From Eledone cirrhosa (lineage: Eukaryota), in contig OZ024742.1 in NCBI GenBank assembly GCA_964016885.1, positions 75,020,001 to 75,084,000 of the forward strand: a DNA stretch of 64,000 nucleotides, in the 5' to 3' direction. Under the pieces are notes generated by a model. That model was not told the DNA's origin. It saw nothing but the letters and a program-made list of their open reading frames with translations, and searched no databases. Of this stretch, positions 1 to 64,000 are shown piece by piece; within the stretch, counting starts at the first letter, position 1, and each line of letters starts with the position of its first letter. The position numbers and the translations under genes were made by a program.

Positions 1-950
1 TTTGGTTGTTACTAATGGGGCGAATTTGATCCTGTGTTGCAATTAGACATTCTAGTTGTATAAGACCCCTTTTCCCTGTGTTCTTTCTACATCCGAATTT
101 AGTGGTGTATTCTAAATTCAAATACTATGTTTCTGGCGTTCCGTCTAGTCTTGCTAGACCTTTAAGTGCCCAGTTTAGAATTTTAAAACTGTAGTTTATT
201 GCTGGGATCGCTAGAACATTGGTGCATTTCGTTCTGTCTTAAGTAGTAATCTAATCCGTCTATAATGCTCCTCTTTGATAATTTCTTTTGTCTCTATGTA
301 TTGAATCTCCGTCTGTATTGTATATCAGTATTTGTATATCTCTAATCTAAGTTTTTTAATTAGGGTAATATTAGTGTTTTTCACCAGTTTGCCTCTCTCC
401 AGGATTGTCTTGGTGTATTTTTCTAGATCAAATTTCATTTCTGTTTCTTTTGTCAATCCATTTATTATTTGCAGCAGTGTTTCAAGTTCTCTCTCGTCTG
501 TAACGTACAGCTTTAAATCGTCCATATACAGGAGCTGGTTAGTTTTCTTGTTGAAGCATTCATAACCAACTCCATTCTTGTTTAATACCTCAGATAATAG
601 AATCAATGCAAGGCAGAATAGGAGTGGTGAAAGGGAGTCCCCTTGAAATATTCTTTTGTTAACTGAGCTGGATTCAGTTTTTATAAACCCATCTTTTGTA
701 TATATCAACAACTGCTCTTGGCATGTTTGATGAATTTTTTATTTTATTATTGGCCCTACTATATTTATGGATAGTGTGTTCACTGTCAAAAGCCTCCTGG
801 TAATCAATTCATGCTATGCTGAGATGTATTTTCTTTTTCTGCAGTTTTCTGCTATGGCTTGCTGATGAGTAATTGGTCTTTACAACCATATGAACATTTG
901 CAGCATCCTTTCTACTCTTCTACGATATCATTGCAGTTAGACAGGCATAT
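1..950 (-). mobile_element. Degenerate RT region of a Dong/R4-like (RLE-class) non-LTR retrotransposon
   Basis: ORF 325..711 has IFQGDSLSPLLFCLAL and LLYMDDLKLY (RT motifs typical of R4/Dong/NeSL); flanks are frameshifted continuations; runs off the window start. Confidence 0.8.
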
Positions 951-990
951 TGTTGTTGCTGTTGTTGTTGCTGGTATTATTATTATTATT

Positions 991-1403
991 GTTCTTTGAG
1001 TCTCAGTCATTGATGTTAGTTAACTGGAAAGTTTGTTGAAATGAATATCAAGCCACTACCTGCAGCCTCAGATATTCAGGACGTATCGGAGGGTTCTTGC
1101 TGTTCCCAGCAAGCATGCCGTTTGAAGCGTTCCAATAAGCGTGAAGGGGCCAATTTTCTTTAACCATCCCTGGAAACCTTTTGAGATAGTACCTAGTGCG
1201 CCTATGACAATCGGAACCACTTTGACTTCATGGCAGTTCCAAATCCTTTTTACCTCCCACTTTAACTCCTGGTATCGGTTAATTTTCTCTCTCTCCTTCT
1301 TTTGCACTCTCGTGTCGACTGGGCAGGCCACATCCACAATCAGACACGATCTTTTTTCTTTGTCCAAAACCACCAGGTCAGGTCCATTGTGTTCCAACTG
1401 GAA

Positions 1404-1404
<1 letters not shown>
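991..1404 (-). mobile_element. 5'-truncated 3' end of a Dong/R4-like RLE LINE (restriction-like endonuclease C-terminus + 3'UTR) inside (ATT)n
   Basis: ORF 1068..1406 HNGPDLVVLDK..CLIVDVACP..KINRYQEL..VKVVPIVIGALG (PD-(D/E)xK RLE); (AAT)n on its sense strand at both ends. Confidence 0.85.

Positions 1405-1452
<48 letters not shown>
1405..1452. repeat. (ATT)n microsatellite, target of LINE insertions
   Basis: Direct reading; further (ATT)n junctions at 7238-7264, 13286-13330, 19496-19523, 20156-20176, 20380-20420. Confidence 0.98.
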
Positions 1453-1664
1453 GGCGACCTACGTAGTAAATCGTATCATCGTGAGCTCCGCAAAGGTTTG
1501 TTGTTTCTGTTTGTTAAAAATTGCCATTTATGGAAAATGTTTATTCTTAACTGTATATAAGCGCACATATATTGTTTTCCGAAAAGGACACCCCAAAAGA
1601 TTGGGGCCTTGTGCCCAAAATTTAAACTTTTATAATTATCAAAAAAATTTCTTTTAAAAAAAAC

Positions 1665-3612
1665 ATGGAAGTCTCACAGCCACACGAAGCTGACAGCCTC
1701 CCTCACAAACTAACACCTCACACCGACACCACCATTGTAAATATTACTACGTTTGCCAACACTAAAGATATAAGCAGTAGCAATATTTTAAATTTGTCTC
1801 AGACAGACATTCATTTCCCGCCATTACCAATGACTGCAGGTGTTAAAGCCGCCACCACCACCACCGCGACAACCAGCACCCCCACCACCACAGCGACAAC
1901 AGAAACAAAAGATAAAAATAAATTAACTCGCGATGTCGAAATGAATTCAACCAAAATGAACTCTTCCACACCGAACACCACTGACGCCACCACCACCACA
2001 ACTAAAACTAAAATTAATAATAACAAAAATAACGATAACAACAACAGCAACAATGACATTAAGAAAACCACCCTGAGTTTTGCCAGAGTAGCAAAAGAGT
2101 GCGAAGCATTTCAGGTAACTCAGGTGGAATTAGAAGAAGCCAAAAAAATGGTAAAGAAAGATGCGTACAGGGTCAGCCCCCCCCCCACCTAATACAATGG
2201 AGCATCGGCGGTGTTTTATCGAATAATTAATATAAAATCGCGCCGAGTGGAACGGGCATCCGAGTCACAAATCCAAAAAGCTTTGGGAAATGTGTGGGCA
2301 AAAAAAAATCAGACGTGGGCAGAAGTATGGAACCGTGGACGTGTTCTTTGAAACACCACAGGAGGCTAGAGAACACACCATGGCCCCATTAAGAAGTGAC
2401 GACTTCACACTCGTCCCAAGCTATTGTGGCCAGAGACTCGTAAAGATCAGGGTGACCAACGTTCCACCGGCCATCGAAATTCCCTGGCTAATAGTTGCGG
2501 TCCTCGCCGGCATCGAAGCCAACACCAAGATAATCGAAATAGCGAAAGAAAAGCAGGAGAACTGGTCCGGATCTGGGATGGAGCTCCTGATCCAAGTGGA
2601 CCAAAAAAGCATTGAGGAGATCCCAGAGGTAATAGACCTCACTGACGGCAGCCACCTCACCGTAATTGTAGAGGACAGAAGGCCTAGGTGTGTCGTTTGT
2701 GGTGAAGGAACCCCCCTAAGGGCTTTCTGCCCTCAGGCTAAAAGGTTGAGGCCACCTCTCCTACCCACCCCAGTGACTCAACCATCAACACCACCAGCAG
2801 CAGAGATGGCAGCAACAACTGTAGCAGCAACAACAGAAGCAACTGTAACAGCAACAACCCAAGCAACAGTAGCAAAACCAACACAACCACCACCCAACGC
2901 GCCAGATTTGGCACCAGCACCTACACCATCCACCACGCCACAACCAAAACTAACGCCTGTAGAGGATTTTCCACTCCCCGTCCTATCACAACTGGAGACA
3001 GATTGTGACGACGAGGAGTGGGAAACGGTATCAGGAAAAAAGAAAAAAAGACCCCCCCCCCCAAAAAAAAAAATTTCTCTTCCTTCCCCCTCCAAAAACA
3101 AAATACAGAAGGAAACAAATAAACTATCAAACAAACAAGTTAGGACAGACATGCTACCATCCACACCAGCATCACCAACCCCATCACCCCAAACACCAAC
3201 ACCATCACCATCATTAACCCCAACACCACCATCACCTACACCACAAAAGTCACCAAAATGCGAAACAGAAACAAACCCACAACAAACGCAAACAAAACAA
3301 ACAACCGAAACGATACACACTACACAGCATTAAATTTGAACAACAACCAATTATTACACTACATCCAACACAACACCAGCATCACAGAAAAAGACTACAC
3401 AACAACCCAAAAGTTCACACCATCTCCACACATACAAATCACTCGCATCACACAGAAAACGTACATGACACTAAAACAAAAATTCCCCAAAGACATCGGA
3501 GACTTTCCGACAAGCACTCTCCAGGAGGATTTATAAGGACATCCTTCCTGAGGAGGCCACAAGCAGTGAAAAGGATGGAGAAACCGTCCTTCCTCTACGA
3601 GAAGTAAGGTAA
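1665..3612 (+). pseudogene. ORF1 of copy A (Thr/Asn-rich N-terminus, putative RRM-like core, degenerate CCHC knuckle, Pro/Thr-rich linker, conserved C-terminal block), frameshifted
   Basis: ORF pieces 1665..2192, 2290..3333, 3258..3536; CVVCGEGTPLRAFC aligns to copy B CFRCGSKTHLRAFC. Confidence 0.8.
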
Positions 3613-3646
3613 GTGGTCTTTCCCATCTTTTCCACTCCATTTCAAC

Positions 3647-6600
3647 ATGACCTCACCTCAGAATAGGCAGCATAAATGCGCGTGGCTTGGGGTCGTTATG
3701 GAAGCAGGGCCACCTGCTCAACGACCTCAGGTCACTAAAGATAGATGTAGTGGCCATCAGCGAGACCAGAATCTCCGAAGCACGGGCCTTCACACCGATC
3801 TTCGGCGGCTACGATGTGTACGCATCTCCCAGCCGTCCGGGATCGGGGGGAGGAGTTGCTGTGCTTTTTCGGAGAGGTTTGGATCTTGCAATACGGGCCA
3901 TCTTCCTGGACCCAGAGGGTAAGCTGGTGGTGCTGGACGTGACCAGCGGAGACGGGCAAGCTTTCAGGCTAGTGGCCGTCTATGCCCCGACAGGAGCAGG
4001 GCGGCCTGATTTCTTCCGGCGTCTGGAGACCTTTCTTGGAACGTCCCGCCCTTTAGTGTTAGTGGGCGACTGGAACGGGATCTTAGATGCACGCTGGGAC
4101 TGTGTGGGATTAGCGGATAGGGGTGGAGGGTGCAAGAGCCTCACCAACCTGCTCAAGCGTTTTGAACTGTCTGACAGGTACCGATTGGATTTGCCGAATG
4201 TGCCAATGTGGACTTGGACAAATCGTATAGGGTCATCCAGATCATATCTAGATAGAGTATTTTGTAGGGAAATAGATAGGTCTAGCATAGGCTGTCCACA
4301 ATTCAAGATAGTCAGCTACACGGACCACAAATTCGTGATCTGTGTGCTTGACTTAGATAGGCTTCATAGACGAGGACCCGGCTACTGGAAGCTAAACGCG
4401 TCCTTACCAGCGCGCAAGGCCTACAGAGACCGGATTAGCGAACTAGTTAAGCGAGCGTTGACGGGGGCCATCGTCAACAACAAGTGGTGGTTTGCTCTGA
4501 AAAGAGCAATTAGAATAGAGTCCATTAGGTTTAGTAAGGCTTCAGCAATAGAGAAAAATAGAGCAGAGGGAGAATTAGTTAGAAAATTAGACGAGGCGCT
4601 TAGTAAAGGCATCGTGAGCGACGTACTTGCGGCGAGATTGGCCCTTGACCAATTCTTCAATGCAAAGCACAAAGGCTGCGTTGTCAGAGCTAGGGTGCGT
4701 GCTTTCAGACACGAGAGGACGAAAGCCGTTCAATGGGCCTGAGTGGTGGAGGCGCGTCGTGGCAACAAAGCCACGATCTGGTCTTTGGTGGACCAAGACG
4801 GGTGCATGCTCCTCGATCCTGGGCAAATGTGTGAAGTTTTTCAGCGACACTTCGCACAGCTGTTCGGGGGCAGCGGCGGGCCGGATCGAGGCATGGACTT
4901 TAGTGTCTACCTCGACGGACTGCCGAGGCTCTCGGCCACTGAGGCGGAGTGTTGCGAAAAGCCGATAACAGCCGCTGAAGTACGAGAGGCAATGACTGGC
5001 TGCACAAGGGGTAAATAGCCTTGTTTGGATGGTCTGCTCTATGAACTTTACGTACAGATGCCAGACTTGTTCGGAGGCCTCTTGGCGGACGTCTACTGCA
5101 ACTGGCAACAGAACGGGAGAATTTCCCAGCTCTGTGAGCCGAGGAGCAGTGGGGCTGCTGAGAAAAGGTCCGAACAAGGGGGATAACATAGATAATTTCA
5201 GGTCCATAACTCTGCTAAACACAGAGTTCAAGATTTTGGCCAAGGTGCTAGCAAAGAGGTTGGCGCTTATCGTTGGTGGTCTGTTGGGAGAGGCGCAGAC
5301 CTGCGCCATTCCCGACAGATCCATCAATGACAACCTCCACCTCATGCGATACATCGTAGAGAGGGTAGCTAGTGAACCTGGGACGGGTGGGTCCTTGATC
5401 AATTTTGATCAGTCGAAAGCTTTCGATAGGGTCTACCATCGTTACCTAGTGGCAGTGCTGAGGGCGGTTGGCTTTGGGCCCGTATTCATGGGTTGGTTCG
5501 CTGCCATGCACAGCGACATCTGCTCTATGGTGAGAGTGAACGGTCACCTTTCGGAACCGTTCAACATCATGCGCTCGGTCCGCCAAGGATGTCCCCTTTC
5601 GTCCCTCTTGTACGTATTGACTCTCGAGCCATTACTGCACAAACTGGAGACGTTAAGGGGTGTTCCGCGTGAACAAGAATGCGGAAGATCCGTGTCAGCA
5701 TATGCGGACGATGTCACCGTAGTGGTGTCGAACGCCAAACACATCGAGGCGATCGGCACTACACTAAGAGAATACGAAGCGGTGACAGGAGCAATTATCA
5801 ACCAAGAAAAGTCAGTGGGCCTGCAGCTCGGCATCTGCAGAGGCAGGTCCATGCCGTCCAACAGCGTCGTCGGGTGCTGGACGGACGGACCGGTTAAATT
5901 GCTAGGGTCTGGATTCGGTCCGGACCTCCAGACAGAGAAAAACTGGGACGAGGTGACTAGCAGGGTGGCTTCTCTCACTGAGAAATGGGCGGAGAGGAAG
6001 CTATCCCTGAAAGGTCGAGCGGAGGTGGCTAACGCGTACATCGCGTCCGTCATCTACTACCGCCTGACCGTCGTACCTTGTCCTAAGCCCCGCCTGACTG
6101 CGTTGGAGCGTTTGCTCTTTCGCTTTTTGTGGAAGGGACGCGCTCCGATGGTCAGGCGGTCTATCTGGTGTCAACACCCGCTACGTGGAGGGCTGGGCAT
6201 GCCGTGGCTGATGATGAGCAGACTCGCGCTCAGGCTACGACATCTCCACCTCTTCCTCGACGGTGATCACGTGTGGTCGCCGTTTGCTAGACGCGTCTTT
6301 TCCCAGCTCGTTTCCTTGACGGAGCTGCAGTCCTGGGTCAAGCGAAGACTGAGAGGGAGCGCTTGGAGACTGGAATGTCTTCAGGCGCTCACAGCCCTCG
6401 ACCAATCGGGTAATGTGATTGGTGGAAACTCCACCTTGGCGTTCTATAGAGGATTAGTGGAGGGGAAGAGCGACGACGTACTTGGGGAAACTCTAGGCGT
6501 CGACGAAAATCAACTAGCTAATCTCTTCGGAAGAACTTTCAGGCCAGGGCCTATGGACAACTTCCAGAAATCTCTGGCCTGGCAGTGCTACCGAGGAGCT

Positions 6601-6987
6601 TTGCCAGTTCGGGATAAACTCTACATTGTTTATGACTCGTGAGTTTATGTCGAACACCTGCTGTCACGTGTAGGATGGATCCAGCTATCAGCTGAGTCCA
6701 TCGTGAGGATTACCCCGCCCTCCTCCTTTAGCCGGGAAGGGCAGGCAGTTTTTATCTGTCTGGCGGTGGCCATGGCGAAAGAGATAGTATGGTGGACACG
6801 TTTGAAAGGGCTGAAGACGAGTACTTCCCTCTTCGGTGATGCCCTGATTAACTTTTTCAAATTTCATTTGAAAAGGAAAATCAGAGTAGAGAGGGAAGTG
6901 CTCTCTTCCCAGCATTTTGTTGAAAGATGGGTGAGAGAAGCAGGAATGGCCCGAGTGAATGGGCCTTCTCTGAGTATGTATCTGTAA
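3647..6987 (+). pseudogene. ORF2 of copy A: APE endonuclease + reverse transcriptase; C-terminal CCHC deleted; frameshifts and stops
   Basis: AISETR, VYAP, GDWN, SYLDR, TDH (APE); GPGYWKLN; LINFDQSKAFDRV, VRQGCPLS, YADD (RT); ~87-bp deletion at 6624/6625. Confidence 0.92.
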
Positions 6988-7483
6988 ATTAAAGGTGGAA
7001 AACTGGGAGAGGGCACTTGCCCTGGTGGTCAGGGTCACTGTTGCTTTTTAATGGGCTTTCTCCATGATTGTCCCTCGGAAGTCTCACCCCTATTGGGGAA
7101 TTTTTTCATTGTTCTATTATTTCATCCTCTGTTTCTTGTTTTTTACACGCAGAAATGCCCATTTGTACCGCCCTGTATTGTCCTGTACTGTCCTTAATGT
7201 CTACTTTATGTAAACCCTTGTGGTTAATAAAGAAAACATTATTATTATTATTATTATTATTATTGAATGCTATGGTTGACGGAGGCTCGGCTCTGTAAGG
7301 TATTATAAATTTTGAACACTATAACAATTGTAAATTGTTTAAAACTTTAACGAACTTGTAGACAAAAACACCCTCCCCCTCGTGAGAGGGATCTTTCTGC
7401 CCGTTATTTGGCCCTTCGGGGTTAAATAACTGCTTATTGGGGTTTTGTACCTAATATTTATTTTAAACAAAAAAAACAACAAC

Positions 7484-9576
7484 ATGCTACGAAAAAGAAA
7501 TTTCATAGGTCACTCCCACTCATTCCGTCTTCTTCTTCCTCAATCATCACTACAGCAGAGGGAAGATTGTCTCTCTCCCTCCCTTCTTTAAATGTGTCTC
7601 TCTCCCTCCCTTCTCTTTCGCAAGCAACGAAAGAAAAGAAAAGTCTCGTGCAAAGCGTGCAAGGTTTCTCCACAGCGACGAAACAGGTGTGCGGGAAATA
7701 CGAAAACCCAGTTCATTCGTCTGACGTCAGGAATAATAGCAGTAGCAGCCGTAATAACAACAGCAACAGTGACAATGAAAACAACAGTAGCAGCCGCAAC
7801 AGCATCACCAGCAGCATAAACAACAACAGCATTAGCAGCAGCAACACCAACAACAACCACAGCAACAGCGGCGGCGGCAGTAGTCGTAGTACCTGCAGCA
7901 ACAACAAAAGTAACAGCAGCTCTGACGACAACAACAACAACAGCAGCAAAGAAAAACCAATCTCATTTGCAGGTATTGAGAAAAACTTGGAAACAATCCT
8001 CATAACAAATGAGGAATTAGAGGAAGCGAAGAAGATGGTGACAAAGAATGGACACCGAGCAATCTGCAAGGCAGCCAAAAAATTTTTCGAAACCCAACAG
8101 CACTGTACGGTCACGTACCGTACAGTAAGTACAAAATCCCGTAGGGTGGAAAGAGCCACAGAGGTTCAAATACAAAAAGCCTTGGGGTCTGTGTGGCAGC
8201 GGAAAACGCACATCACCCGAGGCAAAAAATATGCCACCGTAGACGTACTTTTTGCCACACCCCAGGAGGCAAAGGCCCAATCCGTAGTCACCCTAAGGAG
8301 CGAGGAAATGGTGTTGGTGCCCTCCTACTGCGGCAAAAAATTGTGAGGTTCAAACTGACCCACGCCCCCCCCCCCTCGGAATGGCCCCTTCTTGGCTGGC
8401 CGCGTCTGTCCTCGTCGGAATCGAGGACAAAACAACTGTACTGCAAGTACAGAAAAAAGTAAGAGAAGATTGGGTCGGCACCTCCATTGAGATGCTAATC
8501 CAAACAAACCAGGAGTGCATCGAAGCTATCCCGGATGTGATAGACTTCGATAACGGCACTCAACTGCCCATAAGTGTTGAGGGAAAACGCCCGAAATGCT
8601 TTCGCTGTGGATCGAAGACTCACCTCAGGGCCTTCTGCAACGAGAAGACCCTGAGAAAGGAAAAAAAACCCTCCTTCCGAAACCGGCTCCACGGCTACCA
8701 GCAACAGGACAAGCGGCAACCAGGAACGATAGGTCCGTGGCACCCATACCCACGCCACGGAAATCAAAAACAGCAGCAGCAGTGGAAATATTAACAACAA
8801 CAACAGCAATACCAAATGCAGCTGCAACAGAGACTCCAGTGCAAACATCACCAACAACAACAAGTGAAAGAGTGGAGCTGGTACCCCTCCCCGACCTCAC
8901 AGAATCAGACATGGAGTGTGAGGTGGGAGAGGGATGGCAAAAGGTCGTAAGAAGGCACAAACGCAGAAGCAGCGCATCGTCGCCTTTGAAAAGGGAGGAA
9001 AGAAATGAGAAAAAGGTAAAGTCTACTGCAAAGAGACCCACAGCAGTAACACCACCAACACCATCACCACCCACACTAGCACCACCATCACCACCGGCGA
9101 CAACCCCACCGCCAACAACACCTTCAACACCACCACCACAAGCACCAACATCGCAAACACAACAACAAAACACACACACCCAGCAACAACGACAAGAAAA
9201 TAGCAGAACCACACCCCACCCCCAGAAAAACAAATGCACGGCAATAAATACACACAACAAGAAACTAATGACTTACATAATTGAACACACAAACATTTCA
9301 CAACACGACTACATAATACCAGCACCAATCAAAACGCCAACAAACATAAGACTGCTAAAAATAGCACAGAAACAATACACAAACATTAAAACGAAATTCC
9401 CCAACGCAGTTGGTGATTTCAGGGACCTAGGAGGAACTATCAATCGAAGAGTATACTCAGACATTCTCATAGAAGAGCCGACGACCAGCCGAAGGGACGA
9501 TTCAACGGTCCCTTCACCAGACGATCAAGTGAAAAGGGATGTAAAAACCATCCCTCCTCTACCAAAAGTACGGTAA
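7484..9576 (+). pseudogene. ORF1 of copy B with intact CX2CX4HX4C zinc knuckle, frameshifted
   Basis: ORF pieces 7567..8346, 8381..8794, 8596..9576; Asn/Ser-rich N-terminus encoded by AAC/AGC repeats; KCFRCGSKTHLRAFC. Confidence 0.82.
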
Positions 9577-9611
9577 GTGGTCTTTCCCATCTTTTCCACT
9601 CTATTTTAAAC

Positions 9612-12600
9612 ATGACCTCACTCAGAATAGGCAGCATAAATGCGCGTGGCTTGGGGTCGTCATGGAAGCAGGGTCACCTGCTCAACGACCTCAGGTCACT
9701 AAACATAGATGTAGTGGCCATCAGCGAGACCAGAATCTCCGAAGCACGGGCCTTCGCACCGATCTTCGGCGGCTACAATGTGTACGCATCTCCCAGCCGT
9801 CCGGGATCGGGGGGGGGGAGGAGTTGCTGTGCTTTTTCGGAGAGGTTTGGATCTCGCCATACGGGCCATCTTCCTGGACCCAGAGTGTAAGCTGGTGGTG
9901 GTGGACGTGACCAGCGGAGACGGGCAAGCTTTCAGGCTAGTGGCCGTCTATGCCCCGACAGGAGCAGGGCGGCCTGATTTCTTCCGGCGTCTGGAGACCT
10001 TTCTTGGAACGTCCCGCCCTTTAGTGTTAGTGGGCGACTGGAACGGGATCTTAGATGCACGCTGGAACTGTGTGGGATTAGCGGTTAGGGGTGGACGGTG
10101 CAAGAGCCTCACCAACCTGCTCAAGCGTTTTGAACTGTCTGACAGGTACCGATTGGATTTGCCGAATGTGCCAATGTGGACTTGGACAAATCGTATAGGG
10201 TCATCCAGATCATATCTAGATAGAGTATTTTGTAGGGAAATAGATAGGTCTAGCATAGGCTGTCCACAATTCAAGATAGTCAGCTACACGGACCACAAAT
10301 TCGTGATCTGTGTGCTTGACTTAGATAGGCTTCATAGACGAGGACCCGGCTACTGGAAGCTAAACGCGTCCTTACCAGCGCGCAAGGCCTACAGAGACCG
10401 GATTAGCGAACTAGTTAAGCGGGCGTTGACGGGGGGCCATCGTCAACAACAAGTGGTGGTTTGCTTTGAAAAGAGCGATTAGAATAGAATCCATTAGGTT
10501 TAGTAAGGCTTTAGCAATAGAGAAAAATAGAGCAGAGGGAGAACTAGTTAGAAAATTAGACGAGGCGCTTAGCAAAGGCATTGCGACCGACGTGCTTGCG
10601 GCGAAATTGGCCCTTGACCAATTCTTCAATGCAAAGCACGAAGGCTGCGTTGTCAGAGCTAGGGTGCGTGCTCTCAGACACGAGGGGACGAAAGCCGTTC
10701 AATGGGCCCGAGTGGCGGAGGCGCGTCGTGGCAACAAAGCCACGATCCGGTCTTTGGTGGACCACGACGGGCGCATGCTACTCGATCCCGGGCAAATGTG
10801 TGAAGCTTTTCAGCGACACTTCGCTCAGCTGTTCGGGGGCAGCGGTGGGCCGGGTAGAGGGATGGACTTTAGTGTCTACCTCGACGGACTGCCGCGGCTC
10901 TCGGCCACTGAGGCGAAGTGTTGCGAAAAGCCGATAACAGCCGCTGAAGAAAGGGAGGCAATGACTGGCTGCACAAGGGGTAAATCGCCTGGTTTGGATG
11001 GTCTGCCCTATGACTTTACGTACAGATGCCAGACTTGTTCGGAGGCCTCTTGGCGGACGTCTACTGCAACTGGCAACAGAACGGGAGAATTCCCAGTTCT
11101 GTGAGCCGAGGAGCGGTGGCACTGCTGAGAAAGGATCCGAACAAGGGGGATAACATAGACAATTTCCGGCCCATAACTCTGCTAAACACAGAGTTCAAGA
11201 TTTTGGCCAAGGTGCTAGCAAAGAGGTTGGCGCTTGTCGTTGGTGGTCTGGTGGGAGAGGCGCAGACATGCGCCATTCCCGACAGATCCATCCACGACAA
11301 CCTCCACCTCATGCGATACATCATAGAGAGGGTAGCTAAGGAACCTGGGACGGGTGGGTCCTTGATCAATTTAGATCAGTCGAAAGCTTTCGATAGGGTC
11401 GACCATCGTTACCTAGCGGCAGTCGTGAGGGCGGCTGGCTTTGGGCCCGTCTTCAGAGGCTGGATCGCTGCCATGCACAGCGACATCTGCTCTGTGGTGA
11501 GGGTGAACGGTCACCTGTCGGAACCGTTCAACATCATGCGCTCGGTCCGCCAAGGATGTCCCCTCTCGTCCCTCTTGTACGTATTGACTCTCGAGCCATT
11601 ACTGCACAAACTGGAGACGTTGAGGGGAGTCCCGCGCGAACTAGGATGCGGAAGATCCGTGTCAGCATATGCGGACGATGTCACCGTAGTGGTGTCGAAC
11701 GCCAAACACATCGAGGCGATCGGCACTACACTAAGAGAATACGAAGCGGTGACAGGAGCAATGATCAACCAGGAAAAGTCAGTGGGCCTGCAGCTCGGCA
11801 CCTGGAGAGGCAGGTCCATGCCGTCCAACAGCGTCGTCGGGCGCTGGATGGACGGACCGGTTAAATTGCTAGGGGTCTGGTTCGGTCCGGACCTCCAGAC
11901 GGACAAAAACTGGGACGAGGTGACGAGCAGGGTGGCTTCTCTCACCCAGAAATGGGCGGAGAAGAAGCTATCCCTGAAAGGTCGAGCGGAGGTGGCTAAC
12001 GCGTACATCGCGTCTGTCATCTGCTACCGCCTAACCGTCGTACCTTGTCCTAAGCCTCGCCTGACTGCGCTGGAGCGTTTGCTCTTTCGCTTTTTGTGGA
12101 AGGGACGTGCTCCGATGGTCAGGCGGTCCATCTGTTGTCAACACCCGCTACGTGGAGGGCTGGGCATGCCGTGGCTGATGATGCGCAGGCACGCGCTCAG
12201 GCTACGACATCTCCACCTCTTCCTCGACGGTGATCAGGTGTGGTCGCCGTTTGCTAGACGCGTTTTTCCCCAGCTCGTTTCCTTGACGGAGCTGCAGTCC
12301 TGGGTCAAGCGAAGACGGAGAGGGAGCGCCTGGAGACTGGAATGTCTTCAGGCGCTCACAGCCCTCCACCAATCGGGCAATGTGATCGGTGGAAACTCCA
12401 CTTCGGCGTTCTATAGAGGATTAGTGGAGGGGAAGAGCGACGACGTACTTGGGGAAACTCTAGGCGTCGACGAAAATCAACTAGCCAATCTCTTCGGAAG
12501 AACTTTCGGGCCAGGGCCTATGGACAACTTCCAGAAATCTCTGGCCTGGCAGTGCTACTGAGGAGCCTTGCCAGTTCGGGATAAACTCTACAGGCATGGA

Positions 12601-13035
12601 GGTGCCGTCAGCCGGGCATGTCCGAGATGCGCGCAGGGCGACGAAACCGTCCTGCACGCACTCGTCCAGTGTCCGAAAATTGCTGACTTGTGGGTTTATG
12701 TCGAACACCTGCTGTCGCGTTTAGGACGGATCCGGCTATCATCTGAGTCCATCGTGAGGATTGCCCCGCCCTCCTCCTTTAGCCGGGAAGGGCAGGCAGT
12801 TTTTATCTGCCTAGTGGCCATGGTGAAAGAGATAGTATGGTGGACACGTTTGAAAGGGCTGAAGACGAGCACTTACCTCTTCGGTGATGCTCTGATTGAC
12901 TTTTTCAAATTTCATTTGAAAAGGAAAATCAGAGTAGAGAGGTAAGTGCTCTCTTCCCAGCATTTTGTTGAAAGTTGGGTGAGAGAAGCAAGAATGGCCC
13001 GAGTGAATGGGCCTACTCTGAGTATATATCTGTAA
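9612..13035 (+). pseudogene. ORF2 of copy B: APE + RT + C-terminal CCHC zinc finger, few lesions
   Basis: MTSLRIGSINARGL start; KSPGLDGLP; RT motifs in 11026..12561; CPRC..ETVLHALVQC; stops at 12559 and 12943, frameshifts near 9810, 10431, 11010. Confidence 0.93.
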
Positions 13036-13292
13036 ATTAAAGGTGGAAAACTGGGAGAGGGCACTTGCCTTGGTGGTCAGGGTCATTGTGGCTTTTTACT
13101 GGGCTTTCTCCACAAATGTCCCTCCGAAGTCTGCCCCCTATTGGGGAATTTTTCATTGTTATTTTTTGTTACATCCTCTGTTTTTGTTTTTTACACGCAG
13201 AAATGCCCATTTGTACCGTCCTGCATTGTCCTGCACTGTCCTTAATGTCTACTTTATGTAAACCCTTGTGGTTAATAAAGAAATCATTATTA

Positions 13293-13330
<38 letters not shown>

Positions 13331-16300
13331 GGTCTGGTCTGACGTCTTTTTGCTCGCTCCCTGTAAGTCGCTTTATTTACCTGTTATAATTATTTGTTGT
13401 TAAATTGTTCTCGTTGTGTAAGGGATATAAGCCCTTGGAGTTTGCCCTGTGAAGGGGAAAGTATAACATTTGGGCATTTTAGCCCAAATATTTGAACATT
13501 TTACTTCTAAAAATAAAAAAAAACAAGGCTAAGCCCCCCCTCCCCCCAGCAATATGTCTGCTGCGCTCTGACAACGGTGTAAAAGTTGAGAGGAGGGTTA
13601 CAGAAATTCATACAACAGACACCACGACAAACAACGCGAACAAAGACAGCAACACTGAGAACACTAATTTTGAAAAAATTACCACACCAACTACAACAAT
13701 AACAGCGTCAACCAAAATACAGACAACAGAAAATAATGACAACAAATGCAACAACGATATTAACACCACTAACAAGAAAATAAACAACGACAACACCAAC
13801 AACAACAATACAAATTGCACCGAAAACAACAACAACGGTGGCACCAAAAACATAACCAACTACAACAGTGAATACAGCAACAACACCAACAACACCGTTT
13901 GTAGCAATAGCAACAGCAACATCACCAACAACAAAACCAGTAGTAGGAGTAGCAACAACAACAGTACCAACAACAAGACCAGTAGCAGCAGTAGCGGCAG
14001 CATAATGGTGCCGCTGAAAATGGGGCCACTTCTTTCGCAGGTGTGGCCCGAAATATAGAGACAGTGTTAGTCACGGAGGAGGAGATGGCAGTAGCAAGAG
14101 CCATCGTGTCGAGAAACGACAATAGATTTTCCCTGAAACCTCACCCGTTTTCTTCAAAGACCAGCAGCTGCACACGGTGACTTACCGCACCGTAAGCAAA
14201 ATGTCACATCGGGTGGAGAGAGCCACAGACGACAGCCAAGTAGAGGGACCCCTCCTTCTGACGCCTGATCCGCTGCTACCAAGAGCAGGGCAGGCAACAG
14301 AGGCAGAAGACCCTTCCATGGTGAGTAGGAGGGCAACGTCCGTGGCACCCATACCAAGGCCACAGACAACTAAATCAGCGGCAGCAGTGGCGGGAACACC
14401 AACAGTCGCAGTAGCTACACCGGTAGAAAAATCACCGGAGCGGGCTCCACTACCACCACCAACAGCAGTGGAGCTCATACCCCTCCCAGACGCCACGGAA
14501 TCCGTCATGGAGTATGAGGCGGGAGGGAAGTGGCAAACGGTCTGCCACAAAAAACAAAAAACAAAAATACCGTTAGCTTCACCTTCCAAAAGCGAAGGGA
14601 AATAAAGAGAGGTAAAGGCTGCAAGGAGACTTGCAGCAACACCACCACCATCACCACCACAAGCATCACCACCAACAACAACCACACCACTACCAGCATC
14701 ACCAAAAACAGCAACATCGCAAACACCACAAAGCACACACACCCTACAGCAACAACAAGAAAACAGCAACAAACCACCCCTCTCCCCCCAAAAATACACA
14801 GCCATAAACATGGCAAATAAAGAACTCTTACAACATATAAAGCAGCTCACAAAGATCACAGAAAAAAATGACTACACCCTACCAACACCAAGGACTCTCC
14901 CGAAAAATATAAGCATCAATGACAACTTTTAAAAGAAAAATTTCCCAACGCATTTGGATACTTCAGAGGGTCGGTTACCAAGAGGATATACACCGACATT
15001 CTCTTGGAAACACCCATGACCAGCCAAAGGGACGGTTCTACTGTCCCTTCACCAGACGATCAAGGTAAGTGATCCTTTCTTAGTTACCCCGTTTCTCATC
15101 CAACATGGCCGTACTTAGAATAGACAGTGTAAATGTACGTGGTCTGGGGTCATCTTGGAAGCAGGGTTACCTGCTCAACGACCTCAGGTCACTAAACATA
15201 GATGTGGTGGACATCAGCGAGACCAAAATCTCCGAAGCACGAGCCTTCGCACCGATCTTCGGCGGCTACGATGTATACGCATCTCCCAGCCGTCCAGGGT
15301 CGGGGGAGGGTTGCCGTGCTTTTTCAGAGAGGCTTGGATCTCGCCATACGGGCCATCTTCCTGGACCCAGAAGGTAAGGCGTGGTGCTGGACGTGATCGG
15401 CAGCGAAAGCAATGCTTTCAGGCTAGTAGCCGTCTACGCCCCAACAGGGGCAGGACGGCCAGATTTCTTCAGACGTCTAGAGACCTTTTTTGGAACGTCC
15501 CGCTCTTGGAACGGTATCTTAGATTCACGCTGGAATTATGTGGGCCTAGTAGACAGGGCAGGAGGATGTAAAAGCCTCAACAACCTGATCAGATGTTTTG
15601 TACTGTCTGACAGGTATAGACTGGATTATCCGAATGTGCCAAAGTGGATATGGGCAAACCGCATCGGATCATCCAGATCGTATTTAGGGTAACAGATTCT
15701 GTAGGGAAACAGATAAGGCTAGTGTAGGTTGTCCACACTTTAAAGTAGTCGACTACACGGACCACAAATTTGTGATCTGTGAAGTTGACTTAGATAGACT
15801 CCATAGGGCCCGGCTACTGGAAGCTGAACGGCTCGTTCCCGGCGCGCAAAGCTTACAGAGACCGGATTAGCGAATTAGTTAAGCGTGCGTTGACGGGTGT
15901 GGTCGTCAACAACAGGTGGTGGTTCACCCTGAAAAGGGCTATTAGAGTAGAATCGATAAGGTTTAGCAAAGGAGTAGTGATAGAGGAAAATAGAGTAGAC
16001 GGAGAGTTAGTTAGAAAGCTTGAAGAGGCGTTTAGGACAGGCATCGCAACCTACGTGCTTGCGGAGAGATTGGCACTCGACCACTTCTTCAACGCAAAGC
16101 ATGAAGGCTGCCTTGTCAGAGCTAGAGCGCGTGCTTTAAGACACGAGGGCACGAAAGCCGTTCAATGTGCCCGGGGGGTGGAGGTGCGAGGTGGCAACAA
16201 ATTCACAATTCGGTCTTTGCCCGATCAAAACGGACGCATGTTTCTCGAACCCGAGCAGATGTGTGCGGCTTTTCAACAGCACTTTGCTCAATTGTTCGGG

Positions 16301-19300
16301 AGCGGCGGCGGGCCGGATCGGAGTATGGACTTCGGTGCATACCTCGGCGGACTGCCGCTGCGAAAAGCCGATAACAGCAGGTGAAATACTGGAAGTGATG
16401 TCTGACTACACGAGGCGTAAATCGCCAGGTTTGGATGGTCTGCCCTACGAGCTTTATGCGTATATGCCAGACTTGTTCAGCGACCTCTTGGCAGATGTCT
16501 ACTGAAATGGCAGCAAAGCGGGAGCATTCCTAGTTTTGTGAGCCGGGGAGCGGTGGGGCTGCTGAGAAAAGACCGGAACAACGGGGACGTTATAAACAAC
16601 TTCAGGCCCATAACTCTGCTAAACGCAGAGTATAAGATTTTGGCCAAGGTGTTAGCAAAGAGATTGGCGCATGTCGTCGGTGAACTGGTGGGAGAGGCGC
16701 AGACATGCGCCATTCCGGACTGATCCATCCACAACAACCTCCATCTCATGCGATACATCACAGAGAGGGTGGTTAAGGAATCTGGCAACTTGGATCAATC
16801 TGAAGCATTTGATAGGGTCGACCATCGGCACCTGGCTGCGGTCCTCGAGGCGGCAGTCCTCGGGCCCGTTTTTAGGGGCTGGATCGCTGCGATGCACGGC
16901 GAGATCTGCTCGATTGTGAGGGTGAATGGTCACCTGCTGCAGCCTTAAGCATCATGCGCTCGGTCCGACAGTGTTGCCCTCTCTCGTCCCCCGTGTACGT
17001 AGTGGCCATCGAGCCGTTACTGCACAAATTAGAGACGATGCAGGAGATCCGTGTCAGCTTACGCCGACGATGTCACCGTGGTGATGTCGAGCACCAAACA
17101 CGACCAGATGCTCGAGACCGCTGTCAAGGAATACGAAGCGGTGACAGGAGCAAAGATAAACCAGGAAAAGTCGGTGGGCTTGCAGCTCGGCACCTGAAGA
17201 GGCAAATCCATGCCGTCCGGCAGCGTTGTGTGCCGTTGGACGCAAGGACCGGTTAAATTGGTCGGGGTCTGGTTCGGTCCGGACCTCCAGATGGAGAAAA
17301 ACTGGAGCGAGGTGACGAGCAGGGTGGCCTCTCTCACCCAGAAATGGGCTGAGAGGAGGCTGTCTCTGAAGGGTTGGGCGGAGGTGGCGAATGCGTACAT
17401 AGCGTCCGTCATCTGCTACCGCCTGACCGTCGTACCTTGCCCCCGCCCAACTCTGATCAAATTGGAGCGCCTTCTCTTCCGCTTTTTGTGGAAGGGACGT
17501 ACTCCCATGGTCAGACGATCCATTTGCTGTCAACACCCGTTGCGTGAATGACTAGGCATGCCGTGGCTGATGATGCGCAAACATGCGCTGAGGCTGCGAC
17601 ATCTCTGGTGCTTCCTTGACGGTGAACAGGTGTGGTCGCCGTTTGCCAGACGCGCTTTTCCCCAGCTCGTCTCCTTGACGGAGCTGCAGTCCTGGATCAG
17701 GAAAAGACCAAGGGATAGCGCTTTGAAGTTGGAATGACTCCAAGCGCTCACCGCCCTCTACCAGCTGGGCACTAGTATCGGTGGAACATCCACCTCGGCG
17801 TTCTATAGAGGGTTAGTAGAGGGAAAGAGCGACGACGTTCTCGGGGAGACCCTGGGCGTCGAAGACGATCAGCAGTTCGCTCTCTTTAAGAGAACCTTCA
17901 GACCGGGGCCTATGAACAACTTACAGAAATCCCTGGCCTGGCAGTACTACCGGAGAGCGTTGCCGGTTCGGGATAAGCTCTATTGGCACGGAGGTGCTGT
18001 CAGCTGAGCCTGTCTGAGATGCGCGCAGGGCGACGAAACCGTCCTGCACGCACTCGTTCAGTGGCCGAGGATTGCTGACTTGTGGAGTTGTGTCGAACAG
18101 CTGCTGTCTTCTCCTTCTTCTTTTCTTTGATTCAGCTCAGGCGCCTGAGGGTCCTCCTCAGAAGCACTAGAGATGCGACTGGGAGACGGAATAATTCATC
18201 TAAGGATGTGCCGAGTTGGTGATGGTATCTCTCGATCGCCAATGCAGAGGACATGTAGAGCAAAAGAGGGGGGAGGGGGTCTGAACGAATTTTTGCATGG
18301 CAGATTTGACATCGGCGAATGGAGATCGCTGCAGGACGGATGGTAGGCACGACATTATTCCCCCGACAGAAGCCACACACTAAGTCTTGAGGACTCTTTT
18401 TCTGTATTCGAGTCAGGCTTCTGCAGATCCTGTGGAAGATATGTCGGCAAATCGAGCAGGAAATGGGCACGAAGTCTTGTCGGATCTTCCTGGAACATCC
18501 CGCGCAGGATGGGTCAGGGTTCGACTCGACATCACCCGCCATGAGAACTTGCGGAGATGTAGGGCGGGTCTTACAGCTCTGCTTGTCGACCCCCCCCCCC
18601 CCCAAAAAAAAACGGCGTGTCTCCCACGTCGCATCTCTGGGTGTATACAGATCCGAATTTGACAGATATCCTTTCGGGAATCCGACCGAGCAAACCGGAC
18701 GTCCACGAAGGCCGCCACACGAGTAGGTTCCAGATTCTGGTTTGTGCTCTGTCACCACAGGTGTTATTGTCAATACCGCCGCCGCTGTTGCTACCTCTAT
18801 TGTTGTTAAATGCAACAATATCATCCACTTCTCGACCGCTGCTTGATGACGAAGAGAACGAAATGGTTTTCGCCTGACATTTACTGTGTGGCGATGACGA
18901 ACACAGCTGTTGTCTCGTGTAGGACGGATCCGGTTATCGACTGAGTCCATTGTGCAGATAGATCCGCCCTCTTCCTTTAAAGAGGAGGAAGGGCAGGCAG
19001 TTTTCATCTGCCTGGTGGCCATGGCGAAAGAGATTGTGTGGTGGACAAGGTTGAAAGGGTTGAAGACGGACACTTTCCTCTCCGGCCAATCCCTGATTAA
19101 CTTTTTCAAGTTTCACTTGAAGAGGAAAATCAGGGTGGAGAGGCTAGTAAGTTTGTTGAAAGGTGGGTGAAAGTTGCGAGTCTGGTCCGAGTGAACGGGC
19201 CCGCTCTGAGTATACGCCTGTAGACTGAGGAGTGGGAAAAGTGAGAGAGGGCTCTTGCCCCGGTGGTCAGGGTGGCCGTGATCTTTTGTGTGGTTTTCAC

Positions 19301-19495
19301 CACGAGTGACTCTCGGAGGTTTCCCCCTTTTGGGGGAAGTTTTGTGGTTTGAATTTTTTTTTAAATTTCTATTCCGATTTCTATCTTGTTATAACCTATT
19401 TACACGACCAAAACCCACTTTGTATAATCCTGTACTGTTCTGTGCCGTCTCTAATGTTTTTCTTCGTGTCAGCCCTTGTGGCCAATAAAGAAACC
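13331..19495 (+). mobile_element. Tx1/L1-clade LINE copy C (more diverged subfamily), ORF1 internally deleted, interrupted at 18110-18902
   Basis: ORF1 pieces about 13525-15068, lacking the RRM/knuckle after about 14228; ORF2 15105-19223 with many stops; own 3'UTR and ATT tail. Confidence 0.9.
18110..18902 (-). mobile_element. Internally deleted Ingi/Vingi-like (I-group) non-autonomous LINE with 2A-like peptide and PHD finger
   Basis: 13-bp TSD ACAGCTG(C/T)TGTCT at 18097-18109 and 18903-18915; LMAGDVESNPDP followed by a C4HC3 PHD; (AAG)-like tail; the clade assignment is inference. Confidence 0.75.
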
Positions 19496-19523
19496 ATTAT
19501 TATTATTATTATTATTATTATTA

Positions 19524-20155
19524 CTGACTTGTGGAGTTATGTCGAATAGCTACTGTCGCGTGTGGAACGAATCCGGCTATCGGCCGAGTCCATAGTGAAG
19601 ATCGACCCGCCGCCTTCCTTAGGTCAGGAAGAGCAGGAAATTTTCCTCTGTCTGGTGGCAGTTGCGAAAGAGGTTATATGGTGGACCAGGTTAAAAGGAC
19701 TGAAGACAGACACTTTTCTCTTCGGCCAATCCCTCATCAACTTCTTCAAGTTTCACCTGGAAAGGAAGGTGAGGGTGGAGAGAGAAGTGCTGCCCCCCAG
19801 TACATTTGCTAAAAGGTGGATGAATGTGGCGAGAATGGCTCGTGTGAATGGGCCTACTCTGATCATGCGCCTATAGGCTAGCTAACTTGAGGAGAGGAGT
19901 GCTCTCCCTGGGTGCCCTAGAAGCGCAGGGTGGTTCAGGATTGGTGGGATACCCGAGTCACCCCAGGGTCGTCCACCCCCTATCGGGGAATTTATTTTGT
20001 TATATTTATGCATAGTTTATTTTATATTTTTATATCTTCATTGTTAAATTAGTCTTGCCATTGTGCACTTTTACTCGACCGTATTGTAAACCCCCACTAT
20101 CCCTGTCTTTGTATTGTCCCCTGCATGTCGGCCCTTGAGGCTAATAAATGAAATC
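19524..20155 (+). mobile_element. 5'-truncated Tx1-clade copy E (third 3'UTR type)
   Basis: ORF 19562..19876 homologous to the ORF2 C-terminus (WWTRLKGLKT..FFKFHL); ATT repeats on both sides. Confidence 0.9.
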
Positions 20156-20176
20156 ATTATTATTATTATTATTATT

Positions 20177-20379
20177 GTTCTTTGAGACTCAGTCATTGAT
20201 GTTATTTAACTGGAAAGTTTGTTGAAATGCATATCAAGCCGCTACTGCAGCCTCAGATATTCAGGACGTATCAGAGGGTTCTTGCTGTTCCCAGCAAGCA
20301 TGCCTTTTGAAGTGTTCCAAAAAGCGGGGCTGGAGTAATCTTCTTTAACCATCCTTGGAAACTCTTTGAGATAGTACCT
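20177..20379 (-). mobile_element. Second 5'-truncated copy of the Dong/R4-like 3' end
   Basis: Closely matches 991-1194; flanked by (ATT)n. Confidence 0.88.
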
Positions 20380-20386
20380 ATTATTA

Positions 20387-20420
<34 letters not shown>

Positions 20421-20421
<1 letters not shown>

Positions 20422-20582
20422 AAGTGAGCGAACTGGTTGAGTCTTTAGGGCGTCTGATTAAAAAATGAGTCGGTATTTCCTTTGGCTTACTGTGCTCTGA
20501 ATTCAAATCTCACTGAAGTCAATTTTACCATTCATCCTTTCAAAGTCGATAAATAAAGAGCCAGAACAGTACGAAGGTCAAA
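20421..20582 (+). mobile_element. Old tRNA-derived SINE (octopus-type), 3'-truncated
   Basis: Box B-like AATTCAAATCT; TTCATCCTTTC..GTCGATAAATAAAG core shared with the other copies. Confidence 0.7.
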
Positions 20583-20627
20583 TTTCTGACATGGATAGGA
20601 GAGGGATGGGAATGAAAATAGAGCCGT

Positions 20628-20803
20628 GGATTGGCAGAGTCGCTAGACCATCGAATAATTTTTTAGCAGTAATTACTTACGTTCCAAGTTCAAATTTCAT
20701 CCTTACGGGGTCGATAATATAAAGTACTAGTAACACACTGGAGTCGATTTAATCGACTTCCGCCCACATTACTAGGCTTGTTCCTAAATCAGAAGCCATT
20801 ATT
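20628..20803 (+). mobile_element. tRNA-derived SINE copy
   Basis: TGGCAGAGTCG box A, GTTCAAAT box B, CATCCTTACGGGGTCGATAA core, tail ..GAAGCCATTATT. Confidence 0.8.
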
Positions 20804-20807
20804 TTAT

Positions 20808-20974
20808 TGGCAGTATCGGTAAGAGTCGGACGCCATGCTTTCCTGCATAGTTACGTCCCTTTACGGTCTGAGTTCAAATCCCGCCGAGGTTAACTTTGCC
20901 TTTCATCCTTACGGAGTCGATAAAATAAAGTACCAATAATGTACTGGCCTTGTGCCAAAGTAGAAACAATTATT
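20808..20974 (+). mobile_element. tRNA-derived SINE copy
   Basis: TGGCAGTATCGG box A, GAGTTCAAATCCC box B, 3' GGCCTTGTGCCAAAGTAGAAACAATTATT. Confidence 0.9.
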
Positions 20975-22536
20975 TTAATTGTCTTTTCGCAAGTACTTTT
21001 GTGGGTGTTACGGGAAGACAGAGTCGTCGTTCTACAGCGATTTGGAAAGCTGACCTGATATCTGACATCAGGTTTTCCTTGACAACATTGCTCCCCTTCT
21101 AGGTTGGCCTCTGGCCTTCTGGTCAGATATTCTTGTTATATGCATGACGTATACATATACATGCATTCTGTTGAATGTCTTTACACATATTCTTTTAAAC
21201 ATAGACAAATAGAAAAAAAGCAACGAATGTGGAATAGAGTTTGGAGGAAACTAGTGATCTTCGTTCACACACACACACACACACGCACACAGACACAGAC
21301 ATGCAGACACACATGCGCACACCAACAACAATAATTACAATATTTAAACCAGGGGAACTAGTATTGATATATTTTTTATAAATAAAAACAAATTAAATAT
21401 TCGTGTTCCTCGAAGAGGAATAAAAACTGTTGTTTCAGATAAAAGAAAACTGAAGGAAAGACAAGCATATGTTACTGTAATGTGCACAGCATATCCTCAG
21501 AAATTATGAGGTACTGAGGCTAAATATATATCATGGCTCTGGGAACGTATTTGATTATTTTCGATTTTTTTAAAAAAAATTTATAACGTTGAAGACCTCG
21601 TTGATTAACTGAAGACAAATGAAATAATTAATAACATCGGGAGCAGTTATTAAGGCTATTTACAGACAGCGGTGAAAACGTGTTCTAAAATTCCGCGATA
21701 CAAAACAAAAGATGGTGCCAGCACATGAACTAAATAATAAAAAAAATATTTTACGATTTCTATTTTGTATTTAAGAAAAAAAAAACAAGTAAAATACAGT
21801 TTTAAAGGAAGTACATAACAGATATTTTGTATTTAGAGTCAAAACACAACATATAGTTTGACAGTAAGCTCATAAATCTATATTATATTTAAAACCAAAA
21901 CATAAAAAAAATATACGAGAGTTGTTTTATTATTTATACATTTTATTCGTAAAATAAAAAAACAAAACGAAGCAATAAGAAAAAATGTATGCATCTATAA
22001 GACCGTCTTTCGTCTAGGCTTCATCTTTGTCAAGTTATATACTACTTTAATATAATTCACGTCAGTAGCCAACTGTATTTCAATAGAGAGCTAAGCTAAA
22101 CAAGAGAGTCCATTATCGTCTATTGTAGAACGAAGGTGCGACTTTATGTACTTGATCCGAATAAAGAATCTTTCCAGAACTACGGTAGTTATATTGGTAA
22201 AGTTAGAAAAATGTGGTATAATGTAGACAGGTAAGGATAAATGGAACATTGACCATCAGGAATTTAAGTGCATTGATGGTTAATTTCCCGACATTTGAAT
22301 TTGCTTATTGTCTTTTTGTACGTGTCTTAGTTAGAAAGTAATTTTCGTACGATAAGAGTTTGACACTACATGATATAGTTGTACGTGTCTGAGAAAAAAA
22401 CTTTTGGCTATGAAAAATATTTTGGCTATAAAATTGAAATCTACATTTTAGAAATGCTCAATTATTTTATCTGTGGTATCTATAACATAATTTAAGGAAG
22501 TTAATTAGAATTATGAAGATGGAAAAGAGTGAATAG

Positions 22537-22610
22537 CACCACCCGTAGGGCTCGAACTCACACCTTCCATATACCGTGTGGATGTGCTTCTAATTAGTCC
22601 AAAGTTGCGA
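22537..22610 (-). mobile_element. Degenerate tRNA-like SINE head
   Basis: Reverse strand has GAGTTCGAGCCC box B/T-arm and a tRNA-like layout; the acceptor stem does not close, so not a tRNA gene. Confidence 0.45.
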
Positions 22611-22829
22611 CTGATCATGCCGTTCCATTTTACAAGTTTTATCAATCAGTCAGGAATTTAAATGTAAGCAGACAATCTATTTTAGAAGCACTGGCTGAGC
22701 ATGATACCACTCTTCGAAAATTAAGACACATGCACTTGCACACACATAGATAGATACACACACACATATACATATATAGTTAAAGGATAGACAAGACAAA
22801 CACAGAGATGCAAAAACACAAAGTCATAT

Positions 22830-24050
22830 TAGTATCACGCTTAGGAGGGTGTAGAGGAGGTTTCGGCGCTTCGGACATAAGTCCTCCTTCAGAAAATGGA
22901 GAGTTCGAAGAGCGAGAGAAAACGCTGGAACATCGGATTTTGGAATAAAGTTTTTAAGAAGGTTGCAGGTGATAGGCGTGTGGTCTGACATTCGAGAGTG
23001 GGGACAAAGATGGAGAGTTCAGGTGTGTCATGGGTATTATGTCTGTGCAGATGGGGTGCATTTTGGGGTTAGTACATTATTGCTTCTGTCTCTCTGTGTG
23101 TACACGTGCGTGTCTGTGAGGTTTCTGTATTGCATGTTTGTGCACATTTACGTGTATGTATGCATATGTGTACACGTAAGTGTATGTGTGTGTGTTTGTG
23201 TATTGATATGTGTGTGTGTGTATGACTGTTTGAGCGTTTATCTATGTTTATGTGTATGTTTTTTGTGTAGTTTTTGTGTGTGCATGTGCGTATATGTGTA
23301 TGTTTCTGTATGAGTGTGTGTGTATGTTTATGTGTGAGTTTTGTGTAGCTTTTTGTGTAGATGTTTTTTGCGTACATGCACGTGCAAATATGTGTGTTTT
23401 TGCATGAGTGTATGTGTATATCCACGTGTGTGTCTGACATTTTAAAAATTATTTGTGTGTGCGTGAGTGTGCATGTTTGTGTGTGTATCTACTCGAGTGC
23501 GTCGGAGTTCTTTTGTGTTTTTGTGTGCATGTATGTGCACGTTAGTGTGTGTGTACGTGTATGTATGGGTGTATGTGTGTATGCTGTGTGTGTATGTGAA
23601 TATAAATGCATATATTCAACTGATTTTCGTAAATGTCCCTCCTGCGGTCAGAGCGATGCTGCTTCAGGAAGTGGCCGGAGGAGGAAATGGAGAGGGGAGA
23701 GAGAGAAAAGGTTGTGGCACACGCAATACGGAAGTGGTTTGAGATAGGAGTTATGGTGGCAGTGTGTGTGTATTGGTGGTAAAGAGGTGTAGTGTGAATG
23801 TAGTGAGAAAAGTTAATTGATTAATAATGGTCCGTTAGGTATTTAGTACTGTTTGATGTGTTAAAGATGTATTAAATTCGTATACGTGTAACTGATTATT
23901 TAGTTGTGTTGGTATGTGTGGATGTGTTAAGGAAATAGTAGAATGGGTTTTGGTGTGAGGGGTGGGTGATGAGAAGGCTAAATGAAGAGGGGTGGGGACT
24001 TATAACCGTTTCCGCACCAGGTCTAGAGAAGAAAATAACAAAAGAGCAGG
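22830..24050 (-). mobile_element. Penelope-like element relic with a degenerate minimal hammerhead at 22861-22892; interrupted by TG-rich low-complexity DNA
   Basis: Minus strand CTGAAGG-A-GGAC-TTAT-GTCC-GAAG-CGCC; TPISNHF..DRRRDIYENQL near 23610-23760 resembles the PLE GIY-YIG C-terminus. Confidence 0.5.
23090..23600. repeat. Degenerate (TG/TA)n low-complexity tract
   Basis: Direct reading. Confidence 0.9.
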
Positions 24051-24092
24051 GTGTACAAATAATGGTATGAAATGTTATATAGTTATCTATAG

Positions 24093-24272
24093 ATAATTGT
24101 TTCTACTTTAGGCACAAGGCCAGCAATTACCCAGTGCATTACTGGTACTTTATTTTATCGACCCCGTAAGGATGAAAGGCAAAGTCAACCTCGGCGGGAT
24201 TTGAACTCAGATCGTAAAGGGACGTAACTATGCTGGAAAGCATGGCGTCCGACCCTCTACCGATACTGCCAA
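24093..24272 (-). mobile_element. tRNA-derived SINE copy
   Basis: Reverse complement of the 20808-20974 family, ending GGCCTTGTGCCTAAAGTAGAAACAATTAT. Confidence 0.9.
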
Positions 24273-24329
24273 TCCTGAACATAACCACAAGGATATGGTC
24301 CGAACGTGGAAGAGCCGAACCCCCACTGT

Positions 24330-24670
24330 CATCGCCTCCATCTCTCTCGCCCTCCCAATCTCTCTCTGTGCTGAACAAATGGGGTCCCACGTGCTGGCTT
24401 CCCCACAGCCCCGGCGGACAGAATGGAGAAGAAAATTATAATCCGCTGCTCTGATGTGGAGTGTTCGGAAGAGCAAAAATGTCGGGCGTCCAGAGACAGG
24501 TTGCCGAATCGGATGTTTCTGAAAAGTTCGACGACCGGTTCGTCCAATGCTGACGTGCCCGTATAAGGCTGGAGGATGTGCTGCAGAAGGAGTCCCTGGT
24601 TCGGATAGATTGCCCGTTGGACCACGGTGTGTGGTAGTGTTGGTGATGAAGCTGCATTTGTCGCCGGGAA
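24330..24670 (-). mobile_element. Penelope-like GIY-YIG endonuclease relic
   Basis: Across frames: CSFITNTTT.RGP..IGRTGRR..FQKH / IRFGNLSLDARHFCSSEHS, matching the PLE IGxTGRxLxxRFxEH..HF..HS pattern. Confidence 0.6.
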
Positions 24671-24710
24671 CATACACACACACACCCATATATATATATA
24701 TATATATATA

Positions 24711-24846
24711 AAGGAACGAGTAGAACCCCGACGGCTGAGCTCAAGCCGTCGGGGTCCTACTCGTTCCTATTACCCACTCTACTACCCTAAGTATTGAGTA
24801 CTTTGGTGCGTTATGGTCCACCCGGTTCCTTACCACATTTCCTTCG

Positions 24847-24849
<3 letters not shown>
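24711..24849. repeat. Short element in (TA)n with a ~57-bp terminal palindrome (24712-24768)
   Basis: AGGAACGAGTAG(A)ACCCCGACGGCT..AGCCGTCGGGGT(C)CTACTCGTTCCT. Confidence 0.8.
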
Positions 24850-27350
<2,501 letters not shown>

Positions 27351-27779
27351 AGAATAGATTTAAATATTTGCAATTTGAATGGCTTTAAAAAATTCGAGGA
27401 TTGTTCTTGATTATACGGAAAGTTTTCACCAAGTAAATTCGGTATTAAGGCGATTAATGTTGTTTTCTGTTGTACATTACCATTCCTATAAAGAAAACAT
27501 TAGTAGATAGACATAACAAACAAGTAAGAAAGAAGGAAAAGAAACAAAAAATAGATATTAAATAAATATACTAGCGATCAGTAGCATGAAGTAGACTTGG
27601 TAATCTCTAATATATATAACTCTACTACGAAATAAAATTTTTGATGTATATTACTCAGTGTGTTGGTTTGTCCGGTTTCAGATGTTATGATTGAAATCGT
27701 ATAGTGAAGCGGGAAGGATATATAGATACGGAAAGAAACATGTGTTGAAGAAGGAGTATACGTACTGGTCTGAAGTGGT

Positions 27780-27913
27780 AGGGATAGAGAGAGAGAGAGA
27801 GAGAGAGAAAGAGGGAGGATAGAGATAGAGAGAGGGGGGCTAGAGAGACATAGAGAGAGAGGGATGGAGAGATAGAGAAATATATAGATAGATAGAGAGA
27901 TAGAGATAGAGAG

Positions 27914-28008
<95 letters not shown>

Positions 28009-28040
28009 GAGAGATATGAGAGAGAGGGAGAGAGATAGAA
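27780..28040. repeat. (GA)n/(TA)n compound microsatellite
   Basis: Direct reading. Confidence 0.9.
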
Positions 28041-28120
28041 AGAGTCAATTTAACGCTGGACTCATGTGCACACAACACATAAACACACAAACGCATATAT
28101 ATATATACATATATATATAT

Positions 28121-29191
28121 AACTGAACAAAAAAAGAAAAGCGAACACAGACATATACATATATGTGTTCAAATCGTAAGCGACCAGATTGGCTAAGGTT
28201 TGTATTTATTTTCTTGATTTATTCTTAAATTGAGTCTGGCAAACCCTATTATCTATAGTTAGTATTCTCTTCACCTTAGTGAATCTGGTCCCTTACGATT
28301 TGAACACATATATGTATATGTCTGTGTTCGCTTTTCTTTTTTATTCAGTTATATTATACGGCTCGGAAAAATCTCTTTCCTAGAGCTAATTTATTGTAAG
28401 AAACTATTTTGAGTTTCTAACTCAAAATATGCCTTTTAACTCTGGGGTATTATTCTCCATCGAGTGCTAAAGCTACATTCCGAATCTGCATTCGTTAGCT
28501 TAGACGCAGCCTAAAGCTTCGTTAATGCTGTACTAAAATTTGTATTTTAACTCCTAGAATTAACGATTAACTGATTAATTTAATTAGACAATTCTATTGA
28601 TTGATTAATTGTTTATGTTTGTTTGATAACTTCTGGTTGAGTGATTAATTCGGTTTGTCTAAGGGAATTTCATTCATTTGTCTCAAATTTCGAATTCACC
28701 GCCAAAACGGGGATTACCTCCCTTTGAGAAAACCACGTGTCTATAGCGAAATTTACTGCTAGAACACACCCGCTGAGGCTATAGAACGCAAGACTTGTTG
28801 ACGAAGTAAATCCTTTGTTCTGTTGTCAAAGGCCATTAACTTGTAGACCCCTGCAAGCGGAATTAGTCGAACTCGGATTTACAGAAACCTTGCGTGGATG
28901 TTCTATGTTATATGTGATGTATATCGTATGCTATACGATATGCATTATGTGTTGCATTCGGTCTCCGCGCGATGGTCCAGGTCAGTCAAAAACTTTTCCT
29001 GAGTCCAGTATTTTTCGTTGCTATGGCAATGTGGCTGGAGTGCCGATCGCTATATTTGATTTGCAAAGCTGTCTAAACGTATTGTTATAACTCTGGGGTA
29101 TTATTCTCCATCGAGTGCTAAAGCTACATTCCGTATCTGCATTCGTTAGCTTAGCCGCAGCCTAAAGCTTCATTGATGCTGTACTAAAATT

Positions 29192-29196
<5 letters not shown>
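28121..29196. mobile_element. Non-coding element in (TA)n with a 70-bp inverted repeat and 109-bp direct repeats (PLE-like pseudo-LTR layout)
   Basis: IR 28121-28190 / 28282-28350; DR 28437-28545 / 29088-29196. Confidence 0.6.
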
Positions 29197-29265
<69 letters not shown>

Positions 29266-29580
29266 CACACACATAAACATGCGTACACGTGCATACACAT
29301 AAACCAATACATACACAAGAATAAATGTCGTTTGTTTACAGGGTTTGCACACATTTGTTTTATTTCCACACCCTTCCCGTTCCTTTCTTTATGAATGAAA
29401 TAAACATAAATGAAAATATATCTCTTTTTTTTCAATTTCGCATTTGTTTCCTTTTCTTCAAATTGCTATCTTCTCTTATTTGTTGTCTATATTAAATTCA
29501 TCATTTATTTCAATCTACGAGGTAATACGTAAATTTGATATGTTTACATACTCACTCAGTCACTCCTCCTTCCCACGTTG

Positions 29581-29583
<3 letters not shown>

Positions 29584-29662
<79 letters not shown>
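29584..29662. repeat. (CA)n microsatellite
   Basis: Direct reading. Confidence 0.97.
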
Positions 29663-29672
<10 letters not shown>

Positions 29673-30211
29673 ATCATGTTATTTCTGTTTACCTTTTACA
29701 TACATACATAATATATATATATATATATTCACAGTATATTTATAATATTATAGGCGTAGTAGATTCATTTATTTATTTTCATGTATTTGCCTAATGTCTT
29801 CCACAGTAATGTGTGCACATACACTTGCACTTATGTGTGCGTATGATTACTCTTTATGTTTGTATGTATGTATAGGTGCACACGGTATATACACACATGG
29901 GGTTGTATGTACAGGCTAATTACCATTGTAAAATTTTTGGAAGGTTTTACAAATGTTTACTGTACCACTAATCGAGGATGCTAATCATTTTGGTTTGTTA
30001 TTTCTTCGTTCTTTCAGACTTTTATGGTACCATGTTTCTACATAGTCCAGAGCACCACTAATAACGTGATACGAAAGAAAATAACAGATTTTGTAGTATA
30101 TTTTGGGCTAAATCCAAATATATTCTCAGTTGGAACGCATTTAATCGTAGATCTTCTGGATTATAATCAAGCGAAGGCTAAATAACTGCAATAACAATAT
30201 AGTCGGATCAG

Positions 30212-30430
30212 CAGACACTGTAACCACAGCAGATACTGCAACCACAGAAGACACTTCAACTGTAGAAAACACTAGAACCATAGTAGACACTGTAACCACA
30301 GCAGATACTGCAACCACAGCTGATACTGCAACTATAGAAGACACTATAACCATAGAAGACACTGCAACCACAGCAGATACTGTAACCACAGCAGATACTG
30401 CAACTATAGAAGACATTGTGGCCACAGCAG
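30212..30430. repeat. 18-bp-period minisatellite (GATACTGCAACCACAGCA-like)
   Basis: About 12 degenerate 18-bp units. Confidence 0.85.
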
Positions 30431-30507
30431 TATTGAGGTTAGATCAGACCTGTGTAATATTAGTAGTTTTGACAACTATGATAACCGTTACCAGTGTTAA
30501 ACATTTC

Positions 30508-30630
30508 CACCACTACCACCACCACCACCACAACCACCACCACAACTACCACCACCACCACAACCACCACAGCCAACACAACCACCACCACCACCTCAAC
30601 CACCACCACCACCAACAGCCCCACGACCAA
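30508..30630. repeat. (CAC/AAC)n microsatellite
   Basis: Direct reading. Confidence 0.9.
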
Positions 30631-31118
30631 TACTAATAATAATAGTAACAGAGTAAATAACAATAAAATGCAAATGACAAGAACAAAACGAAAAAAACTA
30701 AAACAAACACTAATGTAAAAAACCCACATAAACAACAAACAAACGAAACATAGAAAACGACAGCCATGTTTTTCTAGCAAAACATTGTTTACTGTTTCCC
30801 ATTTAATATTGAACTTAAGGCAAGTTTTCATATTTTATATTAGGTGAGTGACTAATTATATTTCAATTGTGGTGGGATGTGTGTTGGCGGTTTAGTCTTC
30901 TAATTCTGTTGAGGAATGGCTTATTTGGGGAGAGTAAACAGCAACAGTTTGCTGAAATCATTTAATTCGGGATTTGATGACGTTTTAACTCATGGTTTGT
31001 GGGTATTTATTTATTTATTTATTTATTCCTTTATTTATTTATGGTTTGTTTTTCGTGACATCAAAACCAAACCAGGAGAAAGGAATAATATTTAGATGGA
31101 GAATTTCAAAATGTTGTC

Positions 31119-33135
31119 ATAATAATTATTTCTTTATTAACCACAAGGGTTTACATAAAGTAGACATTAAGGACAGTGCAGGACAATACAGGACGGTACA
31201 AATGGGCATTTCTGCGTGTAAAAAACAAAAACAGAGGATGTAACAAAAAAATAACAATGAAAAATTCCCCAATTCAGCCCTTTCAAACGTGTCCACCATA
31301 CTATCTCTTTCGCCATGGCCACCAGACAGATAAAAACTGCCTGCCCTTCCCGGCTAAAGGAAGAGTGCGGGGCAATCCTCACGATGGACCCAGATGATAG
31401 CCGGATCCGTTCTACACGCGACAGCAGGTGTTCGACATAAACCCACAAGTCAGCAATTTTCGGACACTGGACGAGTGCGTGCAGGATGGTTTCGTCGCCC
31501 TGCGCGCATCTCGGACATGCCCGGCTGCCCGCACTTCCATGCCTGTAGAGTTTATCCCGAACTGGCAAGGGTCCTCGGTAGCACTGCCAGGCCAGAGATT
31601 TCTGGAAATTATCCATAGGTCCCGGCCCGAAAGTTCTCCCGAAGAGATTGGCTAGTTGATTTTCGTCGACGCCTAGAGTTTCCCCAAGTACGTCGTCGCT
31701 CTTCCCCTCCACTAATCCTTTATAGAACGCCGAGGTGGAGTTTCCACCGATAAAATTGCCCGATTGGTCGAGGGCTGTGAGCGCCTGAAGACATTCCAGT
31801 CTCCAAACGCTCCCTCTCGGTCTTCGCTTGACCCAGGACTGCAGCACTGTCAAGGAAATGAGCTGGGGAAATACGTGTCTAGCAAACGGTGACCACAACT
31901 GATCACCGTCGAGGAAGAGGTGGAGATGTCGTAGCCTGAGCGGGTGTCTGCGCATCATCAGCCACGGCATACCCAGCCCTCCACGTAGCGGGTGTTGACA
32001 GCAGATGGACCGCCTGACCATCGGAGCGCGTCCCTTCCACAAAAAGCGAAAGAGCAAACGCTCCAGCGCAGTCAGGCGGGGATTAGGACAAGGTACGACG
32101 GTCAGGCGGTAGCAGATGACAGACGCGATGTACGCCTTAACCACCTCCGCTCGACCTTTCAGGGATAGCTTCCTCTCCGCCCATTTCTGGGTGAGAGAAG
32201 ACACCCTGCTCGTCACCTCGTCCTAGTTTTTGTCCGTCTGGAGGTCCGGACCGAACCAGACCCCTAGCAATTTAACCGGTCCGTCCGTCCAGCACCCGAC
32301 GACGCTGTTGGATAGCATGGACATGCCTCTCCAGGTGCTGAGCTGCAGGCCCACTGAATTTTCCTGGTTGATCATTGCTCCTGTCACCGCTTCGTATTCT
32401 CTTAGTGTAGTGCCGATCGCCTCGATGTGTTTGGCGTTCGACACCACTACGGTAGCATCGTCCACATATGCTGACACGGATCTTCCGCATCCTAGTTCGC
32501 GTAGGACCCTCCTCAACGTCTCCAGTTTGTGCAGTAATGGCTCGAGAGTCAATACGTACAAGAGGGACGAGAGGGGACATCCTTGGCGGACCTAGCGCAT
32601 GATGTTGAACGGTTCCGAAAGGTGACCGTTCACTCTCACCACAGACCAGATGTCGCTGTGCATGGCAGCGATCCAGCCTCTGAAGACGGGCCCAAAGCCA
32701 GCCGCCCTGAGGACTACCGCTAGGTAACGATGGTCGACCCTATCGAAAGCTTTCGACTGATCTAAATTGATCAATGACCCACCCGTGCCAAGTTCTCGAG
32801 CTACCCTCTCTACGATGTATCGCATGAGGTGGAGGTTGTCATTGATGGATCTGTCGGGAATGCCGCACGTCTGCGCCTCTCCCACCAGACCACCAACGAC
32901 AAGCGCCAACCTCTTTGCTAGCACCTTGGCCAAAATCTTGAACTCTGTGTTTAGCAGAGTTATGGGCCGGAAATTATCTATGTTATCCCCCTTGTTCGGA
33001 TCCTTTCTCAGCAGCGCCACAGCTCCTCGGCTCACAGAGCTGGGAATTCTCCCGTTCTGTTGCCAGTTGCAGTAGACGTCCAGCAAGAGGCCTCCGAACA
33101 AGTCAGGCATCTGTACGTAAAGTTCATAGGGCAGC
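31119..33135 (-). mobile_element. 5'-truncated Tx1-clade copy F (A/B subfamily) with a deletion spanning the ORF2 end and part of the 3'UTR
   Basis: ORFs 32592..33143, 32223..32561, 31167..32216 near-identical to copy B ORF2; junction near 31273 joins ..AAAGGGCTGAA to TTGGGGAATTTTT. Confidence 0.92.
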
Positions 33136-36100
33136 CTTTCCACGTCCCGGTTCGAGCGAAATGCCCTGCAACAGCTCCATCTTCCGCAGTAAAGGCTCGA
33201 GAGTCAATACGTACAGAAGGGAAGAGAGAGAGCCCCCTTGAGGGACCTATCGGGAGAGCCGAAATGGTTCCGAGAAGTGACCATTAACCTTGACCACCGA
33301 GCGTGTGCCGCTGTGCATTGCAGCGATCCAGCTTCTGCAGACAGGGTCGAAGCCAGCTGCTTTGAGGACAAACTCCAGATACCGATGGTCGACCCTATCG
33401 AATGCTTTCGATTGATCTAAATTGATCAGTGCTGACCCGAAGCCAGGTTTACAACCTACCCTCTCTATGATGTATCGCATGAGGTTGAGATTGTCGTGTA
33501 TGGACCTGGCAGGGATTGCACAAGTTTGCGCCTCCCCAACCAAGTCCTCGTCGACAAGCGCCAATCTCTTTGCTAACACCTTGGCCAAAATCTTAAAATC
33601 TGTGTGAGCAGAGTTATAGGCCTGAAGTTGTCTAATGTATCCCTCTTGTTCTCGTCTTTCCTTATCAGAGTCACCACTCCCCGGCTCACAGAACTGGGAA
33701 TACTACCATTCTGATGCCAGTTGCAGTAGAGTGCTTCGAGGAGTTCGGAGAACAAGTCTGGCATATTTACGTAAAACTCGTAGGGCAGGCTATCTAAACC
33801 GGGTGACTTGCGCCTCATGCAGCCGACAAGGGCGTCCTGAATTTCAGCTGAAGTAATCGGCCTTTCGCAGCGCTCAGCGTCGACCGTCGAGATGCGCGGC
33901 AAGCCGTCAAGGTAGGGACTGAAATTCGCTACTCTCTCTGACTCGCCACCCTCCCCGAACAACAGAGCAAAGTGCTGGTGAAAGGCCTCACACATCCGCT
34001 TGGAATCGCTTATCTCGTGTCCGTCTCGGTCCGCCAAAGACCGAATTGTGGTTTTATTACCACGCTCCGCCTCCGCCACGCGGGGCCATGGAACAGCTTT
34101 AGTTCCCTCGTTTCTCAGCACACGCGCCTTAGCTCTGACAATGCAACCTTCTTGTTTCGCATTGAAGAAATGGTCTAATGCCATTCTCACCGCTAGCACG
34201 TCAGTTGCAATGCCACTACAAATAGCCTCGTCTAACCTATCTACCACCTCCTCCTCCTTTCTATTTTTCTCTAACGCTAGTTCTTTGCTGAACTCTATCG
34301 AAGTTACTCTAATCTCTCTTTTGAGAGCCCCCCTACCATCTGTTGTTGATGATCCCCCCTGTCAACGTTTGCTTAACTAAATTGTTGACTCGGTCCCTGT
34401 AAGCCTTACATACCGGAAATGGCATGTTCAGCTTCCAGTAACCCGGTCCCAACCTACGCGTTTTATCTAGGTCGACTATACAGATCACACATTTGTGATC
34501 TGAATAGGCGACCGTTTTAAAAATTGGGCAGCCTACACTATTTCTATCTATTTTCCTAATGAAATCCTGTCTATATACGATCTAAATGACCCTATGCGGT
34601 TGGTCCACGCCCACACTGGCGCATTGGGGAAATCTAGTCGATACCTGTCAGACAGTTGGAACTGGCTGATTAGGTGCTTGAGGCTTTTGAACCCCCCGCA
34701 CCTATCAGCTACTCCCACACAATCCGAGCGTACGTCTAAGATGCGGTTCCAGTCCCCCGTTAACAGTAGAGGGCGAGACGTACCCAGAAAGGTTTCCAGG
34801 CGCCTAAAGAAGTCCGGTCGTCCGGCCCCAGTAGGGGTGTAGACGGCCAGCAGTCTAAAGGCACCATATTCGCTACTGTTCACATCCAGGACCACCAACT
34901 TACCGTCCGGGTTCCGGAAGATCGACCTTACCTCGAGACCCAGACCTTTCCTAAACAGCACTGCAACGCCAGCTCCCATTCCCGGCCTGTTAACAGATGC
35001 GAAGATCTGATAGTCGTCGAAAATGGGGGTTAGTGCGCGCGTGTCGGAAATCCTGGTCTCACTGACGGCAATCACATCCATTTCCAGAGAGCTCAGTTCG
35101 TTGGCAGGTGACACTGCTTCTAGGGTGACCCCAGGCCGCGAACATTTAAACTTCCTACTCTTAATATGGTAATGTTGGCAAGCTAAAAGAGAGAGGGTAG
35201 GTTTACTTATCTCCCGGGGTTTTGTGAAGGTCGGGTGGTTCGACCTCCATAGTTGGTGGGGTTTCTTTTGGGAACCCCTTTAAAAGTCTCCATGTGGATT
35301 TCACATTCGGGGTTCCTACGTCTTGAGGAAAGCTCTCTCGAATTTCTTTGTAGGAATCGAGCGACATTCGCACCAGAAGCAAATCTTCTGGCACGCAAAA
35401 TGTGTTCAATTCAAAGATCTCCCCCTCTGTTTGGATGTCCTCGCTTCGTGCTAAGAGGGCCATCAATTTATCGTTGGCCCTTCTCACAAGTTTTTAATGT
35501 TTTGTTGGTGTGGTTTTATTTGTTTTCGTTTTGGTAACTGTGGTGGTGATGGTTTTGGTGGTGTTTTTTCGGGTATGTCTGTGTTTGTTGTAGGTTTTGT
35601 GTCTGCAATTTCAGGTGTCAGTGTGTTTATTTGTTCTTGTGTTTGTTTAGGTTGTTTGCTTTTCGGGGATTGTGGGGGTGGTGTTGATGTTGACGTTGGT
35701 GTTGATGTTATTGGGGAAGTGTTTGTGTTAGTGGTGTCTGTATTTTTTGTTGTGTATGATTTTGTGTTTTGTTGGGGCTTTATTTTGGCGAGTTTTCTCT
35801 TTTGTTTTTTGGTACTTTTGGGTTTTCTTTCATCTTCACGGCTGGTAGACAAAGGGTCTGTGGCTGTGAGTGTATCTGTGTCTGTGTGTGCATTTATTGT
35901 TTTGTCTATGTGTAAAATTTGAGGGGTAGGGGGAGTGGGAGAGCTTTCCTCGTTTTCCCCTTGTATTGGTTTCGGTACTGGTGGTGGTCCGACTGTTTTT
36001 GATGTTGGTGGGGTTACCCGTGTCATTGTTGGTGTTGCTTTTGGTGGTGGTGGTGCAGCTTTCCCTGCTGACACTGGCGTTGGCAACAAAGGAGGTTTGC

Positions 36101-36960
36101 GACCCCCTGCATTTTTGAGCTGAGGGCAGAAGGCTTGCAGAATCGTTGCTTCCCCGCAGACGAAGCAGTGCGGTCTTCTTCCCTCAGTGATTAATAGGAT
36201 TGTTGTCCCGTCCTGCAGGCGGGCTAAATCCGGTATGTTGTTGATTTGGAGAAGAATCTCCAAATCCATTCCGGACCAGTCTTCTCTCTCTGTCCTTTTG
36301 ATATCCAGGAGGGTAGTGTCTGTCCCTTCCTCGATTACGCATCCCAGGAGCCATATGTTCATTCTTGGTGGGATCCTGGGAATGCGGAACTTTACTGTCC
36401 TTTTGCCCATGTAGGACGGGTGCATGATAATGCGTTCCGTTCTGCAGGGGGTCACCGAGTGCTTAATAGCAAGGGCCTCGGTTTTGAACAGTACCGAGAT
36501 AGTACCGAACTGCTTGACCCTTGCTTTGTACTCGATGTCACTTCCGATGCACTTTAAAGCAGCCTCAATCTCTGCTTGGCTGGTGATTTCCACTTTGCCT
36601 GTCTGCACTGAAATGCATCGAATGTACACCGTCCTCCTTTGCGTGGCCTCTATTGCCCCGTCCAGGATGGTTAGGTTAGCCCAGGACTTCTCCCGTTTAA
36701 TTAACCTCCACGGCTGGAACAACTGTTGTTCCTTATCGCTAATATCTACATTGAAGAAGCGCTTTGTGCTCGCTGTTGCCGCTGCAAAGGTGGCGCCTCC
36801 GTTGCTCTTCTTGTTGGTGTTGTCGTTCTTGCTGTTGTTGTTGTTGTTTTGTTTGTTGTTGCTGTTGCCACCGCCATCAGTGTTTACAGTGAGGCTGTCG
36901 GTGTTATTGTCGTTGTTCTGAGTTGTTGTTGTGGTGATGGTGATGATAATAGTAATAATA
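33136..36960 (-). mobile_element. Tx1-clade copy D (distinct subfamily): ORF1 + APE + N-terminal half of RT, truncated at both ends
   Basis: ORF1 35484..36986 and 35203..35487; APE 34548..35114; RT 33573..34247 and 33247..33588; ends just before YADD. Confidence 0.88.
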
Positions 36961-36968
36961 ATAATAAT

Positions 36969-39273
36969 GCTTTCGTTATTAACCACAAGGTTTTACACAA
37001 AGTGAGACATTAAGGACAGGAGAGGACAATACAGGACAATACAGGACGGTACAAATGGGCATTTCTGCGTGTAAAAAACAAAAACAGAGGATGTAATAAA
37101 AAAGGGACAATGAAAAATTCTCCAATAGGGGGCCACCGTGGAGAAAGCCCATTAAAAAAAGACACGGTGACCCTGACCACCAGGGCAAGTGCCCGCTCCC
37201 AGTTTTCCACCTTCAATTTACAGGCACATACTCATAGTAGGCCCATTTACTCGGGCTATTCTTGCCTCTCTCACCCATCTCTTAACAAAATGCTGGGAAG
37301 AGAGCACTTCCTTCTCTACGCTGATTTTCCTTTTCAAATGAAATTTGAAAAAGTTAATCAGGGCATCACGGAAGAGGTACGTGCTCGTCTTCAGCCCTTT
37401 GGGACGCGTCCACCATACTATCTCTTTCGCCATGGCCACAAGACTGATAAAAACTACCTGCCCTTCCTGGCTAAAGGAAGAGGGCCGGGCAATCCTCGCG
37501 ATGGACTCAGCTGATATCCGGATCCGTTCTACACGCGACAGCAGTTGTTCGACATAAACCCACAAGTCAGCAATGCTCGGTCACTGGACGATTGTGTGCA
37601 GGATGGTTTCGTCGCCCTGCCCGCATCTTGGACATGCCCGGCTGAAGGCACTTCCATGCCTATAGAGTTTAACCCGAACTGGCAAAGCTCCTCGGTAGCA
37701 CTGCCAGGCCAGGGATTTCTGGAAATTGTCCATAGGCCACCGCCCGAAAGTTCTTCCGAAGAGATTGGCTAGTAGATTTTCGTCGACGCCTAGAGTTTCC
37801 ACAAGTACGTCGTCGCTCTACCCCTCCACTAATCCTCTATAGAACGCCGAGGTGGAGTTTCCACCGATCACATTGTCCGATTGGTAGAGGGCTGTGAGCG
37901 CCTGAAGACATTCCAGTCTCCAAGCGCTCCCTCTCGATCCTCGCTTGACCCAGGACTGCAGCTCCGTCAAGGAAACGCGCTGGGGAAAGACGCGTCTAGC
38001 AAACGGCGACCACACTTGATCACCGTCGAGGAAGAGGTGGAGATATCGTAGCCTGAGCGCGTGTCTGTGCATCATCAGCCACGGCATACCCAGCACTGCA
38101 CGTAGCGGGTGTTGACAGCAGATGGACCGCCTGACCATCGGAGCACGTCCCTTCCACAAAAAGCAGTCTGGCGAGGCTTAGGACAAGGCACGACGGTCAG
38201 GCGGTAGTAGATGACGGACGCGATGTACGCATTCGCCACCTCCGCTCGACCTTTCAGGGATAGCTTCCTCTCTGCCCATTTCTGGGTGAGAGAAGCCACC
38301 CTGCTCGTCACCTCGTCCCAGGTTTTGTCCGTCTGGAGGTCTGGACCGAGCCAGACCCCTAGCAATTTAACCGACGCTGTTGGATGGCATGGACCTGCCT
38401 CTCCAGGTGCCGAGCTGCAGGCCCACCGACTTTTCCCGGTTGATCATTGCTCCTGTCACGGCTTCGTATTCTCTTGGTGTAGTGCCGATCGCCTCGATGT
38501 GTTTGGCGTTCGACACCACTACGGTGACATCGTCCGCATATGCTGACACGGATCTTCCGCATCCTAGTTCGTGCAGGAACCCCCGCAACGTCTCCAGTTT
38601 GTGCAGTAATGGCTCGAGAGTCAATACGTACAAGAGGGACGAGAGGGGACATCCTTGGCGGACCGAGCGCATGATGTTGAACGGTTCCGAAAGGTGACCG
38701 TTCACTCTCACCACAGAGCAGATGTCGCTGTGCATGGCAGTGATCCAGCTTCTGAAACGGGCCCAAACCCAGCCGCCCTCAGGACTGTCGCCAGATAACG
38801 ATGGTCGACCCTATCGAAAGCTTTCAACTGATCTAAATTGATCAAGGACCCACCCGTGCCAGGTTCCCTAGCTACCCTCTCCACGATGTATCGCATGAGG
38901 TGGAGGTTGCCCTAGATGGACTGTCTGGATTGGCGCATGTCTGCGCCTCTCTTACCAGACCACAAACGACAACCGTCAACCTCTTTGCTAGCACCTTGGC
39001 CAAAATCTTGAACTCTGTGTTTAGCAGAGTTATGGACCTAAAATTATCTATGTTATCCCCCTTCTTCGGATCCTTTCTCAGCAACGCCACCGCTCCTCTG
39101 CTCACGGAGCTGGGGATTCTTCCGTTCTGTTGCCAGTTGCAGTAGACATCTGCCAAGAGGCCTCCGAACAAGTCTGGCATCTGTACGTAAAGTTCATAGG
39201 GCAGACCATCCAAACCAAGCGATTTACCCCTTTGCAGCCAGTCATTGCGAACTAGTTAAGCGTGCCATCGTCA
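36969..39273 (-). mobile_element. 5'-truncated Tx1-clade copy G with a short 5' inversion
   Basis: RT/CCHC homologous to copy B; ATT tail at about 36947-36968; 39247-39273 is ORF2 sequence in the opposite orientation. Confidence 0.92.
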
Positions 39274-39274
<1 letters not shown>

Positions 39275-39343
<69 letters not shown>

Positions 39344-39344
39344 T
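39275..39344. repeat. (AAT)n microsatellite between copies G and H
   Basis: Direct reading. Confidence 0.98.
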
Positions 39345-40780
39345 GGTTTCTTTATTAGCCACACAGGGCTCATATTAAGCAAACAATAGAGGTGGTACAG
39401 GATGATACATGGGTTTTTGTGTGTAAAAAATATTATAACAAAACTAAAAAAATAAACATTTAGAAAACCAACCAAACAAAACTAATTCCACAAATTGGGT
39501 GGATGGGGTAGGAGACTTCTGAAGGTCACACGTGAAGAAAACTCGCAACAAGACATGGTCCTGACTGCTAGGGTAAATGCCTTCTCACAATTGTCCTCTA
39601 ATTTGCAAGCACATACTCAGAGGAAGCCTGTTCACTTGTGCCATCCTCATGATTCTCATTAACCTTTCAAGAAGCTGGTTGGAAGGCAGCATTTCCCTAT
39701 CCTCACTGACCTCTTCTTCAAATGAAACTTTCAAAAGTTAACCAGGGTTTCACTGAAGAGGAAATTGCTTGTCTTCAAATATATCAAAGGCGTCCGCCAC
39801 ACTTTTTCGTTCGCCATGACAACTAAACAAACATGTAAAAATTGTCTGTCCTTACTGGCAAAAGGAAGACGGTTTTGTGATATTCATGATGGACTCAGGT
39901 GATAGCTGGATCCATCCTGCAGGTGTTCGACATAAATCCACATGTCAGCAATATTTGGACATTGGAGGAGTGTGTGCAGAAATGTTTCGTCACCTTGCGC
40001 GCATCTTGGACAGGTCTGGCTGATGAAACTTCTATGTCTGTAGAATTATCTCGAACTGGTAATGCTCCTTTGTCGTACTGCTAGGCCAGGGATCTCTGGA
40101 AGATTTTCCAAGAACCCTGGGCCTAAAGTTCTCTGGAAAAGGTTGGCTAGTTGATTTTCGTCAACACCCAGAGTGTCTCCAAGAACGTCGTCACTTTCAG
40201 CCGCCACTACCTCTATAGAACGCCAAGATGGAGTTTCAACTGATCATACTGCCCTATTGATTGAGGGATGTGAGCACTTGAAGACGTTCTAGTTTTCAAG
40301 CGCTCCTTCTCGGTCTCGCTTTGCCCAGTAATGTAGCACTGTGTAGGATACAAGCTGGGAAAAACCATATCTATCAAACGGTGGCCATACCTGTTCACCG
40401 CCAAGGAAAAGCTGGAGATGTCGTAGCTTCAACGCATGTTTGCATATCATCAGCCATGTTTATGTTTCTTTTTGTTAGTTTTGCATTTGTTGTTGTAGAT
40501 GTGGGTTTGTTTGTGTTTGGGATATTGTTGGTGATTGTGGTGTCTGTTATGATGTTGATGAATGTGGTGGTAGGGTTGCTATAGGTGTTGACACTAGTTA
40601 CCTCAGGGATTTGGCCTTTCCCAATCCTTTTATGAAGGCGAAACCAGAGAGTTTTCCTTTTTTCCTTTTTGTGGATGACGGTTTGCCACTCTACACCCTC
40701 ATCACAATTCATATCCAATTGTGTAGCGTCGGGTGGCGACATTTCTTCCACACACGTTGGTGTTGGTTATGGAACACTGA
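39345..40780 (-). mobile_element. Old Tx1-clade copy H: ORF1 fragment fused to the 3' part of ORF2
   Basis: ORF 40395..40751 PDATQLDMNCDEGVEWQTVIHKK (ORF1 motif) joined near 40455 to the WLMM region of ORF2; 3' end CCCTGTGTGGCTAATAAAGAAACCATT. Confidence 0.8.
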
Positions 40781-40799
40781 GAATCCACACTCGATGCAT

Positions 40800-43700
40800 G
40801 AGTAGCCTCTGAATTCTCAACAAGTTGGAGTATGTATACCAATTTCGAGAAAGCGTATTGAAGATACCATCAACTCCAAGAGATATTGATAAGATATTAT
40901 CTATCCTTTCCTAGGCCATCTTAGTGAAAGTGAAATTAATAATGCCTATTTTTAACAAGATGGGGCTTCAGCGTTTCACTTCTCGCGCTACCATGGCGTT
41001 ACTTCAAGAGCTCTTTGCTGAGCGGATTATTTCGAAGGAACTTTGGCCCCAAAGATCAACTGATTTGACACTGCCAGATTTCTTTTTCCGGGGAGCTGCA
41101 AAAGGATCGGTGTACGAGAATCGACCGAAAACAACGAACTGAAAAATACACTCATAACCTACGCTCGCATGTGTGCGTGCTGAACTCTGGGTCTTTCCGC
41201 TGTTTTCTTCCTTTTTTCTTTTTTTTTTTCGTAAATTCATCCATTTATTCATTTGCTAACATTCTACCTTCCTATGTGTTCCCCTCCATGCACCCCTCTT
41301 TTCTCTCTTCTCTTCTGACGCCTTCATATCTGATGTAGGTCAGTTATGAGGACCTCTTATCAGCACTTTCCTTTCCACCCACACACGCCAGCCACTCCCC
41401 CCTGATGCCGCTCGGTGTCCCAGTCCCCGGCCCCACAAGCCGACACCTGCAGCACTTGCAGCACCACGAAGAGACGGAAGAGGGGCCGGAACTGTTCGGG
41501 GTGCGACTGCTTCACCTGTGTTGGCTTGACGCGTCGAGCTTCCAGAGTCCTCGCAGCGTGGAGATGCAGAAACTGTCTCTTCCCCTCGTCTGTCCAACCA
41601 CGGCCGTCTCGCACACCACCAGATGAGACAGCGAGCTTGCCCGACGCCCAAGCCTCGCTGGTCAACATCGCTCGGCTCAGGCGGCTCCGGAAAATCCCAC
41701 TCAGGATCCCGAGAGCGGCCCGAGTGCCGGTAGCCGATGCCCTCGCTTCCTCGAGTGAGAGCGCCCTGGACCCTCATGCCCAAGGCCTCTTTTTTCGACT
41801 AGTCTCACCGCTCTCAGGAAGAAAGAGAATGGCATACGCCGCATCGCTGTGGGCAATGTCTTCCGGCGGCTGGCTGCCAAGGTGGTCTACAGGTCCATAA
41901 CACCCGAACTGGGTGAGGAGTTCAGTCCGGTCCAACTGGGTGTCGGCGTGTCCGGTGGCTGTGAGGGGGCCGCACATACAACCAGGCAGTTCTTCAACAG
42001 CTGCCCACCGGAATCGGCATCCAGGGACTCCAGGCACCTCATTGTCAAGCTTGACATGAGGAATGGCTTTAACTGCTTATGCCGGGACCATCTGCTCGAT
42101 GCTTACCTCAGCCGAGCCCCCCCCCCCTCCGGCCTATCCGCTGGTCTACCTTTCGTATGGAGCCCCGAGCATGCCCCTTGCTGCTGATACGGTCATATCT
42201 TCGGCCACTGGGGTCCAACATGGTAACCTCTTGGGGCCCCTCCTGTTTGCCCTTGGTATAGACAACATCGGCCGGAGTATCATGGCACCCTCAACGTTTG
42301 GTATCTGGATGATGGTACGTTGGGCGGGCCCGTATAGACTGTCAGCCATGACCTACAATCGGTGGTTCCTGCCCTGGCTGGAATCGGCCTCCAGGTCAAC
42401 TCGGCCAAGTCGAAGGTGGTGAATGTCAGCCACGATGCTTAGAGGTTTTCAGCCTCCGTCTCGAACGTGCTGTCCATTCTCCACCAGGTACAGGTGATCC
42501 CCAAAGAGGATGTCTTCATCCTCGGGTCACCGATCCACCCGCCGGATATCCGCTTCACCATCAGGTCCAGGCTTCAACAACTCCAGACCCTCACGAGCCG
42601 ACTGGGCTTGATCGACGGTCACCCAGCTCTCTTTCTGTTGAGGAACTGCTTCGCCATGCCGAAGCCCCTCTATACCCTTCGTAGCGCTCCGTGCTACACC
42701 CACGCATCTCTCCTCGCTGACCTCGATACTTGTATCCGAGCAGCAGCCGAGGAGATATGCAACGTTAGGTTTGACGACAACAGGCCACTTTACCTGTCAG
42801 GTATGGCGGTCTTGGTCTCCGGTCCACGATCTCACTAGCTTTGCCGGTGTTTCTTTCGTCGGTAACCTTATGCTGCGTCCTCGTCAGCAGCGTTCTCCAA
42901 AACACAATAGAACCCCCTGTGTTCAGAGAACGTGAGCCGCCTGTGAGACGTGGGACCGGCTGGGACTTAGCCCAGTAGACGTTCCTCCTCCTTCTCCCTC
43001 TGCTGACGTCAAGTCCCCCCAAAGCACTTGGGATGCCATCCAGTGCAGCCTGGCTTTAGACAGGCTCACGCGCCAGCTCGACCAGTACCGCCTTGCCTGT
43101 TTTCGTGCGGCCTCCAAACCCCATGTCCCCTTCTCCACTGGCACGCAGCTAGACAACGATAGCCTGCGTATCGGCGTTTCCTTGAGGCTCGGCCTCCGGA
43201 TCTGCCAGCCACACCAATGTCGCTGTGGATCCACCGTGGACTCTTTCGGCCTCCACAAGCTTTCCTGTCGCCACTGTGCTGGCTGCCTTCCACGCCATGT
43301 TTCTCTCAGCGAGGTCATAAAGCATGGCTTGGACACTGCAGGCTTCCCTTCCCAGCTCGAGCCGGTGGGGCTGAACCGAGGGGACGGCAAAAGGCCAGAT
43401 GGCACGACCATCTTCCCATTCCGCGGTGGCAAACTCCTCGTCTGGGATGCCACTTGCACCGTCAATTTCTGCAGCCGCAACCTGGTGCAGTCTGCGACTA
43501 ACCCAGGTTCTGTTGCACGTCGGGCTGAGGAGGCCAAACTCCTCAAATACCGGTCGCTCTCCGACAGGTTTGCGGTTGTACCCTTGGCAGTGGAGACTTC
43601 TGGTGTCCTCGGCCCTAGGGTTACCTCCCTACTCACCACCATAGGCGCTGAGCTGGCCAGACGCAGGTGTGAGCCGCGCGAGTTGGAGTGGCTTTTCCAG

Positions 43701-44105
43701 CGCGTCTCCCATGCCGTCCTCCGGGGAAACGCCTTCTCCATTCTGTCCACCGGGGCCGTGGGGGAGACAACCCGATTATATTACGAATTCTGTTGAATAG
43801 TCTTAAATACGTTTACTTGAGTTCAGTTTGGAACTATAATTTAGTTCAAATGAAATAAATAAACCAATTTCTCAACTTTCTTCACAATTCTTCAGATGTA
43901 AACCTTCACAGGTTCCATAGCATGTAATATTCTCCAAGATGTGTTTCAAAACAGGTGTAACAGTGTCACGTCACATATTGAAAATGAAGGACGAACACCT
44001 CTTATTAAGTCTTATAAAGTCTTATAAAGTATTTTGTTTTTATTTCGCATTTCGTTTCATATTAATAAAATACTCACTATGGAGAGACTTCTTTAGCACC
44101 CTGTA
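40800..44105 (+). mobile_element. Tc1/mariner-superfamily transposase relic, split by a CRE insertion; right TIR end CACCCTG|TA
   Basis: IF.QDGA, IISKELWPQRSTDLTLPDFFF.G..K.SVY (WPxRSPDL motif); frame ELKNTLI|TFTGSIACNILQDVFQN resumes at 43901; CACCCTGTA at 44097-44105. Confidence 0.75.
41161..43900 (+). mobile_element. CRE-clade non-LTR retrotransposon (RT + RLE), degenerate and internally deleted
   Basis: GIRRIAVGNVFRRLAAK, QLGVGVSGGCE, VKLDMRNGFN, GVQHGNLLGPLLF, YLDDG; C-terminal CxC..H.LSC..RH, GKRPDG..LVWDATC; AACCT duplicated at 41156-41160 / 43901-43905. Confidence 0.88.
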
Positions 44106-44115
44106 TGTATGTATC

Positions 44116-44216
<101 letters not shown>

Positions 44217-44368
44217 CTGCAATTCGTTAGATTCATTGAATGAGCTAGACGATGGCAAGAGGATGCTGTATTAATACCAGCGACCTTCGTTAATTTTGTT
44301 ATATACATATATATATACTTTGGCTACGTACACCTAATCAATTTATTCATGGTGTCAACTTATATAAC

Positions 44369-44460
44369 TCTGGGTGAGAAATTTATTTTCGCACCTTTGA
44401 GTGCTTTGTGACTGCCTCAAACAATTCGATTCGAGAAACAGCTTCGATTTATACCTAATA

Positions 44461-44509
<49 letters not shown>

Positions 44510-44510
44510 C

Positions 44511-44544
<34 letters not shown>

Positions 44545-44558
44545 TATATGGGTGAGAA

Positions 44559-44600
<42 letters not shown>

Positions 44601-44689
44601 GGGTGAGAAATTTATTTTCGCACCTTTGAGTGCTTTGTGACTGCCTCAAACAATTCGATTCGAGAAACAGCTTCGATTTATACCTAATA

Positions 44690-44780
<91 letters not shown>

Positions 44781-44781
44781 C

Positions 44782-44800
<19 letters not shown>
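44369..44800. repeat. ~97-bp unit duplicated within (TA)n (44369-44465 and 44598-44695)
   Basis: Identical copies separated by TA repeats and a 14-bp stub at about 44550. Confidence 0.85.
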
Positions 44801-44822
<22 letters not shown>

Positions 44823-44850
44823 GTATTTATATATATATATATATATATAT

Positions 44851-45061
44851 GCTCACCGACATCCAGAGTTGACATTGCACTCAGTGCTCCTTTGGGAGCC
44901 CCTACATGGACACACTAGAAGAGGAAGACCAAGGTTAACATATGTTGATGCCCTAAGGACAGACACTGGTGTGTTGGAGATGCAGGATATGGCAGCGATA
45001 ATGAGGGACAGAGACCGCTGGAGAGAACTCGTCCATGGATCTCGGGAATTTTACCCGCCTT

Positions 45062-45063
<2 letters not shown>
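44851..45063 (+). mobile_element. 3' end of an RTE/RTEX-like LINE in (TA)n
   Basis: [29 protein letters not shown]; the stop TAG is directly followed by (TA)n. Confidence 0.8.
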
Positions 45064-45103
<40 letters not shown>

Positions 45104-45204
45104 ATGTATATATAATGTATTTTGCAATACACTTTATGCTTAATTAAAAGCATTTTGAAGACCGTAAGCTATTGTTTTAAAGTAGTGACAAATTCACTCA
45201 CTTT

Positions 45205-45297
45205 GATCTCAGCAAACAGGGGAGATAAACCGACAAGACTTGTTTCGCTTTGGTTGAAGCTTATCAAGGCCAACTACCCCACCTGTTTACTGAGATC
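45205..45297 (-). ncRNA. Type I hammerhead ribozyme, U3-A8 core variant
   Basis: Reverse complement of 45675-45767. Confidence 0.85.
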
Positions 45298-45674
45298 ATT
45301 GATGTTATATTCTTATAGAAATCTAGTAAATAATCAGGAGCTGATTATGCAGAGCGGTTGTTGGTCAGGCAGAAATTAAAAATTAGAATTGGAGCTCTGA
45401 AATAGCAATATATATATGGATGTATATATAATGTCCCTGTTTGCTGAGATCAAAGTGAGTGAATTTGTCACTACTTTAAAACAATAGCTTACGGTCTTCA
45501 AAATGCTTTTAATTAAGCATAAAGTGTATTGCAAAATACATTATATATACATCCATATATATATTGCTATTTCAGAGCTCCAATTCTAATTTTTAATTTC
45601 TGCCTGACCAACAACCGCTCTGCATAATCAGCTCCTGATTATTTACTAGATTTCTATAAGAATATAACATCAAT

Positions 45675-45767
45675 GATCTCAGTAAACAGGTGGGGTAGTT
45701 GGCCTTGATAAGCTTCAACCAAAGCGAAACAAGTCTTGTCGGTTTATCTCCCCTGTTTGCTGAGATC
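45675..45767 (+). ncRNA. Type I hammerhead ribozyme, U3-A8 core variant; predicted cleavage after GUC at 45740
   Basis: GGCC-TTGATAA-GCTT-CAACCA-AAGC-GAA-ACAA-GTC-TTGT-C-GGTT, plus a long distal stem I GATCTCAG..CTGAGATC. Confidence 0.87.
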
Positions 45768-45899
45768 AAAGTGAGTAAATTTGTCACTACTTTAAAACAA
45801 TAGCTTACGGTCTTCAAAATGCTTTTAATTAAGCATAAAGTGTATTGCAAAATACATTATATATACATCCATATATATATTGCTATTTCAGAGCTCCAA

Positions 45900-45930
<31 letters not shown>

Positions 45931-45935
<5 letters not shown>

Positions 45936-46518
45936 CATGAGAAGAATGAATACTGCGTGGTTGCACATGGGTTACATATGATAAAAATAGTCCTTCATCA
46001 GTGATTTTCCAACCTTCATTGGTATTTCATCGCTTTAAAAATCATATACCTCCAGTTGGTGCGAGCAATAGCTAAATAAAGCTATTGGGACAAGTAAATC
46101 GCGTAAAGCGAGCGAGACAAATAAACAAACATAGAGGGATAGCAACGCAAAGATAGGAAAAAACAAGCACATGGGAGTCCGATCAGCTTAAGCTGTGTGG
46201 ATTTCATGATCGAGAGACAGCAGACCGTCCGACGCGAGTGAGGTGTGAGCAAGAAAGGACCCCACTTCAGGCCAAACGGGAGGAAGTGAGAAGGGGAGAA
46301 GCAGAGAGTGAGTGAGTGGAAGTGCGAGGAAGAAGCCAGTCGAGAGAAAGTGTAACTGACAGAGGGGCGAAAGAAGGCGAGAGAAACAGAGAGAAGGGGG
46401 AAGCAGTAAGAGAGAAATAGACAAACGCAGCTGGGGAAAATATATATAAAAAACATGAGAAGAATGAATACTGCGTGGTTGCACATGGGTTACATATGAT
46501 AAAAATAGTCCTTCATCA

Positions 46519-46523
<5 letters not shown>
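45931..46523 (-). mobile_element. 518-bp-period element in (TA)n with a 75-bp terminal direct repeat containing a half hammerhead core
   Basis: 45931-46005 = 46449-46523; minus strand CTGATGA-AGGAC-TAT without the partner GTCC-GAAA. Confidence 0.6.
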
Positions 46524-46608
<85 letters not shown>

Positions 46609-46624
46609 GTGTGTGTGTGTATTC

Positions 46625-46945
46625 TTATACTTGGCGAGGGTCATATTGTTGTAATAATATTGCCAGAATTAATAACAGAATACACTCACTGTTTGGTTGG
46701 TTTTCGCTTCTGTAGCTTTTATATGTTATTTCATTCGGTCCTAAATGTTTACCATTGACTGACCAACGGTCAAAAATACAGATATAATATAGATATAAAC
46801 ACATATATATAGTCTAACAAAGTTTTTTCGTCGCACATCTGCAACATCGTCAGTGGTGCTATTATGTTCCTCCTGTTGTATTGTATATTTACGCCATCTT
46901 TATTTAATCTGTTTATTTCAACAATATGACTCTCCCCAAGTATAA
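46625..46945. mobile_element. Element bounded by 33-bp inverted repeats, with a degenerate hammerhead-like motif (46826-46853, -)
   Basis: IR 46625-46657 / 46913-46945; CTGACGA-T-GTTGCA-GATG-TGCGAC-GAAA, but stems I and III do not pair. Confidence 0.5.
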
Positions 46946-47217
46946 CAATATTTCGTTCGACACGATTTCATATAAAAAATCTCGCAAAACAAATATATAT
47001 ATGTGCATATAATTTTATTTTAGGAGAGTAGATCTCACAAAACAGGGAAAGAAAGAGACAGGGGGAAGGAAAGAGACAGAGGGAACGAGAAAGAGAGAGA
47101 AACGGGAAATAACTTCTTTCCTTCACTGCAAATGAAAGCTACAACACACAGTACTAGCAAATAAACAACAACAAAAGCAACAACTAACATTAGTGTCAGC
47201 AGCGTCATCATCGTCAT

Positions 47218-47462
47218 AATAGAAGTAGTAGTATAAGTAGTAGTAGTATAAGTAGTAGTGGTGGTGGTGGTAGTAGTAGTATAAGTAGTACTAGCTGTAG
47301 TAGTAGTATAGGTAGTGGTAGTTTAAGTAGTAATAATAGTATTATACGTAGTAGTACAAATAGTAGTATAAATAGTAGTACAAATAGTAGTATAAGTAGT
47401 AATAGTGGTGGTAGTAGTAGTAGTGTAAGTAGTAGTATAAGTAGTAGTATAAGTAGTAGTAT

Positions 47463-47500
<38 letters not shown>
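47218..47500. repeat. Imperfect (AGT)n microsatellite
   Basis: Direct reading. Confidence 0.93.
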
Positions 47501-47501
<1 letters not shown>

Positions 47502-48005
47502 AGCGCAAAAACATCTGCAAGACAAAAATATTTATTAACAACATGCGAAGTCTTGGAAATATGTCATCAATAAAATGGAAGTCGTTAATTCCCAATGACA
47601 GATAATTGTTTGACAGATAATAATCAACAATATTAACTGTGCTTTTATTCTCTCATCACATTTTATCACCCCTTCTTTTCATCTTTCTGTCTGTGTATTT
47701 GTCTTTCTCTCCAGCTCCCAATAAGCTATGTTCTTTTGTTATATTTTAGCTGAAATTCTTATCGTTATAGTCTGACGCTTATATATATATATATATGAGT
47801 TTTGAGTAATGATAGCCAAATGATGGTTGCATACAAAATGAAACGTGGCTATTTATTCTACCAAACATGAAATTAATATAAAAGTATTAACGCATATACA
47901 GATATCGTTTAGACATTTCTTATTCTTGTTTGTTGTTTAGCCTACGTCTGAACAGATCATGTAGACCTATAATCAAAGCATATTTGACGTGGAAAGCACC
48001 AGTTA

Positions 48006-48304
<299 letters not shown>

Positions 48305-48379
48305 TGGTGAGTGTGTTTATAACGGTTATCGACATCACATTTCCGTAACTGGTGTAACCAATTGTTGAAGGGTCACTTT

Positions 48380-48748
48380 AGATGTTTTCGCAGTCACAAT
48401 CAGCACTGGTATCTACACTCTATCATGCGAAGAAGGGCCACGGTGATTTGACCTGTCCAGTTCTTGATGTTGGATCAATATTTTCTTTACCTTATCTTCG
48501 TTCTGCCTCAATGTGCCCTGAAAGATGGTTTTAGACATGGAAACGTGCAGGATACACGGCAAGATTACGTCTTGTTATCATAGCAAGGAGTGGCCCCTGT
48601 CTACCAGTATATTTGTTGACTTGCTGCCTGAGAAAACTGTTTGTCACGTGCTCTGTGTACAGGATGTGTGGCAGACTTCTGATGCACTTGGGTTTTGACG
48701 TCAGGATTCTTTGTTCCACGTCGGCTGTAAGAGTCTAGCTTTCACACA
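48380..48748 (-). mobile_element. RTE (BovB-like) LINE 3' relic
   Basis: EQRI..KC.R.L.HILYTEHVTN..LRQQV..G.Q.PLL..RR.L and TI.QG (RTE C-terminus). Confidence 0.7.
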
Positions 48749-49112
48749 CAACTGCCGGACTTTGAAAACAGGTGAAGATATATAATTTTTTCGTCTGTGT
48801 AAATGAGGTGATTAATCTTATTTGCATAAGTTAGATCAACTTAACATAGAGTAGAATTAGAATTTAGCTTCGAAAATAGCTGTATACAAATATGGCTTTC
48901 TAAATGTTTATTTATAAACATACCACATTTCTTTAGAAATACGAAATTCAAATACATATTTGTATACAGCTATGTTCAAAGCTAAATTCTAATTCTATTC
49001 TATATCAAGTTGAGCCAGTTTATACAGCTTCATGTGCAAATGAGATTAATCACCTCATTTACACAGATGAAAAACCTATATATTTTCACCTGTTTTCAAA
49101 GTCCGGCAGTTG
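48749..49112. mobile_element. Foldback/MITE-like element with ~145-bp imperfect inverted arms
   Basis: CAACTGCCGGACTTTGAAAACAGG .. CCTGTTTTCAAAGTCCGGCAGTTG; central part duplicated again at about 49232-49329. Confidence 0.7.
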
Positions 49113-49346
49113 CAAGAGCGGGAGAGATTGTCATAACGGGAACCAGTTGAGTTCGAAATACATCAATAATTGTTCCCCTTGCTTCTGCCGAGCACCGCTT
49201 GGTGACGTTAACTGTTAGTGTCATTCATAGGTATGGCTTTCTAAATGTATATTTATAAACATATCGTATTTATTTAGAAATACGAAATTCAAATACATAT
49301 TTGTATACAGGTATGTTCGAAGCTAAATTGGGGTCCCGATTCTTTT

Positions 49347-49385
<39 letters not shown>

Positions 49386-50554
49386 GCAAACAGTATACAC
49401 AGCATCCCCCTCACACACATACACAATATATACACTTGTACACTCTAATGGATAGCCATTGACGCACGACAATTTCTCCGCCTTTTGACAAGGTTTGCTT
49501 TTCTTCCCGCAGTATGCCCCAAAATCCTCATCAAGCATGCTTGGCGTTGTTAACTATTTAATCACGACGACCTGACCATGTGACAAGTTGCACTTGGTTA
49601 CATGTTACCAGTAGCATCCGCGAGCGATTTGTTATTTACAAAGGTTATAACTGATTCATCGCTTGAACTCTGGGATAATTAGTGGTATTGCTTTATTGGC
49701 ATTTTGTTTTCTCTGTTATTATAAATGCAACAAAGAAAATAATTCTTAAAGACGTGTGGATATTATGCAAATATATAAATCGGGGTATAGAGTTATATAG
49801 AACATAAGAATTAAAACAACAACAAAAACAATTCTGTGCTGTTCTCTTTTTGTGCCAGTTGCTATCGAAACCTTCGGTATCGGTGCTCCCCGCGCTACCA
49901 TTTTCTTTCCTAAAAGTTGAAAGAGCGCATCTCATTTGAGAAAGCAGGCCTGTGATACAGCAGGTTCCATCGGCTGTTTTCTGCACAATGCTGTCGATCT
50001 CTTTCTCGTGGCTGCAGCTGACAGTAGAGATTACGCTTACACTCAGCGTTTGCTCCTTCCAAATTTCTCCGTTCCTTATTTATATTAGGGGTGTCATAGA
50101 AATTAGTAAAATCATGCAGACAAGTATATAATCCGAATCCTAGGACCTGTTACTCATCATACAAAAAAAAACAAAAACAACAACAACAACAAAAAAAGCA
50201 TCAAAAAACATTACAAGATTACACAGATTATTGTCAATTAAATAGAAAACACAAAACACTGCATGTGTCCTAGCTACGCTCTGTAGGGAAATGAAAGCAC
50301 GTTGAAACTCCCCACCCCCAAACACATAATAGAAATAATTGCAAAAAATAATAGAAATAATTACAAACGTCGCTTGGACCAACTTTACATTTCTTCCGTG
50401 TTAAAAGATATAAGTATTGAATATGTTAAAGTTTCTAACAAACTAGATTTTTTTTATCAGAGTTAGGAATAATATTATATACGAGTCTTCCGCTTGTAGT
50501 TACACAAGATTTATTTAACACACATGCCTATATCTATCTATCTGTCTCTCTATA

Positions 50555-50630
<76 letters not shown>

Positions 50631-50674
50631 ATATATATATATATACATATGAAATGAACGTTAACAAGTTAATT

Positions 50675-50762
<88 letters not shown>

Positions 50763-50892
50763 GAACGTTAACAAGTTAATTATATATATATATAATATAT
50801 ATATATATACACATATATATATGCATACATACACATATACATAGATATACATAGGTATATATCTACATACCTATGTATGTACATATATATAC

Positions 50893-50926
<34 letters not shown>

Positions 50927-50950
50927 ATATATATACATACATATCTACAC

Positions 50951-51031
<81 letters not shown>

Positions 51032-51339
51032 TGGACGACTGTGAGGTACGTATACATTAAGCCAAATTCTTGAAAACAATGATAGTGATTATAGTGATAA
51101 AAACAACAAAAACAAAAACACCTGAAAAAAAAAACGTAATAAAATGTTTGAGATAAATTCCTAGTTTGACAGTACTATGTAGAAGAAAGAATCTTATGTA
51201 GAAGCAATTTAGCGAGTCGTTTGTCTTCGATTGATGTCGGCATCCTAGGAAATAGATCGATATATTGACTGAGATACAGTTTCTTTTGATGAATTCTCAT
51301 CGAATTTCCACAAGAAACCATTGCATATATGCATTTCCT

Positions 51340-51396
<57 letters not shown>

Positions 51397-52609
51397 AATC
51401 TACCTATCTATCTTCTATTTGTCTTTCTCCCCTCTCTATTTACATCTATCTATCTATCTATTTGCATGAAAATTATTTCGTCTTTTAAGCGACCATCCAA
51501 ATTATCGCAGCTAAAATCAAATAACGATAAATAGAATTAATAGAAAAAATTTCCATCCATGCAGTAATTACTCTCTTAACTAAATTTCTATTTCCATTCA
51601 ATTTAATTCAATTTTGCCGTCCTTTTTAACATTGTTTCCATAACCAAGTTTTAAGCTAACATTGCTATCTGCCATTTATCATTAGAATATCTTTCTAGTA
51701 ACAGTGGAACACCAACATTTATAACAATTGAGAGAACAAACCTATTATTGCACTTCTAACTGCTTCGGTTTATCACAGTTAAAATCTATTTGCTGCAACT
51801 ACCATTTGCCTTTTCGGTATTTTTAACAAATCGGATTGCACACAATGTGACCAGAGATTCATTCATAACCATCACATGCTACAATGTTTGTGCTACTTTG
51901 TTTAAATTATAATTCGAAGTAAATTCAGCCATCTAGTATTTATAAAAATGCTGTAACTACATACGACGTTCATTACTGTTTCATCAAAGTTGTATTTTTA
52001 TGAACTTTCACCATAGCTATTTTTTGTTAGAAATAAACAGAATAAAAGACACGTATTGAGATATCTCAGAAGTCTCGAGATTCAGAAACAACAAAACCTC
52101 CATGGAAACTAAGTAGTTTAACAAAGTTTACAATGAGCCAACGAGCGAGCCACTACTAAACAAGAGCAAATAAAATCAAGGTTGACTTAATGAGAGCTGT
52201 ACGACGCAAAAGTAAAGGAGGGAAATATTCTCCAAGATTTAGAACTAAGTACTGTTGCGAAATTATAAAGTAACCTACATTCCTTATATGAATTAACGAC
52301 ACATTTTCAGAAAAGAAATATGAATAGCAGAATATAACTGTCTTCGATATAAATATACCCTTTACTCCATGACTGGACATGAACCTCTAAACTTCTCGGC
52401 TCATACAATGTTACTTAATACACTTGGTACAACTGTGACTAATAACAAATTACACATAAGATAGTATAGTAAAAATAACAAAAACAGGACGGAAATCGTT
52501 TCTAAATTTTTGATATTCATAATATTTTATTCATAGATACGAAGTACACGTACACACACACAGAGGCATACACTCTCACATACATCTACACATATGTACG
52601 CATTCACAC

Positions 52610-52672
<63 letters not shown>

Positions 52673-52806
52673 TATATCTTTATTATCTATAGAAATGAGC
52701 TATACACGACTAGAACTGTTTCTTTCGTGTGAAAACATTTCTGATGATTTCATACGAATCAAACAGTTCTAGTCTTACAGAAGTTATTTCTCTCTCTATC
52801 TATCTT

Positions 52807-52867
<61 letters not shown>

Positions 52868-53231
52868 CTAGTCTCATAACCGTACTGCTAGAAATAACAG
52901 TCGTATATACGAGACGGTTTGCAGCTCAAACTAGGAGCAGTTAAAATTAATAAGGTAATGAATTCTTTTACAATGGAATCAGCTCGAATGAGGAAAAATA
53001 TCCCCTGAGCAGTGTATACATTAATATGTAAGTGATGAAACACAGATACCAACACATCTGTATATATATTGCAAAAGAAAAATTTAGCCAGATTGAAGTA
53101 TACTAATTATTATACTACAGTTTGTCCATATCGATTTAAAATAATAAATCAACGGAGACGAACTGTATTGGCAAAAGGCCGTGATGTTTAGACACATTTA
53201 AATTTCAAAATCAAACCTGTTCCGTAGATAA

Positions 53232-53307
53232 GTTTAGACTTTAAGATCCAAATATGTTTCGAGTTAAATAAGTGTAGGAATATCATGTCCCGCTCTCCTC
53301 AGTAAAC
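53232..53307 (-). ncRNA. Type I hammerhead ribozyme (mirror copy in the left palindrome arm)
   Basis: Reverse complement of 53416-53491. Confidence 0.72.
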
Positions 53308-53415
53308 ATCCAGAGACAAATTGATATGCTTCACTTCTAAATGATTTAAAAGACTGCGTGACGCCGCAGTCTTTTAAATCATTTAGAAGTGAAGCATATC
53401 AATTTGTCTCTGGAT

Positions 53416-53491
53416 GTTTACTGAGGAGAGCGGGACATGATATTCCTACACTTATTTAACTCGAAACATATTTGGATCTTAAAGTCTAAAC
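53416..53491 (+). ncRNA. Type I hammerhead ribozyme with canonical core; predicted cleavage after GUC at 53486
   Basis: GTTTA-CTGAGGA-GAG-(29 nt)-CTC-GAA-AC-(16 nt)-GT-C-TAAAC. Confidence 0.72.
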
Positions 53492-53821
53492 TTATCTACG
53501 GAACAGGTTTGATTTTGAAATTTAAATGTGTCTAAACATCACGGCCTTTTGCCAATACAGTTCGTCTCCGTTGATTTATTATTTTAAATCGATATGGACA
53601 AACTGTAGTATAATAATTAGTATACTTCAATCTGGCTAAATTTTTCTTTTGCAATATATATACAGATGTGTTGGTATCTGTGTTTCATCACTTACATATT
53701 AATTTATATATATATATATGTATATATAGTGTATTTTGAAATACACTGCATGCTTGATTAAAAGCATTTGGAAGACCTTACGCTATTGTTTTAGAGTAGT
53801 GACAGTCTCACTTACTTAAAA

Positions 53822-53914
53822 TTTTCATCAAACAGGGGAGATAAAGCTGACAGAACTTTGTTTCGTACTTTTTGGTACTTATCAAAGCAAACTACTCCAC
53901 CTGTTTGCTGAAAA
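53822..53914 (-). ncRNA. Type I hammerhead, U3-A8 variant, core intact
   Basis: Minus strand: GCT-TTGATAA-GTAC-CAAAAA-GTAC-GAA-ACA-AAGTTC-TGT-C-AGC. Confidence 0.82.
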
Positions 53915-54206
53915 ACATGAATGTTTGATTCTTATAGAATTCTAGTAATAATCAGGAACTGATTATACAGAGCGGTTGCCGGTCATGCAGAAATTGAAAA
54001 TTAGAATTGGTGCTCTGAAATAGCGATATATATATATATATATGAATGTATATATAGTGTATTTTGCAATACACTGTATGCATAATTAAAAGCATTTCGA
54101 AGACCTTACGCTATTGTTTTATTTTCAATTTCTGCTTGACCGGTAACCGCTCTGTATAATCAGTTCCTGATTATTACTAGAATTCTATAAGAATCAAACA
54201 TTCCTG

Positions 54207-54303
54207 ATTTTCAGCAGACAGGTGGAGTACTTAGCTTTGATAAGTATCAAAAAGTACGACACAGACCTCTGTCAGCTTTATCTCCCCTTGTTTGCTGAAA
54301 ATT
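54207..54303 (+). ncRNA. Type I hammerhead, U3-A8 variant with GAAA>GACA (probably inactive)
   Basis: AGCT-TTGATAA-GTAT-CAAAAA-GTAC-GAC-ACAG-ACCT-CTGT-C-AGCT. Confidence 0.75.
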
Positions 54304-55149
54304 TAAAGTAAGTGAGACTGTCACTACTCTAAAACAATAGCCTAAGGTCTTCGAAATGCTTTTAATTAAGCATACAGTTTATTGCAAAATACACTATATA
54401 TACATTCATATATATATATATCGCTATTTCAGAGCACCAATTCTAATATATATATATATATATATATAGATGAGAAAATACTGTAATACATTGAAATATT
54501 TGATAAATGAAATGCAATGGAACACGTGAAAATGGGACAAAACACAAACAGGGGGGACAGCAGAGAAACAGCAAACACAAATGGGACACTAGATGAACAA
54601 CAACCATAAATGGGACAGTACAGAAACAACAAAAACAAATGGGACAGTAGGGAAAAAACAAACACAGTAACAATGAATAATTCCGATCTTCAGTTGACTC
54701 CTCTAAACTCACTGTTTTTCACCAAGTAAACAATGGACAAACCATAGCTTAGAGTCCTACAACAACGAGACATCCAAATTAGGAAAGCGTCGTTCGGAAG
54801 TGATGAACAGCTCGGGGGAGAAAATGCTGTGTGCGGACGATGTACAAGCAAGTAAGCTAGACAAACATGGATATTTAAATAAATACCTGGAGTAAAATCA
54901 TAGGGAGGCCGGAACAAAAGTGTTGTGATACGAAGATTAAACAATCGAGGATTTGACTTAGAAGATAAATAATACAACATAGAGAGTATAATGCTAGAGG
55001 AAGAATAAGGAGGCCTCGAAATATGGCTGTGAAGATAGAAACTATAGAAAAGCTACTGTCAGATGTTACAGAGAAAAAGGGGAAATAATCGTGTATATAC
55101 ATACACACAAATCTCTCTCTTTCCGGTTTTTATTATAGACTACCTTTTA

Positions 55150-55285
55150 TTTTCCGTATCTATCCTTTGTAATCCTGTCTCTAAATTTAGTACTCACGAA
55201 GAAGGGCTAAAGCCTGACACGTCAAACTTTCCTTCAATATAAAGCGTGAGACTAATAAGACTTTTTGTATATTTTGTCGTTTCCT
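55150..55285 (+). mobile_element. Penelope-type LTR relic with a degenerate minimal hammerhead (55195-55224)
   Basis: ACGAAGA-A-GGGC-TAAA-GCCT-GACA-CG-TC; same layout and downstream motif as 22830-22892. Confidence 0.45.
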
Positions 55286-55309
55286 ATATATATATATATA
55301 TATATATAT

Positions 55310-56100
<791 letters not shown>

Positions 56101-57078
56101 TCATTGTATAAAGGTCATGGTGTGAGCGAACCTTGTCTTAATGCCAATTTGTTGAAAGCAATCTGTGTTTCGATGTTAATAGTTCTCCTTAGAAAAGATC
56201 TACTAATATCAAAAGAAGCCAATTCCAACTGTGTGGGTCAACGAATTGTAGAGGCAAAAATGCCAGAGACAATCATTCTTAGAATTTTATAACATGTGTT
56301 AATATCATAAATGTTTAGATGTTCAATATATGATTAGATTCATAGCTCAAAAGATTTGCTAGAATTGGCCTAGTGATACTATAAGAACTGCTATTTATGA
56401 GACATCTAATGTTTTAAAGCATTGTAATTGTAATCCAGTGATAAGTAATTCAAAATCTATTTTTGTTACACGAATTAACACTGCTCTTTTTAATCTCTTT
56501 TATGTTGAAAATATTGTAAAGTCATTAAAATAAAATCTAGCTCTTCTTTTCTAATCTGCACATCAAAATCTGTTTGTTTGGTTAGATTTTTACAGGAATT
56601 TTTGTTCTGCTTTACATCATTTTTTGTTGGTCTACATCTCTTTTCTTTTTGTCATGTTTAGTGAGAATGCCAAGCCTTTTAATCCATAAATCAATACAAT
56701 GTGTGTATAGACATCTTAATACTCTATTTCTTATAATTTACGATCAAACTAGATTTTATTACAACGTTGTAATAAAATTATTGGTGAGCTCTGTAGAATA
56801 TCATGTGTGTCACCGGATTTCTGACTGCTGGCTTCGTTCTGTTCTCAATAGAAGCCAATTCACTAAAATTGCAAATGTACTTCAATGAAACATGGTTACT
56901 GATTAAGTAAACATGTGACCTACGCATTAGAATCCTGACTATCCCTTGCGTTTGTTCTTCTAGGTCTACATCAGTTAATGTTACATTAAACAGTATATAG
57001 GATAGATTTCTTGAAGATGATTGTCAATGTATTTGTAAGACATCAATCCATTAATAATGAAATACTATTATTTAAAGG

Positions 57079-57245
57079 AATTGGCAGTATCGGTAGAGGG
57101 TCGGACGCTATGCTTAGCAGCAAAGAGTTACGGCCCTTTATGGTTTGAGTTCAAATCCCGCCAACGTTAACTTTGCCTTTCATCCTTGCGGGGTCGATAA
57201 AATAAAGTACCAGTAATGCTGGCCTTGTGCCAAAAAGTAGAAACA
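57079..57245 (+). mobile_element. tRNA-derived SINE copy with 12-bp TSD ATTATTTAAAGG
   Basis: Same family as 20808-20974; TSD at 57067-57078 and 57246-57257. Confidence 0.92.
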
Positions 57246-58689
57246 ATTATTTAAAGGGATAGAATATTGTGTAAATTCAGAGTGTTAGGAAAATACAGAG
57301 CGGAAACGTAAAGTATATTCCAGGAAAATAACAACAATTTGGCATAACTACAACATATATGTATAGTTTTGAACTTTTCACCACACTGAACCTTATTATA
57401 ATAATGCTCTATTTTGTTTCATATACCTATGGGTTTATTGGTTCACTTAATCAGATGAATACCATTTATGCGTACATACATACATACATGCGACATGCGT
57501 ACATACATACATATATACATACATACATAACTACATACATGTTCTAAAGAATATCACATTTCAAATATCAATTAACAATAATCTAAACGAACCTTTTAAG
57601 TCAACAGATTGCAACTGCAAACAATACTACGTCATGTTTGTTAATGGTAAGTACTTCACACAGTAAGTTGTGTATAGAGTAAACATAATAAAGGTAGATC
57701 GGATGGAGAGAGCCCACATTGGCTTCACAGAACATAGATATAAAACTAAATATACGTAGCAGATTCATGCCTCTAAACACACTGATAGAATCAACTCTAT
57801 CTCTGTACTCAAATATATCTGTTAATTGAAGGCAAGCAAAATAACCAACATGTATACGTTGTATCATCGCTAAAACTGCTACTTACTGTTGACAGAGTAG
57901 TAACATATGTTAAACAGGATGTCGAAAATTTTGTCCGCATGGAGGCACGAGATTTCTTCTAAATGATTTCGACTGCAGCCATGAAATCTGCCCCCCCCCC
58001 GACCACCAGCAGAGGTTATTTATCAGATGCATCTGACATGACACTATAGTAATTTCCATCTGTACATTACAGCAAAGATCATCTGAATTCCAGCGACACT
58101 TTTATTACAATAACACTGTTCCTGTAAAACCGAAAAGCAGACTAACCACTTCCACAAAACTCCTCCACACTAACCCATCGTCTATATACCATCCCATCAT
58201 TGTAATATGTCTTATTACCTAGCTAAGTTGATTAAAACAGATCTAACTGCTGGTCAACTTGTTCTTACAAAATGTAAGCTAGAAATCTGATATTTCATCT
58301 CATTCCTTGTCAGCTTAAGAATCCCACATGGATAAAAATTCTTAGTAGAAACAAAATGAATGATAAAATACATTCATATATAAACTTCAGCCATATTTTC
58401 TCTCACTTAACTTTCGGAACTTTCACCACCTTTTACACTTTTCTTTCTCATTATTTGAAATAGCTTTCTTTGAATATTACCATAGACTCTAAGATACCTA
58501 TGTGTATAAGATCTTGAGCTATAATGTCACCACGCGTTTCTATAACACTGTCTTTATTCTGGATTATTTAGGTTTTTACATTTAAAATACTGACAGACTA
58601 TATGGTGAATATATGGTTATCACATACAATATATACAAGAATTAATTTAAATAATTTAATCTAACAAACTTAATTTCCTGTTCACAATT

Positions 58690-59152
58690 TTCTCTAGACC
58701 AGCAGTCACCCATGCATATCTGTCTCCCTTCTCCACGCCACAGGCGTCGTCCAAGGAAAAAGCAAAATCTAATACAACTTAGCACCAGTGACGTCGCAAC
58801 TCATTTCTACGGCTGAGTGAACTGGAGCAACGTGAAATAAAGTGAAAATTGTGAACGGCTGAGTGAACTGGAGCAACGTGAAATAAAGTGAAAATTGTGA
58901 ACGGCTGAGTGAACTGGAACAACGTGAAATAAAGTGAAAATTGTGAATGGCTGAGTGAACTGGAACAACGTGAAATAAAGTGAAAATTGTGAACGGCTGA
59001 GTGAAGTGGAGCAACGTGAAATAAAGTGAAAATTATGAACGGCTGAGTGAACTGGAACAACGTGAAATAAAGTGTTTTATTCAAGGACACAATTCATTGC
59101 CCGCTCGGGGACTCGAACTGACAACCTCACAATTGTGAATCGAATTCTCTAA
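58690..59152 (-). mobile_element. Second tRNA-derived SINE family (CORE-like body) with an internal 46-bp tandem amplification
   Basis: Box B AGTTCGAGTCCC near 59108-59119 (-); ~5.8 copies of a 46-bp unit at 58809-59074. Confidence 0.7.
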
Positions 59153-59356
59153 AGGAACTTCACATATATGTAAATAAACATATATCTATGTATATATATA
59201 TGTATATCTATGTATATATATATATATATGTATATATCTGTATGTATATCTATGTATGTCTGTGCATATCTATGTATCTGTGAGTATATTTGTATATTTA
59301 TGTATATCTATGTATATATGCATGTATTTATATATGTGAATGTATTTATGTATATG

Positions 59357-59387
<31 letters not shown>

Positions 59388-59610
59388 TCTCGCGCGTGCG
59401 TGTATGTACATGTATGTCTGTTTGCATATATATATATATATGCAAAATTACATAAATGTACATACACACACATACACGACGATCACACACAAATATATAT
59501 ATATATATATATATACATATACATACATAAATACATTCACATATATAAATACATGCATATATCGATATACATAGATATACATAAATATACACACAGATAT
59601 ATAGATATGC

Positions 59611-59641
<31 letters not shown>

Positions 59642-59820
59642 CATATATATATATATATATGTTGATTTAAAACTGCACTATCAACAAGTGTTTTTTTTAG
59701 CCTTCATATCATGTTCTCCTGTTTTATCTGATGAAAACACAAATATTATTGCTTGATGATGTTTGTTTTTGAAATGCGCATAATAAAATATATGGAACTC
59801 CTTTCACCATCTTTTGATCT

Positions 59821-59871
<51 letters not shown>

Positions 59872-59876
59872 GATAT

Positions 59877-59929
<53 letters not shown>

Positions 59930-59999
59930 GGAATAATCGAGTATCGGAAAATCCGATATGAGTGGCAGAGGGCTCAATAATTTGGATAAATCAGAGCTA

Positions 60000-60039
<40 letters not shown>

Positions 60040-60099
60040 TACATACAGATATATACATATATATATATATATACATATATACATACAGATACACATATA

Positions 60100-60141
<42 letters not shown>

Positions 60142-60184
60142 GATATACATACAGATACGTAAATACAGGCTTGAATACATACAT

Positions 60185-60686
60185 CCATGATGGTTGCAAC
60201 TAGATTTCGACTAATGCCATCGCTTGATACTTAAGCATGAACATCACAGTCGTTGATTTTTACTCCTGCAAGGGACTTACCTATCACATATCACAAGAAA
60301 CGTCACACATCAAGCGATGCCTGTGCTTGAAGCTTTTTTATGTGAGGAAAGGCTTTGCACAGGGCCAATTCCTCTCTCTGAACATCGAATGCATTTGTCC
60401 AAAAAAAGAACTGGTCTACATCATTGCATGCAAACGAAGTCGCAGGTTTTATATCAGAGTGACTTCCTTCTAGAGAGACGTTTTAATGAGGACTAAGACT
60501 CTCTCGCTCCACAGAACAAAAACTTTATTGGCTGGCCGTTGAATTTGTGAGTTCCTCCGCCTTTTGACGGGTTTTGCTTTTCATCTCGCAGGGTGTCCAA
60601 ATATCCCCCCCCCCCACCACAGAGCTTGCTGGTGTAGTCGCCGACGACCCGACCATACACAGGTTGTACTGAAGAACGATGGGACA
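60185..60686 (-). mobile_element. Short RTE-derived non-autonomous element between (TATG)n repeats
   Basis: Homologous to 60789-61341; contains a CTAGAAGGAAG.CACTCTGATATAAAACC motif resembling RTE 5' regions. Confidence 0.55.
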
Positions 60687-60788
60687 TACATACATACATA
60701 CATACGACTCTCTCTCTCCATTGGCAAAAGTTTGTGAAATTATGAAACCAGAAGAACATACATACATGCATACATACATACATACATG

Positions 60789-61341
60789 GTGGCTGCCAAC
60801 TCGTTTTAGAGTACGGCCACTACTTTATATCCATGTAGGAGAACCCCTACCGATGCACTGAACGAGTGTGACTTTTTAGTCCAGCCAGCGACTTGAAAAC
60901 TCTGGTACAAACACTACACTTGTGACAATTATTGACACATAGTACTGGGCTCATGGTACCATGTGACGACAAGTGCAGAGATCTCTCCAGATATAAAGCA
61001 ATGCCTGTGCCGTGAAGCCTTTATAGTGAGCAAAGGCACTGCACAAAGCCAGTCCCACTCTCTTAACCAAGATGATATTTACCAAAAAGAAGAACAAGTC
61101 AACATCATTGGATACCATCAGGGTTATAGGTACTATATCAGAGCTTTCCTTCTCCTAGAATTCTGTCTTGACAAAGGCTAAGGGGTCATCTCTCCCGGTG
61201 ATTTTGGATGGCCATTGACTCTTAGGAGCTCCTTTGCCCTTTGACAAGTTTTGTTTTTAGTCCTGCAGGATGTCCAAAGTCACCCTCCTCACCAAGAAAC
61301 CTTGGGATACATGTTACCAGTAGCACCAACTGGTGACCTGA
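60789..61341 (-). mobile_element. Second RTE-derived non-autonomous element between (TATG)n repeats
   Basis: CTAGGAGAAGGAAAGCTCTGATATA motif; ends ..CAGCCACCATG-(TATG)n; a third partial copy at about 49450-49550. Confidence 0.55.
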
Positions 61342-61434
61342 CATACATACATACATACATACATACATACATACATACATACATACATACATACATACAT
61401 ACATACATACATACATACATACATACATACATAC
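61342..61434. repeat. (TACA)n microsatellite
   Basis: Direct reading. Confidence 0.97.
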
Positions 61435-61479
61435 TTCTCTCATATTTTCTTTGTCAATGACCTGAAATTGCACGGGCCG

Positions 61480-62620
61480 AATATCAATCATATAAAAAAC
61501 AATTGGACTTCAGACTGCGAGTCTAAAATACATTTTTGAGAATAAAAGATGGAAAAGTTTTGAAAACCTAAAAGAGAACGGCTTGACGATATAGCTTCAA
61601 CGTCAATTGACAATTATATGTATCTTCAACCGAATGAGAATGTCAGATATAATGGATCCATAAATAAGGAGAGGACCATAAAAAAATACTTCGGAAGCGT
61701 AAAGTGGTCAACAGAACTCTCAGCTCACAACAAGCGCATTGGCCGTAATACTTTTGTTGTGCTCACCCTAACGTCAAAATTTAGTCTGTCTAACTGGTCA
61801 TTGCACGAACTGAGCGAGATGGATATAACGACTCGCAAGCTGCCAACTGTTACTGGAAACTAACACCAATGGTGATGCGGATAGGCTATATTTCCCGCAA
61901 TGAGGGTTCACGGGTCCTAAAATCCATGTTAACATAATACGCGACGCAGATAACAACACTGAAATAACTTCTTCAACAGAATAAAAAGTCAGCAGCCACT
62001 TTGTTAAAGTTTATAAGCATGAGAACAATATAGTTAGGATAGACACTGATCTTGCAGAAGAGAGACATGAAATAAAAGCTTATACAAATCTCTTACACAG
62101 AGACATTGGTAGTCTACTCAATGCTCGAACAAAATTGAAAAAAGGACCAATTCACTGAGAATGTTATATGTACTTGAGACGAAAACAGAGATCATACAGG
62201 AGATAAACTATACTGAAATCCTGACAAGGTTTTCCGACAAGTTCATAACAACCCACCTTGAACGATATCTCCATGCACTCCAAGAACAAGAAGTCCTTAC
62301 CTAGTACCTACTGTTAAAAAAAGTCATCAGTTGACAATAAATGTAGGCTTTGCAAAATAATGACCGAAGATGTTAATCCTATTGTTGTCATTTATGAAAG
62401 GATGGCTTTTCATTGCTACTTCTCCATAAGGCATGATGGGATAGCTAGATAGATCTGGAGTGCATTACAGAAGACCGAAATCGATCAAATAGAGAGGAAT
62501 ATGTTGAGACTCATGGCTTAAATGAAAACTGGTGGAACCTAAAAATAAAAGCTGTCACCAAATTAAAGCTCAACCTGCCTGATATTGTTGATTGTAACCA
62601 CATATTAAAAATAAGCTTTG
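61480..62620 (+). mobile_element. Old Dong/R4-like RLE LINE relic (post-RT, CCHC, RLE)
   Basis: WSTELSAHNK..NTF..NWSLHELSEMDITTRKL; DRLY.PR; CRLC..TEDV..RHD; WWN.KIK..LK.N.PDIV. Confidence 0.7.
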
Positions 62621-64000
62621 TAAGCTTTCTTCTTTGTTCGGATGGCATCTTTGACGTCTTGATTGAACCAAGAGGCCCTCCTGCCATCCGGCGCCAAACC
62701 AAGCCTCTTTCACCCGCAGCATCTAACAACTGAAGCAGAAACTGCTGCGCTGAACAATCTCCACTCTGTCTCAATGTCGTCAGTTTGCTCAGGGAGTTCT
62801 CTGAATTTGAATGCAATAGTAATTGCATACTTGGTCGTGACTTCCTTTTCCACCAATTCTTTCTACTTTATCCTGTAGGTCGCCCTGGATATGCCAGCTT
62901 TGTAGGCTTCTTTGGTTTTAGGTAGTGTTAAATTGTAGATAACTAGGTGATTATCAGTTGACACCCCAGGCTCCCTCTTAACACAAACATGCATCACAGA
63001 ATCAAAGAGATCAGAGACCATTACAACAATTAATCACCCCTGTCCCTGATTCCCCTTATACCATGTATATTTATTGATGTCTGTACTGGAAGAAAGTGTT
63101 CATAATAGAGATTCCATTGCTAGAAAAGAAGTCTAGTAAGGCCTCTCCGTTAGTATTTAGATCGGGGTCTCCATTCTTTCCAATCATTCCTTTCCATATC
63201 AGGGGTCAGTGTCAACATGCGCATTGAATTCTCCCATCAGGATATATGACTCAGTCTTAACTACATCAAACGCTGCAGTGACATCATCAAGGAAGGACCT
63301 GCATTTGGACTCCTAGTTTGGTGCATAAACTTGCACCACCCAGAGAGACCCATCTTCAGCCTAAGTTTCAAGAGGCAAATCTTCCCTCTTAATGGGATCT
63401 TGTCCATAAAACATTCTGACAGCCGGGGGCTTGTAAGCATCCCCACTCACACCTGTGTAGTCATTTCTGGCACCACACCCGCGTAGTAGAGTTTCCATCT
63501 TCCATGCAAATCTACAGCTCCAGAGCCACGGAACTTTGTCGAGGGAACCCGGACTATAACTAGCCGGTAGAATATAGGCTCCTCCACTATCTTCCGCTCC
63601 TTACCTGTAAGGGTTGTGATGATCCAGGTTCTAATTGTCAAGGTTTGCTCCCTTCCGGACTCACTTTGGGGTCACGGGATACACAATCTTTGTGCGTCCA
63701 TGCCACGCCTCCCAGGACGGGTCGCATGACCATCGTCAGTTTTTGTAACATGAAATGGAGACTGCAATATATTTTTCAAACAGGTATGTTTTTTTTTTGT
63801 TTTCCCCTTCATATTGCAGTTTCAGTTGCAGTTTCGCACCAGTCACCAATTAGATACTTTGTCAACTACGTCACTGGGCTTTGAACATTTTTTTGGGAGC
63901 TATTGGTGTCACCCATTTCTCCACCTCCCGTAGCAGCTTACCGCTGTTGGTCTGGGGTTGCTTATTCGTCCGGCAGTTTCCCGCTTATATCGCAACTAGC
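62620..64000 (-). mobile_element. RTE-clade LINE relic: 5' region and APE endonuclease
   Basis: TWIITTLTGKE.KIVEE..YRL.IV.V.STK.RGSG..WKLYYAGV; GVG.LTSPRL; MGEFNAHV; STDNHLV. Confidence 0.75.

Follow-up and report, generated by a model that had tools for sequence, protein, structure and literature searches.

A 316-nt Hammerhead-Bearing Repeat of Eledone cirrhosa with the Insertion Structure of Penelope-Like Elements

The window analysed here, a stretch of 64,000 nt from Eledone cirrhosa, contains three loci of a 316-nt repeat (family A), which are very probably insertions of progeny copies of a non-autonomous Penelope-like element (PLE), 316 nt long and of the non-LTR retrozyme type. The best reading of the loci is that they are progeny copies primed from both target strands. 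The DNA displays a covarying type I hammerhead ribozyme in a 316-nt period, 5'-truncated arms placed head-to-head, two classes of 3' ends and flanks made of AT repeats. It should be noted that the evidence base comprises three loci and six ends only.

The link between retrozymes and PLEs has so far been drawn only from co-occurrence and pLTR phylogeny, with the mechanism left open (10.64898/2026.07.22.740005), and family A provides a test case for it. That circles serve as templates was put forward in 2014 (PMC4209133) and is still a hypothesis. The tails and inversions of so young a 316-nt family indicate that it was the short unit itself that moved in the PLE manner. Because the period is short, the lengths of arms from many copies can be counted in "laps", and such lap lengths could settle the choice between a circular and a linear template as well as that between twin priming and snap-back. 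If the loci were indeed footprints of a circle, mapping them across the genome would establish the retrozyme circles of animals as true intermediates of retrotransposition by PLEs, a step that the literature cited here only proposes.

Repeat unit and arrangement of the three loci

The self-comparison of the window gave a start-to-start spacing of 316 nt, and unit positions 1–316 were defined as 45565–45880 on the plus strand of locus 1. The same comparison placed family A at about 45.1–45.9, 53.7–54.4 and 55.3–55.6 kb (L1, L2 and L3; arms are denoted by locus and strand), and a profile search with the unit (nhmmer) revealed no copies in the window beyond these three. The original prediction had counted two loci; L3, at about 55285–55655, has to be added to them. 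The features of family A are the following (unit positions in brackets):

45565–45880, plus strand: one 316-nt unit; 33.5% GC, longest ATG ORF of 28 aa
45435–45906, plus strand: L1 direct arm, a partial/full/partial tandem (187–316, 1–316, 1–26)
45434 to 45092, minus strand: L1 inverted arm (290–316, 1–316); no tail; one hammerhead
45881–45906, plus strand: 26-nt "tail" (1–26), the long-class 3' end
45819–45880, plus strand: a set of three small hairpins that ends in the internal AT tract, the short-class 3' end
45064–45101, no strand: left (AT)n target tract of L1, merging with the arm's own terminal AT tract
45905–45931, no strand: right (AT)n target tract of L1
54121–54447, plus strand: L2 direct arm (25–316, 1–26), one unit plus 2 nt; tail present; GAAA changed to GACA
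54121 to 53706, minus strand: L2 inverted arm (229–316, 1–316); no tail; hammerhead at about 53902 to 53827
55392–55634, plus strand: L3 direct arm (73–316); no tail
55310–55391, minus strand: L3 inverted arm, starting at most 1 nt from the ribozyme cut site (about 176/177) and running to about 256, followed by a deletion and the AT tract

Every locus consists of a head-to-head pair of 5'-truncated arms, the 5' ends of which meet (at 45434/45435 in L1), while the 3' ends point outward into (AT)n. The inversion was found at 3/3 loci and the partial tandem at 2/3; each arm contains 0.3–1.5 units, and the 316-nt period is seen through partial tandems of 1.1–1.5 units. The arrangement predicted earlier was thus recovered at L1, partial/full/partial on the plus strand and partial/full on the minus strand, and at L2, which was said to have the same design with a plus-strand part of almost exactly one permuted unit. 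The exact positions given for it were off by 1–8 bases.

Locus 1 is young, as there is one difference in 343 bases between its arms (342 identical). Its tandem copies are identical at 155 of 156 bases, and the single G/A difference, at 45777, is the same one that distinguishes the arms. The arms of L2 and L3 are 93% and 86% alike, respectively. Between loci, the identity over positions 25–228 is 65–80%, which corresponds to diverged subfamilies, and the junctions are different at each locus.

The hammerhead ribozyme and the kind of element

Every complete unit comprises a stem I, UUGAUAA, a stem II of 4 bp that bears a CAANNA loop, GAAA, a stem III and GUC. The hammerheads that were located in addition to the one in the L2 inverted arm are as follows:

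45675–45767, plus strand: type I hammerhead with a long outer stem I; core UUGAUAA (U3:A8) at 45705, GAAA, GUC; predicted cut after 45740 (unit position 176)
45267 to 45232, minus strand: hammerhead of the L1 inverted arm (core to cut)
cut after 55493, plus strand: hammerhead with a palindromic stem III in the L3 direct arm

The family-A core has C3:G8 swapped for U3:A8, a variant that has been reported in the PLE hammerheads of Schistosoma (PMC4209133). The core is kept in all core-bearing copies (5/5), with GAAA mutated in one and the closing pair of stem II broken in one. The stem II sequences vary between loci with the pairing kept, and compensatory or two-sided changes were found in stems I and II as well as in the outer stem and the 3' hairpin. 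A scan for the hammerhead motif gave five matches (three distinct motifs) in the window versus two cores in 20 shuffled windows. At the Rfam gathering threshold no match was obtained in the window; by E-value, HH9 was the only relevant family, matching at L1+ (23.9 bits, E 0.0025, below the gathering score of 52), L1− and L2−. The miRNA families that Rfam returned by E-value were rejected as artefacts of AT repeats or palindromes.

The fold of the unit was more stable than 100 of 100 shuffles (z −5.3), which agrees with the many hairpins noticed earlier, except that the first hairpin quoted had been taken from the inverted arm (45331) and has its sense form at 45625. In the predicted circular fold, 54% of the bases are paired, in local hairpins and without a rod. 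Two predictions speak against easy cleavage: in L1, L2− and L3 the MFE structure has the core base-paired to the strand of stem III, and in the four family-A segments that were folded the active hammerhead lies 1.1–8.9 kcal/mol above the MFE, with tertiary contacts outside the model. The UUG of the U3:A8 core is the part that can pair with this strand (45705–45740 and equivalents in L2− and L3+), so that the predicted MFE is inactive in three subfamilies. Speculatively, this modelled pairing could be a latch that keeps the RNA uncut.

The unit shows traits of a retrozyme: its length lies within 170–400 nt, its GC content is low (33.5%), it is non-coding (28 aa at most), and there is a type I hammerhead in each unit. 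Active retrozymes have been defined by no fewer than two units in succession whose ribozymes are complete (10.64898/2026.07.22.740005), and this was seen in 0/6 arms. No locus carries two ribozymes on the same strand; the loci therefore cannot release a monomer or a circle themselves. The metazoan non-LTR retrozymes (PMC7229834; 10.64898/2026.07.22.740005) are alike in having a low-GC, non-coding unit of about 300 nt with one type I hammerhead and a head-to-tail period, which family A displays in its partial tandems; they include molluscan examples, and PLEs have been proposed as their mobilising partner. Unlike arrays of at least two ribozymes, the family-A arms are inverted pairs with a PLE tail, and they further differ in the U3:A8 core. 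Tails and inversions are not described on retrozymes in the accessible text of these sources, the word "inverted" occurring 0 times in that of PMC7229834.

Family A also displays the marks of PLE insertions, namely the partial tandem with an inverted, 5'-truncated head-to-head copy, an optional tail and a (TA)n bias. Insertions of PLEs have been described as partial tandems whose 5' end adjoins a 5'-truncated copy in inverted orientation, with a 30–40-bp tail, often at one end only, and a bias toward (TA)n targets (PMC8557442); the structure described in PMC3846280 is alike, with head-to-head as the usual orientation. The EN+ PLEs (Penelope/Poseidon, Neptune, Naiad; PMC8557442, PMC3846280, PMC11167929) thus share with family A the tandem, the inverted copy, the optional one-end tail and the AT-rich or (TA)n targets, as well as a type I hammerhead upstream of internal RT starts. 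However, family A has no ORF, and its tail measures 26–36 nt, with the boundary blurred by the AT tract, versus 30–40. Its end region consists of AT-rich hairpins, whereas that of the PAc PLE is an AC-rich loop, and Naiads are described as lacking canonical hammerheads. The Cercyon hammerheads of Schistosoma (PMC4209133) show the same U3-A8 covariation and occur as opposite-strand pairs 100–700 bp apart, but family A, with its 4-bp stem II and CAANNA loop, long stem I and a stem III, resembles a canonical type I motif more than it does the minimal motif of PLEs. The non-autonomous Chlamys PLEs such as MRC1 (PMC8557442) are likewise derived from PLEs and non-coding, and their insertions include pLTRs and head-to-tail arrangements; they differ in belonging to green algae and, in most cases, in having no canonical hammerhead.

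A partner protein was looked for among 124 ORFs of the window (20 ORFs and 104 shorter ones outside the LINE clusters, the LINE-cluster ORFs being covered in part). None of them matched GIY-YIG, and the RT matches were LINE-type (APE/RT/zf-RVT). With no PLE ORF among those scanned, the PLE partner is a putative one; the 316-nt unit has no ORF remnant and is not an autonomous EN+ PLE. As for related animals, 31 recently active PLE families have been described in Octopus vulgaris (PMC13282606), and hammerheads have been annotated in the giant squid (PMC6962438). The PLE structure and the proposed PLE–retrozyme link are repeated in PMC8969392 and PMC11722881. A search of the open-access literature gave no report of the present family, of an octopus retrozyme or of retrozymes with tails or inversions. 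Each part of the structure has a precedent, and a PLE specialist would recognise it; Repbase or Dfam may already contain the family.

Two explanations would do away with a short mobile RNA or with the loci themselves. It is improbable that the arms represent no more than the 3' termini of a long autonomous PLE, as solo pLTRs, or that they arose by satellite or MITE rearrangements at the DNA level. PLE insertions are mostly 5'-truncated, and for the birth of retrozymes a local amplification that starts from a pLTR has been proposed (10.64898/2026.07.22.740005), which would suit such an origin. However, the same 316-nt junction (AT tract to position 1) is repeated inside the arms of two subfamilies about 20% apart, which indicates that the short period was inherited and that the unit is a short mobile one, not only the end of a long element. 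There is also no ORF remnant and no fixed terminal inverted repeat, and the junctions differ at every locus. Less probable still is an assembly or read fold-back artefact in AT microsatellites, in spite of the near-identical arms of L1 (342/343), the identical arms (339/339) of a second, unrelated element (family B), the nearby duplications bounded by AT tracts (44361–44601/44590–44823 and 45921–46005/46440–46523) and the known trouble that PLE inversions cause in assemblies (PMC8557442). A read fold-back is contradicted by the recurrence of the head-to-head design in diverged subfamilies: L2 and L3 share it although their arms are only 93% and 86% alike, the three loci are 65–80% identical over positions 25–228 with different junctions, and the arms stop at boundaries of the element, where their flanks differ.

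3' ends, RNA template and origin of the inversion

Two of the six arms (L1+ and L2+) end at CCAATTCTAAT followed by (AT)n and carry the 26-nt extension. The other four (L1−, L2−, L3+ and L3−) end in the internal AT tract (positions about 304–316), 26–36 nt earlier, where the AT tract makes the exact terminal base illegible. These ends lie 166 and 130–140 nt downstream of the ribozyme cut, respectively. The claim that both loci end at the same base holds for L1+ and L2+ (same base ±1, chance about 0.01) but not as a fixed end, with four arms stopping at the AT tract. Likewise, the mapping of 3' ends that had been suggested as a check, run on the six arms of the window, gave two classes and no single fixed end. 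The 26–36-nt extension is present at one end each at L1 and L2, so that the tail is found on the longer arm (L1), the shorter arm (L2) or neither (L3). All six arm ends adjoin (AT)n, which makes up 5.8% of the window, the test being weakened by four of them lying inside the element's own AT tract. The search for a TSD gave nothing above 5 nt for family A, and none was visible through the microsatellites.

By analogy with PLEs, two ends 26–36 nt apart, with the longer one on one side only, would be the PLE tail. The purified PLE protein nicks and extends both target strands in vitro, and its RT starts at two internal RNA sites downstream of the hammerhead cut, the interval between which is the tail; cleavage by the hammerhead is not needed, as ribozyme mutants inserted normally (PMC11167929). 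Since RT starts at internal sites downstream of the cut in PLEs, a defined start far from the cut is expected PLE behaviour. The original prediction is supported in its internal RT start far from the cut, now as two alternative starts, and in its (TA)n targets and PLE-type inversion, which are described PLE features (PMC8557442, PMC3846280, PMC11167929). The hairpin region 45819–45880 is a candidate RT recognition or start region. Alternatively, the short-class ends could come from annealing to the target (TA)n and not from a second RT start.

In the explanation that we prefer, a PLE protein (RT + GIY-YIG) supplied in trans would nick a (TA)n tract on both of its strands. Either nick would then prime cDNA on the element RNA at one of the two internal starts, 130–140 or 166 nt past the cut, with the start site chosen independently at each end. 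The joining of the two truncated cDNA ends with 0–3 nt of microhomology would produce the inversion. Neither of the two L2 arms lies wholly within the other, and a simple snap-back copy cannot give such a result; together with the placement of the tail on the longer, the shorter or neither arm, this favours independent priming from both nicks.

Independent priming leaves unexplained the spacers between the arms, 103, 119 and 101 nt at L1, L2 and L3 (45435–45537, 54002–54120 and 55392–55492; post-hoc P 0.01–0.04). They would suit a single cDNA whose 3' end folds back about 100–120 nt and primes the second arm on itself, the hairpin being resolved into the target, that is, the same element with a different origin of the inversion. 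Self-priming has been proposed for PLE inversions (PMC3846280), twin priming and self-annealing are described as mechanisms of the LINE named L1 (10.1101/2024.12.14.628481), and family B folds back on itself perfectly around a 6-nt spacer, where a 3-nt inverted repeat is present. Such a snap-back is nevertheless rather unlikely for family A: the pairing at its three junctions is no longer than 0–3 nt, and the L2 tail is on the shorter arm, the would-be copy, and absent from the would-be source arm. Five of the six arms extend across the site cut by the ribozyme, in line with the predicted template that runs through it; their template was therefore not a linear monomer left by the cut, for which the limit would be 140 or 166 nt. 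Given the PLE reading, the continuous template has a little better than an even chance of having been an uncut linear multimer and somewhat under an even chance of having been a ligated circle. All six arms are within the limits of a linear cut-to-cut dimer (482/456 nt; the longest arm has 472). A ligated circle and an uncut linear multimer yield the same cDNA, and DNA cannot separate them; the predicted "signature of a circular RNA" is thus not supported as worded, while "or multimeric RNA", offered with it, stands.

A sub-case of the preferred explanation has the RT lapping a ligated 316-nt circRNA, with L2+ stopped after one lap at its own primer. This is possible, though the balance leans against it. 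In its favour, L2+ starts at position 25 and ends at position 26, five of six arms cross the cut site, and the repeated segments in L1 differ at one base. Moreover, metazoan retrozyme RNAs are mostly circular, the route has been proposed, and it would regenerate more-than-unit copies, as suggested in PMC7229834 and PMC4209133. Against it, L2+, one unit plus 2 nt, is the only exact-unit arm among six (chance about 0.056) and equally fits twin priming on one linear multimer, with the gap as the tail segment; L1+, L1− and L2− run past one unit without a stop, and no arm exceeds the linear-dimer limit. L3− starts within 1 nt of the cut site (chance 0.056), as would a run-off from a linear cleaved end. 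[quoted passage not shown] The private changes of L2 among the 78 positions 229–306 (four in the outer segment, with two AT-boundary columns set aside, one in the inner segment and two in the plus-strand one) fit decay after insertion and are uninformative on a single circle. It is rather unlikely that the loci directly record how a PLE enzyme copied a circular retrozyme RNA starting at the two target nicks, with exact-lap arms, two starts and a constrained 100–120-nt offset.

Family B and other repeats of the window

The features of the second element, which is unrelated to family A, are as follows:

53020–53703, no strand: family B, a fold-back with arms identical at 339/339 bases and a 6-nt spacer, adjoining the AT tract of L2
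53421 (CUGAGGA core) to 53486 (cut): candidate type I hammerhead of family B

Both arms of family B end at the same base, and about 41 nt come after the internal AT tract. Its hammerhead candidate is weaker than those of family A (local z 0.5; active fold 9.7 kcal/mol above the MFE). The nhmmer search found no copies in the window beyond the two arms, and the TSD search gave a doubtful 7-nt match. Family B is possibly a second PLE-derived family, and a snap-back copy fits it best. An isolated CUGAUGA/GAAA motif at 59728–59782 (plus strand) has weak stems and was set aside as probably due to chance.

Beside L1 there are short, near-identical, AT-bounded duplications (44361–44823, and 45921–46005 with 46440–46523), which may be due to slippage, target duplication or assembly stutter. 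Two imperfect palindromes, at 48749–49112 and 28112–28358, have arms 94% and 96% complementary; the motif scan found no hammerhead in them, and they may be MITE-like or other fold-backs.

LINE copies with an APE endonuclease, RT and zf-RVT cluster at about 1600–19500 and 31000–40500, end in (ATT)n and are 70–95% identical, standing in tandem on the plus strand and again on the minus strand. The best named relative of a LINE RT of the window is from Argonauta hians (70%). An RT fragment at 328–738 (minus strand) belongs to a different non-LTR lineage, its identity with the RT of the main LINE being only 28% over 69 aa; we take its motifs to be of the non-LTR type. ARAGORN found 0 tRNA genes. 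Three copies of a SINE-like repeat of roughly 180 nt, 84–89% identical, lie at 20806–20978, 24087–24273 and 57080–57256, and presumably resemble cephalopod SINEs. The window also contains a 2.5-kb (TA)n array (24848–27347), a 46-nt minisatellite of 5.8 copies (58809–59074) and an array of an 18-nt repeat (30209–30430).

Follow-up and report, generated by a model that had tools for sequence, protein, structure and literature searches.

The Insertion and Its Hammerhead

The locus under study is a single two-armed insertion in the window, by which we mean the whole 64,000-nt stretch of DNA that was analysed. It consists of an inverted arm of 1.09 units and a direct arm of 1.49 units, with (AT)n on each side. 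Self-comparison and the insertion survey described below place the direct arm at 45435–45906 on the plus strand, where it is 5′-truncated at unit position 161 and carries a tail at its 3′ end. A complete unit of 316 nt lies within this arm in natural phase (45591–45906, plus strand), with about 33% GC and without a long reading frame; a 316-nt period had been proposed in an earlier note on this DNA and was recovered here. From the insertion alignment the last 26 nt of the unit (45881–45906, plus strand) form a tail that is present on one arm only and is followed by (AT)n. A hairpin with a GCAA loop (45841–45856, plus strand; GCCA in families C and D) lies just upstream of the tail-less end. 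The inverted arm (45092–45434, minus strand) runs with its tail-less end into (AT)n and carries a hammerhead at 45205–45297. This hammerhead is identical to that of the direct arm, as the earlier note had it, but it is not an independent copy, being part of the same insertion. The left flank of the insertion, 44905–45062, ends in (AT)n and is presumably the 3′ end of a LINE of the RTE type. The same sequence also follows a family G copy at another locus (L251).

The hammerhead of the direct arm spans 45675–45767 on the plus strand and belongs to family A (the subfamily labels A–G were coined in the present analysis). Its layout, its folding and an Rfam match identify it as type I with a long distal helix I. 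The 5′ strand of stem I (GGCC, 45701–45704) leads into the core TTGATAA (45705–45711), read as U3 U4 G5 A6 U7 A8 A9; the U3–A8 covariant is apparent from the sequence itself, from its conservation and from covariation. Helix II pairs 45712–45715 with 45722–45725 around a CAANNA-type loop, CAACCA (the whole element being 45712–45725, backed by covariation and pattern counts), and is followed by GAA (45726–45728). Helix III (45729–45739) pairs ACAA (45729–45732) with TTGT (45736–45739); it is a near-perfect palindrome, which in folding could pair between two units. The GUC triplet (45738–45740) is followed by the 3′ strand of stem I (GGTT, 45741–45744), and hammerhead numbering places the predicted cleavage site after 45740. 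All of these plus-strand elements were found at the positions first proposed for them. The stem I sequence GGCC/GGTT is correct for the window copy but does not represent the family: a C-to-T change at 45743 (plus strand), which both arms carry, is specific to this insertion, and most family copies read GGCT, as do contigs of runs X1, X4, X5 and X6. The change turns a G-C pair of helix I into G-U and should thus weaken helix I in the window copy.

The three helices surround a conserved core with the open end at helix I, which is the type I arrangement. A NUH triplet is present together with the A15.1–U16.1 pair, which is A-U in all 24 copies aligned. Conservation extends to the CAANNA loop II and to the internal loop of helix I, between which a tertiary contact might form. 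Site-specific self-cleavage of this hammerhead is predicted from its sequence. The segment 45675–45767 was more stable than its shuffled versions (z = −6.6; none of 200 shuffles was equally stable). A search with Rfam hammerhead models, which the earlier note had called for, did return a match to Hammerhead_HH9 (RF02275) at 45691–45761, but its 23.9 bits fall below the gathering score of 52. The E-value of the match was 0.03 when 12 kb were searched and 6e-4 when 251 nt were searched. HH9 too is of type I topology, and its loop II is of the CAANNA kind. Since the sister family D, with its canonical core, reached only 25.1 bits against the same model, the low score is not owed to U3–A8 alone.

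Two relatives of the unit lie elsewhere in the window. Subfamily B is present as another two-armed insertion, with about 83% identity, at 53706–54447 (no single strand assigned); it has U3–A8 cores at 53820–53915 (minus strand) and 54207–54303 (plus strand). A separate insertion of subfamily C, about 72% identical, occupies 55314–55634 (likewise unassigned) and has its U3–A8 core at 55461–55467 (plus strand). An older element of inverted and partial-tandem structure with 341-nt spacing was seen at 48700–49330, including a decayed hammerhead-like hairpin at 49102–49193. LINE frames in which endonuclease and RT motifs are recognisable cluster on both strands of the window at 1600–16400 and 31100–37000. 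A tandem array of a 46-nt repeat (58809–59074) is perhaps part of an octopus SINE.

Copy Number and Subfamilies

An exact U3–A8 core pattern with helix II mostly free had 4,257 matches in the genome (G000, 3.0 Gb) and none in the reversed control; our pattern counts refer to ribozyme motifs, not to insertions. The C3–G8 version of the pattern gave 2 matches, and freeing positions 3 and 8 gave 4,350. The expectation that CUGANGA-based searches would miss the family thus held in this genome, where a high-copy ribozyme class escapes both CUGANGA descriptors and Rfam thresholds. A separate pattern designed for families C and D had 451 matches genome-wide. The search with family A gave 165 matches at the 40 candidates scored, mostly 92–100% identical, in arrays of up to 26 units.

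The units are 316 nt long, within the range of about 150–450 bp, occur in arrays of 1–26 and carry a type I hammerhead each. The unit is non-coding, its longest stop-free stretch having fewer than 90 codons, and its GC content of 33.5% is below 50%. Neither flanking repeats distinct from the unit nor long terminal repeats were found at the surveyed family A insertions. By these testable features the element is a non-LTR retrozyme, one family of an abundant superfamily that was amplified recently. The retrozyme-type family with a U3–A8 hammerhead that the earlier note had suspected is in this way supported by copy number and by arrays of up to 26 units, as well as by the covariation and core conservation reported below.

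Family D has a canonical CUGAUGA core, was found in the flanks of examined loci and is the sister of C; these two families offer a natural pair for measuring the cost of C3–G8 versus U3–A8. An unrooted tree of 21 natural copies was a ladder, ((C,D),(B,(E,(E′,(A′,A))))). Family A was the youngest among the copies sampled, at 0.5% from the column majority versus 2–5% in the others. Neither the tree nor diagnostic sites, with 2 C copies past the filter, root the direction of the change between C3–G8 and U3–A8. The old family G has a U3–A8 core in most copies read and is marginally alignable to the others (64% over about 100 nt). Its members (L248–L272) are mostly 74–88% identical to the query copy, with a CAAUAA loop and an 8-nt palindromic helix III. 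Some family G copies have ATGCAAAT upstream of the ribozyme, a sequence that we take to be octamer-like.

The 26-unit array (L135, G000:C1:293635236-293643461) contains a block of 6 units in duplicate, so that copies have also multiplied at the DNA level once inserted. In the flanks of ten loci (L005, L009, L016, L022, L034, L038, L040, L056, L070 and L078) we noticed at least six other C3–G8 hammerhead families with palindromic helix III, some in inverted pairs or at 466-nt tandem spacing. To judge from such motifs, the genome holds many ribozyme-bearing repeats. Contigs of four of the six runs listed (X1, X4, X5 and X6) hold relatives of the unit. Those of X4, X5 and X6 (organisms B, C and D) include near-identical stretches, the best pieces being about 95–100% identical; depth was low for X5 and X6, and the stretches could come from trace DNA as well as from related hosts.

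Covariation and Core Conservation

We aligned 24 natural copies from four subfamilies. In this alignment 97.1% of the cells were paired as compared with 32–46% in slid controls, although the copies were hand-chosen, six per subfamily, their kinship inflates the counts and the structure was taken from one of them. Changes on both sides were seen in 13 of the 25 pairs, again counts that rest on few lineages. The tertiary pair 3–8 was UA in 18 copies and CG in 6. This agrees with the earlier view of U3–A8 as a tolerated natural covariant; it is known from nature and has been reported to be active in vitro (PMC3088659).

Helix II was fully paired, judged by eye, in 91 of the first 100 listed matches (of 4,257) with eight different stem sequences, where three of the four pairs were free in the pattern and the copies of a tandem do not count as independent. 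In subfamily C the basal pair of this helix is an A-A mismatch. Among the first 100 of the 451 C/D matches, 76 were C3–G8, 15 U3–A8, 6 C3–A8 and 3 U3–G8. Thus, 91 of them have a Watson–Crick 3–8 pair and nine are single changes on a D background.

When subfamilies are compared in primary sequence, 54 of 70 and 79 of 107 columns are conserved in other parts of the unit but 45 of 93 in the ribozyme region, the least conserved part. The core positions of the ribozyme, for which the earlier note had expected conservation in a family alignment, are invariant or nearly so. None of the 31 variants common to the units of an insertion struck the core, and 2 of 148 private variants did. Helix III varies in sequence and in length (8–13 nt) and keeps its self-complementarity: of 21 haplotypes found at two or more loci, 17 were fully self-complementary in helix III and 4 had one mismatch. 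A self-complementary helix III is a signature of hammerheads that work as dimers (PMC4209133). The compensatory conservation of the ribozyme suggests that cleavage is needed. Of 14 distinct changes shared within loci 4 were A>G, and of 148 private changes 11 were A>G and 18 were T>C, which gives no signal of an A-to-I editing footprint.

Predicted Folds of Monomers and Dimers

The layout is that of a type I hammerhead, as first described, but the minimum-energy monomer fold of the window copy is a different, non-catalytic one. There the 5′ half of helix III is paired with C2.1-U3-U4-G5; the active fold is 5.0 kcal/mol less stable. For all 14 copies folded, among them the canonical D, the active monomer fold came out 2.8–7.9 kcal/mol higher than the minimum, and in most of them positions 2.1–5 paired with the 5′ half of helix III. 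For the circular monomer the inactive alternative had a predicted probability of 0.96. A cleavage assay of the window copy as a monomer could give a false negative.

The double hammerhead was 6–15 kcal/mol more stable than two single hammerheads in all eight natural dimers folded. It was still above the unconstrained minimum in all eight, by 0.2–6.6 kcal/mol in seven and by 27 in L242. As nearest-neighbour models ignore tertiary contacts and the folding included no known-active control, we treat the double-hammerhead picture as a prediction. The helix that locks the inactive fold averaged 4.48 bp versus 4.10 bp in shuffles (p about 0.04) among 21 related haplotypes, three of which break it. 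We regard its conservation in these models as a lead only.

Insertion Structure

To characterise the insertions we used 40 of family A, which were the best matches to the query, so this sample is biased to full units. Their 3′ end is fixed and their 5′ end variable. Of the 40 insertions, 29 are two-armed, with an inverted 5′ arm. In 20 of these 29 the two arms stop at different places, unit position 316 and unit position 289–290, which leaves the 26-nt tail on one arm only. The second arm ends elsewhere in the remaining nine, and all 11 single-armed insertions end at the tail. A cruder test found the one-arm tail at 10 of 28 loci of family B and at 3 of 24 of family D. Tailed and tail-less ends mostly run into (AT)n, with exceptions that include L014, L019, L025, L028, L163 and L167. 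A target-site duplication of about 10 bp was seen at L014; at most loci it would be masked by (AT)n. Truncated 5′ ends fell in unit positions 148–175 in about 10 of 69 arm starts where about 6 were expected (counted by hand), so an excess at the cleavage site was not significant.

Inverted 5′ arms, a tail at one end and microsatellite targets are marks of PLE insertions according to PMC8557442 and its preprint. The retrozyme insertions carry this signature; the 26-nt tail is slightly below the published range of 30–40 bp (PMC8557442).

Copies that share one 3′ end and are truncated to varying extents at the 5′ end bear a signature of retrotransposition, and this speaks against regarding the hammerhead as a dead relic whose carrier, a satellite or MITE-like repeat, is spread as DNA. 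Such a relic would fit the HH9 score below threshold, the competing fold and the low primary-sequence conservation of the ribozyme region between subfamilies. With changes that are compensatory and a core that is invariant or nearly so and spared by all 31 locus-shared variants, we consider it very unlikely. Mobilisation by a LINE (RTE or L1/Tx1-like) rather than a PLE might be suspected in a window so rich in LINE frames, the more so as the element at 44905–45062, in whose (AT)n end the insertion lies, is apparently an RTE-type LINE. This we find hardly credible. The fixed end of the 40 family A insertions showed neither poly(A) nor a 3′ end in common with a LINE, and the one-arm tail is both described for PLEs (PMC8557442) and present in the PLEs of this genome.

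Arms are often longer than one unit and run through the cleavage site. Each of three lineage variants tends to be in all units of an insertion or in none. Variant 93C was in all units of 8 insertions, in none of 23 and mixed in 0; the corresponding numbers were 7, 22 and 2 for 95G and 5, 25 and 2 for 144A. The three sites pooled gave 20 all, 70 none and 4 mixed. One template variant per insertion is as expected from the copying of one monomeric circle. Against this, the overall distance within loci (1.2%) was only modestly below that between loci (1.6%).

Our preferred reading, to which we give a probability of roughly 0.7, is that the repeat is a 316-nt non-coding tandem unit with a U3–A8 type I hammerhead whose tandem transcripts self-cleave, whose monomers circularise and whose circles are copied by a PLE into (AT)n. 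The tandem transcripts would likely cleave mainly as double hammerheads, as the folds predict, and the monomers would be circularised after cleavage. The reverse transcriptase and GIY-YIG endonuclease of the PLE would then probably copy the circle into (AT)n microsatellites, and rolling reverse transcription of one monomeric circle, a mode proposed in PMC7229834, would produce arms of more than one unit. From the patterns described here we infer that the RNA is cleaved, circularised and reverse-transcribed in rolling fashion, and also which element serves as its partner; the best candidate partner would be the L116-type PLE discussed below.

The same element and PLE helper could also operate on an uncleaved linear multimer derived from homogeneous master arrays. 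The 26-unit array with its 6-unit higher-order repeat makes DNA-level amplification and multimeric transcripts plausible, and the predicted folds disfavour the active state. Yet the unit-specific variants of the arrays at L135 and L175 were not seen in order at other loci of the same lineage, the compensatory changes that keep the ribozyme imply a need for cleavage, and circles are the form in which the related RNAs of coral, mussel and axolotl accumulate (PMC7229834). We therefore hold a linear template to be improbable.

PLEs of the Genome and a Candidate Helper

The genome has 10,596 GIY-YIG candidates, several with RT and GIY-YIG frames, and the homologues of the PLE proteins carry names from bivalve molluscs, which points to a mollusc-like host. 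PLE insertions show the same tail pattern as the retrozyme, with tails of about 62 and 40 nt. At 20 loci with pLTR copies of the L116 type, 15 had the tail only, 4 a tailed and a tail-less end and 1 was unclear. The L116-type PLE is autonomous and young, its 40 best copies being 98–100% identical, and it matches RT and GIY-YIG. It has a U3–A8 minimal hammerhead of its own and ends before (AT)n in a heptamer of the same seven bases as in families A and B, a shared sequence that is short and AT-rich. Its youth, its U3–A8 hammerhead and this heptamer make it the best candidate helper, although the evidence is thin. One such young PLE with two pLTRs lies at L116:2278-7450 (G000:C1:145868500-145877500), and L117, L121, L123, L125 and L127 are alike. 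PLEs of the L110/L133 and L122/L128/L132 types also have U3–A8-type cores, the latter type with a changed GAAA box.

BLAST of the unit against the sampled PLE terminal repeats gave no similarity. Nor was the unit found as a PLE terminal repeat beside an RT-GIY-YIG frame in the same orientation among the loci examined, a small part of the 10,596. This bears on the notion that the unit is the pLTR of an autonomous PLE yet to be found and the copies are its 5′-truncated ends. The PLE-type ends would suit that notion, Xenopus retrozymes resemble pLTRs (bioRxiv 10.64898/2026.07.22.740005), and our search scored 150 of the 10,596 candidates and examined 49 loci. We nevertheless judge it quite improbable, because what lies upstream of the unit is another unit, an inverted arm or unrelated DNA. 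The unit model matched 3 of 69 PLE-anchored loci (L087, L126 and L195); the one inspected more closely, L087, proved to be an insertion in its own right, located beyond the (AT)n in which the PLE terminates. Conversely, PLE protein matches occurred at 10 of 201 retrozyme-anchored loci. Seven mapped loci and L047 lack a pLTR arrangement (L043 and L044 lay outside the mapping), and the hammerheads of this genome's PLEs are short, minimal and of unrelated sequence.

A more specific scheme would have the U3–A8 core as ancestral, as it is also found in the old family G, with D reverted to C3–G8, the circle self-locked by the pairing of positions 2.1-U3-U4-G5 with helix III, cutting confined to tandem transcripts in double-hammerhead form and the intact circle copied by one identifiable young PLE that shares the 3′ end. 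We put it forward tentatively, as rather doubtful. If it were true, the self-lock would explain how animal retrozyme circles escape cutting themselves, and a retrozyme–PLE pair could be named.

Head-to-head arms with one tail at L161/L274 were considered as a co-integration of retrozyme and PLE and rejected on age: identity to relatives does not exceed 91% for the PLE arm but is about 98% for the retrozyme arm, so their ages differ. At L241/L273 (near 1937-1939 of L241) the body of an L126-type PLE and an E-type retrozyme arm, the latter with its 5′ end, meet at a microhomology of 3 bases, which could reflect either a switch of template or attachment on the 5′ side of a copy that was already there.

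Relation to Known Ribozyme Elements

The closest description is that of animal non-LTR retrozymes from coral, mussel and axolotl (Cervera and de la Pena 2020, PMC7229834; compared here with its available text). As in the present family, these are tandem units of 150–450 bp with one type I hammerhead each, GC below 50%, no coding capacity and co-occurrence with PLEs. The present family differs in its U3–A8 core and its palindromic helix III of 8–13 nt. Its frequent inverted 5′ arms and one-arm tail were not found reported in that text. The published retrozymes have been seen as circles; for the present family, expression and cleavage are predicted.

Vertebrate retrozymes have been described as non-autonomous derivatives of PLEs in a July 2026 preprint (bioRxiv 10.64898/2026.07.22.740005), which puts them in the same class with the same proposed helper. 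The study covers 31 vertebrates, 3 insects and 1 coral, and no mollusc. Its case for PLEs is built on co-occurrence and pLTR homology; ours is built on insertion structure, and no pLTR homology was found. One of nine predicted Xenopus retrozyme dimers cleaved in that study, a low rate that we count against the self-cleavage reading here.

The hammerheads of Schistosoma Cercyon PLEs (PMC4209133) show the same U3–A8 covariation and a palindromic helix III pointing to dimers. Those motifs, about 1,300 in number, are minimal, heterogeneous and mostly single; the hammerheads described here have full helices, a CAANNA loop II and tandem units. Thus, U3–A8 hammerheads in PLEs and the dependence of retrozymes on PLEs have each been published, separately. 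In the literature texts available to us, the mobilisation of retrozymes by PLEs and the copying of monomeric circles lack direct genomic support. The tail-and-inversion signature of PLEs, the single template variant per insertion and a candidate helper of the same age, all seen in this genome, make the PLE-helper and circle-template models directly testable.

We found no description of the present family or of a U3–A8 retrozyme in the literature, the supplements of PMC7229834 and of the 2026 preprint being places where some may be listed. Among cephalopods, the giant squid genome paper reports 235 uncharacterised Hammerhead_1 matches.
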